Shown here: one piece after another, positions 1 through 64,000 of the stretch
How positions within the stretch are numbered: the first letter of the stretch is position 1
Layout: every line of letters starts with the position of its first letter
Source: a bacterium
GTDB lineage: Bacteria; Patescibacteriota; Dojkabacteria; JAKAPS01
Length of the DNA: 64,000 nucleotides
Assembly: GCA_021806925.1 (NCBI GenBank)
Contig: JAKAPS010000001.1
Location: 1,237 to 65,236, forward strand
Direction: 5' to 3'
Notes under the pieces: generated by a model
What the model was told of the DNA's origin: nothing
Seen by the model: the letters and a program-made list of their open reading frames with translations, nothing else
Databases searched by the model: none
Made by a program: the position numbers and the translations under genes

Positions 1-1102
1 TTGTATGATTATTAAATATTATTTTACTTATTTCTATTTTTTCATCATTTTTTAATGAGTGAATAAATTTTAGTAATGACTGAACATCAAGCGCTGGATA
101 TATAACAAGAATATATTCCATAACTAATATTTCAGCCGCAGAATATTTCTTTGAAATAAGTTTGATATTTTGTTCTATATATTTCCCGTAATTATCAATT
201 TTTCTAACATACTTAAGAATATTTAACCTTTTATTTATATATTCTGATAATACGCTAATATTAGTCTTTACCGTCATATTAGATTCAGTATGGCGTATCA
301 AATCTGGTGCTTCTGGTAGGAATCCAAATTTTGAAATTACTTTGTCATCAGGAACAAAAAGTGACTCGAGCTGATCAGCTATATTTTTAAATGGTAATCC
401 ATTATGTGCATTCAATTCAGAAATTATTCTTGCCCATTCACGTGCAGATGTAATATATGCAAAAGAACCTTTAAACCCTGTTAATAAGAAATATCTAGCA
501 CAATCAAATACTCGTGAACGCAATGCAGATTGATCTTTCAAATCATCTTTTGGTTTGAAAAATTTAGTGAATTCATCAGTCAAGATTGATACATATTTAT
601 TATATGATTTTATAGATAAAGCCTCCAGCTCCCTGTATCTTATATTTGCCTCATCAAAATTTACATTATTCTTATCAATGAACAGTGACAAATCAGATAG
701 TGAGCTTCTATTAAAATCCTGGTATCTTGTTGAACGTGATTGACCTGCTCCTACTGATGTATTATAGAAGAAATAGAATTCAAAAAAAATTGGTATATTT
801 TCTATATATGCAAATAATAAAGCCATATCGCCAACTGATGCATGTCCATAGTTCTTGAATATATCAGCAAGTTTTGTTTGTGCATCCTTTTTAGCATTCT
901 TTATTTCCAATAAAAGTTGATTTATTGATTTGTCAGATCTTGAGTATCTTGCTCCAGCAAAAGCTATAATCGATGGATACTGGTGTTTCAGATATGCTAT
1001 TGTAGTTGATGTTGAATATCCTGTTACTGTGTCCATTACACTAAACAAATTAGTGCCTAATTCTCTCTTTTTATGTAATGAGTACTTAAAATCTTTGTTC
1101 AT
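1..1102 (-). CDS. ThyX-like (flavin-dependent thymidylate synthase family) protein, divergent. The N-terminus lies in the window and the C-terminus runs off the window start.
   Basis: Hand translation of the minus strand from the ATG (complement of 1100-1102) gives an open frame to position 1 (more than 365 aa) with an in-frame stop just upstream. It contains the ThyX-like motif YGHASVGDM (compare GHxSVxEH) followed by IPIFFEF and SRSTRY (compare the S-x-RY motif). The canonical RHR motif is replaced by FYNT. The gene is absent from the ORF track because no stop occurs inside the window. Confidence 0.4.
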   Translation of the reverse strand, partial: MNKDFKYSLHKKRELGTNLFSVMDTVTGYSTSTTIAYLKHQYPSIIAFAGARYSRSDKSINQLLLEIKNAKKDAQTKLADIFKNYGHASVGDMALLFAYIENIPIFFEFYFFYNTSVGAGQSRSTRYQDFNRSSLSDLSLFIDKNNVNFDEANIRYRELEALSIKSYNKYVSILTDEFTKFFKPKDDLKDQSALRSRVFDCARYFLLTGFKGSFAYITSAREWARIISELNAHNGLPFKNIADQLESLFVPDDKVISKFGFLPEAPDLIRHTESNMTVKTNISVLSEYINKRLNILKYVRKIDNYGKYIEQNIKLISKKYSAAEILVMEYILVIYPALDVQSLLKFIHSLKNDEKIEISKIIFNNHT

Positions 1103-1298
1103 AATATATAAATATATTAGTTTGTATTAATATATCACTTTCACATGCATGTATATATCTCTATTGAAAAATAGCAAAGTGGAAACAAGATATATGCTTC
1201 TTTGTAAAAATCACAAATGAAACAGACATGTTTTGTGCACTCTTATAACCTTTTAATGTTGTAATCACAATAAATCTAATGTAAAATCTTAAATAATT

Positions 1299-2417
1299 AT
1301 GGATACAACTAAACTTGAAGCAGTTACACAAGAAATAATTGGATTAGAGGAATTAAAAAAATATTTATCTGAGAACAAACATCTGCAGCACTATATTGGT
1401 TTTGAAATATCAGGTTTGGTACATCTTGGTACTGGATTAACTACAGGTATAGTTATAAGGGAATTACAAAAACTTGGAGTAAATGTATCATTTTATCTAG
1501 CAGATTGGCATACTTGGATAAATAATAAACTAGGAGGCGACATGATATTTATTGATAAAGTTTCAAGAGAATATTTTGAACCAGCTCTTAAAATATCAGC
1601 AAGAATTGCAGGAGCAGATGATACAAAAATTAAAGTAATTCGCGGAAGCGAATTGTATCATAATAATGATGATTACTGGAAAAGTGTTATAGATATATCA
1701 AAATCACTTACTCTATCACGAGTAACAAAGTCAACAACAATACTCGGAAGGGAAGATTCAGCATCAATGCCTTTCGCATTTCTTATGTATCCACCAATGC
1801 AGGTTGCAGATATATATGAAATGAAATGTGACATATGTCATGCAGGAACTGACCAAAGGAAAGTACATGTTATTGCAAGAGAAGTAGCAGAGAAATTGAA
1901 AATATCTCCATTAAAAGATGATGATGGAAAGAATAAAAAGCCGATTGCTATACATCAACCACTTTTACTTGGACTTCAAAAGCCAAAGACATGGCCTATA
2001 CCTAATGATATTGAAAAAGATGTAATAAGAACTGAGATGAAAATGAGTAAATCTATACCTGGAAGTTCAATTTTTGTTCACGATAGTGAGGCAGATATAA
2101 AGGAAAAAATAAATAAAGCATTCTGCCCAGAAGGAGAAGTAGAGATCAACCCAATTCTTGATTGGGCAAAACATATTATTTTCCCTATAGTTAGTCATAT
2201 CGTAATAAAAAGGGATGGAAAATACGGAGGTGATATAGAATTACATTCGTATGAAGAACTAGAAGAAATATATAAATCTGGCGGTCTATTCTCTCTAGAT
2301 CTTAAAAATGCTATCGCAGATATTTTGATTGATATATTAACACCTGCAAGGGAAGCATTTTCAAGTAAAGAAAAGCAATCACTAATAGAATCAATTAAAA
2401 ACAATCAAACAAGATAG
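1299..2417 (+). CDS. tyrS: Tyrosyl-tRNA synthetase, archaeal/eukaryal type (class Ic aaRS)
   Basis: YIGFEISGLVHLGTG (HIGH-region equivalent), YPPMQVADI, KMSKS motif, KAFCPEGEVEINPI, and a C-terminal GGDIELHSYEELEEIY...LDLKNAIADILIDIL that matches archaeal TyrRS closely along its length. Confidence 0.85.
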   Translation: MDTTKLEAVTQEIIGLEELKKYLSENKHLQHYIGFEISGLVHLGTGLTTGIVIRELQKLGVNVSFYLADWHTWINNKLGGDMIFIDKVSREYFEPALKISARIAGADDTKIKVIRGSELYHNNDDYWKSVIDISKSLTLSRVTKSTTILGREDSASMPFAFLMYPPMQVADIYEMKCDICHAGTDQRKVHVIAREVAEKLKISPLKDDDGKNKKPIAIHQPLLLGLQKPKTWPIPNDIEKDVIRTEMKMSKSIPGSSIFVHDSEADIKEKINKAFCPEGEVEINPILDWAKHIIFPIVSHIVIKRDGKYGGDIELHSYEELEEIYKSGGLFSLDLKNAIADILIDILTPAREAFSSKEKQSLIESIKNNQTR

Positions 2418-2426
2418 TTTTATACA

Positions 2427-3101
2427 CTAATTTTTTGGATTTTCTATAATTATACCTTTCTCTGCAAAGAACTTCATAAAGTCATTTATTGAAATTTCCG
2501 CATACTTTTGATTTTTGTTATAGTAACCAGTCGAATCGTGTATATATAATACACCACATTCGTCATTACTCAATGATTTATCTAAATCATATCCTGTTAT
2601 TAACACCAAGTGACCACCACGCGTTGGAGGAATTAATCTTGGATCTCTTATAAGTGGACTAACAGATGCTATAACAAAGTTCTTACGAGAAACTTCTTGT
2701 AATATTTGTTCAAGTGTTAGTGAATTAGCAACTCTTCCATTTAAATTGAAATCACCTTTTAAATAGTCAACAAATGGTTGATAAAACATACCTTCAATAT
2801 CATCACTAGTTGGTATATATCCACCATATTCTGTACAACGTTTTGCAAGAGTCATAATTGGAAACGTAATACATTTAGTATATTGTAATATGCTTCTTAA
2901 GCAAGACATTCCACAAGTGTTTCTACTCCATAATTTATATTCTTCAGGATCTATGGTTCCGTAATCCTTCCAGTTAGGATCAAGCATACCATTTCTATCT
3001 TCAGTTTTTAGTATTACGTCAACAAACTCAGGAGAAGGCCACTGAGAATTGTATGGCATACTATATAAAATATAAGACCTTGGAATGATATCTGATAACA
3101 T
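2427..3101 (-). CDS. Papain-like (peptidase C39-like) cysteine peptidase domain protein
   Basis: Candidate catalytic Cys in NTCGMSCL and His in GGHLVLITGYD, with spacing and context like the Peptidase_C39_2 / BtrH family. Confidence 0.4.
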   Translation of the reverse strand: MLSDIIPRSYILYSMPYNSQWPSPEFVDVILKTEDRNGMLDPNWKDYGTIDPEEYKLWSRNTCGMSCLRSILQYTKCITFPIMTLAKRCTEYGGYIPTSDDIEGMFYQPFVDYLKGDFNLNGRVANSLTLEQILQEVSRKNFVIASVSPLIRDPRLIPPTRGGHLVLITGYDLDKSLSNDECGVLYIHDSTGYYNKNQKYAEISINDFMKFFAEKGIIIENPKN

Positions 3102-3384
3102 ATCAAAATATTAACTTCATTATATCTCAAATACCTAAAAATAAGTATGTATGTCATGAGAATTGTCTTAACAATCGATACCACCTTAACAAAAAACACT
3201 CGAATTCCACAATCATCGATTTTGGTTCCGCCAATACAGAGAGAAACATTTTTTATGAAATTATGGTTTGTTAGATTCAGATATAACTATTTTACTGTTG
3301 TTAAAATAAGTTTTTTAAAATCAGCAAATATTATAAACTCAATGAAATTTTTAATATAAAATTAAAAAATTGAAATTAAAATGA

Positions 3385-3413
3385 TTGCAAAAAATATTGT
3401 TGCATTTTTGCAA
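3385..3413. promoter_or_regulatory. Perfect 9-bp inverted repeat (TTGCAAAAA-N11-TTTTTGCAA) inside an 830-bp ORF-free region
   Basis: Read directly from the sequence. Candidate operator or RNA hairpin, function unknown. Confidence 0.25.
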
Positions 3414-3933
3414 GTCACATATAGATTATGTACGTGTAAATAAATCATATTCATAATAAACAATACTGTCTTTAACTCTACCATTACTCAAAATAACAAT
3501 ATAAGATCTATAAAGTGCAGGTATTCGTTCTAATTATTACTAATATATACTCAACCATCAATGTATTCTTAATGCAATCTGCAGGCGCTGAGTGAGTTAT
3601 TGTAAATGCTATACATACATCAACTGTATTCCAACAAGTTGTATCTTCAATAATGTACACTATAGACGATGTTTTTCCATATATAACATCATTTGATGTA
3701 ACTGTTACAGAAATACGCTTCTCTAAATTATAACATTCAACTATTTTTTTTATTGTATCCTAGCATATACTCTTATAGAATCTCTCTATATTACTATCCC
3801 CCCTTACTTTGTCTACAAATCTCAGATCTCCATTTCTAATAAACATACTAGTCAGGTTGTTCCTCCTAAACTCACATCATGTTTTTATTCAACAAAAATC
3901 GATTCATTAAGTGTATAATCAATTAATATAACT

Positions 3934-4956
3934 ATGGATGCTAACTTATTCGATTTTAATCTACCTGAAGAATTAATAGCTCAGAGAAGAGCAATACCTT
4001 TTGACTCATCAAAACTGCTTATTATAGACAGAAAAGATAATTACTCTTTAAAGCACTATATATTCAGAGATATTATAGACTTTCTTGATGAAAATACAGT
4101 TTTAGTTTTTAATAACACAATGGTTTTTAGAGCAAGACTATTTGTACAAAAAAGAACTGGTGCAAAGGTAGAAATACTGTTTCTGGAAAACCCTAATGAT
4201 TTAAATAGGAATAAATTTAAGGCATTAATTAGAGGGAAAATACATCTTGGGGAAAGTATAAAAATTGATGAAGTGTGCAATATAGAGGTAAAAGAAAAAA
4301 ATGATTACGTATATACAATTGAAATAATTGGTGACAGAGCAGGTATATATAACAAACTACAATACCCAACTCCTCCATATATTCATGGTGATATAACAGA
4401 TGAATATAACACTGTATATGCATCAGCAAAGAGTACTAATAGTGTCGCAGCGCCTACTGCTGGATTTCATTTTACAGATGAATTGCTAGAAAGACTAAGA
4501 AAAAAGAAAGTTATATTTGAAAATATTACTTTAAATATAGGGTTAGGGACATTCTTACCCGTAAAAACTACAAATATATTTGACCATGATATGCATTATG
4601 AAGAATACTTTATTGATAAAGATGTATTGATAAGATTGAATAAATATAAAGAAGAAGGTAAGAAGATAATCGCAGTCGGTACTACTACAACTAGAACACT
4701 TGAAGATAGTTCATTTGGAAGCAAGGGGAAATTAAAAAAAGAATATAATAATACAAATATATTTATATTCCCAGGCTTCAAATTTAATTTTGTTGATGGG
4801 CTAATAACTAATTTTCATCTTCCTAAATCAACATTAATAATGCTTGTGTCAGCATTTATTGGAGACACAAATAAAACGCTAGAAATATATAGAACTGCAA
4901 TAGAAGAAAAATACAGATTTTACTCTTTTGGAGATGCGATGTTTATTCTTCCTTGA
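3934..4956 (+). CDS. queA: S-adenosylmethionine:tRNA ribosyltransferase-isomerase
   Basis: N-terminal FDFNLPEELIAQRR, which is diagnostic of QueA. The 340-aa length is typical, and the gene marks the organism as bacterial. Confidence 0.9.
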   Translation: MDANLFDFNLPEELIAQRRAIPFDSSKLLIIDRKDNYSLKHYIFRDIIDFLDENTVLVFNNTMVFRARLFVQKRTGAKVEILFLENPNDLNRNKFKALIRGKIHLGESIKIDEVCNIEVKEKNDYVYTIEIIGDRAGIYNKLQYPTPPYIHGDITDEYNTVYASAKSTNSVAAPTAGFHFTDELLERLRKKKVIFENITLNIGLGTFLPVKTTNIFDHDMHYEEYFIDKDVLIRLNKYKEEGKKIIAVGTTTTRTLEDSSFGSKGKLKKEYNNTNIFIFPGFKFNFVDGLITNFHLPKSTLIMLVSAFIGDTNKTLEIYRTAIEEKYRFYSFGDAMFILP

Positions 4957-6115
4957 AGAATGCCTTCTCTAAATTTTTAACATAGTTTTTTACAAGAAAA
5001 TGATTTTTTGCGTAAAGAATTGCACTAGTTGATCTATCTGCAATCTCTTTTTTACCCATATTCAATAATGTAATTAATGATTTATTTATGCCTTTTTCAC
5101 TCAAATCGAAATACACACATATCTTTTTAAAATTCTTACTTCTGAAATTATTGATTGAACTTACTAATGCAATTAAACCAAGAGATAGTGCTTCCTTCAA
5201 AACAAGCGGTGAAGTTGAACTCTCATACCTTGATGGAATTATAACAGCATTCATTTTAGAAAGACTTTCAGGAAGTTCAAAGTGATTAACAAAGTGCATG
5301 TTTTTTATATTCCCATATTTCCTTTCAAGAAGATTGACATTTTCTTCATACTCACCTTCTCCAAAGAAGAAAAATTTAATTCTATTATAGTAATTCTTGT
5401 TATATTTATTAATAGCTGAAACTAGAATATCAATACCCTTCTGGTATGAATATCTTCCAACAAAAGCGACCTTGAATATATTTGTTGACTTCCTAGTTGT
5501 ATCTACTCGCAAAAATCTTTGATCAACCGGTGATTGAATTAATTTGCTCTTTTTAACAAGCATTTTTGTATCTCTATTGAATACATGGTATTTTGTAGAT
5601 ACAAGAAAAAGTAGTATTTTAAAAAATATAGAAAGATATGATACATACATTAGGTTATGAATTACAGACCTTACTATTAATTTCCCCTCGCTATCCCTTA
5701 GATTGTTATATCTTAAAGGAGTGTGAAATTGTACTATTATCTTTCTCCTCAGATGCGGAATAAAAGGTAGGAATAAGAAAAACGGAATAAGAGACGGCAT
5801 ATCGCTTCTGGTAAAGATATATGATGCTTTCTTTGACAAATGAAATAGTTCAATTAATGAGACTTTCTCATATTTACTTTTCTTTATTAACCCCTCTTCC
5901 ATTTGTTTGTTGGATAGTTTTATAGAGTCATCATAAAAAAGCTTATTGAAAATTCTTATATTTTTCTTGAATGATAAAATATGTACCTTGTAATTCTTTT
6001 TATTAGAAAATTCCTCTGCAGTTATAATATTCAATATTTCCGCTCCAGCTTGGATCTCATGTGGAAGTGAAGAGAAAAAAAGTATTGTTCTACCTGTAGA
6101 TTTTTTTACCTTCAT
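4943..6115 (-). CDS. Glycosyltransferase, GT-B fold (GT4-like family 1)
   Basis: C-terminal FFGEGEYEE...IIPSRYESSTSPLVLKEALSLGLIALVS resembles the GT4 nucleotide-sugar binding region. Confidence 0.7.
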   Translation of the reverse strand: MKVKKSTGRTILFFSSLPHEIQAGAEILNIITAEEFSNKKNYKVHILSFKKNIRIFNKLFYDDSIKLSNKQMEEGLIKKSKYEKVSLIELFHLSKKASYIFTRSDMPSLIPFFLFLPFIPHLRRKIIVQFHTPLRYNNLRDSEGKLIVRSVIHNLMYVSYLSIFFKILLFLVSTKYHVFNRDTKMLVKKSKLIQSPVDQRFLRVDTTRKSTNIFKVAFVGRYSYQKGIDILVSAINKYNKNYYNRIKFFFFGEGEYEENVNLLERKYGNIKNMHFVNHFELPESLSKMNAVIIPSRYESSTSPLVLKEALSLGLIALVSSINNFRSKNFKKICVYFDLSEKGINKSLITLLNMGKKEIADRSTSAILYAKNHFLVKNYVKNLEKAFFKEE

Positions 6116-6149
6116 ATTATGTATGCTGATTTGTAGTATACTCTAACAA

Positions 6150-7421
6150 GTGAGAATAGTCTATATACAAAACGGTTATTTCCCTTATGAAATGAAGGGG
6201 AGTGAAGTATTAAATAGTATATATACAGATGAAGTTATTAAAAATAATGAAGTATATTGTATTGCATCAAATCTTGTAAAACCAATAGGAAAGTTTATAC
6301 CTTTCATTGGAAGGACAAAGGAAATTTATGAAAAAGTAGATGGAGTTAATGTAATTAGATTAGATTTTTTCTTTTTACCATATGTGTTTTCTCAAATAAT
6401 ATCAAAAATACCAGATGTTCCATATATGCCGTTATTGAAAAAGATAAAGAATAAGGTATTCATTTATTCACAAGGGTTCAAATACATTGGACTTGAAAAG
6501 ACATTAAGAAGAATAAATCCAGACATTGTACACACTACACCCTTGTCATGTATATATTCATACCAAGCTCTTGATGTTGTAAATAGAATAAATAGTGAAA
6601 GAAATAAATGTAATAAAGAAAATAATTCAGAGAAGAAAATAAAGATAGTATTAACTACTGCATTTCATAGTAACATTCTAAAATCATTTGATGAGGAGTA
6701 CATAAAAAAAAGATTAAAAGAGTTTTCGTTAATAATTACATCCACTCTTGCAGAAAAAGAAAAGTTAGCAAAATACTTTGATGTTGATGCTACTGTATAT
6801 ATGCCTGATATTTTAAAAAAGCATGATATACAAAAATTTTATCAACTGCAAAATTCTTCTTATTCAGATAAGATAAAAAAATTGAAGGATGATGGAAATA
6901 AGATAATTCTGTTTTGTGGAACTAAATCCAATGATAAAGGTATATACCTAACAATAGAAGTATTAAAAAAACTCATTTTAAACAATGAGAATTACACACT
7001 TGTTGTTTGTGGAACAAATACATTAGCTTGGAACATATACAAATTTATTAAATTAAGAAAATATATAGTACAGAGTAACATTATAGATGTTAAATATATA
7101 TCCAGAGGAGAATTAAACAAAATATTTTCATTGTCTGATATTTTTTTTCTTCCTTCAAGGGTTGAGACATTAGGTTTTGTATATACTGAGGCAATGTATT
7201 TCAAATTACCAATTATTGCAGATAATTCTATTGAAGAATTAAAAGAAATATATGGAGATAACATATCCTATATTGATAACAACATAAATGATCCTAATAA
7301 CATTGAGCAAATTGCAAATGAATTTTCTACTGTATATTTACAAAAGACAACAAACATCAACAAAATACATAAAAGAGACAGTAAAAACAAATTAGATAAG
7401 ATATATAAATCAATTATCTAA
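6150..7421 (+). CDS. Glycosyltransferase, GT-B fold (family 1-like)
   Basis: ILFCGTKSNDKGIY...FFLPSRVETLGFVYTEAMYFKLPIIADN resembles the GT1/GT4 C-terminal domain. It is transcribed divergently from the neighbouring glycosyltransferase. Confidence 0.6.
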   Translation: MRIVYIQNGYFPYEMKGSEVLNSIYTDEVIKNNEVYCIASNLVKPIGKFIPFIGRTKEIYEKVDGVNVIRLDFFFLPYVFSQIISKIPDVPYMPLLKKIKNKVFIYSQGFKYIGLEKTLRRINPDIVHTTPLSCIYSYQALDVVNRINSERNKCNKENNSEKKIKIVLTTAFHSNILKSFDEEYIKKRLKEFSLIITSTLAEKEKLAKYFDVDATVYMPDILKKHDIQKFYQLQNSSYSDKIKKLKDDGNKIILFCGTKSNDKGIYLTIEVLKKLILNNENYTLVVCGTNTLAWNIYKFIKLRKYIVQSNIIDVKYISRGELNKIFSLSDIFFLPSRVETLGFVYTEAMYFKLPIIADNSIEELKEIYGDNISYIDNNINDPNNIEQIANEFSTVYLQKTTNINKIHKRDSKNKLDKIYKSII

Positions 7422-7932
7422 CAAGTCCTGCAGTTAGTAAGAATAACGCTATTGATCCTCCAAGTAATCCTACGTCACGAACTAAAAGTGCTCCAGTTCC
7501 TTCTTCATACGCAAATAGAATTGCAAATAAGAGAAAGCTTGCAAGCAGACTGCCAATATCAAGATACAATCCAGTCACAAGGAGTATACCTACAATAAAT
7601 TCAATTCCACACTGGAAATATCCCCATGGTTTAAAATTCCTTTTATTCTCCTCTAATCCCATTTTCTTTAACATCAGATTCAACATATTGTTGAAAATAT
7701 CAGGATTGAAGAAATTATCTATAGAATACCATAGAAATACAAATGAAAGACCAACCCTTAAAGGCAACATAGCATCAATGACAAATTGAGACGGTACAGA
7801 ATAACCAAATAGGTTATAGTCTGTAAGTACAATTCCGAAATTAGCAAGCAGGATGTTTACTATTAACCCTATTAATATTATACATATTATTAACAGGTTG
7901 ACTGTGTGTTGTGATAATTTTTTACCTTCCAT
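7414..7932 (-). CDS. Small polytopic membrane protein (DoxX-like?)
   Basis: Four predicted TM helices. Similarity to DoxX is weak. Confidence 0.3.
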   Translation of the reverse strand: MEGKKLSQHTVNLLIICIILIGLIVNILLANFGIVLTDYNLFGYSVPSQFVIDAMLPLRVGLSFVFLWYSIDNFFNPDIFNNMLNLMLKKMGLEENKRNFKPWGYFQCGIEFIVGILLVTGLYLDIGSLLASFLLFAILFAYEEGTGALLVRDVGLLGGSIALFLLTAGLVR

Positions 7933-7940
7933 ATATTTTA

Positions 7941-8687
7941 TTAATTAAATATTATATCGTGAATTTCTTTTGCCCTTGCAAGCGGGTTTGGATCCTGCCA
8001 TATGTTTCTTCCTACAGCTCCACCAGAACAACCTGCTGATATTGCACCTTCGAATTCCTCCTTCAAGGCATCATCATCATTAGTCTTGTTTCCACCAGCA
8101 ATACATACAGGCATTACACCTGAACATGCAACAACCCATTTCATGGAATCAACATCTCCAGTGTATTTTACTTTAACTATATCTGCACCTATTTCAAGAC
8201 CAACCCTTGCAGCGTATGCAGTAATATCTGAAGTTTCCTCTCCAACGGTTGAACCTCTTGGGTACATCCACCCTATTACAGGAATTCCAAGATCATGAGC
8301 CTCATAAATTATTCGTGAAAACTCTTTAAGCATCTTTGCTTCATTCTTACTACCAACATAAACTGTATATCCAACAGCTTTAGCTCTTAATCTTATAGCC
8401 TCCTCGACTGAAGTCAATTGTGGAGAATATGGATCTTCATTCAAGAAATGAGTTTTACCGTTTAACTTTATAATCAATGGCGTTTTGTATTCATCTGCTT
8501 TGTAGTATTTCTCCGCTATTCCTTTTTGCACAATTACACCTGTAAACAATCCTGATTTTGTTAAATCGAAAATGTATTTTGGATTAATATTTTCAAGATT
8601 AAAATCAACTGGACCATGCTCCATGCCTTGATCATATGCTAAAAAGAAAAACTTTTTATTTTTTGATATTTTTGATAAGTCAACCAT
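7941..8687 (-). CDS. Class I aldolase of the DhnA/FbaB (archaeal-type fructose-bisphosphate aldolase) family
   Basis: FLAYDQGMEHGP, GADIVKVKY (Schiff-base Lys region) and IAGGNKTNDDD...GAVGRNIWQ match the DeoC/DhnA TIM-barrel aldolase family. Confidence 0.7.
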   Translation of the reverse strand: MVDLSKISKNKKFFFLAYDQGMEHGPVDFNLENINPKYIFDLTKSGLFTGVIVQKGIAEKYYKADEYKTPLIIKLNGKTHFLNEDPYSPQLTSVEEAIRLRAKAVGYTVYVGSKNEAKMLKEFSRIIYEAHDLGIPVIGWMYPRGSTVGEETSDITAYAARVGLEIGADIVKVKYTGDVDSMKWVVACSGVMPVCIAGGNKTNDDDALKEEFEGAISAGCSGGAVGRNIWQDPNPLARAKEIHDIIFN

Positions 8688-8727
8688 ACATAAATACTAC
8701 ATCAAAAAAATATACAGTTGCAACACT

Positions 8728-9126
8728 TTAAAAAATCACTGCACATCTTTGAGGTAATATTTCACCTTCAATATATACTCTGTTTTCAAATATCTTAATT
8801 TTGTAAATATTTAATTTTGGTAAATTAACAGGTGCAATTTTTTTATTCAAATAACTTAGGTTAGTTATTGTTGGAGGTGTTTTTGTTTCTCCTGTATCTA
8901 TTGATAATACCGCTTTATGCCTGTTACACTGAATTGTGTTATTATTATAGTTCAGTGTTCCATTCAAAAGATCTCCGCCTAAATGCGGACAAATACTACT
9001 AACTACTTTTATATTTCCAGTCAGGTCTCTAAGAACTAATAACTTAACGTTATTAATAGTAAATTGCTTCAAATGTCCATTTTGAGGCAAATCACCAAAT
9101 TCGCATACATATGTTAAATTATCCAT
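8728..9126 (-). CDS. Rieske [2Fe-2S] domain protein
   Basis: CPH-(18 aa)-CNRH matches the Rieske CxH...CxxH ligand pattern. Confidence 0.6.
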   Translation of the reverse strand: MDNLTYVCEFGDLPQNGHLKQFTINNVKLLVLRDLTGNIKVVSSICPHLGGDLLNGTLNYNNNTIQCNRHKAVLSIDTGETKTPPTITNLSYLNKKIAPVNLPKLNIYKIKIFENRVYIEGEILPQRCAVIF

Positions 9127-9221
9127 TTATTAATTGCGTTATATATACATGATATGCTATTTATTTGTCAAATTCATTTTTTGCTTATATACTTGTTTCT
9201 GAAAATTAAATTAAATAATTC

Positions 9222-9668
9222 ATGAAAATATTTATAGGGACGGATCATGCAGGATACAATTTAAAAACAAAAATTGTTGAATATATAAATAAAAAATACG
9301 CAGATGCTTTATCTTTAACTGATTTATCCCCTATATTAAATGATGGTGATGATTACCCAGTAATCGCAAGAGATGTCTGCAATCATATTTTAAGTGAACA
9401 AGAAGATACTAGAGGGATACTAATATGCGATACAGGTATAGGCATGAGCATAGTAGCGAATAGATTTAAAGGTATTCGTGCATCATTATGCCAAAGTGTG
9501 TTTGAGGTTGTTAGAGCTAGAGAACACAACAATGCAAATGTTCTTTGTTTAGGAGAATATATTTTATCTGAAGGTAACGAGTATATGACTCTTGTTGATA
9601 TATTCATTAATACAGAGTTCTCACAGGAAGAACGACATATAAGACGGATAAATGAAATAGATAGTTGA
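9222..9668 (+). CDS. rpiB: Ribose-5-phosphate isomerase B
   Basis: MKIFIGTDHAGYNLK, the 148-aa length and RpiB/LacAB family features. Confidence 0.85.
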   Translation: MKIFIGTDHAGYNLKTKIVEYINKKYADALSLTDLSPILNDGDDYPVIARDVCNHILSEQEDTRGILICDTGIGMSIVANRFKGIRASLCQSVFEVVRAREHNNANVLCLGEYILSEGNEYMTLVDIFINTEFSQEERHIRRINEIDS

Positions 9669-9672
9669 ATAA

Positions 9673-10311
9673 ATGTACATATACCCATCAATTGATACTG
9701 ACGATAAAACGGTTTTTGATATTAGAGTACTTGAACTTATAGGGATTGCACCTATAATTCATGTTGATTTTTGTGATGGTAAATTCTTTGATTTTAAAAG
9801 CACTGACTTTGAATATATAAGAAGCTATTTTAATAAAGTGAATATTAAAATCCAGATTCATTTTATGGCATATAAACCCTCTCAGTTTATATTATTAAAA
9901 GAAATGAATATAGAAAGTATAGTTATTCATTATGAATCGCTTATTGATATAAAAAAGGAGTTAGAAATACTAAGATCTTACCCATTTAATTTTAAAGTAG
10001 GGATTGCATTCAATAATATAGATAATATGAGAAGAATTGATAAGAAGTACTATGATTTTATTCATATTCTTTCTACAAGCACACCAGGAATCAGTGGTGG
10101 TAAAGTAAGAGATGATTTAGAATTAATAGTTGAAAAAATAATATCAAATGGAGTAAAGGATATTGAAATTGATGGAGGACTGTCAATTGAAACAATTGAA
10201 AAAATAAAAGATAAATATGGTATTGAGAAATATGTATTAGGTCATGAAATATGGAACTCACAATATCCAGTAAATAAATTCATCGCTATAAAGGATATGT
10301 TTAAATTTTAA
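9673..10311 (+). CDS. rpe: Ribulose-phosphate 3-epimerase
   Basis: IHVDFCDGKF, IQIHFMAYKP, STSTPGISGGK and IEIDGGL align with the conserved Rpe motifs in order. The gene is adjacent to rpiB. Confidence 0.7.
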   Translation: MYIYPSIDTDDKTVFDIRVLELIGIAPIIHVDFCDGKFFDFKSTDFEYIRSYFNKVNIKIQIHFMAYKPSQFILLKEMNIESIVIHYESLIDIKKELEILRSYPFNFKVGIAFNNIDNMRRIDKKYYDFIHILSTSTPGISGGKVRDDLELIVEKIISNGVKDIEIDGGLSIETIEKIKDKYGIEKYVLGHEIWNSQYPVNKFIAIKDMFKF

Positions 10312-10397
10312 TATTCCTGCATTCAAAAACCATAAGTGACAATAAAAATTAAATTGATAACGCTAATCTATTTTGTTATACTAACGTAAGCTTAATT

Positions 10398-11162
10398 ATG
10401 AATGATATAATTATTTCAGTTAATGATATAACCAAGAAGTACGGCAGTTTTACTGCTGTTAATGGTATATCATTTAACGTTAAAAGGGGAGAAATATTTG
10501 GAATTCTTGGACCAAATGGTGCAGGAAAAACATCCCTTTTAGAAATGATGGAAGGATTAAGGAGTATAACCGCAGGAGATGCATTAATAGATGGATTAAG
10601 TGTAAAACATAGTGTGAATAAAGTCAAAAGAATAATTGGAATACAACTTCAATCAACAGGGTTCTTTGAAGAACTAAATTTAATAGAACTTCTTAATCTT
10701 TACGCTGGACTATATGATGTAAAAATTAACCCAATGGAGTTGCTTCATGAGGTTGAGTTAGAAGATAAGGCTAAATCACAAGTCAGAAAATTATCTGGAG
10801 GACAACAACAAAGATTTGCAATATGCCTTTCTCTGGCAAATACTCCAAAGGTCATATTTCTTGACGAACCAACAACTGGTCTTGATCCACAAGCCAGAAG
10901 ACATGTGTGGGGAATAATAAAGAACATAAGAGAAAAAGGAATGACAATTATATTCACAACTCATTACATGGAAGAAGCTGAAAATCTTTGTGATAGAGTA
11001 ATGATTATGGATCATGGTGATGTAATAAAGACAGGCAAACCAGTAGAATTAATAGAAAATCTTATTAGTTCAGGATTTAAGAAAGAACAACCTGTTCTTT
11101 CTGCTAATTTGGAAGACGTATTCATATCACTTACAGGTCATAATATTAGAGAGGATATATAA
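10398..11162 (+). CDS. ABC transporter ATP-binding protein
   Basis: Walker A GPNGAGKTS, ABC signature LSGGQQQR, Walker B IFLDEPTTGLD and an H-loop. Confidence 0.9.
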   Translation: MNDIIISVNDITKKYGSFTAVNGISFNVKRGEIFGILGPNGAGKTSLLEMMEGLRSITAGDALIDGLSVKHSVNKVKRIIGIQLQSTGFFEELNLIELLNLYAGLYDVKINPMELLHEVELEDKAKSQVRKLSGGQQQRFAICLSLANTPKVIFLDEPTTGLDPQARRHVWGIIKNIREKGMTIIFTTHYMEEAENLCDRVMIMDHGDVIKTGKPVELIENLISSGFKKEQPVLSANLEDVFISLTGHNIREDI

Positions 11163-11164
11163 AA

Positions 11165-12265
11165 ATGCAAAGATTATTAATTCAATTCATATCACTTACA
11201 AGTGCATCACTGAAGATGTATTTTAGAAATAAAACAGCAGTGTTTTTCACAATGTTTTTTCCTCTAATATTTATAGGAATATTTGCTTTGATATCCAATA
11301 AACAATCAGCAAAGTTAAATATTGATGTTATTTATAATTCAAAATCACAAATTGAGAGTGAGTTTGTAAATGTACTAAAAAATTCAAACATATTTAATAT
11401 TACAGTATCAAATAATTACAACACATCATATACAAATCTTGTGAATAACAATAATGAAGATATATTACTTAATATAACTCAAAGCAATAATTCAAAAATT
11501 AACGTTCTTGCAATGTATGATCAACTAAATTCTGACTCTCCTCAAACAGGTATATCTATATTAAATAGCTTTGCAAATTCATTTAACAATACAGTATTTG
11601 AAGAAATAAATAGAACAACAATTCCTCAAACAGTAACTGTTAATACACAAAGCATACAGACAAAGAATCTTAAATACATTGATTTTATAATTCCAGGAAT
11701 TATGGGTTTCTCATTAATGCAGTTAGGGTTATTTAGTGTTGCATTTGCATTTACAACAATGAAGAAAACAGGTGCATTAAAAAGACTACATGCAACACCT
11801 GTTAATCTATATTTATTTATTATTGCTCAGTCAATATCAAGAATTATTGTAGGTTTTCTTCAAGAGCTTATTATTGTCTTGCTGGCTCTTGATTTTCTTG
11901 GATTCCATATGTATGGAAATATTTTTCTATATTTTCTTGTATTAATACTCGGTTCTATAGTTTTTATAGGAATTGGACTAGCAGTTGCTGGGTATGCTAA
12001 AGATGAAAATCAAGCAGCACCAATTGCTAACCTTATATCACTTCCTATGATGTTCTTTTCTGGAGTGTTTTTCTCTTCAAGTTTACTTCCTAGCTACATT
12101 AGAAATATAGTACAATTTTTACCTTTGACATTCCTTAACAATGCTCTTAGAGATATAGCAAATAAAGGGGCGACATTGGGTCAAATTAGAACTGATTTGC
12201 TTGGTTTACTTTGCTGGGGTGTTATTGCTATAGTTATAGCAGTAAGATTATTTAAATGGGAGTAA
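11165..12265 (+). CDS. ABC-2 family transporter permease
   Basis: Sits immediately downstream of the ABC ATPase. It has an N-terminal TM, a large external loop and a C-terminal TM bundle. Confidence 0.7.
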   Translation: MQRLLIQFISLTSASLKMYFRNKTAVFFTMFFPLIFIGIFALISNKQSAKLNIDVIYNSKSQIESEFVNVLKNSNIFNITVSNNYNTSYTNLVNNNNEDILLNITQSNNSKINVLAMYDQLNSDSPQTGISILNSFANSFNNTVFEEINRTTIPQTVTVNTQSIQTKNLKYIDFIIPGIMGFSLMQLGLFSVAFAFTTMKKTGALKRLHATPVNLYLFIIAQSISRIIVGFLQELIIVLLALDFLGFHMYGNIFLYFLVLILGSIVFIGIGLAVAGYAKDENQAAPIANLISLPMMFFSGVFFSSSLLPSYIRNIVQFLPLTFLNNALRDIANKGATLGQIRTDLLGLLCWGVIAIVIAVRLFKWE

Positions 12266-13887
12266 GTAAAAGCAAAGTAAAATCAACATTCGTATCTGTA
12301 AGATATGTATTATATATTTCTATTATTCTTGTATCCGCTGCGTTCATTCTCTTCCTTTTATTTTTTTACCTGAATGTAAAATCATTTGAATCTCAAACCA
12401 TACAAGAAGAGTTTCAATATTCAAATAGTTTGAGTAACGAACTAATGAACTACTTGGAGTATGAGTATCAATTACTTGAAATTGACTACGCTAACACCAA
12501 TATATCACCAAGCACATTAAGTAATTTCACATATATAACTAAATCTATTAATGGAAAAACAATATCATCAAATCAAAAGATACAACTATCTAACAACCAC
12601 TCAACTAAATATTTCTTTGACCCTAATACAAATTTACTATATATAACATACATTGCAAATTCTGGATATGAAACTGGAACTATATATGTACCAGGAAACC
12701 AGAAAATTTCATCAATTCTTGCTTCAAATAATTTCTATAACTATTTAATAGATAATAGCAATATCGTATACTCAAATACTGGTGCTACAAATGTATCTAT
12801 ATCGAAATTCAACTTAAACTACAATTCTACTGATATGGAGAGAATTGGAAATATTCATAGAGAAATAATGCTATTTAATCCAATTCAAAATGGATTACCC
12901 CTTGGTATACTAACATTTTCAAAACCATTAACATTCAGTGCTTTGGATTCCGTAAATTTATATTATACATATATAATAGTTATAGTATTCATATTATTCA
13001 TATCATTGATATTGATCTTTAATAATCTTGTTGAAATACCTTTGTCATATATCTTAAATGAGTTAGAGAAATATAAAAGAGGAGAAGAAGTATTTCAGGA
13101 TAAATCAGTAAAATTATCAGGATCGTTTGAAACTCTTTACATTGACATAACTTCATTTATAGATTCAATTACATCAGAAAAAAGAAAGGGTAAATTTGAA
13201 GATAAGGTTCAACAAGACTTTATACTTTTATCTGGTCACATGCTGAGAACTCCACTTGTAAGTATTAGAGGATACATGGATATGATTGAAGCACAATCAT
13301 CAAAAGATGAGCAAACCATTAAATTTATTGTCAAATTAAGAGAGAAAATATCGAATCTTTCTCAATCAATTGAGAATATCCTAACAATATCTAATTTTGA
13401 AAATAGCATAGTAAAAGCAAAGAAAGAAGTTATAACTCTTAAAGATATTATTAATGAGGTTGAGAAAAAATATTCAGAAAAGGCAAAACAGAAGAATATA
13501 AATTTTGTAATTAATACTGATAATATTGATGACATAAATATATTTTCATCAAAAGAAAATTTATTGTTAGCAATTGGAAATGTTGTAGATAATGCATTAA
13601 AATTCACTCCGCCTGAGGGAGTTGTAAAAATATATTTCAAAGTTGATGTTGATAAAGTTACAATATCGGTATCTGATACTGGTTCAGGAATAACAGAAGA
13701 AGAGAAAGATAAGTTATTTAAAAAATTTTCAAGACTTAGTGACTCACTTGAATACAGTGCAGATGGTCTTGGGTTAGGACTATATGCTGTTAAACTAATA
13801 TCTGATGCTGAAGGTGCAACAGTAAAGTTTGACTCAATAAAGGGTAGTGGAAGCACATTTAATATAACACTACCTATATATAGGTAA
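12256..13887 (+). CDS. Sensor histidine kinase (membrane, large extracytoplasmic domain)
   Basis: Two TM helices flank a periplasmic domain of about 200 aa. H-box SGHMLRTPL and a HATPase_c region (DNALKFT...SDTGSGIT...GLGLGLY) are present. Confidence 0.8.
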   Translation: MGVSKSKVKSTFVSVRYVLYISIILVSAAFILFLLFFYLNVKSFESQTIQEEFQYSNSLSNELMNYLEYEYQLLEIDYANTNISPSTLSNFTYITKSINGKTISSNQKIQLSNNHSTKYFFDPNTNLLYITYIANSGYETGTIYVPGNQKISSILASNNFYNYLIDNSNIVYSNTGATNVSISKFNLNYNSTDMERIGNIHREIMLFNPIQNGLPLGILTFSKPLTFSALDSVNLYYTYIIVIVFILFISLILIFNNLVEIPLSYILNELEKYKRGEEVFQDKSVKLSGSFETLYIDITSFIDSITSEKRKGKFEDKVQQDFILLSGHMLRTPLVSIRGYMDMIEAQSSKDEQTIKFIVKLREKISNLSQSIENILTISNFENSIVKAKKEVITLKDIINEVEKKYSEKAKQKNINFVINTDNIDDINIFSSKENLLLAIGNVVDNALKFTPPEGVVKIYFKVDVDKVTISVSDTGSGITEEEKDKLFKKFSRLSDSLEYSADGLGLGLYAVKLISDAEGATVKFDSIKGSGSTFNITLPIYR

Positions 13888-13892
13888 ATGAA

Positions 13893-14177
13893 TTAAAGTG
13901 GCCAAACTACTTTTCCTGTTTCTTCGTCAATGATTTTTATTGCATTAACAGGGCATGCTTTTGCAGCCGATAGAACTGTATCATCACTATCAACAAATTG
14001 TGCTGTTGAATTGGATCCTTGCTTTCTACTTTCATCAATGACTTCAGAAACACCGTTACTATTTAATGCAAAAGTACCTGAAGCAATAGCTACACATGAA
14101 GCTGCTCCAATGCATGCTTGATCATCTACAATAATTTTATATTTACTCACAATAAAAATATATATTGCTTTTGACAT
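13893..14177 (-). CDS. Ferredoxin, single-cluster, likely [3Fe-4S] type
   Basis: The Cys ligand motif C-x5-C...CP has Ala at the second canonical Cys position (ACIGAASC...ACPV). Confidence 0.6.
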   Translation of the reverse strand: MSKAIYIFIVSKYKIIVDDQACIGAASCVAIASGTFALNSNGVSEVIDESRKQGSNSTAQFVDSDDTVLSAAKACPVNAIKIIDEETGKVVWPL

Positions 14178-14213
14178 TTTGTCAAATTAAAATGTATATA
14201 CTAGTTTATATTA

Positions 14214-15056
14214 ATGAATCATATATTTTCAGTTGCAACATATAACATTGAGTTAAGTAAGAGACCTGAAAAATTAGTAAATAACATAAAAACAATTGCA
14301 GATAGAGGTGCAACTGCTATTTGTTTACAAGAACTATTAAAGAGAGATAAATTCATTATCGATATGATAGTTTCAAAACTCGGCAACAATTGGGAATATG
14401 AATACTTCATAGGTGAAGAACAAGATTATTTCGCACATGGTTGTGCAATATTATGGAATAATAGTGTTTTAAATATTACAAATACATATAGAATATTACT
14501 TCCTAAAATGAATAAACTCATAGCAACAGATATGTTATTGGAGCGTATTGCAGGATTTAAAGGATTACCAATGCAGAGGAGATGTATATCCTCCACATTC
14601 TCATTTAATAACAAGGAAATACGCATAACATCATTACATCTTGATTCAATGGGTGGAAGCAAGCAAAGAATAAAGCAGTTATCATATCTGTTAGAGTATC
14701 TTAAAAATAGTATTGATGTAGATTATGAAATCATTGCTGGTGATTTTAATAGCTTTGAATTCCATGAATACAAAAGATTACAAGATATATTTTCAAAATA
14801 TGGATTTAGTGATTCTACTAAAAGTATTGACTATAGTATTGATGTTAATAACATTGATTTCAGTGATAATGGCAATAATAGCAAGATGTATAAATTGGCA
14901 GCTGATATAATAAAAAAAGCAGTAATGCTCATGAATATACATTATCGAAAAAAATTAGATTACATATGGATAAAAGGATTGTTTCCAATCAATTCAGAAA
15001 GATCAAACCTACTTGGTTCTGACCATTATCCATTAATTAGCACAATTACAACTTAG
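14214..15056 (+). CDS. Endonuclease/exonuclease/phosphatase (EEP) family protein
   Basis: N-terminal ATYNIE, GDFNS and C-terminal SDHYPL are EEP hallmarks. Confidence 0.7.
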   Translation: MNHIFSVATYNIELSKRPEKLVNNIKTIADRGATAICLQELLKRDKFIIDMIVSKLGNNWEYEYFIGEEQDYFAHGCAILWNNSVLNITNTYRILLPKMNKLIATDMLLERIAGFKGLPMQRRCISSTFSFNNKEIRITSLHLDSMGGSKQRIKQLSYLLEYLKNSIDVDYEIIAGDFNSFEFHEYKRLQDIFSKYGFSDSTKSIDYSIDVNNIDFSDNGNNSKMYKLAADIIKKAVMLMNIHYRKKLDYIWIKGLFPINSERSNLLGSDHYPLISTITT

Positions 15057-15091
15057 ACATAAAACAGGGTTAGTTGTAGAAAATTAAAATA

Positions 15092-15724
15092 TCATCTCCG
15101 TCGATTATTATTTTTACTATATAAATCAACTATTAGAAGACCAATTCTTCTTCCAATATATGATGCTTCTATATGATCCGCAGTGATTGGTGTATCAGCA
15201 ATAACTTTCCTAAAAAATTTCATTATTTCTGTTCCATGTGCAAATGCAGTTTTGTATAACCGCCTATTACTACGATTCAATCCATAAAAAACAGCAGCAA
15301 ACATATGAGTCCAGAAATAGTAAGTATCACCGGGACTATCACTACAGTGATTGTTAAAAACTTCAAATTGAGCTATTTTCTTACTCCAAATAACCATATC
15401 GCTTTCAGTAACAGTTATGTTTGGATATGCTCTAGTATCAAGACCTCTTGCCATAATTCGTGTGGAAACAAATCCCAAGTGGAGTGCACCTAACAAGTCA
15501 TTATTAGTTATATCCATTAAAATTTCAAATTGTTTTGGAACCGTCACAATATCATCATAATTGCTAATCTTTTCTATGAATCTGTTAACGTCATATTCTG
15601 GAGGCAATACATCTTCAGGTATACTAGCACTATGGTAATCTGCAACTTGAATAATATATCCAAATAAGTTTATTTGGTTGTACGTTATATTTTTATTCCA
15701 GTATGGAATTTGGACACCTTCCAC
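15092..15724 (-). CDS. Hypothetical protein
   Basis: 210-aa ORF with no recognisable motifs. Confidence 0.35.
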   Translation of the reverse strand: MEGVQIPYWNKNITYNQINLFGYIIQVADYHSASIPEDVLPPEYDVNRFIEKISNYDDIVTVPKQFEILMDITNNDLLGALHLGFVSTRIMARGLDTRAYPNITVTESDMVIWSKKIAQFEVFNNHCSDSPGDTYYFWTHMFAAVFYGLNRSNRRLYKTAFAHGTEIMKFFRKVIADTPITADHIEASYIGRRIGLLIVDLYSKNNNRRR

Positions 15725-16009
15725 TAATTTTCAATCTCCCTTGAGTTTATAATATTAAAGAATGATTGAATTATTTCATTCTCTCTATTAAGTATCTCTG
15801 GTTTGCTAAAAAATTGTTCATTCCTGATCTGACTATAGATCCTCCTGTGTGTATCCACAATCTCTTTGTATGAACACAAACTAAAAAATGAATTCAATAA
15901 GAAGTTTATACTTCCCATTAAGTGTGATAATATCACTTTAATATAATAAATGTAATGCTCTTCTTATTAGCATAATATATATATTAATAGACTACAGAAA
16001 CATTAGAAA

Positions 16010-16864
16010 TTGATGAATAGAAATATTAATATTTATGATGATTTTGATCATGGTATAAATCCTACTTGGGTGCAGATTACTACTGGAGGTGGAAAAATAA
16101 GGATTCATAATTCTGTCCTGCGAATGTCTTTTAACTATGCAAATAAAGAAAGCTATACTGATGTACAACTTGATGATTATACATTACAGCTTGGATATGG
16201 ATTACCAATGCAGTCAAAATTTGTTTTTAAGTGGACACCTCCATTAAAAATGACAATACGTTCACGTTTCTCATTACATACTACAAAAGAAGGAGGAGAA
16301 GATAATATATTTCTTGGAACTGCTGGATTCGGGTTTTGGAATAATCCTTTTTCAATTAGCGGGAATGTATTAACACTCCCTGAAGTGATATGGTTCTTTT
16401 ACTCATCACCACCATCAAATATTGATTTAGTCCCTAACTTATATGGATATGGATGGAAAGCTCAAGTTATTCATTCTAATCGTTTAGAAGTACTACCATT
16501 GTCAATACATACATCAATTATTGGATTAATAGAGTTGATAATTGATAAAAAAAATATGAAATGTACAAGATATAATATTCAGAAATTATCTGGGACACAC
16601 GAATCCATACTTAATGTAGATGCCACATTATGGCATACCTACTCTTTAGAATGGAGAAAAAATAAATCTACTTTCTACGTAGACGGTGATATTGTTTTAG
16701 ATGTTAATCAAGCACCTACTCAATCCCTTGGATTTGTTGTTTGGATAGACAACCAATATGCAATATTTACACCAAAAGGACTAAAATTTGAATTTGGGAA
16801 ATTGAATACAAAAAAACAATGGATGGATATAGATTATATAAACATTGAACAAATAAATGATTAA
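16010..16864 (+). CDS. Hypothetical protein (possibly concanavalin-A-like beta-sandwich)
   Basis: 284-aa ORF. W..EWRKNKSTFYVDGDIV is faintly like the GH16/ConA-like fold. Confidence 0.35.
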   Translation: MMNRNINIYDDFDHGINPTWVQITTGGGKIRIHNSVLRMSFNYANKESYTDVQLDDYTLQLGYGLPMQSKFVFKWTPPLKMTIRSRFSLHTTKEGGEDNIFLGTAGFGFWNNPFSISGNVLTLPEVIWFFYSSPPSNIDLVPNLYGYGWKAQVIHSNRLEVLPLSIHTSIIGLIELIIDKKNMKCTRYNIQKLSGTHESILNVDATLWHTYSLEWRKNKSTFYVDGDIVLDVNQAPTQSLGFVVWIDNQYAIFTPKGLKFEFGKLNTKKQWMDIDYINIEQIND

Positions 16865-16912
16865 TGTATTCAACTTCAGTGCCTACAACTCAAACTCAGT
16901 AACTAGTATCTT

Positions 16913-17326
16913 ATGTTTTCTGTCTTTCAAGTGATAGTGTGTCATAAACATCAGTACGATATAACTTGGTGCATTTTTGATAAGGATGATTTTTCATTAA
17001 GAAAAGCCTGTAGTTTAGTGAAAAAGAAAAACATATATGTTGATTATTCAAATAAATCATTTGAACTTTGGTATTTACTACATTTTGAATATAGATCCAA
17101 TGCAATTTCAAATGAACAATATAAAGCAAAATTATCAAAGTATCTGCGTGAGGAATATAACAAAACTTCAACTAAAATGTACGATTTATTAAAGGATAAA
17201 CAACAATACGCAATCTGTAATGCTAAGAAATTGTTTGAATACTACAATAAAAAAGATCCAGATAAGAATGATCCATCAACAATTGTATTTGAACTTGTAG
17301 AAAAATTAAATCAATATATTAAATAG
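16913..17326 (+). CDS. RloB-like domain protein, N-terminally truncated (possible gene remnant)
   Basis: IFDKDDF and SFELWYLLHFE match the conserved core of RloB (PF13707). The typical N-terminal segment of about 60 aa is missing, and an in-frame stop lies 9 nt upstream of the ATG. Confidence 0.5.
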   Translation: MFSVFQVIVCHKHQYDITWCIFDKDDFSLRKACSLVKKKNIYVDYSNKSFELWYLLHFEYRSNAISNEQYKAKLSKYLREEYNKTSTKMYDLLKDKQQYAICNAKKLFEYYNKKDPDKNDPSTIVFELVEKLNQYIK

Positions 17327-17336
17327 TTCAGATAAT

Positions 17337-17410
17337 TGGAGATGATGGGACTCGAACCCACAATCCCTGCAATGCGAATGCAGTGCTTTACCAAATTAAG
17401 CCACATCCCC
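17337..17410 (-). tRNA. tRNA-Ala (anticodon CGC)
   Basis: The reverse complement folds into a 74-nt cloverleaf: acceptor GGGGAUG/CAUCUCC with the G3:U70 Ala identity pair, D-stem GCUU/AAGC, anticodon stem CUGCA/UGCAG with loop UUCGCAU, and T-arm GUGGG-UUCGAGU-CCCAU. No CCA is encoded. Confidence 0.85.
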
Positions 17411-17460
17411 CTATTTTTTATATTATCATCAATATGATATATAATCAAAACAGATATAAA

Positions 17461-17679
17461 ATGATTGGATCATCAAATCTTAAAACAATCACAGATCTAA
17501 GGAAATTCACTCTAAATATTCTTAATACTGTTACAACAAACAGATCTCATATATACATATTATCAAGATCAAAGCCACTTGCAGTAATAATATCAATGGA
17601 GGAATACGGTAAATTATTGAAATATAAAAGAGAAGCTAAGCTATATAAAAAGAAACTCATTGCTCAAAAAGCATATTAA
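17461..17679 (+). CDS. Phd/YefM-family type II antitoxin (orphan)
   Basis: ITDLRKF...RSKPLAVIISMEEYGKLL matches the Phd/YefM fold signature. The ORF-track start (17383) overlaps the tRNA, so the internal Met at 17461 is used instead. No toxin ORF follows. Confidence 0.55.
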   Translation: MIGSSNLKTITDLRKFTLNILNTVTTNRSHIYILSRSKPLAVIISMEEYGKLLKYKREAKLYKKKLIAQKAY

Positions 17680-18709
17680 CTGTTGTTCCGCCAATCTCAT
17701 TAGCTTTAATATCAAGTTTACCATTATGTTCTATTACATATTTCCTTACAATTGAAAGTCCAATACCAAAAGGAATATCAGAAGAAATTCCTATACCAGT
17801 ATCTGAAATAGAAACGCTAAGATATCTATTTTTCCTATTGCAACATTCTATGATTTCTGTTTGTATATCAATCTTTCCATTTACAGTATATTTTATAGAA
17901 TTATACAGAACATTAATAATACATTCCTCAAACTTTGTCTTATCTAATAATACATACTTATCCCCCTTATGAGAAAAACTAATTGTTATATTGTTTTGCC
18001 TGAGCAAAATTTTTGATTCATTTATTATAGATTCAACTGATGAACAAATAGAAAAACTTTCTAATTCAATTAATCCGTTTTTACCAATGTTCTTAAATAT
18101 CCTTATAGCCCGATTAACAGCATTTCTAGCATATCCAATATATTCGTTCTCTTGAGTTTGAAGTGATATTGAGTCCTTTATTATTGATAACTGTGTATTT
18201 ATATCATGTGCAAACATTTTGTACTCCATATTTTCAGCACTTAATGAAATATATTTTGAGAAGTTATAGGCAATAATAGACAAGAAGTCTATATTAATAT
18301 TTTCTTTTTCAAGAGCAATTAACAATACACATTGATTGTCTCCATAAACCTTAACAGGAATACTAACAACAGATGCAACATTAAATACTTTTTGTATAAT
18401 CTTTGCACTATTCTTCATTTGACTAACAGTGAAATCTTCACATTTTCTACTTTGGAATATCTTATTACTTAAATATGATTTGCTTATATTATTGTCATCA
18501 TTCATCATATATTTTATATCCTTCAATTTAACTGGCAAATATTCAAGCGATGATTCTACAATTTTTTTCTTACTTGCACATAGTGGTGATAAGTAATTCG
18601 AGTTGTTAATAATATTGTTTAGTACTGGACAAAACAACAAAACACCTTTAATAAATGGTATATCATCGAACAAATCAACATACATCTGGTAAATATCCTC
18701 TATGTTCAT
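17657..18709 (-). CDS. Cytoplasmic sensor histidine kinase
   Basis: H-box FAHDINTQL and HATPase_c motifs (LYNSIKYT, SDTGIGIS, GIGLSIV). No TM helices. Confidence 0.7.
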   Translation of the reverse strand: MNIEDIYQMYVDLFDDIPFIKGVLLFCPVLNNIINNSNYLSPLCASKKKIVESSLEYLPVKLKDIKYMMNDDNNISKSYLSNKIFQSRKCEDFTVSQMKNSAKIIQKVFNVASVVSIPVKVYGDNQCVLLIALEKENINIDFLSIIAYNFSKYISLSAENMEYKMFAHDINTQLSIIKDSISLQTQENEYIGYARNAVNRAIRIFKNIGKNGLIELESFSICSSVESIINESKILLRQNNITISFSHKGDKYVLLDKTKFEECIINVLYNSIKYTVNGKIDIQTEIIECCNRKNRYLSVSISDTGIGISSDIPFGIGLSIVRKYVIEHNGKLDIKANEIGGTTVNMLFEQ

Positions 18710-18732
18710 TTTACAAGATAAGAGTAGATGTT

Positions 18733-19155
18733 TTATTTAAGAATTTCCAATATTTTTGATAATATTTGAACTGGAGTATAGTCACTTTTCTCAAGATAAT
18801 AGTCAGATTCTAAAACACCAGCATTATACTCTCCATTTTCAAAAACATTAGTAAGTACAACAGTTATTATTTTTATTGAATTAGTGTTTATATATGTAAG
18901 TAATTCGACTCCTGATGACACTGGCAATAGAAGGTCAATAATTGCTAAATCGATCTTCTGATTTTGCAATTTATTAATTGCACTTTTAACATCATGAGCA
19001 TTAAAGACATTAAATCCAGCGGACGTCAATACATTATAGTACATCCTAGATACAGGAATCTCATCTTCAAGAAGCAAGATACTTTTTAAATGATTTTTTC
19101 TAAATTCTAAAATATCCATAGCTAATACTAAATACTTTTTTAGCATGTAAATCAA
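18733..19155 (-). CDS. Response regulator receiver (single-domain, CheY-like)
   Basis: LLLEDE acidic pocket, a phospho-acceptor Asp in LAIIDLLLP, and the 140-aa length. Confidence 0.75.
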   Translation of the reverse strand: MIYMLKKYLVLAMDILEFRKNHLKSILLLEDEIPVSRMYYNVLTSAGFNVFNAHDVKSAINKLQNQKIDLAIIDLLLPVSSGVELLTYINTNSIKIITVVLTNVFENGEYNAGVLESDYYLEKSDYTPVQILSKILEILK

Positions 19156-19270
19156 TACCTTTAGATAGTATTTGATTACCCCTATTATTCCTCATATATA
19201 AACATATATGTATATATATTTCATATTTTCATACATGCTGTGCTAATATCCTAAGTGGGGAAAGGCATAG

Positions 19271-19297
19271 CAGGAGAGAAAGGGGAAATCTCTCCTG
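19271..19297. promoter_or_regulatory. Perfect 9-bp stem hairpin (CAGGAGAGA-N9-TCTCTCCTG) between converging/diverging genes
   Basis: Read directly from the sequence. No adjacent U-run, so it is not a canonical intrinsic terminator. Confidence 0.3.
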
Positions 19298-19320
19298 CAA
19301 CAATCACTTAACCTATACAA

Positions 19321-20382
19321 CTAAAACAGCATCTTGAATCCAACATCACCAGCCTTTATATATGTATCTAGCACAAAATCCTTGTCAAAATCATTATTTG
19401 GCTTAGAAAATGAATATACATAGAGATTATCTATACTGGACATATACTTTTGATTTGTTATTACACTGTTATTATCTGATTTTTCTAATCCGTTAATCTC
19501 CTGGAAATCTCCTTTATACATTATATTTATATAGGCTAGGTTATATTTTCTTATTCTACCTTCTGTTGTTCCTACACTAATTCCACCAGTATCATTAATT
19601 TTAATGTTTTTTATATCATTTACTTCAATGAAATCAACATAAGGATCCAAATTCTCATCTCTTATAATCTTCTTTATATACCCATAATCGGATATTGCAC
19701 AGAATTGTTTGCCAGCAATATTAATATTGTTTTTCTCTAGTATGTTCTCGTTTAAATTATTCAAGTTGTGCTTATCAATAATTCCATTTACCTTGTCTAT
19801 ATATTTTGTAATTTCGTTATATATATACTCAGATTTCATACAGTTATAGATCTGTATCTTTCTGTTTTGGGATATGAATAGTTTTTTAGAAAAAAAATTA
19901 TTAAATTTGAATATATGTGCAGAATCTAAATATGAGAAATTGTTATTGTACTCCCCTTCCTTTATATCAAAGTATTTTTTATCCTTATTCACTAATATAT
20001 TTGATAATTCTCTAAAATATATATTAGCTCTTTCAAGTTCATTATCAAAATCTGTTCCTAAAATAATACAGCGATTGTTATGTCTTAAAGCAAAATCCAA
20101 TAGAAATATTGAGAATAAATCAATTCCAATAATTGCAATATCATATACAGTTCTTTCAATGTTCTTTCCATTTAGATTTAGTACTTTCTGTATATCGTCA
20201 AATATATTGTCGTCAGATTTTCCATAGAAATGAACTATCTTATTATCAATAGAAATATATGGATACAAGTTATTAATCTCAATTCTATCTACAATATTAA
20301 TCTCATATCTTAACAGGTACTGATCAAGGAATTTTGTGATAGCAGAAATGTCATGCTCTTTATATTTAAAGATTTTTATCAT
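19321..20382 (-). CDS. Hypothetical protein (possible degenerate Rossmann/E1-like motif)
   Basis: 353-aa ORF downstream of the HK-RR pair. IAIIGIDLFS...ILGTDFDNELERAN weakly resembles the ThiF/E1 nucleotide-binding region. Confidence 0.4.
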   Translation of the reverse strand: MIKIFKYKEHDISAITKFLDQYLLRYEINIVDRIEINNLYPYISIDNKIVHFYGKSDDNIFDDIQKVLNLNGKNIERTVYDIAIIGIDLFSIFLLDFALRHNNRCIILGTDFDNELERANIYFRELSNILVNKDKKYFDIKEGEYNNNFSYLDSAHIFKFNNFFSKKLFISQNRKIQIYNCMKSEYIYNEITKYIDKVNGIIDKHNLNNLNENILEKNNINIAGKQFCAISDYGYIKKIIRDENLDPYVDFIEVNDIKNIKINDTGGISVGTTEGRIRKYNLAYINIMYKGDFQEINGLEKSDNNSVITNQKYMSSIDNLYVYSFSKPNNDFDKDFVLDTYIKAGDVGFKMLF

Positions 20383-20435
20383 TACCTTTTACATTCAAAT
20401 AAAATAATACTAAAATAATAGTAAATCATAAAATA

Positions 20436-21413
20436 TTGAAAAACACAAAAACACTAATTATAAAAATTATATCAGTCACTTTGTTGTTGATTTTAGTATA
20501 TTTTATATCGAACCCACATATATTTAACAATAATAATATAGTTTCAAGAAAAACAAATAATGTTACAGTAGAAGCATATACTCCATTACAAAATTTTGAT
20601 ATTCAAACATGGAATAAAGAAGCATTTCTAACAAGCACTGGGTCCTTTACAATTGAAATACCCTACGATACTACAGTTACATTAAATAATGGAATATATA
20701 CATTAAGTGCTAAAGAGTATGGAACTGTAACAATATCTTCTACTATTGCAGTTGATGGTACAAATTCATTGCCATATGACGGATATATAAACAATATATT
20801 CAGAGCAAAGACAACCTATCTTAAGAACTCTAATGAAAGTATACAGATATATACAAAGAACAGTGTTATTTCATTTAACTTTTCTTCAAATGTTGAAAAC
20901 TTCGTGAAGGAATTTCTTACCACATTTATATATACAGAAGATTCAACTACAAATCCAATAGAAACGATTCTCTTTAAACATAATTTTGAGTCCAACAATA
21001 CATATACAATATTTTACCCTAGTAACTATTTCTTAGACCAGAAATATACAACTGGATATAGCCAATCCTGCCCAAACGAATCACTTGTAAAGCTCATAAA
21101 TTCAAACATGCAGAATATAATCACAATTGACTTTAATCCATGTGCAACCACACAATATGTAGTTACAGATTCAGTTATAAAGTATAACTCCATTGATATT
21201 TTTAAAGTGAGTAATAATGAATATTGTGCAATGAGCATGTCATCTCCACAAATGTCATATATTTCTTTAATTCCAGCAAGAAATTTGAACTTTGGATTTA
21301 ACTATACAGAATTCTTTGGTATTACACCAATCAAATTATGTCTATCATCACAAAATCCGTCGCAATATATACATGACTTAGAATACATTGGAACAAACAT
21401 GGATATATACTAA
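20436..21413 (+). CDS. Secreted or membrane-anchored hypothetical protein
   Basis: N-terminal signal/anchor helix followed by a hydrophilic Asn/Ser/Thr-rich body. Confidence 0.45.
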   Translation: MKNTKTLIIKIISVTLLLILVYFISNPHIFNNNNIVSRKTNNVTVEAYTPLQNFDIQTWNKEAFLTSTGSFTIEIPYDTTVTLNNGIYTLSAKEYGTVTISSTIAVDGTNSLPYDGYINNIFRAKTTYLKNSNESIQIYTKNSVISFNFSSNVENFVKEFLTTFIYTEDSTTNPIETILFKHNFESNNTYTIFYPSNYFLDQKYTTGYSQSCPNESLVKLINSNMQNIITIDFNPCATTQYVVTDSVIKYNSIDIFKVSNNEYCAMSMSSPQMSYISLIPARNLNFGFNYTEFFGITPIKLCLSSQNPSQYIHDLEYIGTNMDIY

Positions 21414-21458
21414 AAAATATTGACCTAAGAAATAATTTAATCAATAATTAATAATGAT

Positions 21459-23480
21459 ATGAAAGGGAAAATCTTGCTATTGTTTTTTATTCCCTTACTG
21501 TCTATTCTCTATTTTTTTAGACCATTTACAAATGTATACGGTGCTACAGTTTGCTCTAATACACCAAATGAATTAAATATAAGCAACCAATTTTTACAAA
21601 ATAACGTTTATGCAGGAGTTCCATTTCCTCTTGTTATTTATGCATGTAATTCAAGTGGTCAAATAGATTCTACATTTAATGGAAATGTTCAATTGACAGA
21701 TAGTACAACTACTCTCTACCCATCTAGTACAACTAATTTTGTCGATGGTGTATGGTCTGGGCAAGTTACAATAACTAGAGCAATTAATTCTGATCAAATA
21801 ACTGCATACAGTTCTCTTTATGGAAACGGTATATCATCATCATTTAATGTATTACCTTCAGAAAATGGAATAATTGAAACAATAATACAGGGTTCAAATC
21901 AATCTGGGGTAGTAGGAAGCAATCTTCCACAGGCATTAAGTGTTACAACAACTGACCAATTCGGGAATATAGTCTCAGGCGTTGGCGTCACATTTACAAT
22001 TGCTCCTCCACCTAGTGGTGCTACAGGACAAAGCCTTTCAAACTATAGTGCAATTACTAATTCCAGTGGTTCTGCATCAACAGTGATGACATTAGGTACG
22101 AAAGAAGGAATATACATTGTTACCGTTCAAGTCTCAACTGGATCTTCAAAAACAAGCTCACAATATTATGAGTATGCTAGTAGCGGATCACTTGCAGTGT
22201 TAAATATATCTCCAGCAAGTGCTATTGTTCCTCAAGGAGGAGTTATTAATTTTCAAGCAAGCGGACTTGATAAATATGGTAATCCAGTAACAATATCTTC
22301 ACCTGTTTGGTCAATATCTAATGGTGGAGGTACAATCGATCAAAATGGAAATTTTACTGCAGGACAAACAACTGGCATGTACTATAACACAGTTTCTGCT
22401 GCAATCGGAGGTATAGGAACTACAGCAACAGTTAATATAATTTCAGCACAAAATGGTTCAGGGAGTGGAACAGGAGCTACATCAACACCAACTCCATCTC
22501 CAACTCCTACTCCAGACTATGTAACTGTTACACCAACTCCAACACCAACTCCTGATTATGTCACATTAACACCTACTCCATCACCAGATCCTATCGATCA
22601 TGTGCTTATAAATCCAAATCCTGTAACCGTTTCTCAAGGTGAATCAGTGTCTATTACTGCAACTGCGTATGATGCAAATAATAATCCATTGAATGGAACA
22701 TTTAATTGGGTTATATCAACTGGACTTGGAACACTTAGTTCAAATTATGGATCAAGTGTTACTTTGAATGCTGGTAATACACCTGGAAATGGTACAATAT
22801 CAGTTTCTGCTCTTAATTCAACAGGATCAAAAAGTGATACTGTAAATGTAACAATAATTCCTAGCCCGCTCGCACAAAAATTACTTAATGATAATATTGG
22901 AGGAGGACACTTCTATATAAAAAACATAGGGAATCAGACTACAAACACTCCATTTCTTGTAATAGTTATGGCAGAAGATAACAACAATAATATAATTAAG
23001 AATTTTAATAGTCCTATTGTAATTGATGATACTACGCATACAATAACACCTGGTAGCGGAACTAATTTCATAAACGGAATATGGTCTGGAAACGAAGTTA
23101 TCACAACTCCACAGAATAATGATGTTGTATCTGTTTCTGGCGGTGGTATAACTGGAACAAGTAATGAGTTCAATGTTACTGGTAAATCACCTCCAAATAT
23201 ATTTTCAACACTATCAAGCAAAATATCAAGTGTTATTGTACAAGCAAATAGTGGAACAAATTCTAAATTTGATTCAAGAATAATTAGTGCTGGATTAATA
23301 TCTGGTCTTGGACTTCTAGGTAGCGCACTAAGTATTGGACTAATGTCTTCAAAGGGCTTAGAGGCAATTGGAAGAAACCCCTATGCAAGAGGGAAGATAC
23401 AAATCTCAATGTTAATATCAACAGTGGTATGTATCGGAATATCTATTGCAGGGATTGTACTGTCTATAGTAATAAAGTGA
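21459..23480 (+). CDS. Large secreted Ig-like (Big) domain protein with a Thr/Pro linker and a C-terminal ATP synthase c-subunit-like transmembrane hairpin
   Basis: Signal peptide, then repeated beta-rich segments resembling bacterial Ig-like domains. A TPTPSPTPTPDYVTVTPTPTPTPDYVTLTPTPSPDP linker follows. The C-terminal 65 aa (GLISGLGLLGSALSIGLMSSKGLEAIGRNPYARGKIQISMLISTVVCIGISIAGIVLSIV) align with F-type AtpE (GxGxGxG helix, ARQP-like loop, second helix). Confidence 0.55.
   Translation: MKGKILLLFFIPLLSILYFFRPFTNVYGATVCSNTPNELNISNQFLQNNVYAGVPFPLVIYACNSSGQIDSTFNGNVQLTDSTTTLYPSSTTNFVDGVWSGQVTITRAINSDQITAYSSLYGNGISSSFNVLPSENGIIETIIQGSNQSGVVGSNLPQALSVTTTDQFGNIVSGVGVTFTIAPPPSGATGQSLSNYSAITNSSGSASTVMTLGTKEGIYIVTVQVSTGSSKTSSQYYEYASSGSLAVLNISPASAIVPQGGVINFQASGLDKYGNPVTISSPVWSISNGGGTIDQNGNFTAGQTTGMYYNTVSAAIGGIGTTATVNIISAQNGSGSGTGATSTPTPSPTPTPDYVTVTPTPTPTPDYVTLTPTPSPDPIDHVLINPNPVTVSQGESVSITATAYDANNNPLNGTFNWVISTGLGTLSSNYGSSVTLNAGNTPGNGTISVSALNSTGSKSDTVNVTIIPSPLAQKLLNDNIGGGHFYIKNIGNQTTNTPFLVIVMAEDNNNNIIKNFNSPIVIDDTTHTITPGSGTNFINGIWSGNEVITTPQNNDVVSVSGGGITGTSNEFNVTGKSPPNIFSTLSSKISSVIVQANSGTNSKFDSRIISAGLISGLGLLGSALSIGLMSSKGLEAIGRNPYARGKIQISMLISTVVCIGISIAGIVLSIVIK
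22486..22590 (+). repeat. Imperfect tandem repeat DNA encoding the TPTPTPDYVT(V/L)TPTP linker
   Basis: ACTCCAACTCC...GACTATGTAACTGTTACACC units are visible in the sequence. Confidence 0.5.
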
Positions 23481-23672
23481 CTCTTTTTCTTAATAAATTA
23501 AAAAATTAATTTTATCTATAATCTTCTATATATGTCACAATTCAAGTAAAACACTTTATTGATTAATCACATTGATTGTAATTATAGAAATATATAAATA
23601 CAAGAGCAATATTCATATTTAATTTCCGTTACTTTAATATACTAGAATAGTAAGTATTACATCATATTGGGC

Positions 23673-23715
23673 GATTCGTCTACCCCAAATCTCCGATTTT
23701 GACAATTATCGGAGA
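23673..23715. repeat. 43-bp direct repeat, copy 1, containing an 8-bp palindrome (TCTCCGAT-N10-ATCGGAGA)
   Basis: GATTCGTCTACCCCAAATCTCCGATTTTGACAATTATCGGAGA. It matches copy 2 at 41 of 43 positions. Confidence 0.8.
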
Positions 23716-23734
23716 TCTGTGTTAATATTTACAT

Positions 23735-24982
23735 ATGGATGAAACTTTAGCTATACAAAATCCATGGTGGGAAGGAAGGCCATTGAAAAAATCAGTAGAA
23801 AGGAAAGAAGCACTATATGCCCTTAAACAAAGAGTAAAAAATAATAGAGTTTGTATGCTACTCGGTGGAAGGAGAGTTGGTAAAACGACCCTTATACATC
23901 AATACATTGGCGAATTATTGAATACTGGTGTTGAACCAAAAAATATATGCTATATTCTTCTTGATTCTAATGCATTCGAGAAGATATCAATATTTGAACT
24001 AATAAGAAAATACCGACAAATACACAACTTAAAAAGAGATGAGAATGTTTATTTATTTCTTGATGAAATTCAATATAAGGATAATTGGGAGCAATATATC
24101 AAAAATATTTATGATACTGAACCAAATATAAATGTTATGTTATCTGGATCAGCAAGTTTTAAAATTCATACTAAAACCTCATTTTTAACTGGACGATTTT
24201 CAATTCTTTATCTTTATCCCTTGTCATTTAAAGAATTTCTTCAATTTAAAAACATACAAATCTCCCTATCTGAAAAGTATATATATGAAAATGAGTTAAA
24301 TGAATATCTTCTAAAAGGAGGTTATCCTGAATATCTTTTGACTGAAGATTATCAATACTTTCCAAATCTGGTTGACAGTATAATCTATAAGGATTTTGTC
24401 GAATATTTCAATATAAAGAATCTAAACATAGTAAAAGATTTACTTAAGCTTATTGCTGATAGAACTGGATCTCATACGAGTCTTTCAAAATTAGGAAAAA
24501 TATTATCAATAGCCAAGGAAACAGTAAGAGATTATGTCTTTGCACTAAAGGAAACATTTACTATTTATGAATTACAAAGATATGCTACATCAAGAAATGA
24601 AAGGATTTACTTTCCCAAAAAATATTATATAAATGATAATGGTTTATTATTTAACTTGAGCGGTAAGTTTAATAAAGGGCAAGTTGCAGAGCAAACACTT
24701 TTTGATTTCTTATATAAAAAGTATAATGAATCATTGTACTTTTATTATTACGATGGTATAGAGATAGATTTTCTTATTAAGGACGCTGATGGAATTCAGT
24801 TAATTGAATCTAAATATATTAATGATGTAGAAGAATTCGATTCGAAATTACTTGTTAAAGCTATGGAGACATTGAAAGTTAGTAAGGCTGTTGTAATAAC
24901 AGAATCTCTTGAAAATACAATAGAATTTAGTAATAAGTCTATAGAATATATTCCCCTATGGAAATATATTCTTTCTCTGTAA
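23735..24982 (+). CDS. AAA+ ATPase of the AAA_14/DUF4143 family
   Basis: Walker A GGRRVGKTTL, Walker B LFLDEIQ and the characteristic C-terminal DUF4143-like region. Confidence 0.8.
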   Translation: MDETLAIQNPWWEGRPLKKSVERKEALYALKQRVKNNRVCMLLGGRRVGKTTLIHQYIGELLNTGVEPKNICYILLDSNAFEKISIFELIRKYRQIHNLKRDENVYLFLDEIQYKDNWEQYIKNIYDTEPNINVMLSGSASFKIHTKTSFLTGRFSILYLYPLSFKEFLQFKNIQISLSEKYIYENELNEYLLKGGYPEYLLTEDYQYFPNLVDSIIYKDFVEYFNIKNLNIVKDLLKLIADRTGSHTSLSKLGKILSIAKETVRDYVFALKETFTIYELQRYATSRNERIYFPKKYYINDNGLLFNLSGKFNKGQVAEQTLFDFLYKKYNESLYFYYYDGIEIDFLIKDADGIQLIESKYINDVEEFDSKLLVKAMETLKVSKAVVITESLENTIEFSNKSIEYIPLWKYILSL

Positions 24983-25008
24983 ACTATACAGAAACGTATC
25001 TGACAAAA

Positions 25009-25051
25009 GATTCGTCTACCCTCAATCTCCGATTTTGACAATTATCGGAGA
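25009..25051. repeat. 43-bp direct repeat, copy 2, with the same internal palindrome
   Basis: GATTCGTCTACCCTCAATCTCCGATTTTGACAATTATCGGAGA. With copy 1 it brackets the AAA ATPase gene. Confidence 0.8.
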
Positions 25052-25155
25052 CTCTTAAAGCAGTTATCATAAATTGACAGAACATATAAAAATCACAATA
25101 TGTTTTATATATTTTTTACAAAACATAAAATATATATTATATTATTTATAGATTT

Positions 25156-25659
25156 ATGTTATATATTCTTATTGCTTTAAATGTATTTCTTCTTCTTTTA
25201 ATTGGCTTAATTATATTTTTTGTTTTAAAAGATAGAGATGTAGAGAAAAAATTACGTGAAGAACTTGAAACAATAAAAAAAGTATATGATGAAAAGACAA
25301 ATCTTTTCAAAGAAGAAGCTGATAAAGCTAAAGATTTAGCAAATATATCAGAACAAAATTATGATGCAATACAAAAAGAAATTGACTCAATAAAAATTGA
25401 ATACGAAAATAAGGAGAAAACATTAAATGATAATATTGAAGCGAAGATTAAAGAGTTATCTGAATTAGAGGAGACTGCTGTAAAAAGAGCAGAAGACAGG
25501 GTTAGAGAATATGAAAAGAGTCAGAAGACTGAAATAGAAAAGAATATGGTTGACCTAGTTATAAACGTAACAAAGAAAGTATTTGAAAAATCACTTACTT
25601 ATGAGGATCATAAAAGAATAATAGAAAAATCAATATCAGATTTAAAAATGGATGATTAA
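25156..25659 (+). CDS. atpF: F0F1 ATP synthase subunit b
   Basis: N-terminal TM helix followed by a long charged coiled coil, positioned upstream of delta. Confidence 0.75.
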   Translation: MLYILIALNVFLLLLIGLIIFFVLKDRDVEKKLREELETIKKVYDEKTNLFKEEADKAKDLANISEQNYDAIQKEIDSIKIEYENKEKTLNDNIEAKIKELSELEETAVKRAEDRVREYEKSQKTEIEKNMVDLVINVTKKVFEKSLTYEDHKRIIEKSISDLKMDD

Positions 25660-25664
25660 AAGAA

Positions 25665-26165
25665 ATGAACAGTATATACGATAAATTAAATGAAAAGATA
25701 TTCACAAAAAATGAGCTTGAAAATCTTGTCATTGATATTGAAAAATTAATAAAAAAATTAGATCAAAAATATACTGAAGAAGAGTTAAAGACAATCATAA
25801 ATGAAACAATAAGACAAAAGAAATTTGCTAATATATTTCTTGCAAGTATAAAGGTCAAATCTGGAATGACACCTGAAAAGATGCAGGATCTTGATAAGAA
25901 GCTTCATGATTTACCAAATACGAGAAAATCAGTCTCAATAATGACTGCAATTCCTATTTTAAATGAAGATATGGAATTTTTTGCTCAAATGATTCAAGAG
26001 AAAGATAGTTCTCCAATACTAATTAATTATAGTGTAGATTCATCATTAATAGGAGGTATTAAAGTAAAAGCACAGAAATACATATATGATTTATCTTTGA
26101 AAACGCATTTGGAGAAATATAAAGTGGAATGGTTGAAATTAATAAAACGACATAATGAATCATGA
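25665..26165 (+). CDS. atpH: F0F1 ATP synthase subunit delta (OSCP)
   Basis: 166 aa, C-terminal GGIKVKAQKYIYDLSLK typical of delta, and operon position. Confidence 0.7.
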   Translation: MNSIYDKLNEKIFTKNELENLVIDIEKLIKKLDQKYTEEELKTIINETIRQKKFANIFLASIKVKSGMTPEKMQDLDKKLHDLPNTRKSVSIMTAIPILNEDMEFFAQMIQEKDSSPILINYSVDSSLIGGIKVKAQKYIYDLSLKTHLEKYKVEWLKLIKRHNES

Positions 26166-27785
26166 ACGATCAAGATGATATCACTAGACTCTCTAATAAT
26201 ATTCCATTAGATGATTTTGAGCCTGAAATAACTGAAATAGGCGAAGTAGACTATATTGGTGATGGAATATGCAGAATAACAGGACTTCCCAATGCAAGAA
26301 TGGAAGATATAGTTAGGATTGAGGCAAAGGGCGAAGATGTACTAGGACTGATACTTGGGTTAAATGAAAATTATGTTGAGACAGTAATACTTGGAGATTT
26401 TTCAAAAATATCAAAAGGTGATGTTGTATCATCAGCAAAAAAAAGAATAAAGATACCATCAGGAGAAGAGGTATTTGGTAGAGTAATTGACCCACTTGGT
26501 AAGGCGATTGATGGAAACGGCGAACTAAAATCAAGAAAAATGGTTCAGATTGAAAATCCTGCACCTATGGTTAATGAAAGAGAACAAATTGTTGACCAGA
26601 TACGCACAGGAATACTTGTAGTAGATTCAATCATTCCCGTAGGTAAAGGACAAAGAGAATTAGTAATTGGAGATAGAAAATCTGGAAAAACTACTCTTGT
26701 TCAAAATATAATAATAAATCAAAAAGGTAAAGGTATTTTCTGTATATATGTCTCAGTACTTGGTAAAAAAGCTATGTTAAAGGGAATATATGAGACACTC
26801 TTAAAAGAAGGATGTATGGACTATACCGTAATAATTGCAGCAACATCTGATGACCTTCCATCAATGAGCTACATTGCACCGTACAGTGGATGTGCAATTG
26901 CAGAAAGTTTAATGAAACAAGGAAAAGACGCTTTAGTAATTTATGATGACCTTTCAAAACATGCAAAAGCATACAGACAAATGTCACTTCTGTTAAAAAG
27001 ATCTCCAGGAAGAGATGCATATCCAGGTGATATATTCTACCTTCATTCAAGACTTCTTGAAAGAAGTGCAAAATTATCAAAAGAACTTGGTGGGGGCAGT
27101 TCAACTGCTTTTCCAATGGCAGAAACTCAGTCAGGAGATATTTCAGAGTTTATTACAACAAATTTGATGAGTATAACTGATGGACATATATACCTTGATG
27201 TTAATTTAATGCATGAAGGTATATTGCCAGCTGTAGATAGCGGTTTTTCTGTTTCAAGAATTGGAGGTAGTATACAAACAAAACTGCTTCGAAAACTCGG
27301 AGAAATGGCCAGTAAATCACTTCAAAGATACAATGAGGTGAAATCCTTTGAAAATATAAATACGGAGATTTCTGAAGAAACTGAACGAGAACTAAAAAGA
27401 GGTAAAAGAGTATTGGAAATATTTAATCAACCAAGTAGTTTAAATATGTCACTTGCTGAAGAAGTTCTATCGCTTTTTATTGTATGTGCAGGGTTATATG
27501 ATGATATTGAACTAATTGATGTAAGAAAAATAAAGATTGAAGTAATTAATTTTTTGAGGCATGAAGATAATGTAACACTCCGAGATAAACTCAGCAGTGG
27601 AGACACAAGCTATGATGAACTAGAAGGAGAAATAAAACAGATGTTTTCTAAAGAATTCTTAATGAGCTTACTAAAAAGCGATGAACCTGTAGACTCAACA
27701 AACAACAAAACAGAAGATATACAAAATATTAGTGAAAAAACTAATAACACAGATACAAGTGAACCGATAAAGGAGGAAAACAAGG

Positions 27786-27802
<17 letters not shown>
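26162..27802 (+). CDS. atpA: F0F1 ATP synthase subunit alpha
   Basis: Walker A GDRKSGKTT plus extensive alpha-subunit motifs. It carries an acidic C-terminal extension. Confidence 0.9.
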
Positions 27803-30162
<2,360 letters not shown>

Positions 30163-30420
30163 ATGGATGATAATCAAAAATTAAAGATAAAAATAGTTAC
30201 GCAGGACTCACTTCTTTTTGATGGTGAAGCAAATAGAATCATCGCTCCAGGACAGAAAGGTAGCTCATTTGCAATATTACCATTTCACACACCATTTTTT
30301 TCCAAGATTTATGAAGGATTTATTGAGGTTCATAATGAAAATGATGTTAAAAAATTTGAAAGTAAAAGAGGTATTATACGTGTAATTAATAATGAAGTTC
30401 TCGTTATAACTGGTATATAG
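30163..30420 (+). CDS. atpC: F0F1 ATP synthase subunit epsilon, beta-sandwich domain only
   Basis: 85 aa, the epsilon N-terminal domain motif IVTQDSLLFDGEA. The C-terminal helical hairpin is absent. Confidence 0.65.
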   Translation: MDDNQKLKIKIVTQDSLLFDGEANRIIAPGQKGSSFAILPFHTPFFSKIYEGFIEVHNENDVKKFESKRGIIRVINNEVLVITGI

Positions 30421-30480
30421 CTATATACATACACACAACACATATCATGCGATTAATTTATTTGTAAATATATTTCCTAA

Positions 30481-30879
30481 TTATCTTATTCTCCTCTTTC
30501 TTTCATGTGAGCTATATTTCAAATTCACTGCAATGTAATTAATTATGATTAATAAAAATATACCAGTAGACAGTATAATATATGAGTATCTTGAAAAAAG
30601 TAAAAGAATATCTATATATAGTAGATTGAATAATATGTAATATATTGTTTTCTCTACATTAAAAAATATGTATGCAAATAGAAGAAATAATGCTACATTA
30701 AGAATAAATAACGCTATTGATATATATATGTAGTTATACATTCCAGTATTCGTGATAGGTGAAAACAAGATTATAAATACAATCTCTAAACATAAAAAAA
30801 GTATTGAGAAAGATAAGTAAATATTTCTAAAAGATATATTCCTAATACCTCTTAATTTATTGAATACCATACTTTTCAA
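30481..30879 (-). CDS. Small polytopic membrane protein
   Basis: 132 aa, 3-4 TM helices, last gene of the ATP-grasp operon. Confidence 0.35.
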   Translation of the reverse strand: MKSMVFNKLRGIRNISFRNIYLSFSILFLCLEIVFIILFSPITNTGMYNYIYISIALFILNVALFLLFAYIFFNVEKTIYYILFNLLYIDILLLFSRYSYIILSTGIFLLIIINYIAVNLKYSSHERKRRIR

Positions 30880-31750
30880 TTAATGATGAGACAAATATCT
30901 TTGCAACATTAACATTAGTTACTCTTTCAAATCTTTTAAACATTGGAATTGTATTACACTCCAGCATATATGGCTTTCCATCCTTCATTATCATATCAAT
31001 TCCTGCAAAGAATACATTGAGACTGCTGGCAATATTAATTGCCATATTTATCATATTATCATCTGGAAAATATTGATTAACAATTGAAGAAGATCTTCTT
31101 GTGTGAAAATCATCACTATCTTTAGATTCATTCTTTATTGCACCAATAAATCTATTATTTATAACAAGTAGTCTGTAATCAACACCACCTGGTACATACT
31201 CTTCTACCTGGAACACCTTATTTTTTCTTATATCCTGTTTAAGATACATAAATATTTCCTCTAGGTCATTCAACTTATATACTTCCTTAGCCCTTGATGA
31301 AGGCGATCCTTTTAATATATTAGGAAATTCTATACCTGCATTCTCTAACCTTTGTAATGAAACATTACTGCCCATACCTAAAAACGTTGTATCAAGCAAA
31401 TTTATATTCTTATTAGAGCTGCAACATAACATATAGTCACTGAATTTTGTACCAGAATTGAGAAGACTCACATCTGATATAACAATTCTATTTCCTAGTA
31501 ATTTCAAAGCTTCTACAATATATTTTGCATTCTCTCCACCAACCCTAACTAAATACACATCGAAACTAAGAATATCCCTACTTTCAATACATGTATCATC
31601 TTTAAATATTCCAATTTCCCCATTGATTATCTTTATAAACAGTGAGGATACATTGAGTCTTTCTATAGTAATATTGTTGTAAAAAGAGAATTCATCAACT
31701 ATTTTATCTGTTTCATAACTATATTTGTTTGTTATTATTGCTATCTTCAT
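30857..31750 (-). CDS. RimK-like ATP-grasp ligase (alpha-L-glutamate ligase family)
   Basis: N-terminal MKIAIITNKYS (compare RimK MKIAILS), QVEEYVPGGVDYRLLVINNRFIGAIKNESKDSDDFHTRRSS and MLECNTIPMF, all collinear with RimK. Confidence 0.7.
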   Translation of the reverse strand: MKIAIITNKYSYETDKIVDEFSFYNNITIERLNVSSLFIKIINGEIGIFKDDTCIESRDILSFDVYLVRVGGENAKYIVEALKLLGNRIVISDVSLLNSGTKFSDYMLCCSSNKNINLLDTTFLGMGSNVSLQRLENAGIEFPNILKGSPSSRAKEVYKLNDLEEIFMYLKQDIRKNKVFQVEEYVPGGVDYRLLVINNRFIGAIKNESKDSDDFHTRRSSSIVNQYFPDDNMINMAINIASSLNVFFAGIDMIMKDGKPYMLECNTIPMFKRFERVTNVNVAKIFVSSLIEKYGIQ

Positions 31751-31795
31751 TTATATAAATTCTATCACTTCTATTGTTTATATGACTTCCATTCC

Positions 31796-33211
31796 TTATA
31801 TTTTCTTTTCAACATCAACTAGAAAATCATTTAAATCACGCTCCCCTATAATACATTGGAATTTCAATTCTTCTCTACCTATAACATTTACAATTGTCTT
31901 CTTTTTTACATTACCGATCTTTATTGTTACCTCGAATCTTGGTCTGATACTAGTTCCGTTTCCATTATTAACCCTTGCAATTCCTCTATAATTAGCAAAA
32001 TCAAGTATAGATTCCAAGTGATATGACTCAATATTCTTAGATTCATGTTTTTGAGTTTTATAGTACTCCATGAATTCATCAAAGGAGTTTAATAATCCAA
32101 ACTCTCTTGCTAATGAAGAATCTATTGAGGTCGAATCTGCGCCTGTATCAACCTTTGCTAGTACAGTCAAATTCTTCTTCCTTACTTCAACATTCATATT
32201 AACATATCTTCCTATTACTGTCTTTCCAGTTATCTCTTCTATCTCTTCCTCAATCTCACCACCAAATAAGTCTTTTGCCAGTTTAATAGAATGCTTTATA
32301 GATTTAAATTTTAATTTTCTAACTCTTTCTAGCCTTTCTTTCAAACTATCATTATTTGCTATTTGAATTCCAAGTCCTGGTCTGGCATTAATTTCAAGAA
32401 TAGTAGGGCCATGGTCTCTGCAAAGAGCAATATCAACACCAGCAAGACCTAATCCAGATGCTATTTGAGCTTTTGTGCTTATCTCCAGAATCTGATCCCA
32501 GTATGGCACTCTGAATCCTACAATTTTAGACTTTGTATCTGGATGAATTTCTATTGGCTTGTTAAAATAAACACCACCAGTTGTTACACCAGATCCAATA
32601 TCAATGCCCACACCTATAGCTCCAATTGTAATATTAGCTTTTCCGCTTGATGCTACTGTTGGGAGTCTCATCATTGCCATTACAGGTATTTTATTAAATA
32701 CAATTACCCTTACATCGGGAATGCCTTTATATGTTAATAATTTAAATTCTTTTAGCAACTTCAGCCTCTCCTCAAAAAATGCCTTATCCTTTGTTCCACC
32801 CAATGAATATTTGTTATCCAGTATGTCAATGATATGCTTTTCTAAATCACTTTGATATATTTTTACACCATTTTGCTTAACCCATACTCTGTTTCCCTCT
32901 TTACTATGAAGTTTATCCTCACCATACACTACAATTATACCCCCTCCTGCATATCCTTTATTTGGTTTTAATACAAACGACTCTGGTAATTTACTCCAGT
33001 CAAAGCTTTCAATATCTTCCTTCTTTCTTATAACTCCTAAGGTTTTAGCTATTGGTAGTTTATTTTTCTTAAAAATTCTTTTTGCAAATAATTTATTGTC
33101 AGCTATTGCTCTTGAGTCTTTCAAGTTATACTTAAGAGTATACATTAAGTTTCTCTCATTTCTTCCTAGCATCCTATCCTGATTAACAAAGAATTTTAGA
33201 ATTTCATTCAT
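31796..33211 (-). CDS. Fusion of an ATP-grasp (RimK-related) domain with a C-terminal retropepsin-like (RimB / PF05618-type) aspartic protease domain
   Basis: ATP-grasp region with FVLKPNKGYAGGGIIVV, VMAMMRLPTVASSGKAN and ILEINARPGLGIQ. The C-terminus carries VLAKVDTGADSTSI (D-T-G-A aspartyl protease signature). Confidence 0.6.
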   Translation of the reverse strand: MNEILKFFVNQDRMLGRNERNLMYTLKYNLKDSRAIADNKLFAKRIFKKNKLPIAKTLGVIRKKEDIESFDWSKLPESFVLKPNKGYAGGGIIVVYGEDKLHSKEGNRVWVKQNGVKIYQSDLEKHIIDILDNKYSLGGTKDKAFFEERLKLLKEFKLLTYKGIPDVRVIVFNKIPVMAMMRLPTVASSGKANITIGAIGVGIDIGSGVTTGGVYFNKPIEIHPDTKSKIVGFRVPYWDQILEISTKAQIASGLGLAGVDIALCRDHGPTILEINARPGLGIQIANNDSLKERLERVRKLKFKSIKHSIKLAKDLFGGEIEEEIEEITGKTVIGRYVNMNVEVRKKNLTVLAKVDTGADSTSIDSSLAREFGLLNSFDEFMEYYKTQKHESKNIESYHLESILDFANYRGIARVNNGNGTSIRPRFEVTIKIGNVKKKTIVNVIGREELKFQCIIGERDLNDFLVDVEKKI

Positions 33212-33858
33212 TCTTTATCCATATCATTAATTACAGATCTGAATCTGATCATTTCATTAAATCGCAGATGCTTCCATCTTGAAAAAGCAATTGTTATGAA
33301 AATAAATAAAATATCTATTTCAGGATATCTCAGTAGGAACCATTGAGGTATAAAAAGAACAACTATATATGCAAGTATTGAAAGGATTAATGTATTAAAA
33401 AACATCAAAAAAGCAACTTTATTACCAGTTGATTTAAACATTGAAGTTATAAATATCTCAGAAATGGATATATATATAACCATTTCTATTGGTGAAATTG
33501 ATGATATATTAACCAATTTGAAAAAGAACATGAAATATATAAGAAAAATGACACTAATCAAACTTACTATTACAGCTATTCTTGGTAGATAATGTAAATT
33601 GAATGATTTTGTATATGTTTTAAGAAAGAATGAAATTAAATACACAAAAATTAAAAACAAGCTACCCTCAATTCCTCCACTCCCGTTTAAAAATGCAAAT
33701 ACAATAAGCATAGGTGTCTGAAAACCATAGGATTTGACTCCAACAACATTTCTTCCCATTGCAATAATTGAAGAAATAACAGGTATTAGTAGTAGATAAT
33801 AAAAAAGAGTTGGATTGGACACAAAAGCAGTTTGTATAAAACTTTCCATTTTTATCAA
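33208..33858 (-). CDS. Polytopic (about 6-7 TM) membrane protein, candidate partner of the ATP-grasp/protease pair
   Basis: 216 aa. It overlaps the downstream gene by 4 nt, which indicates translational coupling. Confidence 0.45.
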   Translation of the reverse strand: MIKMESFIQTAFVSNPTLFYYLLLIPVISSIIAMGRNVVGVKSYGFQTPMLIVFAFLNGSGGIEGSLFLIFVYLISFFLKTYTKSFNLHYLPRIAVIVSLISVIFLIYFMFFFKLVNISSISPIEMVIYISISEIFITSMFKSTGNKVAFLMFFNTLILSILAYIVVLFIPQWFLLRYPEIDILFIFITIAFSRWKHLRFNEMIRFRSVINDMDKE

Positions 33859-33899
33859 GTCATATATAACAGATTAAGATAATTTATGCAATTGATAAA

Positions 33900-35093
33900 T
33901 CATTTAATATAGTCTTTGAAAATGCCTGCAATCTCCTTTGTTGTTTTCAATCTCCTTATTGCTTTTGATTCTATTTGCCTTATTCTTTCCCTCGTAACAT
34001 TGAATTCATGACCAACCTCCTCAAGTGTTCTACCAATACCATCTTTAAGTCCAAATCTAAGTTCTAGGACTTTCCTTTCTCTATCAGTAAGCGTTGAAAG
34101 AACATCCTCAATCTGCTCTTTAAGATATGCATAATCAGATATTTCAACTGGTGACATTGATTCTTCATCAGCAATAATATCACTCATATTTGAGGTTCTA
34201 TCTTCCCCTATCTTCGTTTCCAAAGATGTAGGAATTTGCATTATCTTAATTATTTCCTGAACTCTACTCTCATCAATACCCATTGTCTTCGCAATCTCTA
34301 ATGATGTCGGTTTTCTTTCTAATTTGATGGTAAGTTCATTAACAACCCTGGAAAGTTGATTTATCGTTTCTATCATATGAACTGGAACTCTTATAGTTCT
34401 AGCCTGATCGGCTATTGCTCTAGTTACAGCCTGTCTTATCCACCATGTAGCATATGTAGAGAATTTAAATCCTTTTTTGTAATCAAACTTTTCTACAGCT
34501 CTCATCAACCCCATATTCCCCTCCTGAATAAGATCAAGCAGGTCAAGCCCTCTTCTTTGATACTTTTTTGCTATACTCACAACAAGTCTTAAGTTTGCAG
34601 TAGTTAAGTAGCTTACAGCATCTTTATCACCCTTTTCAATACGCTTAGCTAAAATTACCTCCTCTTCACTTGTTAATAATGGAATTCTGCCAATCTCATG
34701 CAAGTATGCTCTCATAGGCTCATTTGCAACCGTGCTTTGAATCGATTTCAATATTTTTATCTTATCTTGCAGAGATTCTTTTGCATCAATGCTACTATCT
34801 GAATTTGAATCGCTTTTTCCTATAGCCTTTAGGTCAACAGCATTCTTGCCACTACTCTTTGATACTGGTTCATCATCACCTACACCAACTATTTCAAGGC
34901 CAATATCAAGAAGATTTGTTATCAACAAATCTATTTCAGGTACGAAATTTTCAACCTCTGGAAAAACACCCAACACATCGGATTGGGTTAAGAATCCCTT
35001 TTTCTTCGCTAAATTTAATAAGGAATCTAACCTAACTGAACTCTTTTTACTTATTTTTAGAGGTTGCATGTAAATACTTGTATTTGCTTTCAC
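33900..35093 (-). CDS. rpoD: RNA polymerase primary sigma factor (sigma-70)
   Basis: Region 2 ([53 protein letters not shown]), region 3, and the region 4 helix-turn-helix ([27 protein letters not shown]). Confidence 0.9.
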
Positions 35094-35126
35094 TGCATTA
35101 TATATTATATACGGAAAGTTGTCTAT

Positions 35127-35987
35127 ATGTTTTTTTATGATTCATTCCTTACACTAAAAGAAAGCTTAAAACTATTAAAAAAGAGAAAAAAGCTCGTTTT
35201 TCTCTCATTTATACTATCTCTAGCTGGATTTAGCCTTCAAAGCCAACCACTCCTTTTCATTGAATTTTCAAATAGAATATATACAGATAATTATTCTTTT
35301 TTAAAGGCTTTTATTGTATTTGCAATCGCTTCATGGTTTATTTCCCTTATATTATCAAGCTTTTTACTACCAAAAATGATATATATATTAAAAGCTAAGG
35401 ATAAAAATATTAGAAATACTAAAAACAGATATATTAGTAAGTTTACAAAGGCATTCCCTATTGTTTTTTCTTATTATATAGCCCTTATAGTTATTTCTGG
35501 AGGCGGAATAATATATCTAATTAATTTATTAATAAAATTAACGGTATCATCAGGAAATATATCCAGCTCATTCTTATTAAGCACAGATAGTAGACCTATA
35601 CTTGCTATATTCTTCACATTTGGCGTACTGTTGCAGGCATATATCTTTATACTATTTCTGTTTACACTGTTCTTTAGATTTGCAGACAGGAAAAAGTTCA
35701 CAGTATCTGTACTTTACGCAATTAACTTCATATCAAAAAGATTTTTTGATGTGCTAACAGGTTGGATATTACAGACATTAGTATTTATTGTTCCTACAAT
35801 TGCAATTATATTGTTCTTTGTAGATTTGCAGAATCTATATTCTGATATTCCATCACTATTAATTCCATTTTTCCTGTTAATGATTATAACGATGGTACTT
35901 TATTCAATGTTTGCTATAATAGTATCAATTTCCTATTGGTGGATATTGTTTAAGAAGTACAATAAGAAAAAAGTCTTTGTAAGATAA
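35127..35987 (+). CDS. Polytopic membrane protein, hypothetical
   Basis: Multiple TM helices. The start is moved to an internal Met to avoid overlapping the divergent rpoD start. Confidence 0.4.
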
Positions 35988-36030
35988 AAGATAATAAGTT
36001 AGATAATTACTTATTATTATTAAATATTTT

Positions 36031-36558
36031 TTACAACATATATGGATATGGATTAACAATAACCCAATTGTTATCCTCATTTTTATATATTTGATAATGG
36101 ACGTGAACTCCAGTTACACATACTCCAAACATTCCAGTTTCTCCTATTTGTGCTACTTTTTCACCGTAATGTATCTCATCACCTGAATGTATGTAGCTTA
36201 CTTTAATATGTCCAAGATAAATTATGTAGTTTAGATTTTTAATAATAACAGAATTTCCACCACAAACATCATAGTTATTATATCCTATGCCATTTATTGT
36301 TGAATATAGAAATGTATTTGATGCGTTTTTTGGGACCAGATCAATTCCCTCATGCTGATGATGAAATATCTTAAAGTATCTCGGATCATGAAAATATGCT
36401 GTTACAATATAGCTTCCATGTATCGGAGAACCATTAGGTCTACCGTTAGGCAAAAATATATATGATATGTTTTTAAAATAACCCAAGGAATATAGCAATA
36501 TCATTGTCACAATAACAATTACAAAGTATACTGCTATAATATATTTTATATTACCCAT
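36031..36558 (-). CDS. M23 (LytM-type) metallopeptidase with N-terminal anchor
   Basis: HEGIDL, GETG and HVHYQ match the HxxxD...HxH M23 zinc ligands. Confidence 0.7.
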   Translation of the reverse strand: MGNIKYIIAVYFVIVIVTMILLYSLGYFKNISYIFLPNGRPNGSPIHGSYIVTAYFHDPRYFKIFHHQHEGIDLVPKNASNTFLYSTINGIGYNNYDVCGGNSVIIKNLNYIIYLGHIKVSYIHSGDEIHYGEKVAQIGETGMFGVCVTGVHVHYQIYKNEDNNWVIVNPYPYML

Positions 36559-37163
36559 GATTCGTTTTTAACTAAATTCTGATCATCAACAGTCTCATAA
36601 ACTGTAAATGAGTTTATATTTGATACATAGTTTATTGTTATATCGGATTCTCCACTACCGTTGCTTGGAGAAGTGAACATTGTGTTACTACCATATATTA
36701 TTTTTGATATAACGCCAGAAACTGGGACGGAATTTGCAGTAGTTATTAATTGTACATTTATACTTCCTTTTTCAATTGTTATATTAATATTTAATTCTAA
36801 ATCTATTACTTCATTTGAATTTATATTCACTGAATAAACGTGGGCAGTTGGGTCAAGTCGGGGTGTCAAAGTCAACATATTCTTTGACAGTGAATGAAGC
36901 TGTGCTTGAACAATTGGAATCAGATTTTTTAAATCTGTTATATATTTTTCAGAAAAATAAACCTTTCCTATATCTAAAGTGTTTGCACTTGTATCTATCT
37001 TGTAACTTCTTTTTTCATTAATGACATATGTAATATTCTTTATTGAAAAATACAAAATTATATATAACACAATTAATATAAGAAGAATCCATGCAAATCC
37101 CTTTAATGGACTAGCCTGATATTCCTTTTTCCATGAGTTTGTACGCATATTGTACATATTCAT
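36546..37163 (-). CDS. Membrane-anchored hypothetical protein
   Basis: N-terminal TM followed by an extracytoplasmic beta-rich region. Confidence 0.35.
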   Translation of the reverse strand: MNMYNMRTNSWKKEYQASPLKGFAWILLILIVLYIILYFSIKNITYVINEKRSYKIDTSANTLDIGKVYFSEKYITDLKNLIPIVQAQLHSLSKNMLTLTPRLDPTAHVYSVNINSNEVIDLELNINITIEKGSINVQLITTANSVPVSGVISKIIYGSNTMFTSPSNGSGESDITINYVSNINSFTVYETVDDQNLVKNESWVI

Positions 37164-38151
37164 ATAGATTTGACACTATCCTGTTAATAACCGAGTTGAG
37201 AAGTACAGATATTGAGTTATATTTATCCATTAATACCATGTTAATTGACATTCCAAAATTCCTTTTATTACTAATATCTCTGCTGTATTTGTAAGAGGAT
37301 ATATTGTTCTTAGAATTATTATTAACTCTAATATTTACTGCGTTATTATTTACTATACTTGGAGTATTTGAAATACTCGTATAATTTGTTTTTGTTGATT
37401 CTGTTGTTTTCTGCAGTGCTTGTGCGGGTGTTGGAACTACTCTACCAACTTGAATGACATTTTTTGAATTTGTAAAATTATCAATTTCAAGTAGAGTTGC
37501 TAGCCCATTAGTTATCAATAAATTAGAAGATATATCAGTATCAAGACCATATATTTGTATTGAGTTACAATTCAAATCATTACAGTTCAACGTGTATTTT
37601 AGGGGTATATACACAGGATTATTCTTTGATACGCTTGATGTTGGAATTTGATATACCTCTAAAAATTTATATACATCAAAATTCAATGTATAGCTTGAAT
37701 CAGTTAATACAAAAGAGTTACCAGTGTTGCCTGTAACCTTCTGAATATCTATAGATGAATAATTCGAAAATCTATATTCTATTGCACCAGTAAAAACATT
37801 TTCTGTTCTATCATAAGCTAAGAATCCTTGCGGGTCACTAGATGAATACTGCCCATTACTGCTCTGGAAGAATAAAATGTAATAGTTATACGCATTATTC
37901 AATTCAGTTTGATCTACACTCAATAAATATCTATTTTCTTCTTTATTAAATGTCATTTCATATTTATATATACACGGACTTTGCACCTCTATACTGTCTG
38001 TAAAACATACATATGTTGGTAAATCAGAATACTGTGAATATACCTCAATAATTGTAGTATTTTGTAAAGCAAATACTATATTGCGTGAATAAAAGTTAGC
38101 AATTAAGATAAATATGAACACGAAAAACGATATTAATGTTATTCTAAACAT
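37111..38151 (-). CDS. Secreted hypothetical protein
   Basis: Signal/anchor helix followed by an Asn/Ser/Thr/Tyr-rich body. Confidence 0.35.
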   Translation of the reverse strand: MFRITLISFFVFIFILIANFYSRNIVFALQNTTIIEVYSQYSDLPTYVCFTDSIEVQSPCIYKYEMTFNKEENRYLLSVDQTELNNAYNYYILFFQSSNGQYSSSDPQGFLAYDRTENVFTGAIEYRFSNYSSIDIQKVTGNTGNSFVLTDSSYTLNFDVYKFLEVYQIPTSSVSKNNPVYIPLKYTLNCNDLNCNSIQIYGLDTDISSNLLITNGLATLLEIDNFTNSKNVIQVGRVVPTPAQALQKTTESTKTNYTSISNTPSIVNNNAVNIRVNNNSKNNISSYKYSRDISNKRNFGMSINMVLMDKYNSISVLLNSVINRIVSNLYEYVQYAYKLMEKGISG

Positions 38152-38291
38152 TAGTTTTCTATATATTTTCAGTTATTGGGGAAGGGGAATTTTTCCATTT
38201 CTCTTTTACAGGAATTTTAGAAAATATGCAAGTGCAATAAATTTTATTGCTTTGTTATAGTATTCTTTGATATAATTCTTTACAGTTATTT

Positions 38292-38522
38292 ATGGCAAAT
38301 CTACATGCATCAAAGAAAGATATTAGAAAAACAGTAAGAAGAACTGTAACAAATAAGAAACTTCTTGTAAAGCTGGATAAATCTCTTAAGCTTGCAAAAA
38401 AGAAGACTGAAGGGGCAATTGATAATTTGTACAGCGTTCTTGACAAAATGGTTAAGAAGAATATCATTAATAAGAATAAAGCATCAAGAATAAAATCAAG
38501 AACCGTAAAGAAAACCAAATAA
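38292..38522 (+). CDS. rpsT: 30S ribosomal protein bS20
   Basis: MANLHASKKDIRK...NKNKASRIKSRTVKK parallels E. coli S20 (MANIKSAKKR...HKNKAARHKA). Confidence 0.75.
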   Translation: MANLHASKKDIRKTVRRTVTNKKLLVKLDKSLKLAKKKTEGAIDNLYSVLDKMVKKNIINKNKASRIKSRTVKKTK

Positions 38523-38535
38523 GTAAAGAAAGACT

Positions 38536-39045
38536 ATGGTTTCAAAAACATTATTAAAATTGGTTGATGAAGCTGTTCTTCCATCTTTCCTTATTATTGG
38601 AGTAAAAGTTATATCAATAGCATTAATTACAGGACTTTTAAACATATCATTTTACTACCAAAACATTGGTGTAATTTATCTTGAGAAGTTTAGTAATGTA
38701 ATTTATGTTAACTCATATTCTGATTTGATAACATATTTTGTCATTCTATCTGGTGTGGTATTTATTCTTATAAAACTGTTATTTTTCACGCATAATAAAG
38801 TGAATCCTGAAGTGTATATGAGGCTAGCAAAGCATAATAGATTATCATTCATTCAATCCTTAAGCGAACTTTATCATATATTCTTTATTTGGTTAGGATT
38901 CCTGTTCCTAATGACAATATTTATGCTTGTTCGCTCATTACTACTAATTGACTATATACAATTAGGTATAATTGCAACAAGTGTTTTTGTCTTTCTTATG
39001 TTTATTACAGTAAAAGAAGTCGAGAAGGATTTAAGCAGAAGGTAA
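38536..39045 (+). CDS. Membrane protein, hypothetical
   Basis: Four TM helices. Confidence 0.35.
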   Translation: MVSKTLLKLVDEAVLPSFLIIGVKVISIALITGLLNISFYYQNIGVIYLEKFSNVIYVNSYSDLITYFVILSGVVFILIKLLFFTHNKVNPEVYMRLAKHNRLSFIQSLSELYHIFFIWLGFLFLMTIFMLVRSLLLIDYIQLGIIATSVFVFLMFITVKEVEKDLSRR

Positions 39046-39058
39046 AACACTTCACCTA

Positions 39059-39613
39059 TCACTCTTTTTCTACTTTATTTAAATGTATAAATGTTTTTCT
39101 ATGTAATTTGGATAATCCATATTTTCTAAGCATTTCAAAGTGATACTTACTTCCATACCCCTTGTTATTTCCAAAGTTATACACACTAAACTCATTCCTT
39201 TTTCCTACACTTGTCATAAAATTATCCCTAACAACTTTCGCAACAATTGATGCAGCAGATATTTCATATATCTTCTGATCACCTTTAATTATTGTTTCAC
39301 ATTTATCAGGTATATTTCTAAAATATCCATCAATTAAACATTTTGTCTCTCCGAAATATCTGTAAATTTGTTCAATGCCATCTTCTAAAACTACCTGAAT
39401 ACCTAATTCATCAATTTTTTTGTTATTAACCATTACAACAAATACTTCATGTGTCTTTAATATTTCTTTGTAAAGTATTTCACGTTTCTTTTGAGTTATT
39501 TGTTTAGAATCTCTAACCCCATAAATATTTATTCCGTTATATTTTACACCGCATATAGTAACTGGACCTGCTAATGGTCCCCTGCCTGCTTCATCAATTC
39601 CAACGTAATTCAT
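39059..39613 (-). CDS. rnhB: Ribonuclease HII
   Basis: MNYVGIDEAGRGPLAGPV active-site motif. The start is set at the internal Met that carries this motif. Confidence 0.85.
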   Translation of the reverse strand: MNYVGIDEAGRGPLAGPVTICGVKYNGINIYGVRDSKQITQKKREILYKEILKTHEVFVVMVNNKKIDELGIQVVLEDGIEQIYRYFGETKCLIDGYFRNIPDKCETIIKGDQKIYEISAASIVAKVVRDNFMTSVGKRNEFSVYNFGNNKGYGSKYHFEMLRKYGLSKLHRKTFIHLNKVEKE

Positions 39614-39800
39614 TGTTATTACTCTATTTAATATGTATAATAATATCAATGAAATCAATTGTAAATACATTGCTTGAATTAGTTTTAATTCTCGCTCTTA
39701 CTGCTCTTTTTACAATTCCTTTTATTGCTATGAATCATTTAACAGTTCATACAATAAATCCAATTGCCCAACTGCCATAAAGAGAGAATAAAAATTAATA

Positions 39801-41594
39801 ATGGAGAATGAATTAAAGATACGTAATTTTTGTATTATTGCACACATTGATCACGGTAAGTCAACACTTGCAGATAGATTTTTAGAATATACTCACGCTG
39901 TTGATGCTAGAAAAATGCATAGCCAATACCTAGATAATATGTCTATTGAACAGGAAAGAGGAATTACTATAAAATTACAGACTGCAAGGATGAAATATAA
40001 CGGGTATGTATTGAATTTAATTGATACGCCTGGTCACATTGATTTTAAATATGAGGTATCAAGAAGTATTGCAGCGAGTGAAGGAGCAATTCTTCTTATT
40101 GATGCAACTCAAGGTATACAGGCTCAAACTCTCACAACAGTTCTTCAGGCAATGGATGAGGGTCTAACAATAATACCTGTACTAAACAAAGTCGATGTTG
40201 CAAAAGCGGAAATAGGATTTAGATTAGAAGAAATAAAATCGATATTAGGATTTAATGAGAGTGAAGTAATTCTAGCTTCTGGAAGAACTGGTGAAGGTAT
40301 TGAAGAAATATTAAATAGAATAATAGAGAAAATACCTGCACCAAATAATATTATAAATGAATCAAAAGCACTTATATTTGATTCATTTTATGATGATTTT
40401 AAAGGAATAATATGTGTTGTAAGGAATTTTGGTAAAACAATACAATCCAACGAAAAATTATTTTTGTTAGCTACTGAAACAGAATTCCACCCAATTGAAA
40501 TTGGATATCTGTACCCAGAACTTGTTGAATCAACTTCTATCCTGCCTGGTGAAGTCGGATATATAGCTACTGGATTAAAAGATATTAGACTAGGGTTAGT
40601 AGGAGATACTATATCAAACAAGAAAAATACAGAACCATTACAAGGATATAAGAAGATAAAGCCGTTGGTTTTTTCAGGTATATTTCCTACAAAAAGAAAT
40701 GAATTAAAAGAATTTCGTGATGCTATAACAAAATTAAGTTTAAATGACAGTTCATTTAGTTTTCAAGCTGAAACACATCCAATTCTTGGATTTGGCTACA
40801 AGTGTGGATTCTTAGGCATGCTACATCTTGATATTTTTAAAGAAAGGTTGAAACGAGAGTGGGGAGTTGAAGTAATTTCCACGTTTCCAAATTGTGAATA
40901 TATTGTTAAATTTAAAGATTCAAAAGAAGAAAAAATACTATACTCTGCTGAAGAATTTGATATGGGAAATATTGAATACGTCAAGGAACCGATGGCAAAC
41001 CTTCACATATATACCAGAGATGAATATATTGGAAAAATAATGGAATATGTTATGTCTATAAGAGGAACATATATAAACACAAATTTTCAAGAATATAAAT
41101 TCTCAACTGGTAGTTTTAAAAGAGCTGAACTGGAATTTGAAGTACCATTAAATGAAATTCTTACAGTTTTCTATGATAATATAAGGAGCATATCTAAAGG
41201 GTATGCCTCTATTGATTACACTGTTAGTGAATATAAAGCATCTGATATAGTAAAACTTGATATTCTTGCAAATGGTGAACCTATAAATGCACTTTCACAA
41301 ATAGTACATAGGAATTTTGCAGTAGAAAGAGGAAAGAAAATTCTTGAATTAATAAAGCCGCTAATACCTAGACAACAATTTAAAATTATTCTGCAAGCAA
41401 GTGTAGGTAATAAAATCATTGCAAGAGAAACTTTAAGCGCATTTAGTAAAGATGTAGATGCTAAATTACATGGAGGAGATAGAACAAGGAGAATGAAACT
41501 ATGGGAGAAGCAAAAGAAAGGTAAGGAAAGATTAAAGAAATATGGTAAAGTTGAAATACCTCCAAGTATATATATAATAACAAGTAGAGTTTAG
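39801..41594 (+). CDS. lepA: Elongation factor 4 (LepA)
   Basis: IRNFCIIAHIDHGKSTL G1 motif, DTPGHIDF, NKVD, and the 597-aa length with the LepA-specific C-terminal domain. Confidence 0.9.
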   Translation: MENELKIRNFCIIAHIDHGKSTLADRFLEYTHAVDARKMHSQYLDNMSIEQERGITIKLQTARMKYNGYVLNLIDTPGHIDFKYEVSRSIAASEGAILLIDATQGIQAQTLTTVLQAMDEGLTIIPVLNKVDVAKAEIGFRLEEIKSILGFNESEVILASGRTGEGIEEILNRIIEKIPAPNNIINESKALIFDSFYDDFKGIICVVRNFGKTIQSNEKLFLLATETEFHPIEIGYLYPELVESTSILPGEVGYIATGLKDIRLGLVGDTISNKKNTEPLQGYKKIKPLVFSGIFPTKRNELKEFRDAITKLSLNDSSFSFQAETHPILGFGYKCGFLGMLHLDIFKERLKREWGVEVISTFPNCEYIVKFKDSKEEKILYSAEEFDMGNIEYVKEPMANLHIYTRDEYIGKIMEYVMSIRGTYINTNFQEYKFSTGSFKRAELEFEVPLNEILTVFYDNIRSISKGYASIDYTVSEYKASDIVKLDILANGEPINALSQIVHRNFAVERGKKILELIKPLIPRQQFKIILQASVGNKIIARETLSAFSKDVDAKLHGGDRTRRMKLWEKQKKGKERLKKYGKVEIPPSIYIITSRV

Positions 41595-41606
41595 TATTTT
41601 ATTTAT

Positions 41607-42542
41607 ATGAAGGAAAAGCTAAAATTAATATTAATAGAAATAAGACCGCTTCAATGGGTGAAGAACCTATTTTTATTTACATTCCTAATATTTTCAAGGC
41701 AGTTGTTTGTAGTTCACCAAGATTTAGTATTGATAATTGCTTTTATATCATTTACATTCCTTACATCTGGAATATATATTTTCAATGACATCTTTGATTA
41801 CCCCTTTGACAGAATAAATGAACAAAAGAAGAACAGACCTATTGCAAGCGATAGGATATCAAGATCAGAAGGTTGGAAGCTTTTCATATTATTTACATCT
41901 CTTGCATTTATAACAAATTTAGTATTTAGACTTGGTGAATATTTTCTTCTAATCGAATTAATGTATTTTGTATTAATGGTAAGCTACAGTGTGTATTTCA
42001 GAAATATAGCAATCATTGATTCTTTAATAATTGCTATGGGCTTTGTAATTAGAATAATAGGTGGAGCTTTTGTGATTGGAGAAACTCAATTGTATTCATG
42101 GATAATAGTTGTTGTAATCTCATTATCTTTATTAATTTCAATTGGAAAAAGAAAGTCAGAAATGACTATGTTTGAAAACACTGCTCATCTTCAAAGGAAG
42201 GTTCTTGGAAAATATTCAGAAGATTTCCTTAATTCTCTTCTTTCAGGTCTATTTGCAACTACATTTTTAGCATATGTTCTTCTAACTTTTCAAATGGATA
42301 TATCTAAGAATATATTTAGTACTACACTATTTTTATTACCAAAGAACATAGCAAGAAGCCCACACTTACTAAAATTAACTATTCCTATTGCATTCTATGG
42401 CCTTGCAAGATATATGTATATAATCTACCAAAAGAAAACAGGAGGAACTCCTGAAAAAGCTTTATTTACAGACATTCCTCTTGTAGTAACTGCTATTATC
42501 TTTGTTTTGAGTGTAATATATCTTCTTTATGCAGGGAAATAA
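41607..42542 (+). CDS. UbiA-superfamily prenyltransferase (decaprenyl-phosphate phosphoribosyltransferase-like)
   Basis: NDIFDYPFDRINEQK (NDxxDxxxD Asp-rich motif) and about eight TM helices. Confidence 0.65.
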   Translation: MKEKLKLILIEIRPLQWVKNLFLFTFLIFSRQLFVVHQDLVLIIAFISFTFLTSGIYIFNDIFDYPFDRINEQKKNRPIASDRISRSEGWKLFILFTSLAFITNLVFRLGEYFLLIELMYFVLMVSYSVYFRNIAIIDSLIIAMGFVIRIIGGAFVIGETQLYSWIIVVVISLSLLISIGKRKSEMTMFENTAHLQRKVLGKYSEDFLNSLLSGLFATTFLAYVLLTFQMDISKNIFSTTLFLLPKNIARSPHLLKLTIPIAFYGLARYMYIIYQKKTGGTPEKALFTDIPLVVTAIIFVLSVIYLLYAGK

Positions 42543-43464
42543 GATCTTGTATAAGTATTATATAAATAAATATTCAATATTTTTATTTATTTCCTTTCTA
42601 ATATTCATAACCATATATTTAATATACAATATTACTTACTTAAATAAAGTTGAAGCACAAACTACATCTACATCATCAAATAGCCTTCAAGTATATGTAT
42701 ATATTTTTAATGTTGATTATACAAATACACAAACTGAATCTGATGAACTAGAAAAATTTTTAACAGCAGAAAACATATCCCTTCCATGCTATTATTCAAT
42801 GTATTGGAATGGAAATATACTTAATGGAACATATACTAACAATGACAATATACTAGATGGAAATAGCGTTGGCATTTGTGTATTTAAACCAACTGATAGT
42901 ATGTTCAGCGGGTTAACACAGAATAATATTATTAAATATTTGAATAATATTAATTATTTAACTGGAGTAGGCTTATCAGATATCCACATAGAAAATGCAA
43001 ATTATACTCTAAACAATGATAATACAATATCAATGTTCTACACTGACTCTATAAATTACAAGAATATGATATTTATGAGATTGAGTGGAAATATTAAAAA
43101 TGAAAGCAATCCTATTCCACCTAAAATCAATATAAATAAATTGAGTGTTTCATATAATGAAAATAATAGTGTTGTTTTAGATGTTGCATTTAAATCTATA
43201 GATAACACATTTTTATATAACAATGTTTATTTACATACAACAAACTGTTCAATCAACTCAAATACATGGATAAGTAAATATGTGTCTAATAACGTTATCC
43301 CCGCAAACAATAGTGCTGAAATATCAACATCATTCTCACCCCCTAAACATGTTAATGAATGCAAATTCTATATTAGTGGAGAAGGAGGTGACGTTAAAAA
43401 TACCTATTTCGAAATATTATTTAACAACAATACAAATAGCATATCATCAAAGATAATTAATTAA
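42529..43464 (+). CDS. Secreted Asn-rich hypothetical protein
   Basis: N-terminal TM/signal followed by an Asn/Thr/Ser-rich body. Confidence 0.4.
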   Translation: MQGNKILYKYYINKYSIFLFISFLIFITIYLIYNITYLNKVEAQTTSTSSNSLQVYVYIFNVDYTNTQTESDELEKFLTAENISLPCYYSMYWNGNILNGTYTNNDNILDGNSVGICVFKPTDSMFSGLTQNNIIKYLNNINYLTGVGLSDIHIENANYTLNNDNTISMFYTDSINYKNMIFMRLSGNIKNESNPIPPKININKLSVSYNENNSVVLDVAFKSIDNTFLYNNVYLHTTNCSINSNTWISKYVSNNVIPANNSAEISTSFSPPKHVNECKFYISGEGGDVKNTYFEILFNNNTNSISSKIIN

Positions 43465-43628
43465 ATTTACCAAATACTATCTTTGATAGTTCCTTTCATA
43501 GGGTATTATAGATTTTTCAATAATTGAAAATTCTATTCTGACAACAAAAAAATAATAAATTTATTGCAATAGAAAGATAATAATTCTCTGAAATTTATTT
43601 CTTCAATTACAAATGCAATTAATTTAGG

Positions 43629-44768
43629 TTACAAAAGTATTTTATCAAGTGTTAGTAATGCTTCTTTAAACGGAATAATATCAATACCATCTATATACTG
43701 CATTACACTACCCCCATATATAACATGACATATAGCTGACGGATAATCCTTCCTGAATATCTTAAGATTTCTAATATCATTTGATGATATATTTCTTTTA
43801 CTCTTAATTTCGAAAGCATGAAGCTTATTATCATTGTATGCAATAAAATCCACCTCTACACCGCTTTTTGTCCTGTAATAATACAACTTATACCCTAGCT
43901 GCAAGTAATCATTGATTGCAAGTAAATTTTGAAAAAAAAGACTTTCTAATGCAATACCGCCTATTTCCTCAGGTTTATCAAATACACCATTTGGTCTTAT
44001 TGCTCTATATATTCCTACATCAAAAAAATAAAATTTACTATGGTTTATTAACCGTCTCTTCGCCTTTTTTGAAAAAAAAGGCAATCTTAAACCAACTAAC
44101 AGATCCTCAAGTATATTAAAATAAATTTCTACAACTTTCCTACCAACTGATGATTCTCTTCCAACCTCAGAAATATTTAACACTGAACCTTGTGAGAAGC
44201 TTGCAGCTTCTAAAAATCTTGAGAAAGATCCAATATTACGAGTGATCCCCTCTTGAATTATCTCTTGTTGCAGATATGTTTTAACATAATCTGATATATA
44301 CTTTTTCATATCTTCCTCATAAAATACTGATGGTAATCCACCAAATTCCAAGTAATTTTTCAGAGATAATCTCTCCCCCAATTCAATAGCAGTAAGTGGA
44401 TACATAAAGTATGTTAATGCCCTTCCACCTAGTAGGTTCTGTCCGCTTTTTCTTAGTTTCCTTGCACTAGAACCAGTTAATATAAATTTGTATTTCTCTA
44501 CCTCTATTAGACGATGCACCTCATTTAGTAATTCTGGGACCATTTGGATTTCGTCAATTATTATCCAATCTTTAAAATCTTGTTTAATAAAATCTGATAA
44601 TCTTGAAGGATTAGCAACAAGCCTTGTATATGTTTCTGAGTACAATAGGTCTATGTATATTGCGTTAGGAAATGTATTTTTAACCCATGTTGTTTTACCA
44701 GTCCCCCTTGCTCCAAATAAAAAGAAACTCTTGTTGGAAGGGAATTTTTTAAGTAGTCTTGTATACAT
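43629..44768 (-). CDS. AAA+ ATPase of the AAA_14/DUF4143 family (second copy)
   Basis: Walker A FGARGTGKTT, Walker B IIIDEIQ and a DUF4143-like C-terminus. The start is uncertain; the ORF track extends it to 44897. Confidence 0.75.
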   Translation of the reverse strand: MYTRLLKKFPSNKSFFLFGARGTGKTTWVKNTFPNAIYIDLLYSETYTRLVANPSRLSDFIKQDFKDWIIIDEIQMVPELLNEVHRLIEVEKYKFILTGSSARKLRKSGQNLLGGRALTYFMYPLTAIELGERLSLKNYLEFGGLPSVFYEEDMKKYISDYVKTYLQQEIIQEGITRNIGSFSRFLEAASFSQGSVLNISEVGRESSVGRKVVEIYFNILEDLLVGLRLPFFSKKAKRRLINHSKFYFFDVGIYRAIRPNGVFDKPEEIGGIALESLFFQNLLAINDYLQLGYKLYYYRTKSGVEVDFIAYNDNKLHAFEIKSKRNISSNDIRNLKIFRKDYPSAICHVIYGGSVMQYIDGIDIIPFKEALLTLDKILL

Positions 44769-44934
44769 ACTAGCATAGTATAACACACAAATACGGAGAA
44801 ATGGAATGGAAAATTCCAAAATGCCTGCCAAAATGGAGTTAGCGATTCCATTTTGACATAATTTTACATCTATAAAAAACTGCAATAAATCCACCAATTA
44901 CATGGTAAAGTCGATTATTATACGCATTATACCC

Positions 44935-45204
44935 CTATTTTATAGTGTTTGATCTATTTATAACTTCTAGTGGTTGTTTTCTTCCACCAGCAATATTTAA
45001 TATATCAAAAGGGTCCTGAATGTATGTAAATACTATCGTGTATAGAATAATAAAAACAGGAACATAAATTGTTATTGCTACAATAAAATGATATATGGAA
45101 ATAAAGCCAAAATAATTAAATATTTTACCACCAAATACATAAAATACGACTAGAAATAAAATAACAATTAATGCTTCTATTATACAACCAATTTGATTTT
45201 TCAT
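44935..45204 (-). CDS. Small membrane protein, hypothetical
   Basis: 89 aa, two TM helices. Confidence 0.25.
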   Translation of the reverse strand: MKNQIGCIIEALIVILFLVVFYVFGGKIFNYFGFISIYHFIVAITIYVPVFIILYTIVFTYIQDPFDILNIAGGRKQPLEVINRSNTIK

Positions 45205-47303
45205 TCTTCTATATTCCAGTTTATATTATCACCAGATTTTATATCCCCTTGTATTATTTTTTCAACAATAGGGTCTTCAATTTTCTCCTCAACCATTCTC
45301 TTTAATGGTCTTGCACCATATTTATCAGAAATGCCATTCTTTGCAATAAATTCAATTGATTCATCTGGTACTGTCAATGTTATATTCTTATCTTTTAATC
45401 TACTAGCTAAATCTTTAATAAATATCTCAACTATTTTCTTTCCAGCATCAACATTTAGTTTGTTGAATTTAATTATCTTATCAATTCTATTTAAAAATTC
45501 AACTCTAAAGAATGTATTAAGCTTATACTCATCAACAATATTTGACGTCATAATAATAATTGTGTTCTTAAAATCAACAGTTTTACCCTGTCCATCAGTA
45601 AGTCTACCATCATCAAGAACTTGCAAAAATATATCAAATATTTTTGGATTTGCTTTTTCGACCTCATCAAGAAGAATTAAAGAATATGGTTTCTGCAACA
45701 CTTTATTTGTTAATTGGCCGCCTTCCTCATATCCTACATAACCTGGAGGAGCTCCAACCAATCTATCAACAGTATGCGTCTCTGAGTATTCACTCATATC
45801 AATTCTAATCATTGCACTTTCATCCTTGTATATTACATTGGCAAGTGCTTTTGCTAATTGAGTTTTTCCAGTACCAGACGGACCAAGAAATAGGAATGAT
45901 CCAATGGGTCTCTTTGGATCTCTTAATCCAGCACGTGACCTCTTTATAGTCTTTGATACTGCCTCAACTGCTTCATCCTGACCAATAACACTCTTTTCAA
46001 GTATATTTTCTAGATTCTGCAAATCCTGTATTTCCTGTAAAGAAATATCCTCAATAGGTATATTTGTTTTTTGAGCAAGAACAAATTTCATAGTACTTAT
46101 AGATATCTCGTCTTCATTCTTTATTTTTGATTGAGAAATTGAATCATCAATAAGAGAAATTGCACTCGCAGGTAAAAAAGTATCATGTATGTACCTTTTT
46201 GCAAGTGAAATAGCTAAATCTGAAAATCCATTTTCAAATTTCACACCTTTTTCTCTCTCAATGTATGAAACAACAATTTTTTTCACTAAGTCAGCCTCAG
46301 GTTCATCCATAAAAACAATTTCACTATTCTTTATCAAATTCTTGTTATTCTTCATCATCAATTGATATAGAGAGAAATCAATTGGAATTACTGCGTAAAA
46401 TGGAGATAATAGGATATCATTTATTAAGTCTTCATAATCCTCTTTAAGTGTCCTGTTATCAGATCCGTTTGATTCAAGATTTTCTAAATATATAACTACC
46501 TTATTCTTGTTATTTAGTACACTTGATATTTTCTTTATATTATATATTCTTTCTAAATAATCTGGTTTTGATAAATCAACATCATATATTATCGATCCCT
46601 TGAATATGGAATCATTACCATCTGAAATATTTGCAAGCAGGTATTTTGTTGATTTCTTACCTATTCCGTCATTTCCAACTAATAGTACATTTCTTTTTGT
46701 GTTTTTGTAGAATATCCTTATAATCTGTTCTGTTATATTATCCCTTGGAATATACGATTCATCAGCTTGTAAATTAATTAATGGATTATCCTCATCACTT
46801 TCTTTGTTATTAAGAAATTCTGATGAATATATATCAGTAGATTTTTCATTTGGTATATTTAGAGATTTTGCAATGAAATTAGAATCAATATCAATATATT
46901 TTTTTCTTGCTAGTGCATATAGAAGAGTACAAGGCGTAACAAATTTGTAATTTAAAGTTATTGATATATTGGTAGCATCAATTAAGCATTCATTAACCGA
47001 CTGTTTCATCGTTATTTTATCTATATTCTTCAATCCATTCTTCCCAGATGACTTTGATTCGTCATTTATCTTGTTACTACAATTACTTATGAATGAATTT
47101 TGGAATCCCATCTTCCTTACTATATCAATAGATTCTGTATCTATATTAAGTATTGCATATGCAATTACATCCTCATTTATCTCTTTAATTTTCTTCCTAT
47201 AGCAAATAGAACCAGACATAGATAATACGTCAAGCAATGTTTCAGATAAGAATGCTGTTAAATCTATAATATTAAAACTTTTAACTCCATCTCTATTATC
47301 CAT
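45201..47303 (-). CDS. ClpC/ClpB-family AAA+ chaperone with Clp_N domain, degenerate D1 and intact D2
   Basis: D2 region VIGQDEAVEAVSKTIKRSRAGLRDPKRPIGSFLFLGPSGTGKTQLAKALA...LLDEVEKANPKIFDIFLQVLDDGRLTD...IIMTSN. The D1 Walker A reads GNDGIGKKS, which is non-canonical. Confidence 0.8.
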   Translation of the reverse strand: MDNRDGVKSFNIIDLTAFLSETLLDVLSMSGSICYRKKIKEINEDVIAYAILNIDTESIDIVRKMGFQNSFISNCSNKINDESKSSGKNGLKNIDKITMKQSVNECLIDATNISITLNYKFVTPCTLLYALARKKYIDIDSNFIAKSLNIPNEKSTDIYSSEFLNNKESDEDNPLINLQADESYIPRDNITEQIIRIFYKNTKRNVLLVGNDGIGKKSTKYLLANISDGNDSIFKGSIIYDVDLSKPDYLERIYNIKKISSVLNNKNKVVIYLENLESNGSDNRTLKEDYEDLINDILLSPFYAVIPIDFSLYQLMMKNNKNLIKNSEIVFMDEPEADLVKKIVVSYIEREKGVKFENGFSDLAISLAKRYIHDTFLPASAISLIDDSISQSKIKNEDEISISTMKFVLAQKTNIPIEDISLQEIQDLQNLENILEKSVIGQDEAVEAVSKTIKRSRAGLRDPKRPIGSFLFLGPSGTGKTQLAKALANVIYKDESAMIRIDMSEYSETHTVDRLVGAPPGYVGYEEGGQLTNKVLQKPYSLILLDEVEKANPKIFDIFLQVLDDGRLTDGQGKTVDFKNTIIIMTSNIVDEYKLNTFFRVEFLNRIDKIIKFNKLNVDAGKKIVEIFIKDLASRLKDKNITLTVPDESIEFIAKNGISDKYGARPLKRMVEEKIEDPIVEKIIQGDIKSGDNINWNIEE

Positions 47304-47305
47304 AA

Positions 47306-47578
47306 TTAGAATGTAATAAATATAACATAGTAAGTAATTGCTAATGTGATTAGAAATACAAGTGACGTAGCTGAAAGCACTATAATTCTATATACTTTAT
47401 TCTTTTCCCTTATCTTAACATTTACAAATAACGGGTATTTATATGTAAATTTGAAACCATGTTCAGAAACCAGAAAAGATCCAAAATTAAAACAGTTATC
47501 GCACCCTTTCCCATGGCATACATGACACCTCTCAACCTTAAATGTTCCATATACACTTTTAATTTGATTTAAATCCAT
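47306..47578 (-). CDS. Zinc-ribbon (CxxC...CxxC) protein with C-terminal TM helix
   Basis: CHVCHGKGCDNC followed by a hydrophobic tail. Confidence 0.35.
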   Translation of the reverse strand: MDLNQIKSVYGTFKVERCHVCHGKGCDNCFNFGSFLVSEHGFKFTYKYPLFVNVKIREKNKVYRIIVLSATSLVFLITLAITYYVIFITF

Positions 47579-47815
47579 TACCCTAATGTATATTATACAT
47601 AATTATTGATCTGATTCAAGAATTATGTAGATTCTAATATTCAATTGTTAATCTTCTTCCCAACTTGATTAGTTTATGTGATGAAATGAATGATAATATA
47701 TACCACATTCCTTAAGAAACTTTTAACGATTTTTAATTTATTGACAAAATCCATATAAGTGTTTAGTCTAAATATAGTGTTAATAAAAATACAAGAAGGG
47801 GGTGACATATAGATT

Positions 47816-47923
47816 ATGGCAGTAGCAAAAAAGAAACCAGCTGCAAAAAAGGTTGTAAAAAAGACCGTAAAGAAGGCTGCACCTAAAAAGAAAACCGCAA
47901 CTAAAAAATCAACAAAAAGATAA
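47816..47923 (+). CDS. 35-aa Lys/Ala-rich basic protein (histone H1-like or ribosome-associated?)
   Basis: MAVAKKKPAAKKVVKKTVKKAAPKKKTATKKSTKR. A strong SD site (AAGGGGGTGA) lies 7 nt upstream and a terminator follows. The gene is absent from the ORF track because it is shorter than 60 aa. Confidence 0.5.
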   Translation: MAVAKKKPAAKKVVKKTVKKAAPKKKTATKKSTKR

Positions 47924-47946
47924 TAATTTTTCTTTATTGATTTAGA

Positions 47947-47980
47947 TAGCCCTTGATTTTTTGAGGGCTATTTTTATTTC
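47947..47980 (+). terminator. Rho-independent terminator
   Basis: Hairpin TAGCCCT-(10 nt)-AGGGCTA followed by TTTTTATTTCTATTTTTTT. Confidence 0.65.
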
Positions 47981-48027
47981 TATTTTTTTCGCTTATACTG
48001 TTAGAATATATTTCAGTAAATATCTTT

Positions 48028-50163
48028 ATGGATAATTCTCTTAACGATAAACAAAAGGAAGCTGTTGAATATTTTGACTCACCACTTCTTGTAATAGCAG
48101 GAGCAGGTAGCGGAAAAACAAAGACACTTACATATAAAATATATTTTTTAATAAAGGAATTAAAATATAGTCCACAAAATATATTAGCAGTCACTTTCAC
48201 AAATAAAGCTGCTAATGAAATGAAAACCCGTATAAATGAATTATTAAATGAAAATATATCCCTTCCATTTTTAGGGACATTTCACTCAATTTGTGTGAAA
48301 ATACTTAGGAGCCATGGTAATATATTGGAAATACCCAACAATTTCAACATATATGATACATCTGATAGCGAGAAGGCAATACTACAAGCGATGGAAATAT
48401 TAAGAATTTCGCCTAAATCGATATCAGTGAAATCCGCTAAATCATTCATACAAAATTGTAAAAATGAATTAACTGCACCTGAAGACTACCCTGTTTATTC
48501 AAACTCTGCAAGTGGTTTGATATCAATCTATAACACATATACAGAAATCTTAAAACAAAGTAAGGCTCTTGATTTTGACGATCTATTACTTAAGACTGTT
48601 GAATTACTTAAGTATAGAGACGAATTGGAATATTTTAGAAATAAATTTCAATATATTTTAGTTGATGAGTATCAGGATACCAATGTTGCACAATATACAT
48701 TAATAAAGATGCTTGTTGGAGATAGAAATAATATATTTTGTGTAGGTGATCCTGATCAAAATATCTATTCATTTAGAGGAGCAAATATAAATAATATATT
48801 GAATTTTGAAAAAGACTATAAAAATTGTAAAGTAATTACATTAGATCAGAATTATAGATCATCGAAAACCATACTTGAGGCTAGTGAAAACATAATAAAG
48901 AAGAATTCACAGAGAAAGGATAAAAACATGTGGACCACAAATCCAAATGGAAACAAAATAATTCATTACTGTGGACTTGATGAAGAAGATGAAGCAAATT
49001 TTGTTAAAGATATAGTTTTAAAAAATTATGATAAAAATGATATCGCTGTTCTTTATAGGACAAATGCACAATCCCGTGCAATTGAAGAAGTTTTGATAAG
49101 ATACGCAATATCATATAGGCTAATAGGTGGATTAAAGTTTTATGACAGAAAAGAGATAAAAGATTTATTAGCTTTCTTTAAATTAATTCACAACCCATAT
49201 GATACAATATCATTTTCAAGAATAATAAACATACCTCCAAGGGGAATAGGTGCTGTAACAATAAAAAGAATTATTTCAAATGCATTAAATAATCAAACTG
49301 ATTTAGTGTCTGCTTTATTAAATGATAAAAAATTAATGAGTAAAGAGGCTATATACAACTTTTCAAATTCATTAAAAGAATGGATTGAAAATATCAAAAA
49401 CAATAAAACAAATTTAAAGGACTTACTTGTTGATATTTTATACAAAACTAAATATCTGGAATATATTAAAAAATCTGAAGAGGAAGATTTTGAGACAAGA
49501 AAAGAAAATATATCTGAATTGTTTACAGTTATAAACTCATATATATTAGGTGATGACGCAGCTAATTTGCTAAACAAGTTCATTGAAGATACAGCTCTTG
49601 TTGAAAATACTTCTGATAATAACCTTGATGAAGAAAACAATAAACCACAGGTAACTTTAATGAGCATTCATAACGCTAAGGGGCTGGAGTTTCATACAGT
49701 AATATTAACTGGACTTGAGGAAGGTCTTTTTCCTCATTCAAGATCGCTAAATGAGCCTAATGATATGGAAGAAGAAAGGAGACTATGCTATGTTGCAGTT
49801 ACAAGAGCAATTAAGCAATTATACATAACTCATACGTATGTAAGAAATATTTATGGACAGAGTACACAAAATAGAAAGTCAAGATTTATTGATGATATTC
49901 CAAGCAATCTTATTGAAGAATTTAAAGGGAAAAAAGCAAAGAAACGTGAAAGTAAATACAATAATACTAAATCAACTAGCACTGAAGAAGGTTTCAATGA
50001 TATGACATACATGTTAAAGACTGGACAAAGAGTTAATCATGAAATATATGGTGCTGGTAATATTATTGATTTTGATAAAGAAATAGTTTTAATTGATTTT
50101 GATAACTATGGGAAAAAGAAGATACTTATCTCTTTTGCTGATAATTTAGAATTATTGAAGTAA
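48028..50163 (+). CDS. UvrD/PcrA/Rep-family ATP-dependent DNA helicase
   Basis: Motif I AGAGSGKT, Ia TFTNKAANEM, II VDEYQDTN, III GDPDQNIYSFRGA, plus the remaining SF1 motifs in order. Confidence 0.9.
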   Translation: MDNSLNDKQKEAVEYFDSPLLVIAGAGSGKTKTLTYKIYFLIKELKYSPQNILAVTFTNKAANEMKTRINELLNENISLPFLGTFHSICVKILRSHGNILEIPNNFNIYDTSDSEKAILQAMEILRISPKSISVKSAKSFIQNCKNELTAPEDYPVYSNSASGLISIYNTYTEILKQSKALDFDDLLLKTVELLKYRDELEYFRNKFQYILVDEYQDTNVAQYTLIKMLVGDRNNIFCVGDPDQNIYSFRGANINNILNFEKDYKNCKVITLDQNYRSSKTILEASENIIKKNSQRKDKNMWTTNPNGNKIIHYCGLDEEDEANFVKDIVLKNYDKNDIAVLYRTNAQSRAIEEVLIRYAISYRLIGGLKFYDRKEIKDLLAFFKLIHNPYDTISFSRIINIPPRGIGAVTIKRIISNALNNQTDLVSALLNDKKLMSKEAIYNFSNSLKEWIENIKNNKTNLKDLLVDILYKTKYLEYIKKSEEEDFETRKENISELFTVINSYILGDDAANLLNKFIEDTALVENTSDNNLDEENNKPQVTLMSIHNAKGLEFHTVILTGLEEGLFPHSRSLNEPNDMEEERRLCYVAVTRAIKQLYITHTYVRNIYGQSTQNRKSRFIDDIPSNLIEEFKGKKAKKRESKYNNTKSTSTEEGFNDMTYMLKTGQRVNHEIYGAGNIIDFDKEIVLIDFDNYGKKKILISFADNLELLK

Positions 50164-50179
50164 AGATTAAATTAAGAAA

Positions 50180-51025
50180 ATGGGAAATACAAGAATAGAA
50201 AATATAAATGCACTGATTAAGGCCTGCCAAAACAAGATGGTAAGAACAGAATTCATTAGTAATAATGCAGTAATTGTTGATAATAGATTCTTATTCATAA
50301 ACTTTAAAACACCGCTTAATTCATCTTCATTTGAAAAATTATGCAACGATAAAGATTTCTCATTTATTGCATTTGGTAAACATGTAAAAATACCGAGATA
50401 TATATCTTTTCTTGACCCTAACATTGATAAAAAGTACAAGGACATGGGATTTACTGTATATGATTCAATTGAGGACATAGCGTGTGAAATATATAGGCAA
50501 TTTGAAAACAATATGCCATGCATTATAAAAAAGAACTCAGGTAGTCTTGGAGTTAACGTGTTCAAGACAGGAAACTATGATGACATTCTATCTGCTGTTA
50601 ATAAGATATTTAATAATGACAAGAATTATGACTATCTTCTAATTGCGTCTGAATATATTTATATAAAGACAGAGTATAGAGTTGTTGTTTTAAATAATAA
50701 GATTGAACTTGTTTACCTTAAAGACAATTCAGGTGCAAAATTTGTAGGAAATCTATCCCCTCTTCATTTTGATAATTCAAAAGCAGTAAAGATTATGGAC
50801 AGTAAAGTTATAAAACGTATAGAGATGTTTTTGAAACCTTTGTTTGATAATTTTGCGATTAATTTTGCAGGATTTGATATTGCAATAGATAATAATAATG
50901 AAATGTATTTCATTGAAATAAACTCTTCACCTGGATTTGAGATATATATAAGGGATAATGGATATAATGATATAGTAATCCTTTATGAAAAAATGATTGA
51001 ATATTTAAATAAGTTGCCTAAATAA
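50180..51025 (+). CDS. ATP-grasp domain protein (RimK/GshB-like)
   Basis: CIIKKNSGSLGVNVF, KTEYRVVVLNNKIELVY and MYFIEINSSPGFEI. Confidence 0.5.
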   Translation: MGNTRIENINALIKACQNKMVRTEFISNNAVIVDNRFLFINFKTPLNSSSFEKLCNDKDFSFIAFGKHVKIPRYISFLDPNIDKKYKDMGFTVYDSIEDIACEIYRQFENNMPCIIKKNSGSLGVNVFKTGNYDDILSAVNKIFNNDKNYDYLLIASEYIYIKTEYRVVVLNNKIELVYLKDNSGAKFVGNLSPLHFDNSKAVKIMDSKVIKRIEMFLKPLFDNFAINFAGFDIAIDNNNEMYFIEINSSPGFEIYIRDNGYNDIVILYEKMIEYLNKLPK

Positions 51026-51050
51026 ATATTTCTAATCTAAAATAAATGTA

Positions 51051-52778
51051 ATGTATATAAAGGATGTTATAAAAGATGCTAAGCAATATGCCAGGCATCT
51101 TGGAAAAATGCGAGTTAGCCCAAATATTCTTCTTTTTGCAATGTTGAAAGATAAAAAAATAGAAGCTGATTTCGTAATTAACAATTCAAATATAAATTTT
51201 TTAAAATATATACTTAATCCGAATGTTCTAAAAACAACAAATTCTCCTAGAAACATTCAGCTTTCAACTTCTCTTCAGCGTATTGTATCAGGATATAAGA
51301 GGAGTGACTCGGCATATGATCTGTTTATACGTCTACACAATGAGAAATACATACGGGATATATTAAGTATTGCTGATTATTCATATAAACAGAATGAGGA
51401 TTTGTATGGTTTTTTCATAAAAAAATATTGTAACAAATTACAGACAGGTAAAGTACTTGATAAGCAAGTTCCTGTATATAGGAAAATGCTTAGGGCATCA
51501 AAGCACCATAATATATCTCTAATAACTTCAAGCGGAAATATGTCGAGCGAAGTCATAAAAAATTTTGCAAAATATGTTGATAAAAAGAGTACAATATTTT
51601 CATTTGATTTATTCAAATTACTTTCTGAGTCTGAGGGCAGTCTATTTTCTATTGTAAGCGGAATATTTAGTGAGATTGATAACAACTATATATATATCCC
51701 TAATTTTCTACAGACAGTGTATTGGATTAAGGCACTCAACTACAAGGACCTATATATGTTGCTTCTTACAAAATCAAAACAATGTAAAATAATAACTAAA
51801 GTATCAAGAAATAGACTTGATAGAGATATTTATGCTGAAGGGAATATAATGAATATGTTCTTTATAAATTCACCACAAGTAACTTTTAATGAATTAAGGG
51901 ATATATTATGCGAAAAGGCAAAAGAGTATGAACTATTCTATGACATCAATATAACATCAAAGGAAATTGATGATGCAATAAAATCAAGTATTGAGTTTTC
52001 AAAATATTTATCCCAACCAGCAAGTTCGATTAAAATGCTTTCAAGAACTGCACTGATTAAATATTCTAATGAGGAAGAAAAGTTTAATATAGATCACAAC
52101 AATGATAATATACAGAACAATGTAAATAAATTATTAAAATTAAAAACAATTCTTCTTGATAATATAATTGGACAAAATCAACAAATAGATAGCTTTGTAG
52201 AATCCTTGGGAAAGGCTAATCTTAACAATGATAATATGATTCTATTGAATTACATATTTGAAGGAGAGTATGGCGTTGGTAAATTCACTTTAGCCAGATT
52301 AACTGCTAACTTCCTTTTTGGTCAGGACTCTATATGTTTTATTGATTTAAGTAATTATGCTAAGACACCATACAAATATAAGTTTGAATATGATTTAAAG
52401 AGAACATTAGAGAGTTTTTATGGTGGAATAATATATTTAGAAAACTTTGATCAAATTGATATGGATGAGATAAATCCGTTAGAATTAATAAAGAAATTAT
52501 TAAAAGAAATACCTCAAAGTTCATATATTCTTGGATGTATTGTTATTGCATCGATTCATAATAATCTACAGAATTTAAAGAATAGTATAAGTATAATCAA
52601 CAACTTCGATAAAATAATAATATTCAATAAATTATCAATTCGAGATCTAGAGAAAATATCTGTAATGGAAACTGTTAAATCAAAGAAATATATAAAAACA
52701 GTTCGTAACCCTCTATTTCTTTCTGTAAATGCAGAGATTAACAATGCACATGATATAAAGGCAATGACACTTAAATAA
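51051..52778 (+). CDS. ClpB/ClpA-like protein with Clp_N-like N-terminus and a degenerate (probably inactive) AAA+ module
   Basis: Clp_N-like AKQYARHLGKMRVSPNILLFAML. D2-like DNIIGQNQQIDSFVESLGKA with Walker A GEYGVGKFT (Thr changed to Phe), Walker B IIYLENFD (DE changed to EN) and an SRC-like region. Confidence 0.45.
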   Translation: MYIKDVIKDAKQYARHLGKMRVSPNILLFAMLKDKKIEADFVINNSNINFLKYILNPNVLKTTNSPRNIQLSTSLQRIVSGYKRSDSAYDLFIRLHNEKYIRDILSIADYSYKQNEDLYGFFIKKYCNKLQTGKVLDKQVPVYRKMLRASKHHNISLITSSGNMSSEVIKNFAKYVDKKSTIFSFDLFKLLSESEGSLFSIVSGIFSEIDNNYIYIPNFLQTVYWIKALNYKDLYMLLLTKSKQCKIITKVSRNRLDRDIYAEGNIMNMFFINSPQVTFNELRDILCEKAKEYELFYDINITSKEIDDAIKSSIEFSKYLSQPASSIKMLSRTALIKYSNEEEKFNIDHNNDNIQNNVNKLLKLKTILLDNIIGQNQQIDSFVESLGKANLNNDNMILLNYIFEGEYGVGKFTLARLTANFLFGQDSICFIDLSNYAKTPYKYKFEYDLKRTLESFYGGIIYLENFDQIDMDEINPLELIKKLLKEIPQSSYILGCIVIASIHNNLQNLKNSISIINNFDKIIIFNKLSIRDLEKISVMETVKSKKYIKTVRNPLFLSVNAEINNAHDIKAMTLK

Positions 52779-52882
52779 GGAGTTAAGTTAGAATTATAAG
52801 ATTTATAGACACATGAAAATTGTATTTTTACTTTAAAATTCAATTATATTATGTTTTCTGGTATCATCAATAGGGAAATTAA

Positions 52883-54457
52883 ATGAAACAGCATGTTGTT
52901 CCACAGAATATTATGAGTGTGGAATTTAAAATCATTGGGGATTTGACTATTCATCAGTTTGTATATATTGCAATCGCTGGTGGTATATGTTTTGTTCTTT
53001 ATGTTGCCTATCTGCCAGGAATAATAAAATGGATGTTAATTATCATTGTAGGATTCATAGGAATACTTGTTGCATTAGCGAAGGTTAACGAAAGACCATT
53101 TGATGTTTGGATAAGCAATTTTATAGTTGCTATTCTATTACCTACAGAACGTGTATGGAAGAAGGAATATACTATCCCAGATTTTCTAGTATCACAAAAA
53201 AAACTCGATTCATTGAAGCCAATTAAAATTGATCAAAGGAATTCATACAAAAAACTTAATAATTATCTCCATTCAATCAACATGCAAACTGATGCAATTA
53301 GTAGATACAATACTAAAATGGATATTGAAGAGATAAAATTTCTTAACTCTATAAAAGATACAATTGACGGATTAAATAAAAAAGAAACTATTGCTGAAAA
53401 AAACAATTCAGCAATACTACCTATCAGTGCAAATATATATACAAATCCTGCTGGTGCTAAAATAAATGATAGCAATGTGCTGAGTAATAATCCAATCAAT
53501 GATACGAATACAGAATCTAGCAATGAAGAGAAAATAAAAAATATTGTACCAACGGAATCGGCATCTACATTACAAGAGGAATCTAACGAAAATGATACTA
53601 CAAACAATATAGCGTTAGATGAAGACAAGCATAATGCTGTTGGAATAGATAAACATGATATTAATTCTGTTGGTTCAGACAATTTTGATATTAATGCTGT
53701 TGGTTCATACAATATTGATATTAAAGACATTATTACTAATTTAACACAGAAAGATGATACAAATTCAGATAGAAATAACATAGCAGTGGATAATTCTATT
53801 GGAGATGATTCTAATAAATTAGCAGATTTACCTCCAATAGATATTAATACCTTGCTGACTGAAAGAAAGGATTATGATACCAAAAGCGATAAAAATGATA
53901 GGTTATTAAAAGTTGAAGAAGAAAAGATTGAGAATTTAGAGATTGAAAATAAGATTCTTAAAGAGGAAATTGAAAATATAAAGAAAACAATTGGTAATAA
54001 GACAGAAAGTATAGCTAAACAAAATGAACAAGTCCAACCTAGTAAACAAGAGGATACTGATATAAAGACTCTAGATAAAGTAAATACACCTGAGAATGAA
54101 GGTGAAAGTTTAGTTGCATCAAGTGAAGAGCTAAATAAAGCAATAGGATATATGCCTGATTATACAAAGCTACCTAATATAATTTATGGAGTTGTTCTTG
54201 ATACACAACTGAAGCCAATTACAGATGTTGTAGTAATAATAAAAAATAATAAAAACGGTAATATAATTAGAGCATTAAAAACAAACTTTCTTGGACAATT
54301 TTATTCACGTACACCTTTGCAAAATGGAGAATATATAATTGAAGCAAACAAGGAAGGAATTGTTTTTATTCCTACAAGTATTATAATTGATTCAGATAGA
54401 ATAAAACCTATCATTATAAAACCACAATCAGTGAATGAAGATATTAAATTAATATAA
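52883..54457 (+). CDS. PrgI-like (VirB3-analog) membrane domain fused to a long Asn/Asp-rich and coiled-coil region with a C-terminal beta-sandwich (CarboxypepD_reg-like) domain
   Basis: The N-terminus (SVEFKIIGDLTIHQFVYIAIAGG...ALAKVNERPFDVWISNFIVAIL) matches the PrgI family pattern (two TM helices plus the NGRPF-like motif). Heptad-like EEKIENLEIENKILKEEIENIKK and VVLDTQLKPITDVVVIIKNNKNGNIIRALKTNFLGQFY also occur. Confidence 0.5.
   Translation: MKQHVVPQNIMSVEFKIIGDLTIHQFVYIAIAGGICFVLYVAYLPGIIKWMLIIIVGFIGILVALAKVNERPFDVWISNFIVAILLPTERVWKKEYTIPDFLVSQKKLDSLKPIKIDQRNSYKKLNNYLHSINMQTDAISRYNTKMDIEEIKFLNSIKDTIDGLNKKETIAEKNNSAILPISANIYTNPAGAKINDSNVLSNNPINDTNTESSNEEKIKNIVPTESASTLQEESNENDTTNNIALDEDKHNAVGIDKHDINSVGSDNFDINAVGSYNIDIKDIITNLTQKDDTNSDRNNIAVDNSIGDDSNKLADLPPIDINTLLTERKDYDTKSDKNDRLLKVEEEKIENLEIENKILKEEIENIKKTIGNKTESIAKQNEQVQPSKQEDTDIKTLDKVNTPENEGESLVASSEELNKAIGYMPDYTKLPNIIYGVVLDTQLKPITDVVVIIKNNKNGNIIRALKTNFLGQFYSRTPLQNGEYIIEANKEGIVFIPTSIIIDSDRIKPIIIKPQSVNEDIKLI
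53633..53722 (+). repeat. 3 x 30-bp in-frame tandem repeat (encodes NAVGIDKHDI / NSVGSDNFDI / NAVGSYNIDI)
   Basis: AATGCTGTTGG(A/T)..GATATT units, read directly. Confidence 0.75.
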
Positions 54458-54485
54458 AATTATAGAGAAAAAAATAAATTAAAAT

Positions 54486-55190
54486 ATGAAGAACCAAACA
54501 CATGCTTCAACACAAAGTCATCTTGATATAGAGGATATAAGGGATGATTTAGTTATTTTGAAAAATGGGAAAGTTGATCTTGTGCTTGAAACTACAGCAA
54601 TCAATTTCTCTCTTCTTTCAGAGATGGAACAGGATGCAAGAATAAATGGATTTGCTGGATTACTCAATTCATTGAATTTCCCATTACAAGTGTTTATACA
54701 CACTGAAAGTGTTGACATAACAAAGTACATTGCGAAAATTAAAGAATATAAGAAAAATGCAAAAAATGAAAAAATTGCATTACAAATTGATTATTATCTT
54801 GATTTTATTAAAGGATTAATTGAGAAAAATGAGGTGTTAGATAAAAGGTTTTTCTTAATAATTCCCTATTATCCAGAAACTTTAAAGAAAACAAACCCGA
54901 TAAAAACAGCCATGGGTAAAGAAGAGAGAATATTAAATATTGATGGATTGATTGAGAAAGCAAAAATTGAATTAATACAAAGGAAGGATACATTAATCAA
55001 ATTATTGCTTAGAATGGGGTTAAGAACAAAGCAACTAACAACCGAAGACCTTATAAATCTTTTCTATAAGCTATATAACAGTGACTCAATATCACTTAAT
55101 ACAATAAAATCACCAAAGGAGGATTTTCTTGCACCAATAGTATCTTCAGAGGTTGACTTTATATCTACAAATCCAAATGAAATAAATTAA
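54486..55190 (+). CDS. Protein resembling the N-terminal domain of VirB4/TraC-family ATPases (stand-alone)
   Basis: IEDIRDDLVILKNGKVDLVLETTAINFSLLSEMEQDARINGF follows the VirB4 N-terminal consensus (dG.l..v.e..g.nf.L.seeeq). There is no ATPase motif. Confidence 0.4.
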   Translation: MKNQTHASTQSHLDIEDIRDDLVILKNGKVDLVLETTAINFSLLSEMEQDARINGFAGLLNSLNFPLQVFIHTESVDITKYIAKIKEYKKNAKNEKIALQIDYYLDFIKGLIEKNEVLDKRFFLIIPYYPETLKKTNPIKTAMGKEERILNIDGLIEKAKIELIQRKDTLIKLLLRMGLRTKQLTTEDLINLFYKLYNSDSISLNTIKSPKEDFLAPIVSSEVDFISTNPNEIN

Positions 55191-55193
55191 AAT

Positions 55194-57188
55194 ATGAGCC
55201 AAGATGATACTAAAAACATTACATCACCTATAGTTAATAGTCCTGTAAAACCTACAACTAATAATAAAAAAAGTAATAAAGTACCTTTTATTGGAGCTAT
55301 CTCAGACATTATTGACATTGCAAGATTCTTCTTTTTTTCGCAAGGAAAATCAGATAACTCAGAGGTAATGATATCAAAAGAAGTATCTGAATTTAGTGAC
55401 GGAATTGTTACAGTTAGAGATATATTAGCTCCATCTTCTATTGAAGTAGATTTTGACTACATAAAAATTAATCAGAAATATTATAGAACATATTTTGCGG
55501 CGCTATTTCCTAGGTTTGTAAATGCAAATTGGCTTGCTCCATTAATAAACTTTGAAAGAACTATTGATATATCGATGTACTACTTTACTGTAGATTCAAG
55601 AGAAGTTATGCTCAAATTAAGGAGAAAAATTGCTGAAATGGAAGCAACATTGAATACACTTAATGAGCAAGGGAAAGTTCTTGATCCTAATGTAAAAGTT
55701 GCCTTAGAGGACGCAAACCTATTACAGGAGCAACTTGCGAAAGGTGAAGAGAAATTTTTTCACTTCTCTGTTTATATAACAATTCAAACTGACACTGAAG
55801 ATGAATTAAATAAATTTGGGAAGGAACTTGAAACTGTATTAAGTGCAAGCGGATTAATTATAAAATCTGCATACTTACAACAAGAATTTGCATTTCAATC
55901 AGTAATCCCTACAAATAATGATAAACTTATGGTTGTCAGAAATATGGATACTACATCAATAGCAACCACATTTCCTTTTATTTCATCAGATCTTTCCTCT
56001 GATTCAGGAATTTTATATGGAATAAATAAATATAACAAAGGATTAGTAATTTATGATAGGTTTTCAAATGAAAACTATAATACTGTAATTTTTGCTCGTT
56101 CTGGGGCAGGTAAAAGTTATTTAGCAAAACTTGAGGCACTACGCTCTTTAATGCTTGGTGTTGAGGTCATTATAATAGACCCTGAAAGAGAATATGAAAA
56201 GCTATGTACTGTTGTAGGAGGAAGTTACCTGTCATTTTCCCAGGATGGTGCAAGTAAAATAAATCCGTTTGACCTATCAGGAATATATGATACAGATGAA
56301 GATGAACTGAGATTTAAAATACTATCTCTTCATGGACTATTCCGTATCATTCTCGGGAATGGTAATAATGAGCAGTTAACTGCTATTGAAAGTGCTGTAC
56401 TAGATAAAGCAATAATAAACACGTATAGAGAAAAAGGAATTACAACTGATCCATTAACACAGAAGAAGGAGCCCCCTGTTCTTCAAGACTTATATAAGGT
56501 TCTTCTATCTATGGAAGAAAATGAATCTCAATCCCTTGCGAAAAGACTTGAGAAATTTATTACAGGTAGTGCTTCAGGTATTTTTGATAAAAAAACAAAT
56601 ATAGAAATAAACAATGAGTTCACAGTATTCTCAATTAGAGACCTTTCTGAAGAATTAAGACCTGCAGCAATGTATCTTATGCTTGATTACATTTGGACAA
56701 AAGTAAAAAAGAAAAAAAAGAAAAGGATACTTATGATTGATGAAGCATGGATATTGATGAAATATCCAGATAGCGCCCAATTTATAAATGGATTAGCCAA
56801 GAGGGCAAGAAAGTACTACCTTGGAGTAACAACCATAACTCAAGATGTAGAAGATTTCTTTGCTACAGATTATGGAAAGGCTGTTGTTAATAACGCTGCA
56901 ATGCAGATACTTCTAAAACAAAGCCCAAGTGCAATAAACAATATTCAAAAAGTATTCTTTCTTTCTGATGGTGAAAAAGATCTACTACTCAATTCAGCTC
57001 CAGGTGAGGGTTTGTTTTTTGCAGGAGCAAATCATGTTGCAATAACTATTAAGGCTAGTGAATATGAGCACAACTTAATAACAAGCAACCCACAGGATAT
57101 AATAAATCAAGAAAAAGAAGCTTTGAAAAATGAATATAAGAATTCGCAACAGCTGAATAATGGAACAATATCAAGAAGAGCAAACTAA
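55194..57188 (+). CDS. VirB4/TrbE/PrgJ-family ATPase (T4SS or Ced-type translocation ATPase)
   Basis: N-terminal domain with SDGIVTVRDILAPSSIEVDFDYIKIN...FHFSVYITIQ. Walker A FARSGAGKSYLAKL, Walker B ILMIDEAW and ITQDVEDFF. Confidence 0.8.
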   Translation: MSQDDTKNITSPIVNSPVKPTTNNKKSNKVPFIGAISDIIDIARFFFFSQGKSDNSEVMISKEVSEFSDGIVTVRDILAPSSIEVDFDYIKINQKYYRTYFAALFPRFVNANWLAPLINFERTIDISMYYFTVDSREVMLKLRRKIAEMEATLNTLNEQGKVLDPNVKVALEDANLLQEQLAKGEEKFFHFSVYITIQTDTEDELNKFGKELETVLSASGLIIKSAYLQQEFAFQSVIPTNNDKLMVVRNMDTTSIATTFPFISSDLSSDSGILYGINKYNKGLVIYDRFSNENYNTVIFARSGAGKSYLAKLEALRSLMLGVEVIIIDPEREYEKLCTVVGGSYLSFSQDGASKINPFDLSGIYDTDEDELRFKILSLHGLFRIILGNGNNEQLTAIESAVLDKAIINTYREKGITTDPLTQKKEPPVLQDLYKVLLSMEENESQSLAKRLEKFITGSASGIFDKKTNIEINNEFTVFSIRDLSEELRPAAMYLMLDYIWTKVKKKKKKRILMIDEAWILMKYPDSAQFINGLAKRARKYYLGVTTITQDVEDFFATDYGKAVVNNAAMQILLKQSPSAINNIQKVFFLSDGEKDLLLNSAPGEGLFFAGANHVAITIKASEYEHNLITSNPQDIINQEKEALKNEYKNSQQLNNGTISRRAN

Positions 57189-57416
57189 TATATATTCAAT
57201 TCTAAATTACTCTTTACAATGGATTTATTGATTCTGTCAAGCAATTAACTATTAATTCCATGAATAATAGATTCAGTACAAGCTTTTTATTCAAAAAAAG
57301 TAATCCTAGAAAAATATAATTAAAATTATCCTTATATACCCTGGTAAAATGAAATAGATTGCAAAAATAAATTTATTAATATAAACTTCCGCTAGAACAA
57401 AATAGAAAGGAAAAAA

Positions 57417-57698
57417 ATGAAAAATATATTTTTCCTTTCCCCAATAGTAGTGTATGCATCTGTATACACAATTCCCCAGCTGCAAAGTACTGTGAACAAC
57501 ATTACAGATACACTTTCATGGATTATTGGAAGTTGTATCGTGTTATTGATAACAAATTTTGGAATTCAATTTATTCTATCATCTGATAATCCGCAAGAAA
57601 GGGCTAAACTAAAGACTAAAATTGTTTGGTCAATAATCGGCCTATTCATAGTTATTTTTGCAAAAGATATATCTATATGGATACAAAATATTATATAA
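57417..57698 (+). CDS. VirB2/TrbC-like pilin candidate (small two-helix membrane protein)
   Basis: 93 aa: signal-like N-terminus, a hydrophobic helix, a short polar loop (SSDNPQERAKLKTK) and a second helix. It sits immediately after the VirB4-like gene. Confidence 0.35.
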   Translation: MKNIFFLSPIVVYASVYTIPQLQSTVNNITDTLSWIIGSCIVLLITNFGIQFILSSDNPQERAKLKTKIVWSIIGLFIVIFAKDISIWIQNII

Positions 57699-58756
57699 CA
57701 ACACAATTAAAGCAATTTGGAATTCTTATAAAGCTTATAGAAATAATAATTGTAATAATTATAACTACTGTTTACTACAACAATTCAAATATATTAAAGA
57801 ATAACTCATCAATAGCTTCTACACATATAAATAAGGCGACTAGTGCCACGTTAGTGGGTACTGGTCGTATTGGATCTGGAGCAATTTCAAGCACATGCTA
57901 TACAAGTTACTCAATTAATGTCTTAAGTGATGCTCTGGAGTTTTTAACATGTCAATTTAACAATATATTTGGAGAGTATGTGTTTTCCACTGAGAATTTA
58001 TTTAATAATAGTGAATTCACTATATTTGAATCAAATATACAGAATATGGCTCTATATTTAATTCCACTTGCAATAATTATTGTTACCTCAATTGAATTGC
58101 TAAAATATGTTGAAGGAAAAGGAGATAGCATTGTAAGCATCCTTTACGAATTTATATTAAATGTAATTTTAATAATAATCTTACCTAAAATATTTTCTTT
58201 GCTTATAGATTTCACAAATTCAATATCAAATTACTTCTCAAGTATTTCATTTAACAAAAGCACATCACTTGCTTCAAGTATTAATTCTGTATTTTTCGAG
58301 CAGAATTCATCAATACCAGGAATTGCACTTGATATACTTTGGATTTTCTTATTCTCTGCCATATTATTCATAACTGTATTCTTTCTATTCAGATTCATAT
58401 TTATATACTTGTCATATTCAGTTATCCTACTATTAATACCTTTTATAAATATAAAAATTGTTAAGAATTTGTTACTTTCAATTAGCGAAAAAACTATTCA
58501 ATTTATTCTAATTCAACCGATATTTATATTAAGCGTTAACTTCTTCCTGTTTATAGTAAAAACAAGCTCACTAAATGTTAACAGTATAATATTTACTTTA
58601 GCCCTTGTTTTATCTCTGTCATTTATACCAGTATATTTTACAGGATTAACAGTTTCAAGGTTCTCAAGCATATCAAATTCTAAAATTAGAGGTGCAGTAA
58701 GAGGCAGTATTGTTAGATTGGATATGATTGCTAACGATATAATTAAATCTCTATGA
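57677..58756 (+). CDS. VirB6/TrbL/CedA-like polytopic membrane protein
   Basis: One N-terminal TM, an external loop of about 100 aa, then at least five TM helices. The start is set at the internal Met (track start 57626). Confidence 0.45.
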   Translation: MDTKYYITTQLKQFGILIKLIEIIIVIIITTVYYNNSNILKNNSSIASTHINKATSATLVGTGRIGSGAISSTCYTSYSINVLSDALEFLTCQFNNIFGEYVFSTENLFNNSEFTIFESNIQNMALYLIPLAIIIVTSIELLKYVEGKGDSIVSILYEFILNVILIIILPKIFSLLIDFTNSISNYFSSISFNKSTSLASSINSVFFEQNSSIPGIALDILWIFLFSAILFITVFFLFRFIFIYLSYSVILLLIPFINIKIVKNLLLSISEKTIQFILIQPIFILSVNFFLFIVKTSSLNVNSIIFTLALVLSLSFIPVYFTGLTVSRFSSISNSKIRGAVRGSIVRLDMIANDIIKSL

Positions 58757-58968
58757 ATTATAGAATTCAAATTCTTATTGCAATAATTATTTTAGGATTA
58801 CTTGCACAAGATATTTTTATTAGGATTTTAGTATTAATATCATGCATGTTTTATTTAACAACTGTTATTCGTTATAGAGCCAAATTACTTATATCCTATA
58901 TACCAGTCATTCTTATGTTTTTATTTAGAAGAAAAATATATGTTAAAAAATATAGAAGAGATATTTAA
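58753..58968 (+). CDS. Small two-TM membrane protein
   Basis: 71 aa, overlaps the upstream gene by 4 nt. Confidence 0.3.
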   Translation: MNYRIQILIAIIILGLLAQDIFIRILVLISCMFYLTTVIRYRAKLLISYIPVILMFLFRRKIYVKKYRRDI

Positions 58969-59368
58969 TATAAAACAGATTAATGCAAATGATGTACTTT
59001 TCAAGGATAATTCTCATTGCTATATATATAAAATAAGGAATGTTGAAAACGAGATGCTACTAAAGTTTCTTAAAATGACAACTAAAGAGGCTACAATATA
59101 TTTTTTTAAGGAAAACTATATATTCGACACATACATTGAAAAATTGCTTGATAACAATCTAAATGAAAGGCATCTTGGATTTCTTCTTCAATATATTTCA
59201 TACTTGAATAAGACGAATATACAGGGACTTGAGATCTTTTTACTTGTTAAGCAGGATAATGGTTCAGTCAACTCAATTGATGAATATATATATAAATTGA
59301 GAATAGATATACAGAAGACAGATACAAAAACAACACACGACTTCTTTGTAAAATTGTTATGCAATTAA
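58940..59368 (+). CDS. Hypothetical protein immediately upstream of the second VirB4-family ATPase
   Basis: 142 aa, soluble. Confidence 0.3.
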   Translation: MLKNIEEIFNIKQINANDVLFKDNSHCYIYKIRNVENEMLLKFLKMTTKEATIYFFKENYIFDTYIEKLLDNNLNERHLGFLLQYISYLNKTNIQGLEIFLLVKQDNGSVNSIDEYIYKLRIDIQKTDTKTTHDFFVKLLCN

Positions 59369-60606
59369 CATATAAAATATATAAAGACATATCATCATTT
59401 TTCAAATTTATAGGAATAGTTAGAAGAGAAAAGAGAACAAGCGTTGAATTATATAAAATTGATACACCTACTTTGATATTAAAAGAATATTTTGACAGGA
59501 TAGTTATAAATTCGCAGAGCTATTATCAATTCTTAATAATTCCACGGGATGAATCTATTGATAATATTATTAATGATTTAATTAATTATTCATTTAAAAA
59601 TATCAAGTTGAACATCACATTGTATAATTCGTCAGAAATTAATAGAAAGATCATAAAAAATATAAATAAAATAAGAGAAGATGTTATTACTGGAAATGAG
59701 GAGCTTGAGGTAGCTAAATTCAACATTGAAGACAAATTTAATCAAGTAAAGGAATATAGAAAAAATGATATTGTATTTTCAGTAAACATTGTATTAACAA
59801 AAAATGAAAAAACTTCATCCTTTGCAAATCTAATAAAATCTAAATATGGTGCAAATTCATACCAAATATATTTTACAAACATACAAAACTTTAGAAAAGT
59901 TATTGAAAGTAATCATAATGACTCACTAACACAATACCCAATTCTTTTAAATAAATCATACTTCTATAAATCAGGAATATATCTTGGTAATAATATTAAA
60001 GTTAATACCCCTATATTTCTAGATATATTCTCAATGCAGAATTACAACATGATTGTATTAGCTCGTTCTGGTGCTGGAAAGACTACTCTTGCAAAAGAAA
60101 TTATTATCAGAGAAATTTTCAACGGTGTGAAAATATTTTGTATTGACCCAGAAAATGAATATACAAAATTGAAAGATATATTTGATGAAAAATTCTTTGA
60201 AATTATTGAAGACGTTTCATACTTCTTAGATAATATAGAAAAGGAATCTAAAGGTAAGACACTTATATTTATTGATGAAGCACATAAGTATTTAGATGAT
60301 AAAAACATATCAAAGAAGATTAGACACGTTATAAAGACTGGAAGGAAATATAACATTGGAGTAGTGTTAATTACCCAAGATGTAATTGATTTTTTACAGA
60401 ATAGAAATACTAAAACTGCAATTCTAAATTCTGGATGTATATTCCTTCTAAAACAACATGAGTATATCGCCACACTCCTTGGAAAGGTTTTTGGACTAAG
60501 TAGCGATGACTTAAATTTTCTTATTCATTCAAATCTTTCTGAGGTCCTTATAAAATCTGACTATACTAACGAGTACATGTCATTTAGTAAACTATTTGAT
60601 GTATAA
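59359..60606 (+). CDS. Second VirB4-family ATPase paralog (short form)
   Basis: Walker A VLARSGAGKTTLAKEI, IFCIDPENEY, Walker B LIFIDEAHKY and LITQDVIDFL, all parallel to the ORF at 55194. Confidence 0.7.
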   Translation: MQLTYKIYKDISSFFKFIGIVRREKRTSVELYKIDTPTLILKEYFDRIVINSQSYYQFLIIPRDESIDNIINDLINYSFKNIKLNITLYNSSEINRKIIKNINKIREDVITGNEELEVAKFNIEDKFNQVKEYRKNDIVFSVNIVLTKNEKTSSFANLIKSKYGANSYQIYFTNIQNFRKVIESNHNDSLTQYPILLNKSYFYKSGIYLGNNIKVNTPIFLDIFSMQNYNMIVLARSGAGKTTLAKEIIIREIFNGVKIFCIDPENEYTKLKDIFDEKFFEIIEDVSYFLDNIEKESKGKTLIFIDEAHKYLDDKNISKKIRHVIKTGRKYNIGVVLITQDVIDFLQNRNTKTAILNSGCIFLLKQHEYIATLLGKVFGLSSDDLNFLIHSNLSEVLIKSDYTNEYMSFSKLFDV

Positions 60607-60620
60607 TTATTAATGTTATT

Positions 60621-61097
60621 ATGGATTCAATAGAAAACAACAATTCAAAAAATATATCAATTACAGAAACAAATAAAGAAGGAATCTTTAATCTGTATAC
60701 AGATGGTGCTTCAAAAGGTAATCCTGGAAATTCAGGTTGTTTTGCAGTAATCTATGATGAAAGTCAGAAGAATATAATATATAAAGACGGCAAATTGCTT
60801 GGTATAAATACAAACAATTTTGCTGAGTATGAAGGATTAATTACTGGGTTAGAATTAGCTTTGAAACATAGTATAAGGAAACTTCATATTTTTATGGATA
60901 GTCAACTAGTTGTCAAGCAAATACAAGGGAAATATAAAATTAAAGACATAAAATTGAAAATGAAGTATAATACAGTTGTAAACATTCTGAAGCAATTTGA
61001 CTTTTGGGATATAACGGATGTACCAAGAGCAATGAACAAAGAAGCAGATAAGAATGTAAATATATTAATAAAAAATGGATATAATACTATTAAGTGA
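60621..61097 (+). CDS. rnhA: Ribonuclease HI
   Basis: YTDGASKGNPGNSGCFAVIY and DSQLVVKQIQGKYKIKD match the RNase H fold catalytic motifs. Confidence 0.75.
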   Translation: MDSIENNNSKNISITETNKEGIFNLYTDGASKGNPGNSGCFAVIYDESQKNIIYKDGKLLGINTNNFAEYEGLITGLELALKHSIRKLHIFMDSQLVVKQIQGKYKIKDIKLKMKYNTVVNILKQFDFWDITDVPRAMNKEADKNVNILIKNGYNTIK

Positions 61098-61731
61098 TTA
61101 TTTGCGAGTAATAAAAAAGAATATAGCTCTTTTTATTCTACTAACTTTAATTGGAGTTGTAATTGGATATGCTCTTCCAAAGATTATTCCTGTTACATAC
61201 ACATCATCTCTTGATTTTTATGTTAGACATAAGACTCAAACTTCACCGCTTTTTTATACATATGATGGATATTATTCAACTCAATCAAGTGTTGATTTTA
61301 CCCAAACTGTAGCTGGATTTTTAGAATCTCTTTCAACAGTTGCAAATGCATCTCAGTTAGTAATAGCAGACCCATCATTAAAGCAATTGAATGTTAACAC
61401 ATCTAATTACGCAAATGCTGATTATTTACAAAAATTTCAAAAGAATATTTCTGTTAAAATAACTGCACCTCAGATAGTACATCTTTCAATTACTGACCCA
61501 AACAAGCAGGTATCTATAGTATGGACAAATGCCATAGAAAATGAATTATTACAAAATCTAAAGATATTAAATGAACAAGGTGATAGTAACTTCTCTGTAG
61601 ATGCTATATCCTCACCAATAACGACAGAGAATATAATTAATAAATATATATTAATGGCAGTTGGAGGATTGCTAGGTATATTCTTATCTTTCATTATTGG
61701 ATTTGCTAGAGATGATAAGAAAAACCACTAA
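61075..61731 (+). CDS. Bitopic membrane protein (Wzz/chain-length-determinant-like topology?)
   Basis: N-terminal TM, an extracytoplasmic domain of about 150 aa, and a C-terminal TM plus basic tail. Confidence 0.3.
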   Translation: MDIILLSDYLRVIKKNIALFILLTLIGVVIGYALPKIIPVTYTSSLDFYVRHKTQTSPLFYTYDGYYSTQSSVDFTQTVAGFLESLSTVANASQLVIADPSLKQLNVNTSNYANADYLQKFQKNISVKITAPQIVHLSITDPNKQVSIVWTNAIENELLQNLKILNEQGDSNFSVDAISSPITTENIINKYILMAVGGLLGIFLSFIIGFARDDKKNH

Positions 61732-61740
61732 TCTTCTCTA

Positions 61741-62619
61741 TTGATTGTATACATTCATATGATATATAACTATTACGGTAGTAATAAATTCAAAATAAAT
61801 GTTGAAACTGGAAAATTAAAGAAAGATAAAACAGTAAGATATTTTTCATCTGATTATTCTGACTACTATACATTTCTTCTGTCTAATTCTCTATTTGAAG
61901 ATGATGATTCAAGTGAAAAACTTGCAGTTATATATTCTGATGATTTTGTAGAAGATGAATTATCCCTAAATAATATTGTCAAATCTAGGAATTCTCATAT
62001 TTTAATCGTTTCAGAAAAGAAAATTAATATAAAATCAATTAAGAAAAGTAAATCTGATATTATATATATGAAGTGTGAGCCATATACAAAGGAAGAATTT
62101 TCATCACTTGCTAATTCTATATTAAGAATAAAGAAGAAGGATATAAAGCAATCAGATTTAAAAAAAATAATTGATGAATGTGATTTAGATGGATTTAAAT
62201 TATATAACTCAATAGTCCTTTATATAGCATCTGAAAATACCGTTCTTCCTTCATACAAGCATCCAACATATATATGGAATTTCATAAACGGCTTCACAAG
62301 TAGAAATAAAAACTTATATAAAACAGAATTAAAAACACTTATAGAAAAGAATGGAGAAGATTTTTTCTACATAAGTACAATGCTTGTATGGGCAATAAGG
62401 CTATTGATATTATTAAAGTCAAATCATGGAAATACATCAATAATATCAAAATCATTTGGTGTCAGCCCATATGCTTTAAGCAACCTACAAAGGAACATTA
62501 ATTCTTACTCATTAGATGAACTTATACTATTTCTAAACAAAATAAATACTATTGAATACAAAATCAAGACTGGAGTTATAAGAGAGGAAACTGCACTATG
62601 TTTATTGAAAATACTTTGA
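61741..62619 (+). CDS. Possible DNA polymerase III delta subunit (HolA-like)
   Basis: Length and helical C-terminal pattern only. Weak. Confidence 0.35.
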   Translation: MIVYIHMIYNYYGSNKFKINVETGKLKKDKTVRYFSSDYSDYYTFLLSNSLFEDDDSSEKLAVIYSDDFVEDELSLNNIVKSRNSHILIVSEKKINIKSIKKSKSDIIYMKCEPYTKEEFSSLANSILRIKKKDIKQSDLKKIIDECDLDGFKLYNSIVLYIASENTVLPSYKHPTYIWNFINGFTSRNKNLYKTELKTLIEKNGEDFFYISTMLVWAIRLLILLKSNHGNTSIISKSFGVSPYALSNLQRNINSYSLDELILFLNKINTIEYKIKTGVIREETALCLLKIL

Positions 62620-62665
62620 AAATACCTGTTGGAATTGAATTTGCCACTATATATATTCCATATAA

Positions 62666-62687
62666 AAAAGATTTTTAAACATCTTTT
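62666..62687. terminator. AT-rich hairpin between convergent genes (weak bidirectional terminator candidate)
   Basis: AAAAGAT-TTTTAAAC-ATCTTTT. Confidence 0.2.
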
Positions 62688-62695
62688 AAGTATCC

Positions 62696-63688
62696 TTAGA
62701 ATACTAACAATGATATTCCTACTCCAAATGCAATTGTTGCCCCACCTACTAAAATATAGTATGGTAGACTGAAACCAGTATTTGGCAATGTTCCACCAAC
62801 TGATATTGAAATAGTACAAGGTGAAGATAATGTATCACCATTAGCATCGGTTACACCTGCTAGTGAAATTGTGTATGTTTGACCTGACGATGGTGTGAAC
62901 GTTACTGAAGAATTAGATGTACCGCTAGGAACAAGTGTTGTAGATGTTGGACTAACACTCCATACTGCATTTGTATAACTTATAGGAGAGGATGAGCTTG
63001 ATGTGATTCCTGATTCAATAGTTAACTGAGAATTTGCCGCAACGCTAGACGCTGAAGTTAACGTATTCCCATTTTGTGATAATGTAAATTGGTTACAAGC
63101 AAGGGATGATACACTACCAGTTACCGATGGTGTAGGTGTGCCTGACGTTGTATTTGTAGGAGTAGCACTTATTGTTTGAGTTGTGGTTGGTGTTGTACTG
63201 GTAGTTGATGTTGCTACTGGTCCTGCGGTAGGCAAAAGACCTGATGTACACTGAGATGAATTCAAACTGCTTGTTACAACTATATTCCCCTTATTTCCTG
63301 ATTTATCTACTACATATATTGATGCGTTATATTCATCAGTTCCATTTGCACTACTAAATACGTATTGCCCCTGATTAGCAGGAACAGGTCCAAATGGAAT
63401 TGGCTGAGAACTTGAAGAACTCAAATCATTAATATCGCCCATCACACTGTATGAACTGGATGTTTGTGATGGAACAGACCATTCAACAGTTAGTGAATTA
63501 TTAGATGTAGATGATGAACAAACAATACTGTAAGAAGTCAGCTGAGGAATATTTGATGTATTCGCAGATTGAGAACTTTGGTTCTTTTTATTTAAATTTA
63601 AAATGTATACTGCTGATAATATACTTCCTAGTACAATAACAACAGCTACTACAGCAATAACTACAAAAAGAACTTTCTGATTTTTCAT
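62696..63688 (-). CDS. Ser/Thr-rich surface protein with C-terminal LPNTG-like motif and hydrophobic tail
   Basis: N-terminal signal/anchor, a TSTTSTTPTTTQTISATPT low-complexity region, and a C-terminal ...GGTLPNTGFSLPYYILVGGATIAFGVGISLLVF. Confidence 0.5.
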   Translation of the reverse strand: MKNQKVLFVVIAVVAVVIVLGSILSAVYILNLNKKNQSSQSANTSNIPQLTSYSIVCSSSTSNNSLTVEWSVPSQTSSSYSVMGDINDLSSSSSQPIPFGPVPANQGQYVFSSANGTDEYNASIYVVDKSGNKGNIVVTSSLNSSQCTSGLLPTAGPVATSTTSTTPTTTQTISATPTNTTSGTPTPSVTGSVSSLACNQFTLSQNGNTLTSASSVAANSQLTIESGITSSSSSPISYTNAVWSVSPTSTTLVPSGTSNSSVTFTPSSGQTYTISLAGVTDANGDTLSSPCTISISVGGTLPNTGFSLPYYILVGGATIAFGVGISLLVF

Positions 63689-63751
63689 AAAAACAAATAC
63701 TCTGCAATCATATTATTGCAAAAAGATGCAAATAGTCAACTTTTATATTTT

Positions 63752-64000
63752 CTAGTTATTACTCGACGCATATTTCTGAATATTTAATAAATGTCCTTGA
63801 AGAGATGTCGCAAAGTGTAAAACTCCGTTCGAATCAGAAACAAAGTAAAGGTAATTACTTTTGGGACTATTTAAACAATCATAAAAATCAGTAGCAGATA
63901 TTGAAGATATTGGTGTTGGAGGAAGTCCTGTGTTTATTCTTAAGTTATATGGTTCATCCTGCAATAATTCACTTTGAGAAATATTAGGACTCCACCATGT
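63752..64000 (-). CDS. mltG: MltG/YceG-family endolytic transglycosylase, C-terminal part. The gene continues beyond the window end.
   Basis: YNLRINTGLPPTPISS...LYFVSDSNGVLHFATSLQGHLLNIQKY matches the conserved YceG C-terminus. The frame is open to position 64000. Confidence 0.65.
   Translation of the reverse strand, partial: TWWSPNISQSELLQDEPYNLRINTGLPPTPISSISATDFYDCLNSPKSNYLYFVSDSNGVLHFATSLQGHLLNIQKYASSNN

Follow-up and report, generated by a model that had tools for sequence, protein, structure and literature searches.

A 5′-truncated AbiLii/RloB nuclease relic beside a tRNA-Ala gene and a conserved toxin-free Phd-like gene in an AT-rich uncultivated bacterial lineage

The analysed stretch of DNA, a 64-kb window with a base composition of ∼29% GC throughout and a coding share of ∼86%, contains a short run of small features around a single tRNA gene. 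At the left edge of the locus lies a GH16-like/concanavalin-like gene (16010–16864, plus strand; weak Pfam GH16 match), followed by 48 nt (16865–16912) and then by an open reading frame (ORF) of 137 aa (16913–17326, plus strand) that was assigned to RloB by Pfam and to AbiLii by PADLOC. This ORF converges on a minus-strand tRNA-Ala(CGC) gene (17337–17410), which was called by ARAGORN and by Rfam (RF00005, 67.3 bits vs. a gathering score of 29) and is the sole tRNA found in the window by either method; its 3′ end at 17337 faces the RloB-like ORF, as the original prediction had it. An AT-rich divergent intergenic region (17411–17460, 14% GC, examined by consensus scan) separates the tRNA from a 72-aa Phd/YefM-like gene (17461–17679, plus strand; PF02604), which runs into a convergent histidine-kinase gene on the minus strand (17657–18709; Pfam HATPase_c; the gene caller placed its start at 18685). 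The kinase gene forms an operon with a response-regulator receiver gene (18733–19155, minus strand; Pfam Response_reg).

The 137-aa ORF matched the Pfam RloB family (PF13707) with E = 1.7e-26 and 94.1 bits (cut-off 31.5) and the PADLOC AbiLii model with E = 2.4e-16, and 126 of its residues matched RloB/AbiLii, bearing out the family assignment that had been made from the sequence; the match covered only positions 63–195 of the 195 in the RloB profile. Homologue searches returned 12 sequences including the ORF's own entry, and the other eleven measured 176–233 aa, with all at 200–233 aa except for one 176-aa sequence on a 739-nt contig. When these were aligned (alignment A1), the N-terminal motif “lIvCEGxKTEPnYF” and ∼60 further residues, present in nine of 10 homologues, were missing from the ORF, and every family-invariant residue from “WCxFDKDDF” onward was preserved in it. 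Alignments by tblastn began at homologue residues 63–97, and the N-terminal loss came to 62–79 residues, varying with the homologue used as reference, in line with the segment of about 60 aa that had been proposed as lost. In the MAFFT alignment, “VIVCH” of the ORF fell below “LIVCEG” of the other members, as if a segment had been lost internally; this was judged a four-residue coincidence, and the internal-deletion reading was rejected because tblastn puts residues 4–11 of the ORF on the end of helix α2 of the homologue P0002.

The missing part was mapped onto an AF2 model of a full-length homologue (P0003, pLDDT 78), which has the order β1(23–29)-α1-β2-α2-β3(76–82)-α3-β4 followed by a helical C-terminal part. 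On this map, the ORF retains the end of helix α2, β3 (WCIFDKDDF), β4 (SNKSFELWYLLHFEY), and the helical C-terminal part, and lacks β1-α1-β2-α2, i.e., two of the four core strands, including the acidic CEGxxTE motif of β1. Searches against the PDB with the RloB sequence profile gave spurious weak matches only, and Foldseek searches of the PDB for the RloB fold were unspecific and did not single out OLD/TOPRIM structures. The ORF is 50–53% identical to its four closest homologues, which are 48–58% identical among themselves, and it carries no SNPs in 414 nt relative to the sole other strain that covers it. Since the frame is still open and no more diverged than its homologues, the deletion was either recent or has left an ORF that has not yet eroded. 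The ORF at 16913–17326 is a true 5′-truncated relic of an AbiL/RloAB nuclease gene, an ordinary pseudogene-like relic of an already known defence system, and its defence function is probably absent.

The junction upstream of the relic bears on how the gene was shortened. The stop codon of the GH16-like gene and the relic ATG are 48 nt apart, and an in-frame TAG at 16904–16906 stands 7–9 nt before the ATG, at the distance of 9 nt given in the original prediction. No coding remnant of the RloB N-terminus or of an ATPase was found upstream of the relic in any frame, by three-frame translations or tblastn, which argues that the missing part was deleted rather than frameshifted. On its left, the deletion junction is bounded by the GH16-like gene, whose best homologues, some of them in Ktedonobacteraceae, are at most 50% identical and occur in unrelated contexts. 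An intact pre-deletion allele was not found anywhere, and the deletion itself is an event that we infer from the architecture of the family. The same truncation could in principle have been produced by an assembler that joined the GH16-like gene to the middle of rloB, and one of the short ENA contigs that cover the locus (L012) is indeed a clear fold-back chimera or structural variant; however, a 152-kb Logan contig (L001) has exactly the same junction as an ENA contig (L002) that comes from another sample, was assembled independently, and has SNPs of its own (99.3% identity, seven SNPs over 1063 nt), and the same protein is also encoded on a longer NCBI contig (206,887 nt). A chimeric assembly is therefore extremely improbable as the origin of the truncation.

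Three loci with intact homologues, on a Cloacimonadota-type contig, in Fundicoccus, and on one further contig, were compared with the relic. All three have an ATPase gene (AAA_21/SMC_N, 426–462 aa) directly upstream of the nuclease gene and on the same strand, with a spacing that ranges from a 28-nt gap to a 17-nt overlap, in agreement with the premise that RloB normally works with an AAA ATPase. The closest intact homologues share 49–54% identity with the relic, and each has an AbiLi-type AAA_21 ATPase before it. The two ATPases that were scanned matched PADLOC AbiLi (E = 1e-94 and 5e-103), with secondary matches to AriA (E = 5e-41 and 2e-38). The prediction that no RloA-like ATPase lies near the relic held for the whole 64-kb window, in which tblastn with two AbiLi queries gave a best E of ∼1. 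Pfam searches likewise revealed no AAA_15/AAA_21 defence ATPase in 1–27 kb and 45–64 kb (27–45 kb was covered by tblastn only), where the sole AAA_21 match was an ABC-transporter ATPase. Intact copies of the module reside on mobile DNA, as indicated by a MobL/VirB4-like element in one case and rve/DUF772 fragments in another; horizontal acquisition of the relic is therefore likely.

AbiL, Campylobacter RloAB, and PARIS have been grouped into one class that combines an ABC ATPase with a TOPRIM/OLD nuclease (PMC13064643, PMC11464382), and in the NetFlax study an RloB-type TOPRIM_OLD protein was found experimentally to be toxic and to be neutralised by its AAA partner (PMC10440598). The ancestral abortive-infection module at this locus would accordingly have consisted of an abiLi/rloA ATPase gene, encoding the sensor (the antitoxin in NetFlax terms), and, a few bases on, an abiLii/rloB nuclease gene encoding the toxic effector. 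A single deletion would have taken out the ATPase gene together with the first 62–79 nuclease codons, thereby removing half of the central sheet, β1 with its CEG/TE motif included, and joining the remainder 48 nt behind the GH16-like gene. A nuclease without its neutralising ATPase would presumably be tolerable only if disabled, and a deletion across both genes would do both at once. The joint loss of the ATPase and the catalytic end of the nuclease thus illustrates that a lone nuclease of an ATPase plus TOPRIM module is probably not tolerated.

Alternatively, the 137-aa ORF might be a functional stand-alone C-terminal half of AbiLii, selected in a compact genome as a decoy or modulator of ATPase plus TOPRIM systems or as a helical nucleic-acid-binding domain. 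Such a role would account for 137 open codons at a GC content of 29%, at which chance ORFs are short, and would fit the retention of all family-invariant residues in the remaining region, a divergence that is not raised, fixation in at least two independent samples, and the high coding share of the window. It is harder to reconcile with the AF2 model of P0003, from which folding appears unlikely with half of the central β-sheet missing, or with the lengths of the homologues recovered, none of which is comparably short (200–233 aa, apart from the 176-aa sequence on the small contig). A consensus scan, in which promoter-like matches were at or below shuffle expectation, located no promoter-like site in the 48-nt gap before the relic, and the 0 SNPs across the relic give no sign of constraint. 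SD-like motifs precede only seven of 58 genes in the window and, like the promoter-like matches, are uninformative on expression of the relic. On balance, a selected function for the stump is very unlikely, and we retain the reading of the ORF as a non-functional relic.

The tRNA-Ala(CGC) gene is a normal one; its acceptor stem contains a G3:U70 pair, and CCA is not encoded. Only 10 nt lie between the stop codon of the relic and the 3′ end of the tRNA, with the two genes converging, and the flanks of tRNA genes are hotspots for foreign DNA and rearrangement; a relic near a tRNA is consistent with this tendency. The original prediction went further and saw in the locus the decayed edge of a defence or mobile island integrated at the tRNA, and a corresponding history can be formulated in which the AbiL module arrived on an element targeting the 3′ end of tRNA-Ala(CGC) and later deletions took the 5′ portion of rloB along with the ATPase gene, the integrase, and the distal att site, so that the last gene of the island was left against the tRNA. 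The proximity of the relic to the tRNA 3′ end, the location of intact homologues on mobile elements, and the absence of a close homologue of the neighbouring GH16-like gene all suit such a history, as does the fact that synteny with the contig L010 of a related lineage breaks at a 3.2-kb block spanning 14214–17410 (EEP-phosphatase, a 210-aa ORF, the GH16-like gene, the truncated rloB, and the tRNA). The position of the relic is, to this extent, suggestive of integration.

The searches for traces of such an element, however, gave no further support. The 25-nt 3′ end of the tRNA had no direct repeat in the window at up to three mismatches, and pieces of 12–30 nt from the 3′ half, searched with graded mismatches, had no same-strand match there, so that the proposed att repeat was not borne out. 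The sole hit, at 23445, matched 14 nt of an internal tRNA segment in inverted orientation and was judged to be due to chance. A direct-repeat survey of 1–30 kb yielded no repeat involving the tRNA; the same survey recorded repeats around 23735–24982. The annotated genes of 1–27 kb included no member of an integrase, recombinase, or transposase family, and the composition of the relic (GC 0.256, GC3 0.217) does not depart from that of the window (GC 0.29) or its neighbours (GC3 ∼0.19–0.20) and is thus host-like. Integrases usually adjoin the tRNA, and here it is a converging effector gene that occupies this place. Several unobserved deletions would also be required. We therefore regard integration of the module at the tRNA as unlikely; the part of the original prediction that is supported is the decayed defence module, and the tRNA-integrated island with the Phd-like gene as part of its debris is not supported.

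On the other side of the tRNA, a 98-aa ORF with a GTG start at 17383 runs through the tRNA and is not the gene, which begins instead with the ATG at 17461 and encodes 72 aa. Against PF02604, this 72-aa ORF scored E = 6.5e-7 and 29.5 bits, 0.3 below the gathering score of 29.8, so that the Phd/YefM assignment in the original prediction falls marginally short of the Pfam threshold. Other lines of evidence point to the same fold: the best PDB match to a profile of its clade was a YefM-type antitoxin (7v5y, E = 1.2e-3), the protein was modelled by AF2 with a pLDDT of 84, and the 25 best Foldseek matches in the PDB were nearly all Phd/YefM-family antitoxins (YefM, Phd, RelJ, and RelB), with individually weak scores (E ≥ 0.17, TM 0.4–0.55). 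The gene is divergent from the tRNA, at a distance of 50 nt from the tRNA 5′ end, and its own 3′ end overlaps the convergent histidine-kinase gene by 23 nt, an overlap already seen in the sequence. As predicted, no toxin gene is adjacent, the neighbours being the convergent kinase gene downstream and the divergent tRNA upstream. A toxin–antitoxin pair made up of RloB and the Phd-like protein was also considered and was rejected, as the opposite-strand tRNA separates the two genes; RloB-type toxins are tied to AAA ATPases in the NetFlax paper, which reports no Phd partner for them (PMC10440598).

A putative promoter site (TTTATA-17-TATAAT) was found upstream of the Phd-like gene at 17417–17445, and the Phd-like genes of the window and of the related contigs L010 and L013 are all preceded by a TGATATAAT-type extended −10 element. 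Four of the seven SNPs that distinguish the L002 strain fall within the intergenic region at 17411–17460. Relative to the strain represented by L012 (96% identical), the gene has 12 synonymous and two nonsynonymous changes (pN/pS 0.049), so purifying selection acts strongly on it between strains.

A word-index search with the Phd-like protein recovered only the protein itself, and an exhaustive HMMER search yielded eight homologues, of which the best two (P0142 and P0143) are 71 and 74 aa long and 55 and 54% identical to it. P0142 itself has a precomputed Pfam match to the family at E ≤ 1e-5. A distant 96-aa relative (P0147) is paired with ParE in the classical manner, and its C-terminal extension does not occur in the short clade. 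The two best homologues come from two other lineages, which were compared with the window over ∼8 kb and 1 kb, respectively. The first (L010/L011, GC 0.27) is a genuine relative that shares genes for DeoC, an ABC ATPase, an ABC permease, a HisKA kinase, a ferredoxin, QueA, and a response regulator with the window at 41–73% identity (DeoC 73%, ABC ATPase 63%, QueA 50%, response regulator 41%); it is rearranged relative to the window, and its contigs have no tRNA. In L010, the Phd-like gene overlaps the 3′ end of a convergent response-regulator gene by 4 nt, this regulator being the counterpart of the one at 18733–19155 in the window, and is flanked on its other side by a small membrane ORF and an ABC transporter. 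In the second lineage (L013, GC 0.36), the Phd-like gene overlaps a convergent HATPase_c kinase gene by 33 nt. No tRNA, toxin, or RloB gene was found beside the Phd-like gene in either L010/L011 or L013, and the toxin-less, convergent two-component arrangement is common to all three lineages. Close relatives of the lineage are otherwise absent from the GTDB and JGI collections: the histidine kinase had no match among GTDB species representatives, a degenerate tRNA-Ala(CGC) pattern had none in GTDB or the JGI metagenomes, the alignment of the Phd clade had none in the JGI metagenomes, and AtpA and AtpB were singletons at 90% clustering.

Conservation in related genomes was named in the original prediction as an observation that would speak against it, and for the Phd-like gene such conservation was found. 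With relatives of ∼55% identity in two lineages, the same arrangement in each, and strong purifying selection, the gene is one of a clade of short, toxin-free genes conserved by vertical descent in an AT-rich uncultivated lineage and is not island debris; moreover, an island integrated at the tRNA 3′ end would not occupy the 5′ side, on which this gene is found. Its fold and Pfam match, together with the distant relative paired with ParE, could also recall a classical orphan antitoxin, whose toxin was lost or lies elsewhere and which is kept as anti-addiction or anti-toxin insurance. However, three lineages that are ∼55% identical have in common the toxin-less state, the length of 71–74 aa, and the neighbouring two-component genes, so this state is old and stable, and the purifying selection is strong; an orphan antitoxin in the classical sense is accordingly an improbable description. 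From its fold and conserved neighbourhood, the protein is most likely a small dimeric DNA-binding regulator, i.e., a domesticated antitoxin, with a functional tie to the two-component genes. A more specific proposal, that the short clade of 71–74 aa is a toxin-free, domesticated, dedicated regulator or partner of the two-component pair, optionally accompanied by an AbiLii stump that acts as a functional mini-protein, is tentative, and we consider it possible but doubtful.

Taken together, the relic, the tRNA-Ala, and the Phd-like gene are likely three unrelated neighbours: a dead AbiL stump, a normal tRNA, and a retained regulator-like gene. The locus matters little beyond annotation, for which it offers two cautions, namely that automatic defence finders will score the relic as RloB/AbiLii although no working system is possible, and that calls of an “orphan antitoxin” can hide conserved toxin-free regulators with a Phd fold. 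The Phd clade linked to two-component genes may also be a small lead for studies of antitoxin domestication.

Among known systems, the relic is closest to AbiL of Lactococcus lactis and RloA/RloB of Campylobacter jejuni, as judged from its Pfam RloB and PADLOC AbiLii matches; these differ from the locus described here in having the ATPase gene and the N-terminus of the nuclease, without which what remains is a relic and not a system. The ancestral AbiL module would have followed the same logic as PARIS (AriA and AriB) and the OLD nucleases, in which an ATPase sensor or neutraliser is combined with a TOPRIM-type effector. Unlike RloB, AriB of PARIS is a DUF4435 protein, and AbiLii and AriB are reported to have no significant sequence similarity (PMC13064643). 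The target of PARIS is tRNA-Lys, whereas the tRNA adjacent to the relic is tRNA-Ala. As in tRNA-integrated islands, a foreign-looking defence fragment lies directly at a tRNA 3′ end, but the att repeat, integrase, and compositional signature of such islands are not present here. The Phd-like protein appears to share the N-terminal DNA-binding and dimerisation fold of the type II antitoxins of YefM-YoeB, Phd-Doc, RelJ-RelK, and Phd-ParE; in contrast to these, it has neither a downstream toxin gene nor the C-terminal toxin-binding extension of its ParE-associated relatives, and its gene instead stands singly, tail-to-tail with histidine-kinase or response-regulator genes, in three lineages.

The truncated rloB-like ORF (rloB', 16913–17326, plus strand) adjoins a gene for a GH16-like/concanavalin-like protein at 16010–16864, for which more than 1,200 homologs were found, all at ≤50% identity; because many of these come from Ktedonobacteraceae, this neighbor may itself have been acquired horizontally. 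On the other side of rloB' lies the minus-strand tRNA-Ala(CGC) gene (17337–17410), its 3′ end facing the relic, and an Rfam match to the antisense RNA family HPnc0260 (17246–17372, plus strand) extends over the 3′ ends of both genes. At 34.9 bits (E = 0.46), this match fell below the gathering score for the family, 59 bits, and was taken as chance.

A short contig from another strain (ENA ERZ27233560, 854 nt), equivalent to 17288–18114 of the window, consists of the reverse complement of 17288–17487 joined to 17447–18114, such that the inverted segment covers the 3′ end of rloB', the tRNA, and the start of the Phd/YefM-like gene (17461–17679, plus strand). The join sits at an inverted microhomology matching at 9 of 10 positions (TTTGAACTTG / CAAGTTTAAA), and either the strain carries a genuine inverted duplication or the contig is a fold-back chimera produced when the DNA was amplified or assembled.

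As judged from sequence comparisons, the source lineage is isolated among sequence collections. ATP synthase alpha and beta, QueA, a ClpB-like protein, and a Tyr/Trp-tRNA synthetase were each singletons when ∼15 billion proteins were clustered at 90% identity, and the GTDB species representatives yielded no match to either the histidine kinase encoded convergently with the Phd/YefM-like gene (17657–18709, minus strand) or the tRNA pattern. Across the whole window, Shine-Dalgarno-like motifs preceded only seven of 58 likely genes, and many genes had a TATAAT-like box no more than ∼25 nt from the ATG; together, these features suggest that leaders are short or absent in the source organism.

Further downstream, a 673-aa ORF (21459–23480) with atp genes directly downstream encodes Big_1-type Ig-like repeats and Pro/Thr-rich linkers, and its C-terminal ∼60 residues resemble the c-subunit hairpin of ATP synthase (weak Pfam ATP-synt_C match); it could represent a fusion or a mis-called start. 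Within the c-subunit-like coding region, at 23445–23458, is a 14-nt exact match in inverted orientation to the anticodon-stem/variable-loop of the tRNA (ATTGCAGGGATTGT), which is probably due to chance. Just upstream of the atp b, delta, alpha, gamma, and beta genes, a 415-aa AAA_14/DUF4143 gene (23735–24982) is flanked by a pair of 43–47-nt direct repeats (23673–23715 and 25009–25051) that share 95% identity and have no further copies elsewhere in the window. An 8-bp hairpin (TCTCCGAT...ATCGGAGA) lies within each repeat, and the whole segment (23673–25051) looks like a single-gene cassette inserted at that position. Its gene product matched the PADLOC candidate defense family PDC-S01 (E = 5.7e-73). 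The window also contains a type IV secretion/conjugation-like cluster at 51051–60606, which encodes PrgI-like and TraC-like proteins, a T4SS pilin, and two ATPases, one of the VirB4/TraG type and the other DUF87/FtsK-like. Genes for RNase H and the delta subunit of DNA polymerase III follow the cluster.

Follow-up and report, generated by a model that had tools for sequence, protein, structure and literature searches.

A gene in the window, as we term the whole 64-kb stretch of Dojkabacteria DNA analysed here, encodes a predicted secreted protein whose C terminus is, judged by its sequence, a true c-subunit hairpin of an F-type ATPase without the ion-binding carboxylate. We consider it more likely than not that this protein, here called c*, is the rotor-ring subunit of a second, paralogous F-type ATPase in many Patescibacteria (CPR), and that the complex does not make ATP but probably spends it on mechanical work at the surface of the cell. 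While c subunits are usually small stand-alone proteins of ~70–100 aa, c* has 673 aa and consists, from the N to the C terminus, of a signal peptide, five Ig-like domains with an included Pro/Thr linker, and the c-subunit hairpin (Table 1).

Table 1. The c* gene, its parts and the genes that follow it, in window coordinates
Feature	Position	Strand	Basis
c* fusion gene, 673 aa	21459..23480	+	ORF; Pfam Big_1/Invasin_D3 and ATP-synt_C; orthologues
Predicted Sec-type signal peptide, residues 1–28, putative cleavage between ...TNVYG and ATV	21459..21542	+	Hydrophobic N-terminal segment
c* ectodomain, five beta-sandwich (Ig-like) domains	21561..23183	+	AF2 model, Pfam, Foldseek
Pro/Thr-rich disordered linker, residues 331–374	22449..22580	+	Sequence; pLDDT ~35
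Short helix just outside the membrane, residues 583–596, preceding the hairpin	23205..23246	+	AF2 secondary structure, low confidence
c-subunit-like TM hairpin: helix 1 603–636, loop, helix 2 641–672	23265..23474	+	Pfam ATP-synt_C, PDB alignments, AF2 helices
Invariant cytoplasmic loop GRNP, G638–P641	23370..23381	+	Hairpin alignment; also in canonical CPR c subunits
Cys658-Ile659, with Ile659 at the ion-binding Glu/Asp position	23430..23435	+	Alignment to 2wie, 7wem and 22vl c subunits
Inserted cassette: AAA_14/DUF4143 ATPase gene (23735–24982) and flanking direct repeats	23673..25051	+	Pfam; repeats
b-type peripheral-stalk subunit, 167 aa, one N-terminal TM helix and a long helix	25156..25659	+	hhalign
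delta (OSCP) subunit	25665..26165	+	Pfam OSCP, E 7e-11
alpha subunit, 546 aa, ~50-aa acidic C-terminal tail	26162..27802	+	Pfam ATP-synt_ab_N, ATP-synt_ab, ATP-synt_ab_C
gamma subunit	27786..28745	+	Pfam ATP-synt
beta (catalytic) subunit	28759..30162	+	Similarity to F1 beta; in fusion-class clade
epsilon subunit, 85 aa, beta-sandwich domain only	30163..30420	+	Pfam ATP-synt_DE_N, residues 7–83, nothing else

The initial annotation of this DNA had proposed that the C-terminal hairpin is related to F-type AtpE and had suggested a profile search against ATP-synt_C. In that search, residues 609–672 of c* matched Pfam PF00137 (ATP-synt_C) over profile positions 1–60 of 60, with a score of 30.6 bits relative to the curated cut-off of 24, and the last 81 aa alone scored 36.8 bits (E 4.8e-9). 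All PDB sequence matches of the hairpin, obtained either with the single sequence or with the family profile, are F-type c subunits (best E 1e-9; 39 of 39 for the family profile), and the proposed relationship is thereby supported. NCBIfam c-subunit equivalog models match the hairpin far under their cut-offs, the best of them, NF005363, with 32.9–38.3 bits against a cut-off of 71. The ion-binding Glu of the Spirulina c15 subunit (2wie) aligns with Ile659 of c*, which is preceded by Cys658, and helix 2 contains neither Asp nor Glu, in agreement with the earlier suggestion that Cys/Ile had taken the place of the essential acidic residue. An acidic residue is present in helix 2 of none of 24 fusion hairpins, compared with all 56 canonical CPR c subunits.

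Helix 1 of c* keeps the G-x-G-x-x-G packing motif, and GRNP is the equivalent of the c-subunit R-Q/N-P loop, which contacts F1 gamma/epsilon. Residues A68, G70, R71, N72, P73 and A75 are invariant across 27 diverse fusion hairpins, and these loop residues (A, G, R, N, P, A) form the only invariant block in sequences otherwise ~30–50% identical; no part of the fusion protein is more conserved than this cytoplasmic AxGRNPxA loop.

The N-terminal hydrophobic leader of c*, which forms a helix at residues 4–18 in the AF2 model, has an equivalent in all orthologues. The Ig-like domains, with limits at approximately residues 35–135, 138–241, 245–328, 380–467 and 483–575, were modelled with pLDDT mostly of 70–90, and Pfam matches in the ectodomain were to Big_1, Invasin_D3 and PKD_6. 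Foldseek returned only generic tandem Ig-like arrays for the full-length model (TM-scores 0.13–0.25) and, for the ectodomain, S-layer and complement Ig-like arrays that were likewise generic. A counterpart of the juxtamembrane helix is conserved within subfamilies, and the hairpin itself reached a pLDDT of only 52–67 in the monomer model. The positively charged loop would lie in the cytoplasm, which would leave the ~570-aa ectodomain outside the cell. Because TGA terminates 14 of the 58 well-formed ORFs in the window, the genetic code is the standard one and the stop of c* at 23478–23480 is real; extension of the ORF by reading TGA as a sense codon was rejected on the same count. A separate start for atpE had been reported as missing, and indeed no in-frame ATG, GTG or TTG was found in the last 130 codons before codon 629, which is already within helix 1.

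The same fusion occurs in more than 25 genomes and metagenomes of Patescibacteria, with 30–50% identity and an intact reading frame. The orthologues P0002–P0009 are 33–48% identical to c* and share its architecture, indicating that the fusion to a secreted Ig-like protein, as first described, is genuine. It was also found in 22 further genome loci, in two giant-protein variants and on a CPR2 scaffold, and the best match to the window among the GTDB representatives scanned was 51% identical. A search of a set of 5.8 billion proteins with the hairpin profile, under a word pre-filter that favours short proteins, recovered no new architectures; most of the matches were either canonical c subunits or fragments from the C terminus of fusions.

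In the window, the c* gene is followed by genes for b, delta, alpha, gamma, beta and epsilon, the classical E-F-H-A-G-D-C order, and it thus occupies the position of atpE, as the initial annotation had it. This order is kept in the L002–L004 and L086 loci and in most of the 22 loci; in L020 and L021 the fusion gene is located downstream of gamma, beta and epsilon, and the L009, L016 and L023 loci end at a contig boundary. Only the AAA_14/DUF4143 insertion parts c* from b. It is bracketed by 43-nt direct repeats (23673–23715 and 25009–25051) that are 95% identical, with none expected by chance, and the fusion gene directly adjoins b in L002, L003, L004, L006 and L086; the cassette is not part of the machine. 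The gene upstream of c* (20436–21413) was considered as a conserved partner or a replacement for subunit a and was rejected, as it has no Pfam family and is absent from the other loci, its only match being a weak one of 36 aa to the upstream gene of L002. The window b gene product on its own has no Pfam match, and the fusion-class b family aligns with the canonical CPR b family by hhalign (98.3% probability, E 1.4e-14). Of 26 relatives' loci in which the fusion-family gene clusters with that of the window, 24 have dedicated b and delta genes next to it, while the two giant-protein loci, L032 and L066, contain no F1 genes. Neighbour clustering revealed neither a further conserved partner, beyond the seven genes, in all fusion-class loci nor an additional conserved membrane partner in these loci.

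The associated F1 genes form a lineage of their own. In a beta tree, 23 fusion-class and 38 canonical sequences were reciprocally monophyletic; median identity was 69% among fusion-class sequences and 51% across the two classes. The window gamma is 40–60% identical to fusion-class gammas compared with ~20% to canonical CPR gammas. On these comparisons, the atpFHAGDC genes of the window are a paralogous clade and not the housekeeping operon. The residues needed for catalysis are intact: the window alpha carries GDRKSGKT and the SVSRIG Arg finger and the window beta GGAGVGKT and GERTREG, and across the fusion class 22 of 23 betas retain Walker A, all 23 have GERTREG, and every one of 26 alphas has the Arg finger. 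The window epsilon lacks the C-terminal helical domain. Fusion-class epsilons are 78–114 aa long and canonical ones 100–154 aa (18 of 19 at 136–154), the lengths referring to operons in which epsilon was found, at a blastp E-value cut-off of 0.01 for the fusion class. In bacterial enzymes, this C-terminal domain inhibits ATP hydrolysis.

Conservation of this kind bears on the idea that the fusion is a product of frameshift, assembly error or decay of a duplicate operon, or that the operon is the organism's only, crippled ATP synthase. This idea could draw on the use of just a single assembly for this particular region, on the absence of canonical atpB and atpE from the window, and on an NCBI gene call that cuts the orthologue in L087 to 121 aa. 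The DNA of L087, however, is identical to that of L086 and contains an intact 664-aa ORF. A frameshift or assembly error, the latter raised in the initial annotation as a possible source of the fusion, is rejected, given that the intact frame recurs in over 25 genomes and metagenomes that are independent of one another and that an internal start codon is lacking. The conserved catalytic motifs, the existence of no fewer than 120 separate clusters of fusion-class beta at 90% identity, and the coexistence of canonical and fusion-class operons in relatives also count against this group of readings, which we regard as highly improbable.

The initial annotation found no a subunit and no other c subunit in the window, and this observation stands: Pfam scans of 10 multi-TM and small 2-TM ORFs of the 64 kb yielded neither, and a CPR-built a-subunit HMM found no a subunit among all window ORFs of at least 50 aa. 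Nor did this HMM match in the 27 fusion-class loci, searched within 10 kb (E > 0.3), compared with 51 matches in canonical loci; one of its training sequences was confirmed as Pfam ATP-synt_A with 161 bits. Three relatives possess a canonical atpB-atpE-...-atpC operon besides the fusion-class operon, two of them on the same contig (L054 and L064, each on a single contig; L046 and L079 from one MAG). A canonical atpB-atpE pair elsewhere in the genome, which had been put forward as grounds for dismissing the hairpin as coincidental, would be misleading in that role. Because relatives hold both operons and the profile match is significant, such a pair is to be expected and does not make the hairpin a coincidence.

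The presence of canonical a and c genes in the same genome in relatives does invite a different proposal, namely that one or a few copies of c* enter the canonical, proton-driven c ring, so that the surface protein rides the rotor of the housekeeping ATP synthase. The EAIGRNP loop and the G-x-G-x-x-G motif are common to c* and canonical CPR c subunits, and the second-best PDB match of the family profile is the c1 subunit of Acetobacterium woodii (4bem_J). A hybrid ring would nevertheless make the private b, delta, alpha, gamma, beta and epsilon superfluous, yet these co-evolve with c* as a separate clade, their epsilon is without the regulatory C-terminal domain, and no second a gene accompanies the operon. 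We therefore hold a hybrid rotor to be improbable.

A somewhat less improbable alternative, although still one that we think unlikely, is that the c-derived hairpin merely tethers a surface or S-layer-like Ig protein, with the F1 paralogue working independently and the gene order persisting as a relic of the duplicated operon. The best Foldseek matches of the ectodomain, generic and with low TM-scores, are in fact the S-layer proteins EA1, SbsC, Sap and SbsB. Giant NHL/beta-propeller proteins of 2036–2672 aa carry at their C terminus a carboxylate-less hairpin of a second, related subfamily, and in L066 and L032 no F1 genes occur within 10 kb of them, so that such a hairpin can at times be, or resemble, nothing more than an anchor. 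L088 contains alpha-gamma-beta-epsilon genes without adjoining fusion, b or delta genes. For anchoring, however, hydrophobic helices would suffice, whereas it is the cytoplasmic loop that is invariant. The F1 paralogue would also be left without a membrane partner, and yet it retains a membrane-anchored b together with delta, in a gene order that is mostly conserved down to ~30% identity. A coincidental membrane anchor fits poorly because of both the conservation of the loop and the retention of b and delta. The initial annotation had left open a choice between an unusual or non-translocating Fo and a hairpin recruited as a membrane anchor or a rotor-tethered surface module; this choice is narrowed, if not settled, since the non-translocating Fo and the rotor-tethered module are both compatible with the data and a mere anchor is not readily so.

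In the rotor model that we prefer, the lack of the carboxylate and of an a-subunit channel would leave the complex unable to move ions or make ATP, which fits a non-translocating Fo. We infer that c* forms a ring, that the ring docks to the co-encoded F1, and that this F1 operates in the direction of hydrolysis; on balance it seems likely that F1 hydrolyses ATP and turns or torques the c* ring, with the ectodomains projecting outside the cell. The alpha3beta3 assembly would hydrolyse ATP, and gamma-epsilon, bound at the GRNP loop, where F1 gamma/epsilon dock on c rings, would turn, or at least torque, the c* ring against a b2-delta stator. Mechanical work would thus reach a crown of Ig-like arms at the surface of the cell, where it may serve adhesion, host interaction or movement of episymbiotic cells. 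Two considerations count against rotation. With subunit a missing, no known component would hold the b2-delta stator beside the ring against the torque, and ectodomains embedded in the wall or an S-layer might be unable to rotate.

Relative to a canonical F1Fo (atpIBEFHAGDC, including the CPR enzyme), the c* system has b, delta, alpha, gamma, beta and epsilon in the same order, intact catalytic residues, and a c-type hairpin with an R-N/Q-P loop and a glycine packing motif. It differs in the absence of an a subunit from the loci and window searched and of the ion-binding carboxylate, in the ~600-aa extracellular extension of c*, in an epsilon without its C-terminal domain and an alpha with an extra acidic tail, and in an F1 that belongs to a separate clade.

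By analogy, the closest known systems appear to be the mycoplasma F1-like X0 ATPases, in which an F1-like motor is combined with a protein made up of a signal peptide, a large ectodomain and, at the C terminus, two TM helices (PMC3369863; PMC12994834). Type 2, the G1-ATPase, is the motor with which M. mobile glides, and Type 3 is required by the MIB-MIP system, which cleaves antibodies; both are proposed to hydrolyse ATP and to transmit the force through the membrane to proteins at the surface (PMC3369863; PMC12994834). As in mycoplasmas, the CPR host is a genome-reduced, host-dependent bacterium, and the F1-type motor lacks an a subunit. The mycoplasma systems are an extra set of alpha, beta, gamma and epsilon paralogues encoded beside the genuine F1Fo, a situation seen in three CPR relatives of the window. 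The signal-like N terminus of c* and its TM helices at 603–636 and 641–672 of 673 resemble the mycoplasma protein as it is described. The CPR system differs in that it keeps recognisable b and delta subunits and the classical E-F-H-A-G-D-C gene order, in that its two-TM hairpin is detectably a c subunit, and in that neighbour clustering showed neither the 12-TM 'Protein 1' nor the small cytoplasmic 'Protein 2'. Moreover, the window beta is much closer to an ordinary F1 beta (502 bits to that of Caldalkalibacillus) than to the G1 beta (355 bits).

A natural F-type c hairpin without the ion-binding carboxylate is also found in the c1 subunit of A. woodii (PDB 4bem). The A. woodii enzyme translocates Na+ and has an a subunit, and its c1 is a duplicated hairpin with one functional site and no ectodomain, located in a ring with normal c2/c3; this ring, which includes a carboxylate-free hairpin, can still turn. 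Unlike A. woodii c1, CPR c* carries an ectodomain, and no a subunit was found in its loci. The N-ATPase offers a precedent of another kind, being a second, laterally transferred F-type operon (Dibrova et al. 2010, PMC2881411), and it resembles the c* operon in accompanying a housekeeping enzyme. N-ATPases, however, keep subunit a and an ion-binding c subunit, pump ions and differ in gene order, none of which applies to the CPR c* operon.

A broader and distinctly more speculative synthesis, which as a whole we regard as doubtful, would combine an inside-out rotary machine with an intermediate to the mycoplasma systems and with the giant NHL proteins as cargoes. On this synthesis, F1 might spin a ring of 8–15 c* subunits, each with a ~570-aa, possibly glycosylated Ig-like arm outside, which would make it the first F-type motor to deliver its output as torque on a structure outside the cell. 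The device could conceivably act as a rotating adhesin crown, drill or winch of episymbiotic CPR cells on their hosts. As an evolutionary intermediate it would explain the mycoplasma F1-like X0 ATPases, with 'Protein 5' tentatively a c-subunit derivative, and the unlinked giant NHL hairpin proteins might dock into the same ring as other cargoes.

No description of the c* system in CPR was found in the literature searched, including the text of PMC11665869. Annotation pipelines label the fusion genes "ATP synthase subunit c" or truncate them. A fusion-class operon mislabelled in this manner can be counted as an ordinary ATP synthase in metabolic reconstructions. The c* operon represents a widespread and conserved version of the F-type ATPase in which the ion path was dropped while the motor, the stalks and the ring subunit were kept, the latter joined to a surface protein. 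F-type ATPases are usually coupled to ions; this version implies that a rotor may be used for mechanical work outside the cell. It also suggests a route by which F1 could be coupled to the surface in the mycoplasma F1-like X0 ATPases that serve gliding and antibody removal, namely through a c-derived hairpin. For the Patescibacteria, which are mostly uncultivated and whose surface biology is largely unknown, the c* complex is a candidate host-interaction machine.

The C-terminus of the fusion protein in the window (29% G+C, with the standard genetic code and TGA as the stop of 14 of 58 ORFs) is homologous to the ATP synthase c subunit, as the initial annotation had held. Residues 609-672 match Pfam ATP-synt_C over the whole profile (positions 1-60 of 60) at 30.6 bits (gathering score, 24), the C-terminal 81 residues on their own reach 36.8 bits (E 4.8e-9), and the solved-structure matches of the protein are F-type c subunits in every case; its body weakly matches the Ig-like Pfam domains Big_1, Invasin_D3 and PKD_6. 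When the protein is aligned with the Spirulina c15 subunit, the ion-binding Glu of c15 falls on Ile659, directly after Cys658, and helix 2 contains no acidic residue, which bears out the reported loss of the carboxylate. No in-frame ATG, GTG or TTG precedes the hairpin in the last 130 codons of the ORF, where the first start is codon 629, within helix 1, leaving none for a stand-alone atpE, and the genes downstream are b, delta (OSCP), alpha, gamma, beta and epsilon, consistent with the atpE position that had been claimed. The ORF, profile match, Ile659, start codons and neighbouring genes thus make the first description accurate. Because it has neither the carboxylate nor the small size of functional c subunits, and the NCBIfam c-subunit equivalog models match its hairpin far under their cut-offs, the fusion protein is not a functional member of that family.

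The whole architecture is common to nine proteins (33-48% identical), all of which terminate in ...GLEAIGRNP[FYML]A[KR]xK... and a subsequent helix devoid of Asp and Glu. A HMMER search with the C-terminal 91 aa as query, run on 1.84 billion representative proteins, gave 217 matches, many of them 186-2672-aa proteins with the hairpin at the extreme C-terminus, and a hairpin-motif scan of one genome per species gave 325 relatives, the best 80 of which were analyzed as loci. Their titles are largely those of Patescibacteria (CPR), including Berkelbacteria, Saccharibacteria, Pacebacteria, Woesebacteria, Microgenomates, CPR3 and others. Roughly 35 of these 80 loci go under the title "uncultured Pseudomonadales" or "Gammaproteobacteria" (among them L010, L011, L017, L020-L024, L034, L046, L052 and L060; one is isolate HK-STAS-PATE-16), yet carry the same typical CPR genes, and these labels look unreliable. 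Within these best 80 of 325, fusions occupy 24 loci, 22 of 168-818 aa (a contig end or gene call shortens those of L009 and L017) and two giant ones, 2036 and 2589 aa long, and an ordinary c subunit of 47-313 aa, mostly 70-97 aa, occupies 56. Helix 2 carries Glu in all 56 ordinary c subunits (...GRNPEAAxKIQTNMILGIAFAEAIAIYALV...) and an acidic residue in none of the 24 fusions; across 27 diverse fusion hairpins, A-x-G-R-N-P-x-A of the cytoplasmic loop is the sole invariant block. Judged by its recurrence in nine proteins and 24 of 80 loci, the fusion is a conserved family and not the product of a frameshift or misassembly.

The fusion gene is directly followed by b-delta-alpha-gamma-beta-epsilon in most genome loci (L002, L003, L004 and L006 among them), and this order recurs on a 513-kb CPR2 scaffold (L086); the order differs in L020 and L021, which have gamma, beta and epsilon upstream of the fusion gene, and is incomplete in loci ending at a contig edge. 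Subunits of such fusion-class operons are 49-66% (alpha) and 61-76% (beta) identical to those of the window, relative to 37-47% and 46-52%, with gamma at ~20%, for the neighbors of ordinary c. A neighbor-joining tree of 61 betas cleanly separates 23 fusion-class from 38 canonical sequences, both groups being monophyletic under midpoint rooting; median identity is 69% among fusion-class betas and 51% across the two classes. The c gene of canonical loci is always preceded by a multi-TM gene (245-350 aa), and one such gene product scores 161 bits against Pfam ATP-synt_A. Trained on 43 of these proteins, an HMM recovered 51 a subunits in canonical loci and none (E > 0.3) in the 64-kb window, in agreement with the absence first noted there, or within ±10 kb in 27 fusion-class loci. 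Neighbor clustering found no further partner common to all fusion-class loci beyond the seven genes. One MAG, SRP239054_co1_52, contains operons of both kinds, the fusion type in L046 and the canonical a-c-...-beta type in L079, a MAG-level co-occurrence that binning errors could underlie, and in L054 and L064 a fusion-class F1 lies ~5 kb upstream of canonical atpB-atpE on a single contig each. Because both kinds of operon occur together in relatives, the window operon is best read as a paralogue and not the housekeeping ATP synthase. That the fusion is an artefact, a pseudogene or the sole, crippled synthase of its host is contradicted by its conservation and by the coexisting canonical operons, and we consider it very improbable.

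Coordinates of the fusion gene, associated genes and repeats in the window and in loci of related genomes
Feature	Locus	Coordinates (strand)	Remarks
Fusion ORF	Window	21459-23480 (+)	673 aa
AAA_14/DUF4143 ATPase gene	Window	23735-24982	Between fusion gene and atpF
43-nt direct repeats	Window	23673-23715 and 25009-25051	Flank AAA_14/DUF4143 gene; 95% identical
Alpha gene	Window	26162-27802	C-terminal extension at residues ~497-546; extension also in L002, L006, L013, L014, L069
Histidine-kinase and response-regulator pair	Window	17657-19155 (-)	Upstream
RimK-like, ATPgrasp_ST and 7TM_transglut genes	Window	30857-33858 (-)	Immediately past epsilon
Signal-peptidase S26/lamin-tail gene	L010	11141-12703	Between fusion gene and b; 520 aa
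Divergent upstream genes	L010	7707-8309 (-), 7024-7704 (-)	Directly upstream of fusion gene
PMT_2/TMEM260-like genes	L006, L088, L064, L010, L052, others	16854-19247, 11557-13941, 4632-6692, 5015-7027, 789-5360, respectively	Protein O-mannosyltransferase-type
Giant hairpin proteins	L066 (CPR3), L032 (Saccharibacteria)	2462-10231, 15-6125, respectively	Further members: proteins P0045, P0052, P0076, P0080, P0088, P0120
Intact fusion ORF	L086	3856-5850	664 aa
ATP-synt_C gene call	L087	5485-5850	121 aa; GCA_003526405.1

In the window, an AAA_14/DUF4143 ATPase gene breaks up a run of genes that would otherwise be continuous between the fusion gene and atpF. Its flanking repeats, each with an internal hairpin TCTCCGAT-N10-ATCGGAGA, occur in the window in these two copies only, with 0 expected by chance, and gene and repeats look like an inserted cassette; L002 has a homologue of this gene downstream of epsilon instead. 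The same fusion gene-b junction is interrupted by inserted genes in L010. The two divergently transcribed genes upstream of the L010 fusion gene have equivalents in up to 14 other fusion-class loci of one sub-lineage, encoding a ~180-aa cytoplasmic protein (15 loci) and a ~225-aa protein with a single TM helix at its N-terminus (11 loci). Both lack a Pfam family, and the pair, which is absent from the window, could represent lineage-specific accessory factors or simply conserved synteny. A two-component pair lies upstream in the window, and the three-gene module past epsilon, which includes a membrane protein, is unrelated to the ATPase.

The fusion-class F1 retains its catalytic residues. GGAGVGKT and GERTREG are both intact in the window beta, which aligns along its full length with Caldalkalibacillus F1 beta at 502 bits, and among fusion-class subunits Walker A is present in 22 of 23 betas, GERTREG in all 23, and the arginine finger in 26 of 26 alphas. 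Fusion-class b has a single N-terminal TM helix and is, as a family, a homologue of the canonical CPR b subunits (98.3% by hhalign, E 1.4e-14). The C-terminal helices of bacterial epsilon inhibit ATP hydrolysis; the window epsilon consists of the beta-sandwich domain only (85 aa), and fusion-class epsilons, where one was found, are 78-114 aa long, relative to 100-154 aa beside canonical c (18 of 19 at 136-154 aa). Fusion-class alphas carry a 40-190-aa low-complexity C-terminal tail, acidic or Pro/Glu/Lys-rich, which canonical CPR alphas lack. The enzyme is common, with at least 120 beta clusters: the best 120 beta matches in the protein collection represent as many 90%-identity clusters, and all share 65-77% identity with the window beta.

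An AlphaFold2 model of the fusion protein (9-sequence alignment, mean pLDDT 72.7) shows an N-terminal signal-like helix, five beta-sandwich domains (residues ~35-135, 138-241, 245-328, 380-467 and 483-575), a disordered Pro/Thr linker (331-374), a short helix (583-596) and the hairpin helices (603-636 and 641-672), the last at low confidence in the monomer. Foldseek returned only generic tandem Ig-like arrays, Gram-positive S-layer proteins first and complement MG domains next. Based on the cleavable leader, the Lys/Arg-rich loop (SKGLEAIGRNPYARGK) and known c-subunit topology, we infer that the hairpin loop is cytoplasmic and the ectodomain outside. PMT_2/TMEM260-like membrane glycosyltransferase genes adjoin ten fusion-class operons and in an eleventh (L088) lie between beta and epsilon; none stands beside purely canonical atp loci, and none was found in the window. 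This association hints that the Ig-like or Pro/Thr-rich ectodomain is O-glycosylated.

The hairpin (c*) has kept the ring-packing glycine motif and the F1-facing loop and lost the carboxylate, and it is accompanied by a private, catalytically intact F1 with both stalks, an epsilon without its C-terminal domain and no a subunit. From these sequence features we infer the assembly, rotation and biological role of the complex. It would be incapable of ion conduction and ATP synthesis and would thus run in the hydrolysis direction; a c* ring would assemble beneath gamma-epsilon, and hydrolysis would turn or torque it against the b2-delta-alpha3beta3 stator. Because every subunit of the ring would reach beyond the cell with an Ig-like arm, the complex may deliver mechanical work to a surface structure, in host-cell adhesion or manipulation or in movement. 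To our knowledge, the sole role of a peripheral stalk is to resist torque, and its retention leads us to favor real torque generation, with some reserve, over a static scaffold. The stator is the weakest point of the model: without a, nothing known holds b2 beside the ring or anchors it. A hybrid rotor, in which c* is mixed with canonical c as in A. woodii, is improbable given the complete private F1 and stalk set. Somewhat less improbable, though still doubtful, is a c-type hairpin that merely tethers a surface protein. A second carboxylate-less subfamily (...GRNPYARGKI...FIKFF) does terminate giant surface proteins of 1386-2672 aa; that of L066 has NHL repeats and beta-propeller domains by Pfam and adjoins a 2408-aa Kelch/fn3 protein and a MacB-type ABC transporter, and no F1 genes lie within 10 kb of the L066 and L032 giants, both of which are surrounded by genes for further surface proteins and ABC transporters. 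These hairpins may be independent anchors or cargo for the same ring; for the operon-type protein, loop invariance and operon linkage speak against a plain anchor.

The closest known systems to this proposed torque-generating complex are the mycoplasma "F1-like X0" ATPases, of which Type 2 is the G1-ATPase of the M. mobile gliding motor and Type 3 is needed for the MIB-MIP antibody-cleavage system (PMC3369863; PMC12994834). Their seven-gene clusters, found alongside genuine F1Fo and proposed to pass the force of ATP hydrolysis through the membrane, encode subunits resembling alpha, beta, gamma and epsilon, together with a 12-TM protein, a small cytoplasmic protein and "Protein 5". In Protein 5, a signal peptide and a large ectodomain are followed, at the very C-terminus, by two TM helices with a short connecting loop (PMC3369863; PMC12994834). 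On paper the CPR system operates in a similar way, with c* a possible counterpart of Protein 5, but it lies outside this family: it retains b, delta and a classical gene order, has neither the 12-TM protein nor the small one, and carries a two-TM element that is demonstrably a c subunit. With neither an a subunit nor an ion-binding c, it is not an N-ATPase either.

We found no description of the fusion-class system in CPR in the literature searched, where reviews regard the F-type enzyme of CPR as a normal ATP synthase that may run in reverse. Members of the family are labeled automatically as "F-type H+-transporting ATPase subunit c", "hypothetical protein" or partial c subunits. The NCBI gene call in L087 is an ATP-synt_C protein only, although its DNA is identical to that of L086, where the ORF is intact, and P0059, P0178 and P0043, named "hypothetical protein", are C-terminal stubs of fusions; such shortened calls may explain why the family escaped notice. 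The fusion-class enzyme is conserved and testable, and offers a structurally explicit account of how F1 could couple to the cell exterior.

What the first reader, a model, noticed from the sequence alone, without database searches (positions are those of the whole stretch)
23673..25051. DUF4143 AAA ATPase gene bracketed by 43-bp direct repeats, inserted between the c-like gene and atpF
GATTCGTCTACCC(CA/TC)AATCTCCGATTTTGACAATTATCGGAGA occurs at 23673-23715 and again at 25009-25051, matching at 41 of 43 positions. Each copy contains the perfect palindrome TCTCCGAT-N10-ATCGGAGA, and the loop carries TTGACA. The two repeats flank the AAA_14/DUF4143 ATPase gene (23735-24982) precisely. This looks like a cassette-like insertion into the atp locus (attL/attR-like ends or a duplicated operator-bearing element) rather than ordinary intergenic sequence. 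A second DUF4143 ATPase at 43629-44768 lacks these repeats.
Basis: seen in the sequence. Interest (0 to 1): 0.65.

Follow-up and report, generated by a model that had tools for sequence, protein, structure and literature searches.

The report
Duplicated promoter-operator flanking an inserted defence-candidate gene
The 43-bp repeat is the complete promoter-operator of a horizontally acquired ATPase-nuclease gene that sits inside the ATP synthase operon, and the second copy after the gene is a rare duplication of exactly that operator, not a generic repeat or a proven integration site.

Summary
Two 43-bp copies (23673-23715 and 25009-25051, 41/43 identical) are the only ones in 64 kb. Each carries TCTCCGAT-N10-ATCGGAGA around TTGACA.

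The gene (23735-24982) is an AAA_14/DUF4143 ATPase with a predicted winged helix and a PD-(D/E)XK nuclease motif. It matches the PADLOC candidate defence family PDC-S01. It is a real insertion: in three related genomes the c-like gene abuts atpF (0-17 nt).

R1 is the gene's own promoter-operator. Homologous units in other contexts carry one related copy at the same distance from the start codon. Across about 25 more distant homologues the design recurs. Box X1 and inverted box X2 lie upstream of -35, box X3 lies between -35 and -10, and the start codon follows 5-9 nt after -10 (leaderless). The box sequence differs by lineage, which suggests autoregulation.

R spans exactly X1 to X3. R2 is that operator without a -10. 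None of 40 homologues has a copy within 500 bp downstream of its gene, so R2 is not a general cassette end. One independent locus (L031) duplicated the same span (-64..-20) around a foreign DUF433 cassette. This points to an operator-edge-defined recombination event of unknown mechanism.

No integrase, REP-like spread or Rfam match was found.

The parts
21459..23480 (+). Upstream neighbour: a 673-aa secreted Ig-like (Big_1) protein with a C-terminal ATP-synthase c-like hairpin. It marks the left border of the insertion.
   Evidence: Pfam Big_1 and ATP-synt_C; translation. In relatives this gene is directly followed by atpF.
23481..23672 (.). 192 nt of AT-rich spacer with no counterpart in related atp loci. 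Its origin is unknown.
   Evidence: It shows no similarity to the flanks of homologous units or to DUF4143 coding sequence.
23673..23715 (+). R1, the working promoter-operator. It contains box X1 (ATTCGTCTACC, 23674-23684), box X2 (TCTCCGAT, 23690-23697), the -35 TTGACA (23699-23704) and box X3 (ATCGGAGA, 23708-23715).
   Evidence: It is homologous to the single upstream copy in L002, L010, L012, L099 and L100. It occupies positions -26..+17 relative to the -35, the same span as the three-box operator of distant homologues.
23723..23728 (+). Predicted -10 hexamer TAATAT with TG upstream, 18 nt after the -35. The ATG follows 6 nt later, so the mRNA is probably leaderless.
   Evidence: Promoter scan, 10 of 12 matches with an extended-10 TG. 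The same geometry is seen in about 25 homologues. No transcription start site was measured.
23735..24982 (+). Inserted gene: an AAA+ ATPase with a winged helix and a PD-(D/E)XK nuclease motif (DUF4143 / COG1373 / PADLOC PDC-S01 candidate defence protein), 415 aa.
   Evidence: Pfam. PADLOC PDC-S01, E 5.7e-73. Invariant Walker A and B residues and E343, D345, E358, K360. AlphaFold model with pLDDT 86. STAND/ORC-like fold matches, best 2qen.
24983..25008 (.). 26-nt tail between the stop codon and R2.
   Evidence: Sequence. It is not conserved in homologues: homology between L010 and L002/L012 ends at the stop codon.
25009..25051 (+). R2, an extra copy of the whole operator (X1, X2, -35, X3) with no -10 at usable spacing and no gene behind it.
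   Evidence: The promoter scan finds no promoter using its TTGACA. There is no DUF4143 remnant beside it. No homologue has such a downstream copy.
25052..25155 (.). 104 nt of AT-rich spacer before atpF. It holds a promoter-like site (TTTACA-17-TATATT, 25115-25143).
   Evidence: This is a consensus match only, and the number of such sites in the region is not above the shuffle expectation.
25156..25659 (+). atpF-like gene (b subunit) and the first of atpF-H-A-G-D-C. It marks the right border of the insertion.
   Evidence: Position and size match the ORFs after the c-like gene in L014, L015 and L016. Downstream genes have Pfam hits to OSCP, alpha, gamma, beta and epsilon subunits.

Best explanation
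The 43-bp repeat is the complete operator of a self-contained accessory gene unit of about 1.3 kb. The unit consists of operator, -10 and gene. The gene encodes a PDC-S01-type AAA+ ATPase with a winged helix and a PD-(D/E)XK nuclease motif.

Shown:
- The unit lies between the c-like gene and atpF, which are adjacent in related genomes.
- R1 is homologous to the single upstream element of related units in unrelated contexts.
- R1 spans exactly three recognition boxes arranged around the -35 hexamer.
- This three-box design is conserved across the family, while the box sequence changes with lineage.

Inferred:
- RNA polymerase uses TTGACA (in the palindrome loop) and TAATAT 18 nt downstream, and starts at or next to the ATG, giving a leaderless mRNA.
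- The gene's own product binds the boxes through its winged helix and represses itself by occluding the -35.

R2 is a second copy of exactly this operator, without a -10.

Inferred, less certain:
- R2 arose in a recombination or insertion event whose breakpoints were set by the edges of the operator. That could be the protein footprint or the palindrome structure. The same span was duplicated independently in locus L031.
- R2 probably still binds the same protein. It makes the gene excisable by recombination between R1 and R2, but it is not a promoter.
For: - **Insertion:** the c-like gene and atpF are separated by 8, 0 and 17 nt in L014, L015 and L016, against 1675 nt here.
- **R1 is native to the gene:** units 59-65% identical at protein level sit in different contexts. 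Each has one related motif (10-13 mismatches of 43) ending 18-19 nt before the start codon.
- **Unit boundary:** DNA homology between units begins at the left edge of the motif. Window versus L002, L010 and L012 starts at 23675. L010 versus L002/L012 runs from 5941 to the stop codon.
- **Genome collection scan:** a motif pattern hit only two loci among species-representative genomes, both directly upstream of a 417-aa homologue.
- **Family-wide design:** in 25 loci anchored on the -35, complementarity peaks at a centre inside the -35 hexamer (62% against about 27% background). A second peak lies at about -13.5. The -35 to -10 spacing is 16-18 nt, and the start codon follows 5-9 nt after the -10. 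About half of 46 loci have a perfect palindrome reached by at most 1% of shuffles, and the arm sequences differ by lineage.
- **Gene-specific regulation:** the paralogue elsewhere in this genome (P0005, on the same 206,887-bp contig) has a diverged version of the boxes, and the second, 23%-identical DUF4143 gene in the window has no copy of the repeat.
- **R equals positions -26..+17 relative to the -35, i.e. X1 to X3**.
- **R2 is unusual:** none of 40 homologues has its own operator within 500 bp downstream. In 65 loci only the window (-62..-20) and L031 (-64..-20, 45 nt, 91%) have a second operator copy. In L031 the copies flank a DUF433 cassette, and the outer copy lacks a -10.
- **Protein:** PADLOC PDC-S01, invariant nuclease and Walker residues, model with a helix-turn-helix-plus-wing segment before the nuclease domain, ORC/STAND-like fold.
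Against: - No binding, transcription start or cleavage data exist. The promoter call is a consensus match in AT-rich DNA, where such matches are common.
- That the gene product itself binds the boxes is inferred. It rests on co-variation, the lack of a conserved neighbouring regulator and a predicted winged helix.
- Box X1 in this subfamily resembles X3 only weakly (ATCG...A), so the three-box reading rests partly on position.
- Operator-edge-defined duplication rests on two loci. The events differ in layout: here the copy is downstream of the gene, in L031 it is upstream with foreign DNA between.
- The nearest relatives with an uninterrupted atp operon are distant (48% or less protein identity for the c-like gene). 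The empty site cannot be compared at nucleotide level, and the origin of the 192-nt and 104-nt spacers is unexplained.
Confidence: 0.6

Rival explanations
1. R1 and R2 are true attL/attR joints. A circular cassette carrying one copy of the 43 bp integrated by site-specific recombination into a pre-existing copy. The operator doubles as the recombination core, and the ATPase-nuclease or a host recombinase catalyses the reaction.
For: - The identity has sharp edges, and the adjacent CA/TC difference could reflect two parental sites.
- L031 has the same operator span flanking a foreign cassette.
- Homologous units are often bracketed by direct repeats of 36-62 bp: 8 of 59 against 4 of 147 neighbouring genes for strong repeats.
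Against: - No integrase, transposase or HUH gene is called within 10 kb.
- 63 of 65 homologous loci carry a single operator copy.
- There is no reason for an operator copy to pre-exist inside a tight atp operon.
- No solo copies turned up in species-representative genomes or viral contigs.
- Flanking repeats elsewhere are target-derived and heterogeneous. L032 duplicates the 3' end of a neighbouring gene, and L036 duplicates the 5' part of an ABC ATPase gene.
Confidence: 0.15
2. R2 is what remains of a second, tandem unit (or of a head-to-tail dimer of the unit) whose -10 and gene were deleted. The operator was kept because binding of the regulator there is useful. It might act as a roadblock or insulator between the inserted gene and atpF, or as a second site for looping.
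For: - The only two differences lie in the X1-X2 spacer, the part with no presumed contact.
- DUF4143 genes do occur in pairs nearby (L002, L010, L100).
- L019 has a tandemly duplicated operator palindrome.
- No terminator lies between the gene and atpF.
Against: - No trace of DUF4143 coding sequence or a -10 follows R2.
- The loop, which varies freely between orthologous operators, is 10 of 10 identical between R1 and R2 while the flanks are unrelated. The sharp edges therefore look original rather than the result of decay.
- It needs two events whose breakpoints both fall on operator edges.
Confidence: 0.15
3. The repeat acts as an RNA hairpin, such as a terminator, processing site or stabiliser in atp operon transcripts, rather than as a DNA operator.
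For: - An 8-bp stem forms on either strand.
- R2 would be transcribed if the gene's mRNA reads through.
Against: - No T tract follows either copy, and the scan finds no terminator there.
- R1 lies upstream of the predicted start.
- There is no Rfam match even at E up to 1.
- In homologues the constant element is the -35 hexamer in the loop at fixed promoter spacing, which is a DNA-level constraint.
- In the closest orthologues (L002, L010) the hairpin is not stable.
Confidence: 0.05
4. The repeat is a generic REP/MITE-like intergenic repeat of this genome that flanks the gene by chance.
For: Sister genomes do contain a dispersed 45-60-nt intergenic element between accessory genes.
Against: - There are only two copies in 64 kb, and no partial copies of the palindrome.
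- The dispersed element of the sister genomes is absent from the window.
- Every related copy elsewhere sits at the same distance upstream of a homologous gene.
Confidence: 0.03

Closest known systems
PDC-S01 (PADLOC phage-defence candidate; Pfam AAA_14 + DUF4143, COG1373)
   Same: The gene matches the PDC-S01 models over its full length. It has the ATPase plus PD-(D/E)XK architecture described for PDC-S01 (PMC12988326) and listed for DUF4143 in the PD-(D/E)XK survey (PMC3424549). Like the family, it is patchily distributed and also occurs on plasmids.
   Different: Anti-phage activity of PDC-S01 has not been validated (PMC12988326). The papers read here for this family (PMC12988326, PMC3424549, 10.1101/2024.01.29.577857) describe no operator, leaderless promoter or flanking duplication. 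The literature was searched by family name only (DUF4143, COG1373, PDC-S01), not by regulatory terms.
Autoregulated promoters of mobile defence genes, e.g. controller (C) proteins of restriction-modification systems with C-box operators (from my own knowledge, not checked here)
   Same: Palindromic operator boxes lie at or around the -35 of the regulator's own gene. The transcript is leaderless. Operator specificity travels with the gene on horizontal transfer.
   Different: Here the presumed regulator is the effector itself, a large ATPase-nuclease, not a small helix-turn-helix protein. There are three boxes with one between -35 and -10. No binding has been shown.
Insertion sequences whose transposase promoter lies in the terminal repeat and is repressed by transposase binding (from my own knowledge)
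   Same: The protein-binding site sits at the extreme left end of the mobile unit and overlaps the promoter. In this window a second copy lies at the other end.
   Different: The copies are direct, not inverted. There is no DDE, HUH, serine or tyrosine recombinase. Homologous units normally have only the left copy.
Integron gene cassettes with attC sites
   Same: A single gene is bracketed by similar short repeats that contain an inverted repeat.
   Different: R contains no GTT triplet, so the GTTRRRY core is absent. No IntI gene is nearby. The cassette carries its own promoter, and the repeat is part of that promoter.
Duplication of a protein-measured site on insertion (target-site duplications of transposons; duplication of the CRISPR repeat during spacer integration; from my own knowledge)
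   Same: A segment with sharp, protein-footprint-sized edges ends up on both sides of inserted DNA, here and in L031.
   Different: This is purely an analogy. 43-45 bp is longer than usual target duplications, and no enzyme activity is known for this family.

Membership tests
DUF4143 / PDC-S01 ATPase-nuclease (the gene) | AAA_14 and DUF4143 domains above the Pfam gathering scores | tested here: met
   115.7 bits (cut-off 27) and 79.2 bits (cut-off 28.1).
DUF4143 / PDC-S01 ATPase-nuclease (the gene) | Full-length match to the PADLOC PDC-S01 models | tested here: met
   PDLC04787, E 5.7e-73, residues 19-414 against profile positions 9-408 of 412.
DUF4143 / PDC-S01 ATPase-nuclease (the gene) | Walker A and B motifs and a C-terminal PD-(D/E)XK motif | tested here: met
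   G44, K50, T51, D110, E111 and E343, D345, E358, K360 are invariant in 16 sequences.
DUF4143 / PDC-S01 ATPase-nuclease (the gene) | Protection against phage | not testable with these tools
   Not validated for the family either (PMC12988326).
Promoter with autoregulatory operator (R1) | -35 and -10 hexamers at 16-18 nt spacing directly upstream of the gene | tested here: met
   TTGACA-18-TAATAT with TG. The same geometry holds in 25 homologues. This is consensus level only.
Promoter with autoregulatory operator (R1) | Symmetric binding boxes overlapping the promoter, conserved in position while the sequence co-varies | tested here: met
   Complementarity is 62% at the centre of the -35 against about 27% background. 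Palindromes are significant by shuffle in about half of 46 loci, with different arms.
Promoter with autoregulatory operator (R1) | Binding of the gene's own product and repression | not testable with these tools
   Inferred from the predicted winged helix, from different upstream boxes in DUF4143 paralogues of one genome and from variable neighbours.
Integrated element with attL/attR | Recombinase (tyrosine, serine, DDE or HUH) in or next to the element | tested here: not met
   Genes called within 10 kb on either side have no such Pfam hit on record. Only the ATPase-nuclease lies between the repeats.
Integrated element with attL/attR | Empty site with a single copy in related genomes | tested here: inconclusive
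   Related atp loci have no insertion and no room for a 43-bp site (0-17 nt gaps). They are too distant for base-level comparison.
Integrated element with attL/attR | Both ends present around other copies of the element | tested here: not met
   None of 40 homologues has a downstream copy. 63 of 65 loci have a single copy.
REP / MITE-like dispersed repeat | Many dispersed copies independent of any one gene | tested here: not met
   Two copies in 64 kb. Hits in other genomes lie only upstream of homologous genes. The rest of this genome could not be searched.
Integron cassette / attC | attC with a GTTRRRY core, a promoterless cassette and an IntI gene | tested here: not met
   R contains no GTT. 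The repeat carries the gene's own -35. No integrase was found.
Known structured RNA | Match to an Rfam covariance model | tested here: not met
   No match in 23400-25200 at E up to 1.

The most novel reading that the evidence does not exclude
PDC-S01/DUF4143 proteins bind the three-box operator at the left end of their own gene unit and can cut DNA at both edges of that footprint. Staggered cleavage about 43-45 bp apart, followed by fill-in, would explain both cases. Here a gene unit ends up flanked by its operator. In L031 foreign DNA is captured inside a duplicated operator. Under this reading one of the commonest candidate defence genes would be a single-gene self-mobilising or DNA-capturing element, with a mechanism that resembles duplication of the CRISPR repeat during spacer integration.
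Probability: 0.1. Interest if true: 0.85.

Novelty: new variant of a known kind. Interest (0 to 1): 0.45.

Why it matters
PDC-S01 is reported as the fourth most common defence-type gene across prokaryotes, yet it has no known mechanism (PMC12988326).

This locus led to a concrete, testable regulatory model for the family. A three-box operator is wrapped around the -35. The transcript is leaderless. Box specificity co-varies with the protein, which predicts that the effector is itself a sequence-specific DNA binder.

The exact duplication of the operator in two unrelated loci suggests that the operator edges are recombination-prone. That would bear on how these single genes spread into places as constrained as an ATP synthase operon.

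If the duplication is only an accident, the finding reduces to an accessory gene with its promoter inserted in an operon, which is ordinary.

Tried and rejected
- **Second DUF4143 gene beside the repeats:** I looked for a remnant next to R2 or R1. tblastn and shuffled local alignments gave nothing above chance.
- **Flank origin:** I compared the 192-nt and 104-nt flanks with the flanks of homologous units and found no similarity.
- **Further copies of the motif:** there were two hits in species-representative genomes, both upstream of homologues, and none in viral contigs. The source genome is not in the genome collection, so its remaining contigs could not be searched.
- **Strain polymorphism at this site:** all four assemblies that encode this atpF show the same arrangement.
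- **R2 as a promoter for atpF:** there is no -10 at 16-18 nt on either strand (and direct reading).
- **Terminator reading:** there is no T tract and no scan hit.
- **Rfam:** no match for the region or for the dispersed element of the sister genomes.
- **Integron or attC reading:** rejected on sequence and context.
- **NCBIfam and PDB sequence search:** they gave no informative name for the protein.
- **Source preprint for the PDC candidates:** it does not discuss PDC-S01 in its main text.
Full report
**1. Observation**

The 43-bp sequence occurs exactly twice in the window, at 23673-23715 and 25009-25051. The copies match at 41 of 43 positions, and no match occurred in 100 shuffles. The two differences are adjacent (CA versus TC at repeat positions 14-15).

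The palindrome TCTCCGAT-N10-ATCGGAGA is found only in these two places. TTGACA lies in its loop. A window-wide repeat scan shows no other high-identity repeat family.

Similarity ends abruptly on both sides of the 43 bp. R1 ends 19 nt before the ATG at 23735. R2 begins 26 nt after the stop at 24982. The same arrangement is present in all four public assemblies that carry this gene, so it is not an assembly artefact.

**2. The gene and its setting**

The ORF 23735-24982 has AAA_14 and DUF4143 domains. Walker A and B residues and an E-x-D ... E-x-K nuclease motif are invariant among 16 relatives. DUF4143/COG1373 is listed in the PD-(D/E)XK survey with unknown function (PMC3424549).

An AlphaFold model (pLDDT 86) shows three parts in order:
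- an AAA+ core
- a helical region with a helix-turn-helix-plus-wing segment
- a C-terminal alpha/beta domain

Its best structural matches are the archaeal Walker-type ATPase 2qen and STAND/ORC-type ATPases.

The protein matches PADLOC's PDC-S01 over its full length (E 5.7e-73). PDC-S01 is an unvalidated single-gene defence candidate. It is described as an ATPase fused to a PD-(D/E)XK domain and as the fourth most common defence-type system in prokaryotes (PMC12988326). Distant homologues occur on 355 plasmid records and 22 phage-like records.

The closest relatives come from Patescibacteria, including Dojkabacteria.

**3. It is an insertion**

The neighbours are a 673-aa Ig-like protein with a c-subunit-like C-terminus (21459-23480) and atpF-H-A-G-D-C (from 25156).

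Three related genomes have the same fusion gene, with product 48%, 35% and 34% identical to the window protein. In all three it is followed directly by atpF, with gaps of 8, 0 and 17 nt. Here 1675 nt lie between them.

The nearest homologues of the ATPase (59-65% identity) lie in unrelated contexts:
- next to an AI-2E transporter and a Fic gene
- next to FtsX/ABC genes
- next to a TraG-like gene
- next to NUDIX genes
- next to a methyltransferase

This includes a paralogue in the same genome. The gene is therefore an accessory, horizontally moving unit.

**4. What R1 is**

Every one of those homologous units has exactly one related copy of the 43-mer, with 10-13 mismatches. It ends 18-19 nt before the start codon, and there is none anywhere else in the locus.

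DNA homology between units starts at the left edge of the motif:
- Window versus L002, L010 and L012 begins at 23675.
- L010 versus L002/L012 (85% identity) runs from 5941, the first base of the motif, to the stop codon.

A degenerate motif pattern scanned over one genome per species found only two loci. Both lie directly upstream of a 417-aa homologue. Viral contigs gave none.

R1 is therefore the 5' regulatory region of the unit and marks its left end. A promoter scan places TTGACA (in the loop), then 18 nt, then TG-n-TAATAT. The ATG follows 6 nt after the -10, which implies a leaderless mRNA.

**5. The design is family-wide**

I fetched 80 metagenomic loci of homologues at 29-47% identity and read their upstream regions. 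In about 25 of 46 usable loci the same geometry holds: -35, 16-18 nt, -10, then 5-9 nt to the start codon.

With sequences anchored without gaps on the -35:
- Complementarity between mirrored positions peaks sharply at a centre inside the -35 hexamer (62% against a background of about 27%).
- It peaks again at about -13.5 (45-47%).

In plain terms, a box X1 lies at about -25..-16 and its inverted copy X2 at about -12..-3. Then comes the -35, and a further copy X3 lies at about +8..+17.

The -35 is constant, while the box sequence differs between lineages: TATCGAT, TTTCCAT, TTTCGA, TGCCAT, GTCGCCG, and TCTCCGAT here. About half of the 46 loci have perfect palindromes that at most 1% of shuffles reach.

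DUF4143 paralogues within one genome carry different upstream boxes: the paralogue P0005 on this genome's 206,887-bp contig has a diverged version, and the second, 23%-identical DUF4143 gene in the window has a different inverted repeat (AATGGA-N9-TCCATT) upstream. No conserved neighbouring regulator exists.

The most economical reading is autoregulation by the gene's own product through its winged helix. This is an inference and was not shown.

Measured from the -35, the 43-bp repeat spans -26..+17. That is X1 through X3 and nothing else.

**6. What R2 is**

R2 is the whole operator without a -10. No hexamer with the required A2/T6 lies 16-18 nt after its TTGACA, and the scan finds no promoter there on either strand.
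- No T-rich tail follows it.
- There is no Rfam match.
- No trace of a second DUF4143 gene lies beside it.

It is not a general feature of these units. None of 40 homologues has a copy of its own operator within 500 bp downstream.

Searching 65 loci for any second copy of the upstream region gave only two cases:
- the window, duplicated span -62..-20 relative to the ATG
- L031, duplicated span -64..-20, 45 nt, 91% identical

L031 has an unrelated box sequence, and its protein is 43% identical to the window protein (best tblastn segment). There the extra copy lies 564 nt upstream and also lacks a -10. The DNA between the copies encodes a DUF433 protein and a truncated small ORF.

Two independent duplications thus share the same boundaries, which are the operator edges. 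Between R1 and R2 the loop is 10 of 10 identical, although it varies freely among orthologous operators. The flanks are unrelated. The sharp edges therefore look original to the event and not the result of decay around a conserved core.

**7. Other flanking repeats**

Comparing 600 nt upstream with 600 nt downstream of 59 homologous genes gave strong direct repeats around 8 of them. The same test on 147 neighbouring genes gave 4. The repeats are mostly 36-62 bp and are heterogeneous:
- In L032 a 36-bp copy of the 3' end of the convergent neighbouring gene abuts the operator's left edge. The original lies at the unit's stop codon.
- In L063 a repeat of about 47 bp also abuts the operator.
- In L036 174 bp of the 5' part of an ABC ATPase gene is duplicated.
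- In L012 and L018 the repeats are dispersed intergenic elements.

These support the view that the unit inserts as a block from operator to stop codon, often with duplication of target DNA. They do not identify a mechanism, and the controls are not independent of the test loci.

**8. Interpretation**

Firm conclusions:
- The repeat is real.
- The gene is an insertion.
- R1 is the gene's native promoter-operator.
- The repeat is not REP-like, not an attC site and not a known RNA.

Probable conclusions:
- The gene is autoregulated by its own product.
- The transcript is leaderless.

Open question: how R2 arose and whether it does anything.

I favour an operator-edge-defined recombination or repair event. 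The trigger could be cleavage or stalling at the bound or extruded palindromic operator. A true att system is less likely because there is no recombinase and single copies are the rule. Decay of a tandem copy is less likely because there are no remnants and the loop is identical.

R2 should still bind whatever binds R1. With R1 it makes the gene excisable by recombination between 43-bp repeats. It may act as a roadblock before atpF. None of this is shown.

**9. Novelty and score**

An accessory defence-type gene with its promoter, inserted in an operon, is ordinary. Two things are less ordinary:
- The conserved three-box operator and leaderless design of PDC-S01 genes is not described in the papers I read for this family.
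- Exact operator duplications recur in two unrelated loci.

I rate the finding as a new variant of a known kind, with interest 0.45. The most novel reading is that the ATPase-nuclease cuts at the edges of its own operator and thereby mobilises itself or captures DNA. I give it about 10%.

Noticed in passing
window 21459-23480 (and 20436-21413): The 'c subunit' gene encodes a 673-aa protein with a signal peptide, Ig-like Big_1 repeats and a Pro/Thr-rich linker. Only its last ~65 residues resemble an ATP synthase c hairpin. By eye, the position of the ion-binding Glu/Asp in helix 2 is occupied by Cys/Ile. The same fusion precedes atpF in relatives (P0122-P0129). No a-subunit gene is recognisable: the upstream ORF has no Pfam hit. 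This may be an unusual F-type ATPase membrane sector in this Patescibacteria lineage.
   Followed up: partly
L018-L097 and L002-L012, upstream 75 nt of each DUF4143 gene: There is a family-wide promoter design: palindromic boxes X1/X2 upstream of TTGACA, a third box between -35 and -10, and a start codon 5-9 nt after the -10 (leaderless). The box sequence differs by lineage. A minority of loci instead have a 16-20 nt leader with a Shine-Dalgarno-like AGAGG, or a leader of 27-50 nt.
   Followed up: yes
L031 2329-2373 and 2937-2981: This is a second, independent duplication of a whole DUF4143 operator (45 nt, 91%). It flanks 564 nt that encode a DUF433 protein and a truncated small ORF. The outer copy abuts the stop codon of a phosphoglucose isomerase gene and has no -10. 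Two of the differences between the copies are symmetric across the palindrome (CCGTT..AACGG versus CCATT..AATGG).
   Followed up: partly
L012 2842-2884, 3646-3688, ~5203-5244; L002 ~7297-7368 and 8608-8650; L010 5706-5748: A dispersed intergenic element of about 45-60 nt (ATCCAAACTAAAAGCGGTTCGATCTGAGGCACCTTAAGGTCAA) separates accessory genes (DUF4143, Fic and others) in sister genomes, a little like spacers between cassettes. It has no Rfam match and is absent from the window.
   Followed up: partly
L032 2898-2933 / 4226-4261; L036 422-595 / 1997-2170; L020 581-633 / 2168-2220: Homologous units are bracketed by direct duplications of neighbouring-gene sequence. L032 duplicates the last 36 nt of a convergent gene. 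L036 duplicates 174 nt of the 5' part of an ABC ATPase gene (85% identical). L020 has a 53-nt duplication, and separately a copy of the first ~26 nt of the downstream ORF (779-806 / 2451-2478). In each case the neighbouring gene stays intact.
   Followed up: partly
L012 3797-5255 versus L002 5910-7368: The same DUF4143 unit is 98.8% identical over 1459 bp in two different MAGs with different neighbouring genes. This indicates recent transfer or rearrangement of the unit.
   Followed up: partly
window 43629-44768 (minus strand) and its upstream region 44769-44860: A second, distantly related DUF4143 gene (23% identical) has its own upstream inverted repeat (AATGGA-N9-TCCATT plus further TCCATT copies). 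The most likely start is the ATG at 44768, not the TTG at 44897.
   Followed up: partly
L100 3558-6251: Two DUF4143 genes are transcribed divergently from a 189-nt spacer. The spacer holds two different operators (GTCGAT-type and TCTCCGAT-type).
   Followed up: no
window ~16913-17680: An RloB-domain ORF and a PhdYeFM-type antitoxin ORF lie about 6 kb upstream of the insertion, next to tRNA-Ala (17337-17410). This suggests other accessory or defence-type genes in the neighbourhood.
   Followed up: no

Follow-up and report, generated by a model that had tools for sequence, protein, structure and literature searches.

The closest characterised system to the locus analysed here is RloABC, which was described as an operon of Pseudomonas aeruginosa and P. 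fluorescens (Lormand et al., mBio 2025, PMC12239564). It comprises a retropepsin-like protease (RloA), a 7TM membrane protein of 508-512 aa (RloB) and an ATP-grasp ligase (RloC), encoded in this order, and RloB was reported to be 96% proteobacterial. A triple rloA mutant of Pseudomonas is rescued by losing either rloB or rloC; ligase, 7TM protein and protease hence act in the same pathway (PMC12239564). RloABC mutants show hypo-osmotic lethality, altered cell shape and ampicillin sensitivity (PMC12239564), and a Shewanella mutant in a RloB homolog hyper-vesiculates (PMC12096838). Next in similarity is the RimK-RimB(-RimA) system, again known from Pseudomonas (PMC11957791, PMC4741518), in which an alpha-L-glutamate ligase is paired with a cytoplasmic retropepsin of the PF05618 family that binds and stimulates the ligase and trims polyGlu. 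Binding of RimB raises the ATPase activity of RimK about fourfold, and it took RimB and RimK together for free poly-alpha-L-glutamate to be detected (PMC11957791). A preliminary description of the present DNA had noted that triads of ATP-grasp, retropepsin-like and 7TM proteins were predicted computationally; with RloABC, a counterpart has since been studied experimentally (PMC12239564).

The window, by which we mean the whole stretch of 64,000 nt that was analysed, contains rpoD for the primary sigma factor (33900-35093, minus strand, with RpoD equivalog domains), followed downstream by four ORFs on the same strand. The ORF listing of the window places them exactly where the preliminary description had reported four co-directional, overlapping or closely spaced genes after rpoD. 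ORF1 follows rpoD after a gap of 41 nt (50 nt if counted from its ATG start) and shares 4 nt with ORF2 (ATGA, the start of ORF2 lying on the stop of ORF1). Another 45 nt separate ORF2 from ORF3, whose last 23 nt are shared with ORF4. Among promoter-like sites, the best one precedes rpoD (35125-35097, 11 of 12 matches), and no terminator-like site was found between rpoD and ORF1. The locus is a genuine operon, carried by a CPR bacterium with a tiny genome, and rpoD is context and probably the source of transcription for the module, not a functional part of it. The gene order rpoD, 7TM, fusion is kept in two further loci (L085 and L086), that is in all three genomes of the window's lineage, whereas rpoD adjoins the module in none of 80 other, Moranbacteria-type loci. 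Consequently, the proximity to rpoD that had been regarded as an unusual trait of the module turns out to be a trait of this lineage only.

ORF1 (33208-33858, minus strand) encodes a RloB-type 7TM membrane protein of 216 aa from a TTG start; a probable ATG start at 33849 gives 213 aa, the same product as that of the public gene caller. Its earlier reading as a protein with 6-7 TM helices is borne out by a match to PF14402 (7TM_transglut; 2.7e-14, 53.7 bits, cutoff 25), which covers profile positions 49-247 of 248. The RloB model of NCBIfam is matched at positions 313-508 of 508 only. ORF1 thus holds the 7TM half of RloB; the periplasmic domain, an inactive transglutaminase, is absent, and so is the TM helix at the N-terminus. 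Similar sizes (202-257 aa) are found in all 74 of the CPR homologs that were examined. Over its full length, the protein can be aligned with the C-terminal half of RloB from the canonical RloABC copies on plasmid 5 of Legionella adelaidensis (L082) and in Aeromonas caviae (L083), and equally with the N-terminal half of a 7TM-ligase fusion from Halobacterium. Its cytoplasmic C-terminal tail is basic, not acidic, and carries a motif, GLRxxExxRF (LRxxExxRF in ORF1), that is kept from CPR to RloB to the archaeal fusion. In 78 of 80 related loci, the fusion gene is directly preceded by the 7TM gene, often with an overlap, and the two form an obligatory pair.

ORF2 (31796-33211, minus strand, 471 aa) joins a RloC-type ATP-grasp domain, an acidic helical linker and a RloA/RimB-type retropepsin in one polypeptide. 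The ATP-grasp domain (32318-33154, minus strand, residues 20-298) is of the PF14397/TIGR02291 type. It matches PF14397 (ATPgrasp_ST) at 3.3e-66 (223.8 bits, cutoff 31.4), and TIGR02291 is the best NCBIfam match (1.4e-80, 270.7 bits), yet stays below the equivalog cutoff of 314.2. Judged from its sequence, the ligase is RloC-type and not RimK-type. It is 38% identical to the annotated RloC of Aeromonas and Legionella, shares the N-terminal motif G-x-N-x-R-N-x-x-Y with stand-alone RloC, and reaches 17.8 bits on the S6-Glu ligase equivalog NF007764 (cutoff 331). Among 26 homologs (approximately 47% identical to the window protein), D260, E273 and N275 of the Mg/ATP site do not vary; they align with the GVDI...E-V-N segment of RimK. 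In a Foldseek search with the ligase domain, RimK (5zct, 4.5e-10) and ArgX were the top matches, and the fold also matches Ddl. Glutamate as the substrate of this ligase would be an extrapolation from its similarity to RimK (about 18% identity in the fold match) and from the specificity of the protease.

The retropepsin-like aspartic protease domain of ORF2 (31799-32224, minus strand, residues 330-471) contains the catalytic DTGA (32138-32149, minus strand, residues 355-358), which is present in 200 of 200 fusion homologs. Taken in isolation, this domain scores just below the cutoff of PF05618 (25.2 bits, cutoff 27) and above that of PF13650, Asp_protease_2 (25.6 bits, cutoff 24.3), while PF05618 is matched by 19 of 19 family members. 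A family profile found 9g58 (1.3e-7), 9g59 (4.8e-7) and 2pma (5e-4) in the PDB. An AF2 model of the domain (pLDDT 84) gave, in Foldseek, RloA (9g58, 2.6e-7), Lpg0085 and RloA2 on top, followed by the RVP domain of Ddi1 and HIV-1 protease. The domain matches at this locus exceed chance by far, and profile and fold searches agree with the preliminary description, in which ORF2 was a RimK-related ATP-grasp domain joined to a D-T-G-A, PF05618-like domain; the ATP-grasp and retropepsin identities on which it relied hold, with assignments to PF14397, the PF05618 family and, for ORF3, PF08443.

The residues K353, D355, R423 and R446 of ORF2 are invariant across 26 homologs. In an alignment to 9g58 they fall on K46, D48, R114 and R137 of RloA, which are catalytic or polyGlu-binding (PMC12239564). 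The segment equivalent to the RloA flap is instead a variable helical stretch of lower AF2 confidence, and thus the specificity of the protease may differ from that of RloA. HIV protease within Gag-Pol and the RVP of Ddi1 share with ORF2 the fold, the D-T-G-A and the multidomain polypeptide. However, ORF2 is predicted to cut at acidic rather than hydrophobic sites, and the helical segment takes the place of their flap as well. Since the domain begins at residue 330 of a soluble protein, C-terminal to a cytoplasmic ligase, it has no signal peptide; the ORF2 protease is cytoplasmic, unlike the secreted one of Pseudomonas. Aeromonas RloA has a lipobox signal, and so does Legionella RloA, given an upstream start. 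The Cys pair of periplasmic RloA is absent from ORF2 as well, and in 157 of 200 fusion homologs the protease domain is devoid of Cys.

Between both domains lies the acidic linker LFGGEIEEEIEEITG (32225-32269, minus strand, residues 315-329), a predicted amphipathic helix. Its motif, L-F-G-G-E-[IV]-E-E-E-[VIL]-E-[ED]-[IL]-[ST]-G-[RK], occurs in 200 of 200 fusion homologs, and AF2 predicts a helix at residues 319-328 with a pLDDT of about 57-76. The linker is specific to the fusion; the C-termini of stand-alone RloC proteins stop where it starts. One might speculate that the fusion is a self-processing and self-priming machine, whose linker would be cut by its own retropepsin, comparable to a retroviral polyprotein, or would occupy the basic channel of the protease as a pseudo-substrate. 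Cutting or displacement might then toggle between making and degrading an acidic peptide that the 7TM partner passes to the cell surface. We regard this idea as improbable. If true, CPR and some archaea would possess an unrecognised compact pathway for non-ribosomal acidic-peptide secretion or envelope modification, and the fused form could reveal the biochemistry of RloB and RloC.

Like RloABC, the locus combines the same three families (RloC-type ATP-grasp, RloA-type retropepsin and RloB-type 7TM) in co-directional, tightly linked genes and unites three functions in one operon. It differs in several aspects: the protease continues the ligase chain at its C-terminus, the order is 7TM and then ligase-protease, one or more RimK-like ligases are added, the conserved acidic linker is present, and the host is an uncultured member of the CPR. 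The preliminary description had called the fused architecture unusual. In contrast, its count reached at least 409 genomes at species level, nearly all of them with a CPR label, and all of the best 120 protein matches share the ligase-protease architecture, so that it represents the standard form. The same applies to the extra ligase, which had likewise been taken as unusual: additional ATP-grasp genes follow the fusion in 66 of 80 loci. The module is thus no one-off oddity but a widespread, yet unstudied variant of the RloABC and RimK-RimB systems.

A second fusion is encoded on a plasmid of the archaeon Halobacterium sp. DL1 (L084:4164-5918, 584 aa). It has the same transglutaminase-less 7TM, the RloC-type ligase, the tail motif and the G-x-N-x-R-N motif, while here the ligase is joined to the membrane domain and not to a protease; no DTGA-containing ORF was found within 10.9 kb. 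This architecture has both the ligase and the C-terminal end of the 7TM domain facing the cytoplasm. Two independent Rosetta-stone fusions are hence at hand, ligase-protease in CPR and 7TM-ligase in Halobacterium, and from them we infer that the three components very probably act together as a single physical unit on the cytoplasmic side of the membrane. To the known systems, our analysis adds the cytoplasmic protease, the invariant polyGlu-binding residues in the fusion, the near-invariant acidic linker helix and the haloarchaeal 7TM-ligase fusion.

ORF3 (30857-31750, minus strand, 297 aa) starts with MKIAIITNKYS and is a divergent ATP-grasp ligase of the RimK family, as the preliminary description had recognised (PF08443, 7.3e-15). 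It stays below the cutoff of TIGR00768 (73.8 bits, cutoff 143) and far below that of the S6-Glu ligase equivalog NF007764 (33.1 bits, cutoff 331). It carries GIDM...LECN, the equivalent of the ATP-grasp D...E-x-N residues. A word-indexed search returned no close homologs. The nearest relatives have RimK-like genes in the corresponding place, to which ORF3 is 28-31% identical; with subfamily 2 of the accessory ATP-grasp genes, which is found in 31 of 80 loci, ORF3 shares 25-27% identity. It is an accessory ligase of the module. ORF4 (30481-30879, minus strand) overlaps the end of ORF3 and encodes a small hydrophobic membrane protein of 132 aa (129 aa from ATG). It belongs to no family in Pfam, NCBIfam or PADLOC, matches only itself among 1.84 billion representative proteins and has no match in the 80 related loci. 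At this position, the nearest relative encodes a hydrophobic protein of 118 aa, but the similarity score of 63 is not significant against a shuffle mean of 51 (sd 8.6). ORF4 is therefore an orphan of uncertain module membership and not a conserved component. None of the four ORFs matched PADLOC defence-system models at E up to 0.01.

Taking these features together, we read the locus as a CPR-type relative of RloABC and RimK-RimB, a membrane-docked writer and eraser of acidic (Glu-rich) peptides, with a probability of roughly 60%. The guess of the preliminary description, that poly-amino-acid tails are added or trimmed or that a small peptide is made, is also the best explanation here. ORF1 would reside in the membrane, and its conserved basic tail would recruit the ATP-grasp domain of ORF2 on the cytoplasmic side. 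This ligase would add L-glutamate or a similar residue stepwise at the expense of ATP; the resulting peptide may be free or attached to an acceptor positioned at or within the 7TM protein. ORF3 might prime or extend the same chain. The retropepsin presumably dimerises and would cut the acidic chain, either limiting its length or releasing it, and the product of the module would act on or across the cell envelope. The fused ligase and retropepsin would correspond to RimB bound to RimK, in a covalently linked version. ORF3 adds a further parallel as a member of the RimK family. Unlike in RimK-RimB, however, the fused ligase is RloC-type by sequence, the 7TM partner is obligatory, no RimA/EAL gene is present and ORF3 fails the S6-Glu equivalog. 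A candidate substrate was not found: the tail of the 7TM protein is basic, and a tblastn search with E. coli S6 gave no match to rpsF in the 64-kb window. Several points speak against the acidic-peptide reading. Both the name of PF14397 and the genes nearby in other CPR genomes (GT4, YdjC and PBP1A) suggest that the acceptor is a glycan or part of the cell wall, not a protein; furthermore, ORF2 lies under the TIGR02291 cutoff and its own protease domain just under that of PF05618, and the helical segment in place of the RloA flap may bring another specificity.

Accordingly, an envelope glycan or peptidoglycan amidoligase has to be considered, although we hold it to be rather unlikely. In this case, the ligase of ORF2 and also ORF3 would act on a sugar- or lipid-linked envelope precursor and supply it with amino acids where the 7TM protein faces the cytoplasm. 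The 7TM protein would serve as scaffold or flippase, and the protease would process a peptide part of this precursor instead of polyGlu. Name and Pfam description of PF14397 are indeed associated with sugar transfer, the Moranbacteria-type clusters often contain a GT4 glycosyltransferase, a YdjC-type deacetylase and a GNAT, and the cluster ends with PBP1A in 55 of 80 loci. The envelope phenotypes of the RloABC mutants (PMC12239564) and the hyper-vesiculation in Shewanella (PMC12096838) fit as well. Nevertheless, neither the window nor its nearest relatives have a glycan or PBP gene beside the module, while the 7TM-fusion core is still intact there. The ORF2 protease, moreover, keeps all four polyGlu-binding residues of RloA, and the nearest structures of the ligase are peptide or protein-tail ligases (RimK, ArgX/LysX) and not sugar-modifying enzymes.

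We give little credence to a modification of ribosomal protein S6 as by RimK and RimB, where ORF3 would glutamylate the C-terminus of S6 and the ORF2 protease would trim it, tuning translation. The RimK family membership of ORF3, the cytoplasmic protease as in RimB and the physical interaction of RimB with RimK (PMC11957791) agree with it, and the position of the module after rpoD in three genomes of the lineage would fit a role in gene expression. This adjacency, however, is missing in 80 of 80 other loci, and the score of ORF3 on the S6-Glu ligase equivalog is only a tenth of the cutoff. In addition, the fused ligase is of the RloC type, and the subfamily of ORF3 occurs in 31 of 80 loci as compared to 78 of 80 for the 7TM partner, a protein that plays no part in modifying S6. 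That four unrelated genes merely happen to lie downstream of rpoD is extremely improbable: ORF4 is an orphan and ORF3 lacks close homologs in the word-indexed search, but such unrelated neighbours, envisaged by the preliminary description as well, are already contradicted by the synteny of the 7TM-fusion pair across diverse CPR genomes, the start-stop overlap of ORF1 and ORF2, both domain fusions and the genetic epistasis of the same three components in the Pseudomonas operon (PMC12239564).

The CPR form shows the periplasmic transglutaminase domain and the secretion of the protease to be elaborations that the system can do without. The known range, mostly proteobacterial before, now includes hundreds of CPR species as well as Archaea. 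With ligase and protease on a single chain and a small 7TM protein as partner, the CPR form is also easier to reconstitute in vitro than the Pseudomonas system. Since the module is kept in very small genomes, either behind rpoD or, in one CPR lineage, between ruvC and ruvA beside PBP1A, it is likely important for CPR envelope physiology. While the 64-kb window contains no MATCAP homolog, a MATCAP/DUF1704 carboxypeptidase (PF08014) is encoded in some related CPR loci (L027:9104-10501, 6e-21), which together with the extra ATP-grasp genes fits the writing and trimming of peptide tails. TTL-type ligases and MATCAP/DUF1704 carboxypeptidases form such a tail writing and erasing pair in eukaryotes, although as an analogy only, tubulin as their substrate being irrelevant here.

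The four co-directional minus-strand genes that follow rpoD (33900-35093, minus strand, 397 aa) lie exactly where the preliminary description had placed them: ORF1 (33208-33858, 216 aa), ORF2 (31796-33211, 471 aa), ORF3 (30857-31750, 297 aa) and ORF4 (30481-30879, 132 aa). The overlap of ORF1 and ORF2 measures 4 nt (ATGA), that of ORF3 and ORF4 23 nt. The spacing between rpoD and ORF1 is 41 nt, or 50 nt if ORF1 starts at ATG 33849, the start given by a public gene caller and more likely the true one. The strongest promoter-like site of the region was found upstream of rpoD, and a scan of the rpoD-ORF1 interval revealed no terminator-like site and no convincing terminator or promoter. Given this arrangement of predicted signals, co-transcription of the module with rpoD is plausible. 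As for regulatory RNA, an Rfam gathering scan of the window returned a tRNA-Ala(CGC) at 17337-17410 (minus strand), the sole tRNA and the sole match at this level in 64 kb. Divergent from rpoD, a polytopic membrane protein without Pfam match is encoded at 35064-35987 (plus strand); such a divergent membrane protein (~290-307 aa) holds the same place in the nearest relative (L085:5181-6056), together with genes for an M23 peptidase and rpsT.

ORF2 combines two enzymatic domains. Its N-terminal two thirds match PF14397 (ATPgrasp_ST, 3.3e-66) and the 'alpha-L-glutamate ligase-like' model TIGR02291 (1.4e-80; 270.7 bits against a cutoff of 314.2), and the ATP-grasp metal-site residues D...E-x-N are invariant in the ORF2 family. 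The full-length model (pLDDT 81.7) has RimK, a poly-alpha-L-glutamate synthetase, and ArgX/LysX as nearest structural neighbours. The ligase domain is 38% identical to RloC of Legionella adelaidensis and Aeromonas caviae; to our knowledge, no reaction has been assigned to any RloC-type ligase. The C-terminal domain carries DTGA at residues 355-358. A whole-protein scan matched PF05618 and the RloA models below threshold only. However, a profile built from 26 homologous fusion proteins matched the solved PF05618 proteases 9g58 (1.3e-7), 9g59 (4.8e-7) and 2pma (5e-4), and isolated C-terminal domains matched PF05618 in 19 out of 19 cases (best E-value 7e-14). Taken alone, the protease domain of the window scores 25.2 bits against PF05618 (cutoff 27) and passes PF13650 (Asp_protease_2). 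Its AlphaFold2 model (pLDDT 84) has P. fluorescens RloA as best PDB fold match (9g58, 2.6e-7), other top matches being Legionella Lpg0085/DUF785 and P. aeruginosa RloA2, then Ddi1 retroviral-protease-like domains and HIV-1 protease. Thus profile and fold searches confirm both the ATP-grasp and the retropepsin assignment made from the sequence.

The residues K353, D355, R423 and R446 are invariant in the fusion family and align to K26, D28, R94 and R117 of 9g58. By a single offset of 20, these would correspond to K46, D48, R114 and R137 of RloA, which comprise the catalytic Asp and the polyglutamate-binding residues and are required for activity (PMC12239564, section 8). Since it comes after the soluble ATP-grasp domain, the ORF2 protease must be located in the cytoplasm. 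The domain is free of Cys in 157 of 200 homologs, whereas a disulfide is conserved among periplasmic RloA proteins (PMC12239564, section 7). Where RloA has its flap, the CPR domain has a variable segment that is mostly helical.

ORF1 belongs to PF14402 (7TM_transglut, 2.7e-14). It covers positions 313-508 of the 508 in the NCBIfam RloB model only, the C-terminal 7TM half, and the periplasmic transglutaminase domain is entirely absent. The original computational prediction behind the Pfam families, by Iyer et al. (Mol Biosyst, 2009), is cited in PMC12239564 and PMC12096838. It was the names of the NCBIfam models that pointed to the RloABC operon of Pseudomonas aeruginosa (Lormand et al., 2025; PMC12239564). 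There, the retropepsin-like protease RloA is secreted and cuts stretches of 8 or more Glu. RloB resides in the inner membrane, with seven TM helices and, on the periplasmic side, an inactive transglutaminase domain, and RloC is an ATP-grasp protein of the cytoplasm; the osmotic lethality of a triple rloA mutant is rescued by deletion of rloB or rloC (PMC12239564). Canonical rloA-rloB-rloC loci were found on plasmid 5 of L. adelaidensis and in A. caviae, and the C-terminal half of their RloB aligns with ORF1 over its whole length. The L. adelaidensis rloA homolog (L082, about 2930-3439) is annotated as 'RimK/LysX family protein', and its annotated start (MANNEK...) yields a protease without signal peptide. 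Reading from an in-frame start further upstream adds MRLVLFFIFSWTFLCGS, which resembles a lipoprotein signal; consequently, the annotation probably begins too late in the gene, and its product name is misleading.

The window system lacks two defining features of RloABC, the secreted protease and the transglutaminase domain, while it keeps the catalytic cores. The locus is thus best regarded as a novel form of Rlo/Rim-type ligase-protease system. In the related cytoplasmic Rim pair, RimB binds RimK and raises its ATPase activity about fourfold, and no free poly-alpha-L-glutamate was detected unless RimK and RimB were both present (PMC11957791). A further arrangement is found on a plasmid of Halobacterium sp. 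DL1 (CP007061.1), where a 584-aa ORF, unannotated in the record (L084:4164-5918) and adjoining transposase genes, encodes a transglutaminase-less RloB-type 7TM domain N-terminal to a RloC-type ligase. No DTGA-containing ORF was detected within 10.9 kb of it. This fusion is an independent tie between 7TM domain and ligase, and it puts the C-terminal end of the 7TM part on the cytoplasmic side. The 7TM tail motif GLRxxExxRF and the N-terminal ligase motif G-x-N-x-R-N-x-x-Y recur in CPR, proteobacterial and archaeal forms alike; both may be docking elements. The 7TM C-terminal tail was also considered as a glutamylation substrate, and rejected, as 74 homologs have basic tails (…RFRxxxKK).

Between ligase and protease, the linker L-F-G-G-E-[IV]-E-E-E-[VIL]-E-[ED]-[IL]-[ST]-G-[RK] was found in every one of 200 fusions, which share ~47% overall identity with the window protein. 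Its hydrophobics are spaced i, i+4, i+7, and AlphaFold2 places a helix at residues 319-328, with reduced confidence. Stand-alone RloC proteins of Legionella and Aeromonas ('...KEMFAR', '...DHFGIFDE') stop exactly where the linker starts. The linker is thus fusion-specific, and an intrinsic RloC C-terminus was rejected as its origin. As a classical RloA/RimB cleavage site it is a weakened candidate, since its longest Glu run is 3 and a helix is predicted for it, and RloA requires at least 8 consecutive Glu for cleavage (PMC12239564).

The fusion is widespread. The best 120 protein matches all measure 451-502 aa, most with precomputed PF14397 and PF05618 hits, and the named ones are Moranbacteria or Parcubacteria. 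Relatives occur in at least 409 species-representative genomes, of which the best 80 loci were used for synteny counts. Here, 78 loci have a 7TM gene of 202-257 aa directly upstream of the fusion and the remaining two begin at a contig edge, an obligatory pairing. In no case is the 7TM gene fused to a transglutaminase domain. One to three extra ATP-grasp genes follow (at +1 in 66/80, at +2 in 40, at +3 in 17). The usual flanks are yebC-ruvC upstream and PBP1A (55/80) and ruvA downstream, the cluster sitting between yebC-ruvC and ruvA (e.g. L006:3843-12195, L027:8485-10501, L008:9270-11111 among the Moranbacteria-type loci L002-L081). GT4 glycosyltransferase, YdjC, GNAT and MATCAP/DUF1704 peptidase genes are optional members, as is a 613-aa HExxH protein without Pfam match. 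In many MAGs deposited as 'uncultured Bdellovibrionales' or 'Micavibrio' (L002, L004, L006, L010 and many more), the CPR-type cluster and its neighbours match those of records labelled Moraniibacteriota or Paceibacteria, and the deposited taxonomic labels look unreliable.

Consequently, the preliminary description was right in kind, but what it presented as unusual is typical of a large CPR family, already annotated but unstudied: the fused architecture and the further ligase are both the norm in it. Proximity to rpoD is the exception. Both nearest relatives (L085 from GCA_025450075.1, and L086) share the order rpoD-7TM-fusion-RimK-like, whereas rpoD lies within 6 kb in none of the 80 other loci; as a general feature the linkage was rejected, and it is specific to the lineage of the window, whose RpoD is closest to Patescibacteria/Dojkabacteria sequences (57-66% identity). 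Our literature search, of incomplete coverage, turned up no account of the fused form in CPR. Such a module is not very surprising to a specialist; it does offer constraints useful for comparison, and a simpler system in which to find out what RloB and RloC do.

ORF3 is a RimK-family ATP-grasp protein (PF08443, 7.3e-15) far from any named equivalog, with 33 bits against the cutoff of 331 of the S6-Glu ligase model. It falls to accessory ATP-grasp subfamily 2 (31/80 best loci; 25-27% identity) and shares 28-31% identity with the RimK-like genes of the two nearest relatives. All these homologs of ORF3 were recovered only through BLAST against neighbour genes, a word-indexed homolog search having returned ORF3 alone. 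ORF4, a small hydrophobic protein, matched no family. Neither the 80 loci nor 1.84 billion representative proteins yielded a homolog of it, and ORF4 was rejected as a conserved component. The nearest relative (L085) encodes a 118-aa hydrophobic protein at its position, with no significant similarity. Thus, of the proposed four-gene operon, the 7TM-fusion pair is conserved, while membership of ORF4 is doubtful.

Taken together, we consider it probable, at roughly 60%, that the module is a membrane-docked writer and eraser of Glu-rich peptides. ORF1 would anchor ORF2 at the cytoplasmic face of the membrane. With the help of ORF3, the RloC-type ligase would build an acidic chain, free or attached to an acceptor, stepwise at the expense of ATP. 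The fused retropepsin would dimerise and trim or release the chain, as RimB does for RimK, and the product may act at the envelope. An amidoligase for glycans or the cell wall is an unlikely competitor: the Pfam name of the family, the GT4/YdjC/PBP1A neighbours in other CPR genomes, and envelope phenotypes seen both in rlo mutants and in a Shewanella strain mutated in RloB (PMC12096838) speak for it, but these neighbours are absent in the window lineage. More improbable still is a true RimK/RimB system modifying S6, since ORF3 fails the equivalog model and a 7TM partner would have no role. Chance neighbourhood is very improbable given the recurrent 7TM-fusion pairing. A defence role was discarded, with no PADLOC match for the module. 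Among proteins of the 64-kb window, no rpsF product was found and no acidic-tailed substrate candidate was convincing. Only a GT1 glycosyltransferase (4943-6115, minus strand) and a ClpB-like AAA+ protein (45201-47303, minus strand) end in -EE; these could in principle be RimK-type acceptor termini, and nothing ties them to the module.

Besides this module, upstream of the ATP synthase genes (25156-30420), a 673-aa ORF (21459-23480, plus strand), one gene in the public gene caller too, comprises weak Ig-like domains (Big_1, Invasin_D3) at its N-terminus and an ATP synthase c-subunit domain at residues 609-672 (PF00137, 30.6 bits, cutoff 24). There is no Met in the ~60 residues preceding the c-domain. 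Its second helix is without Glu or Asp, the usual ion-binding carboxylate. The gene at 20436-21413 gave no ATP-synt_A match, and an AAA_14/DUF4143 ATPase gene (23735-24982, plus strand) lies between the c-subunit-containing ORF and the remaining ATP synthase operon.
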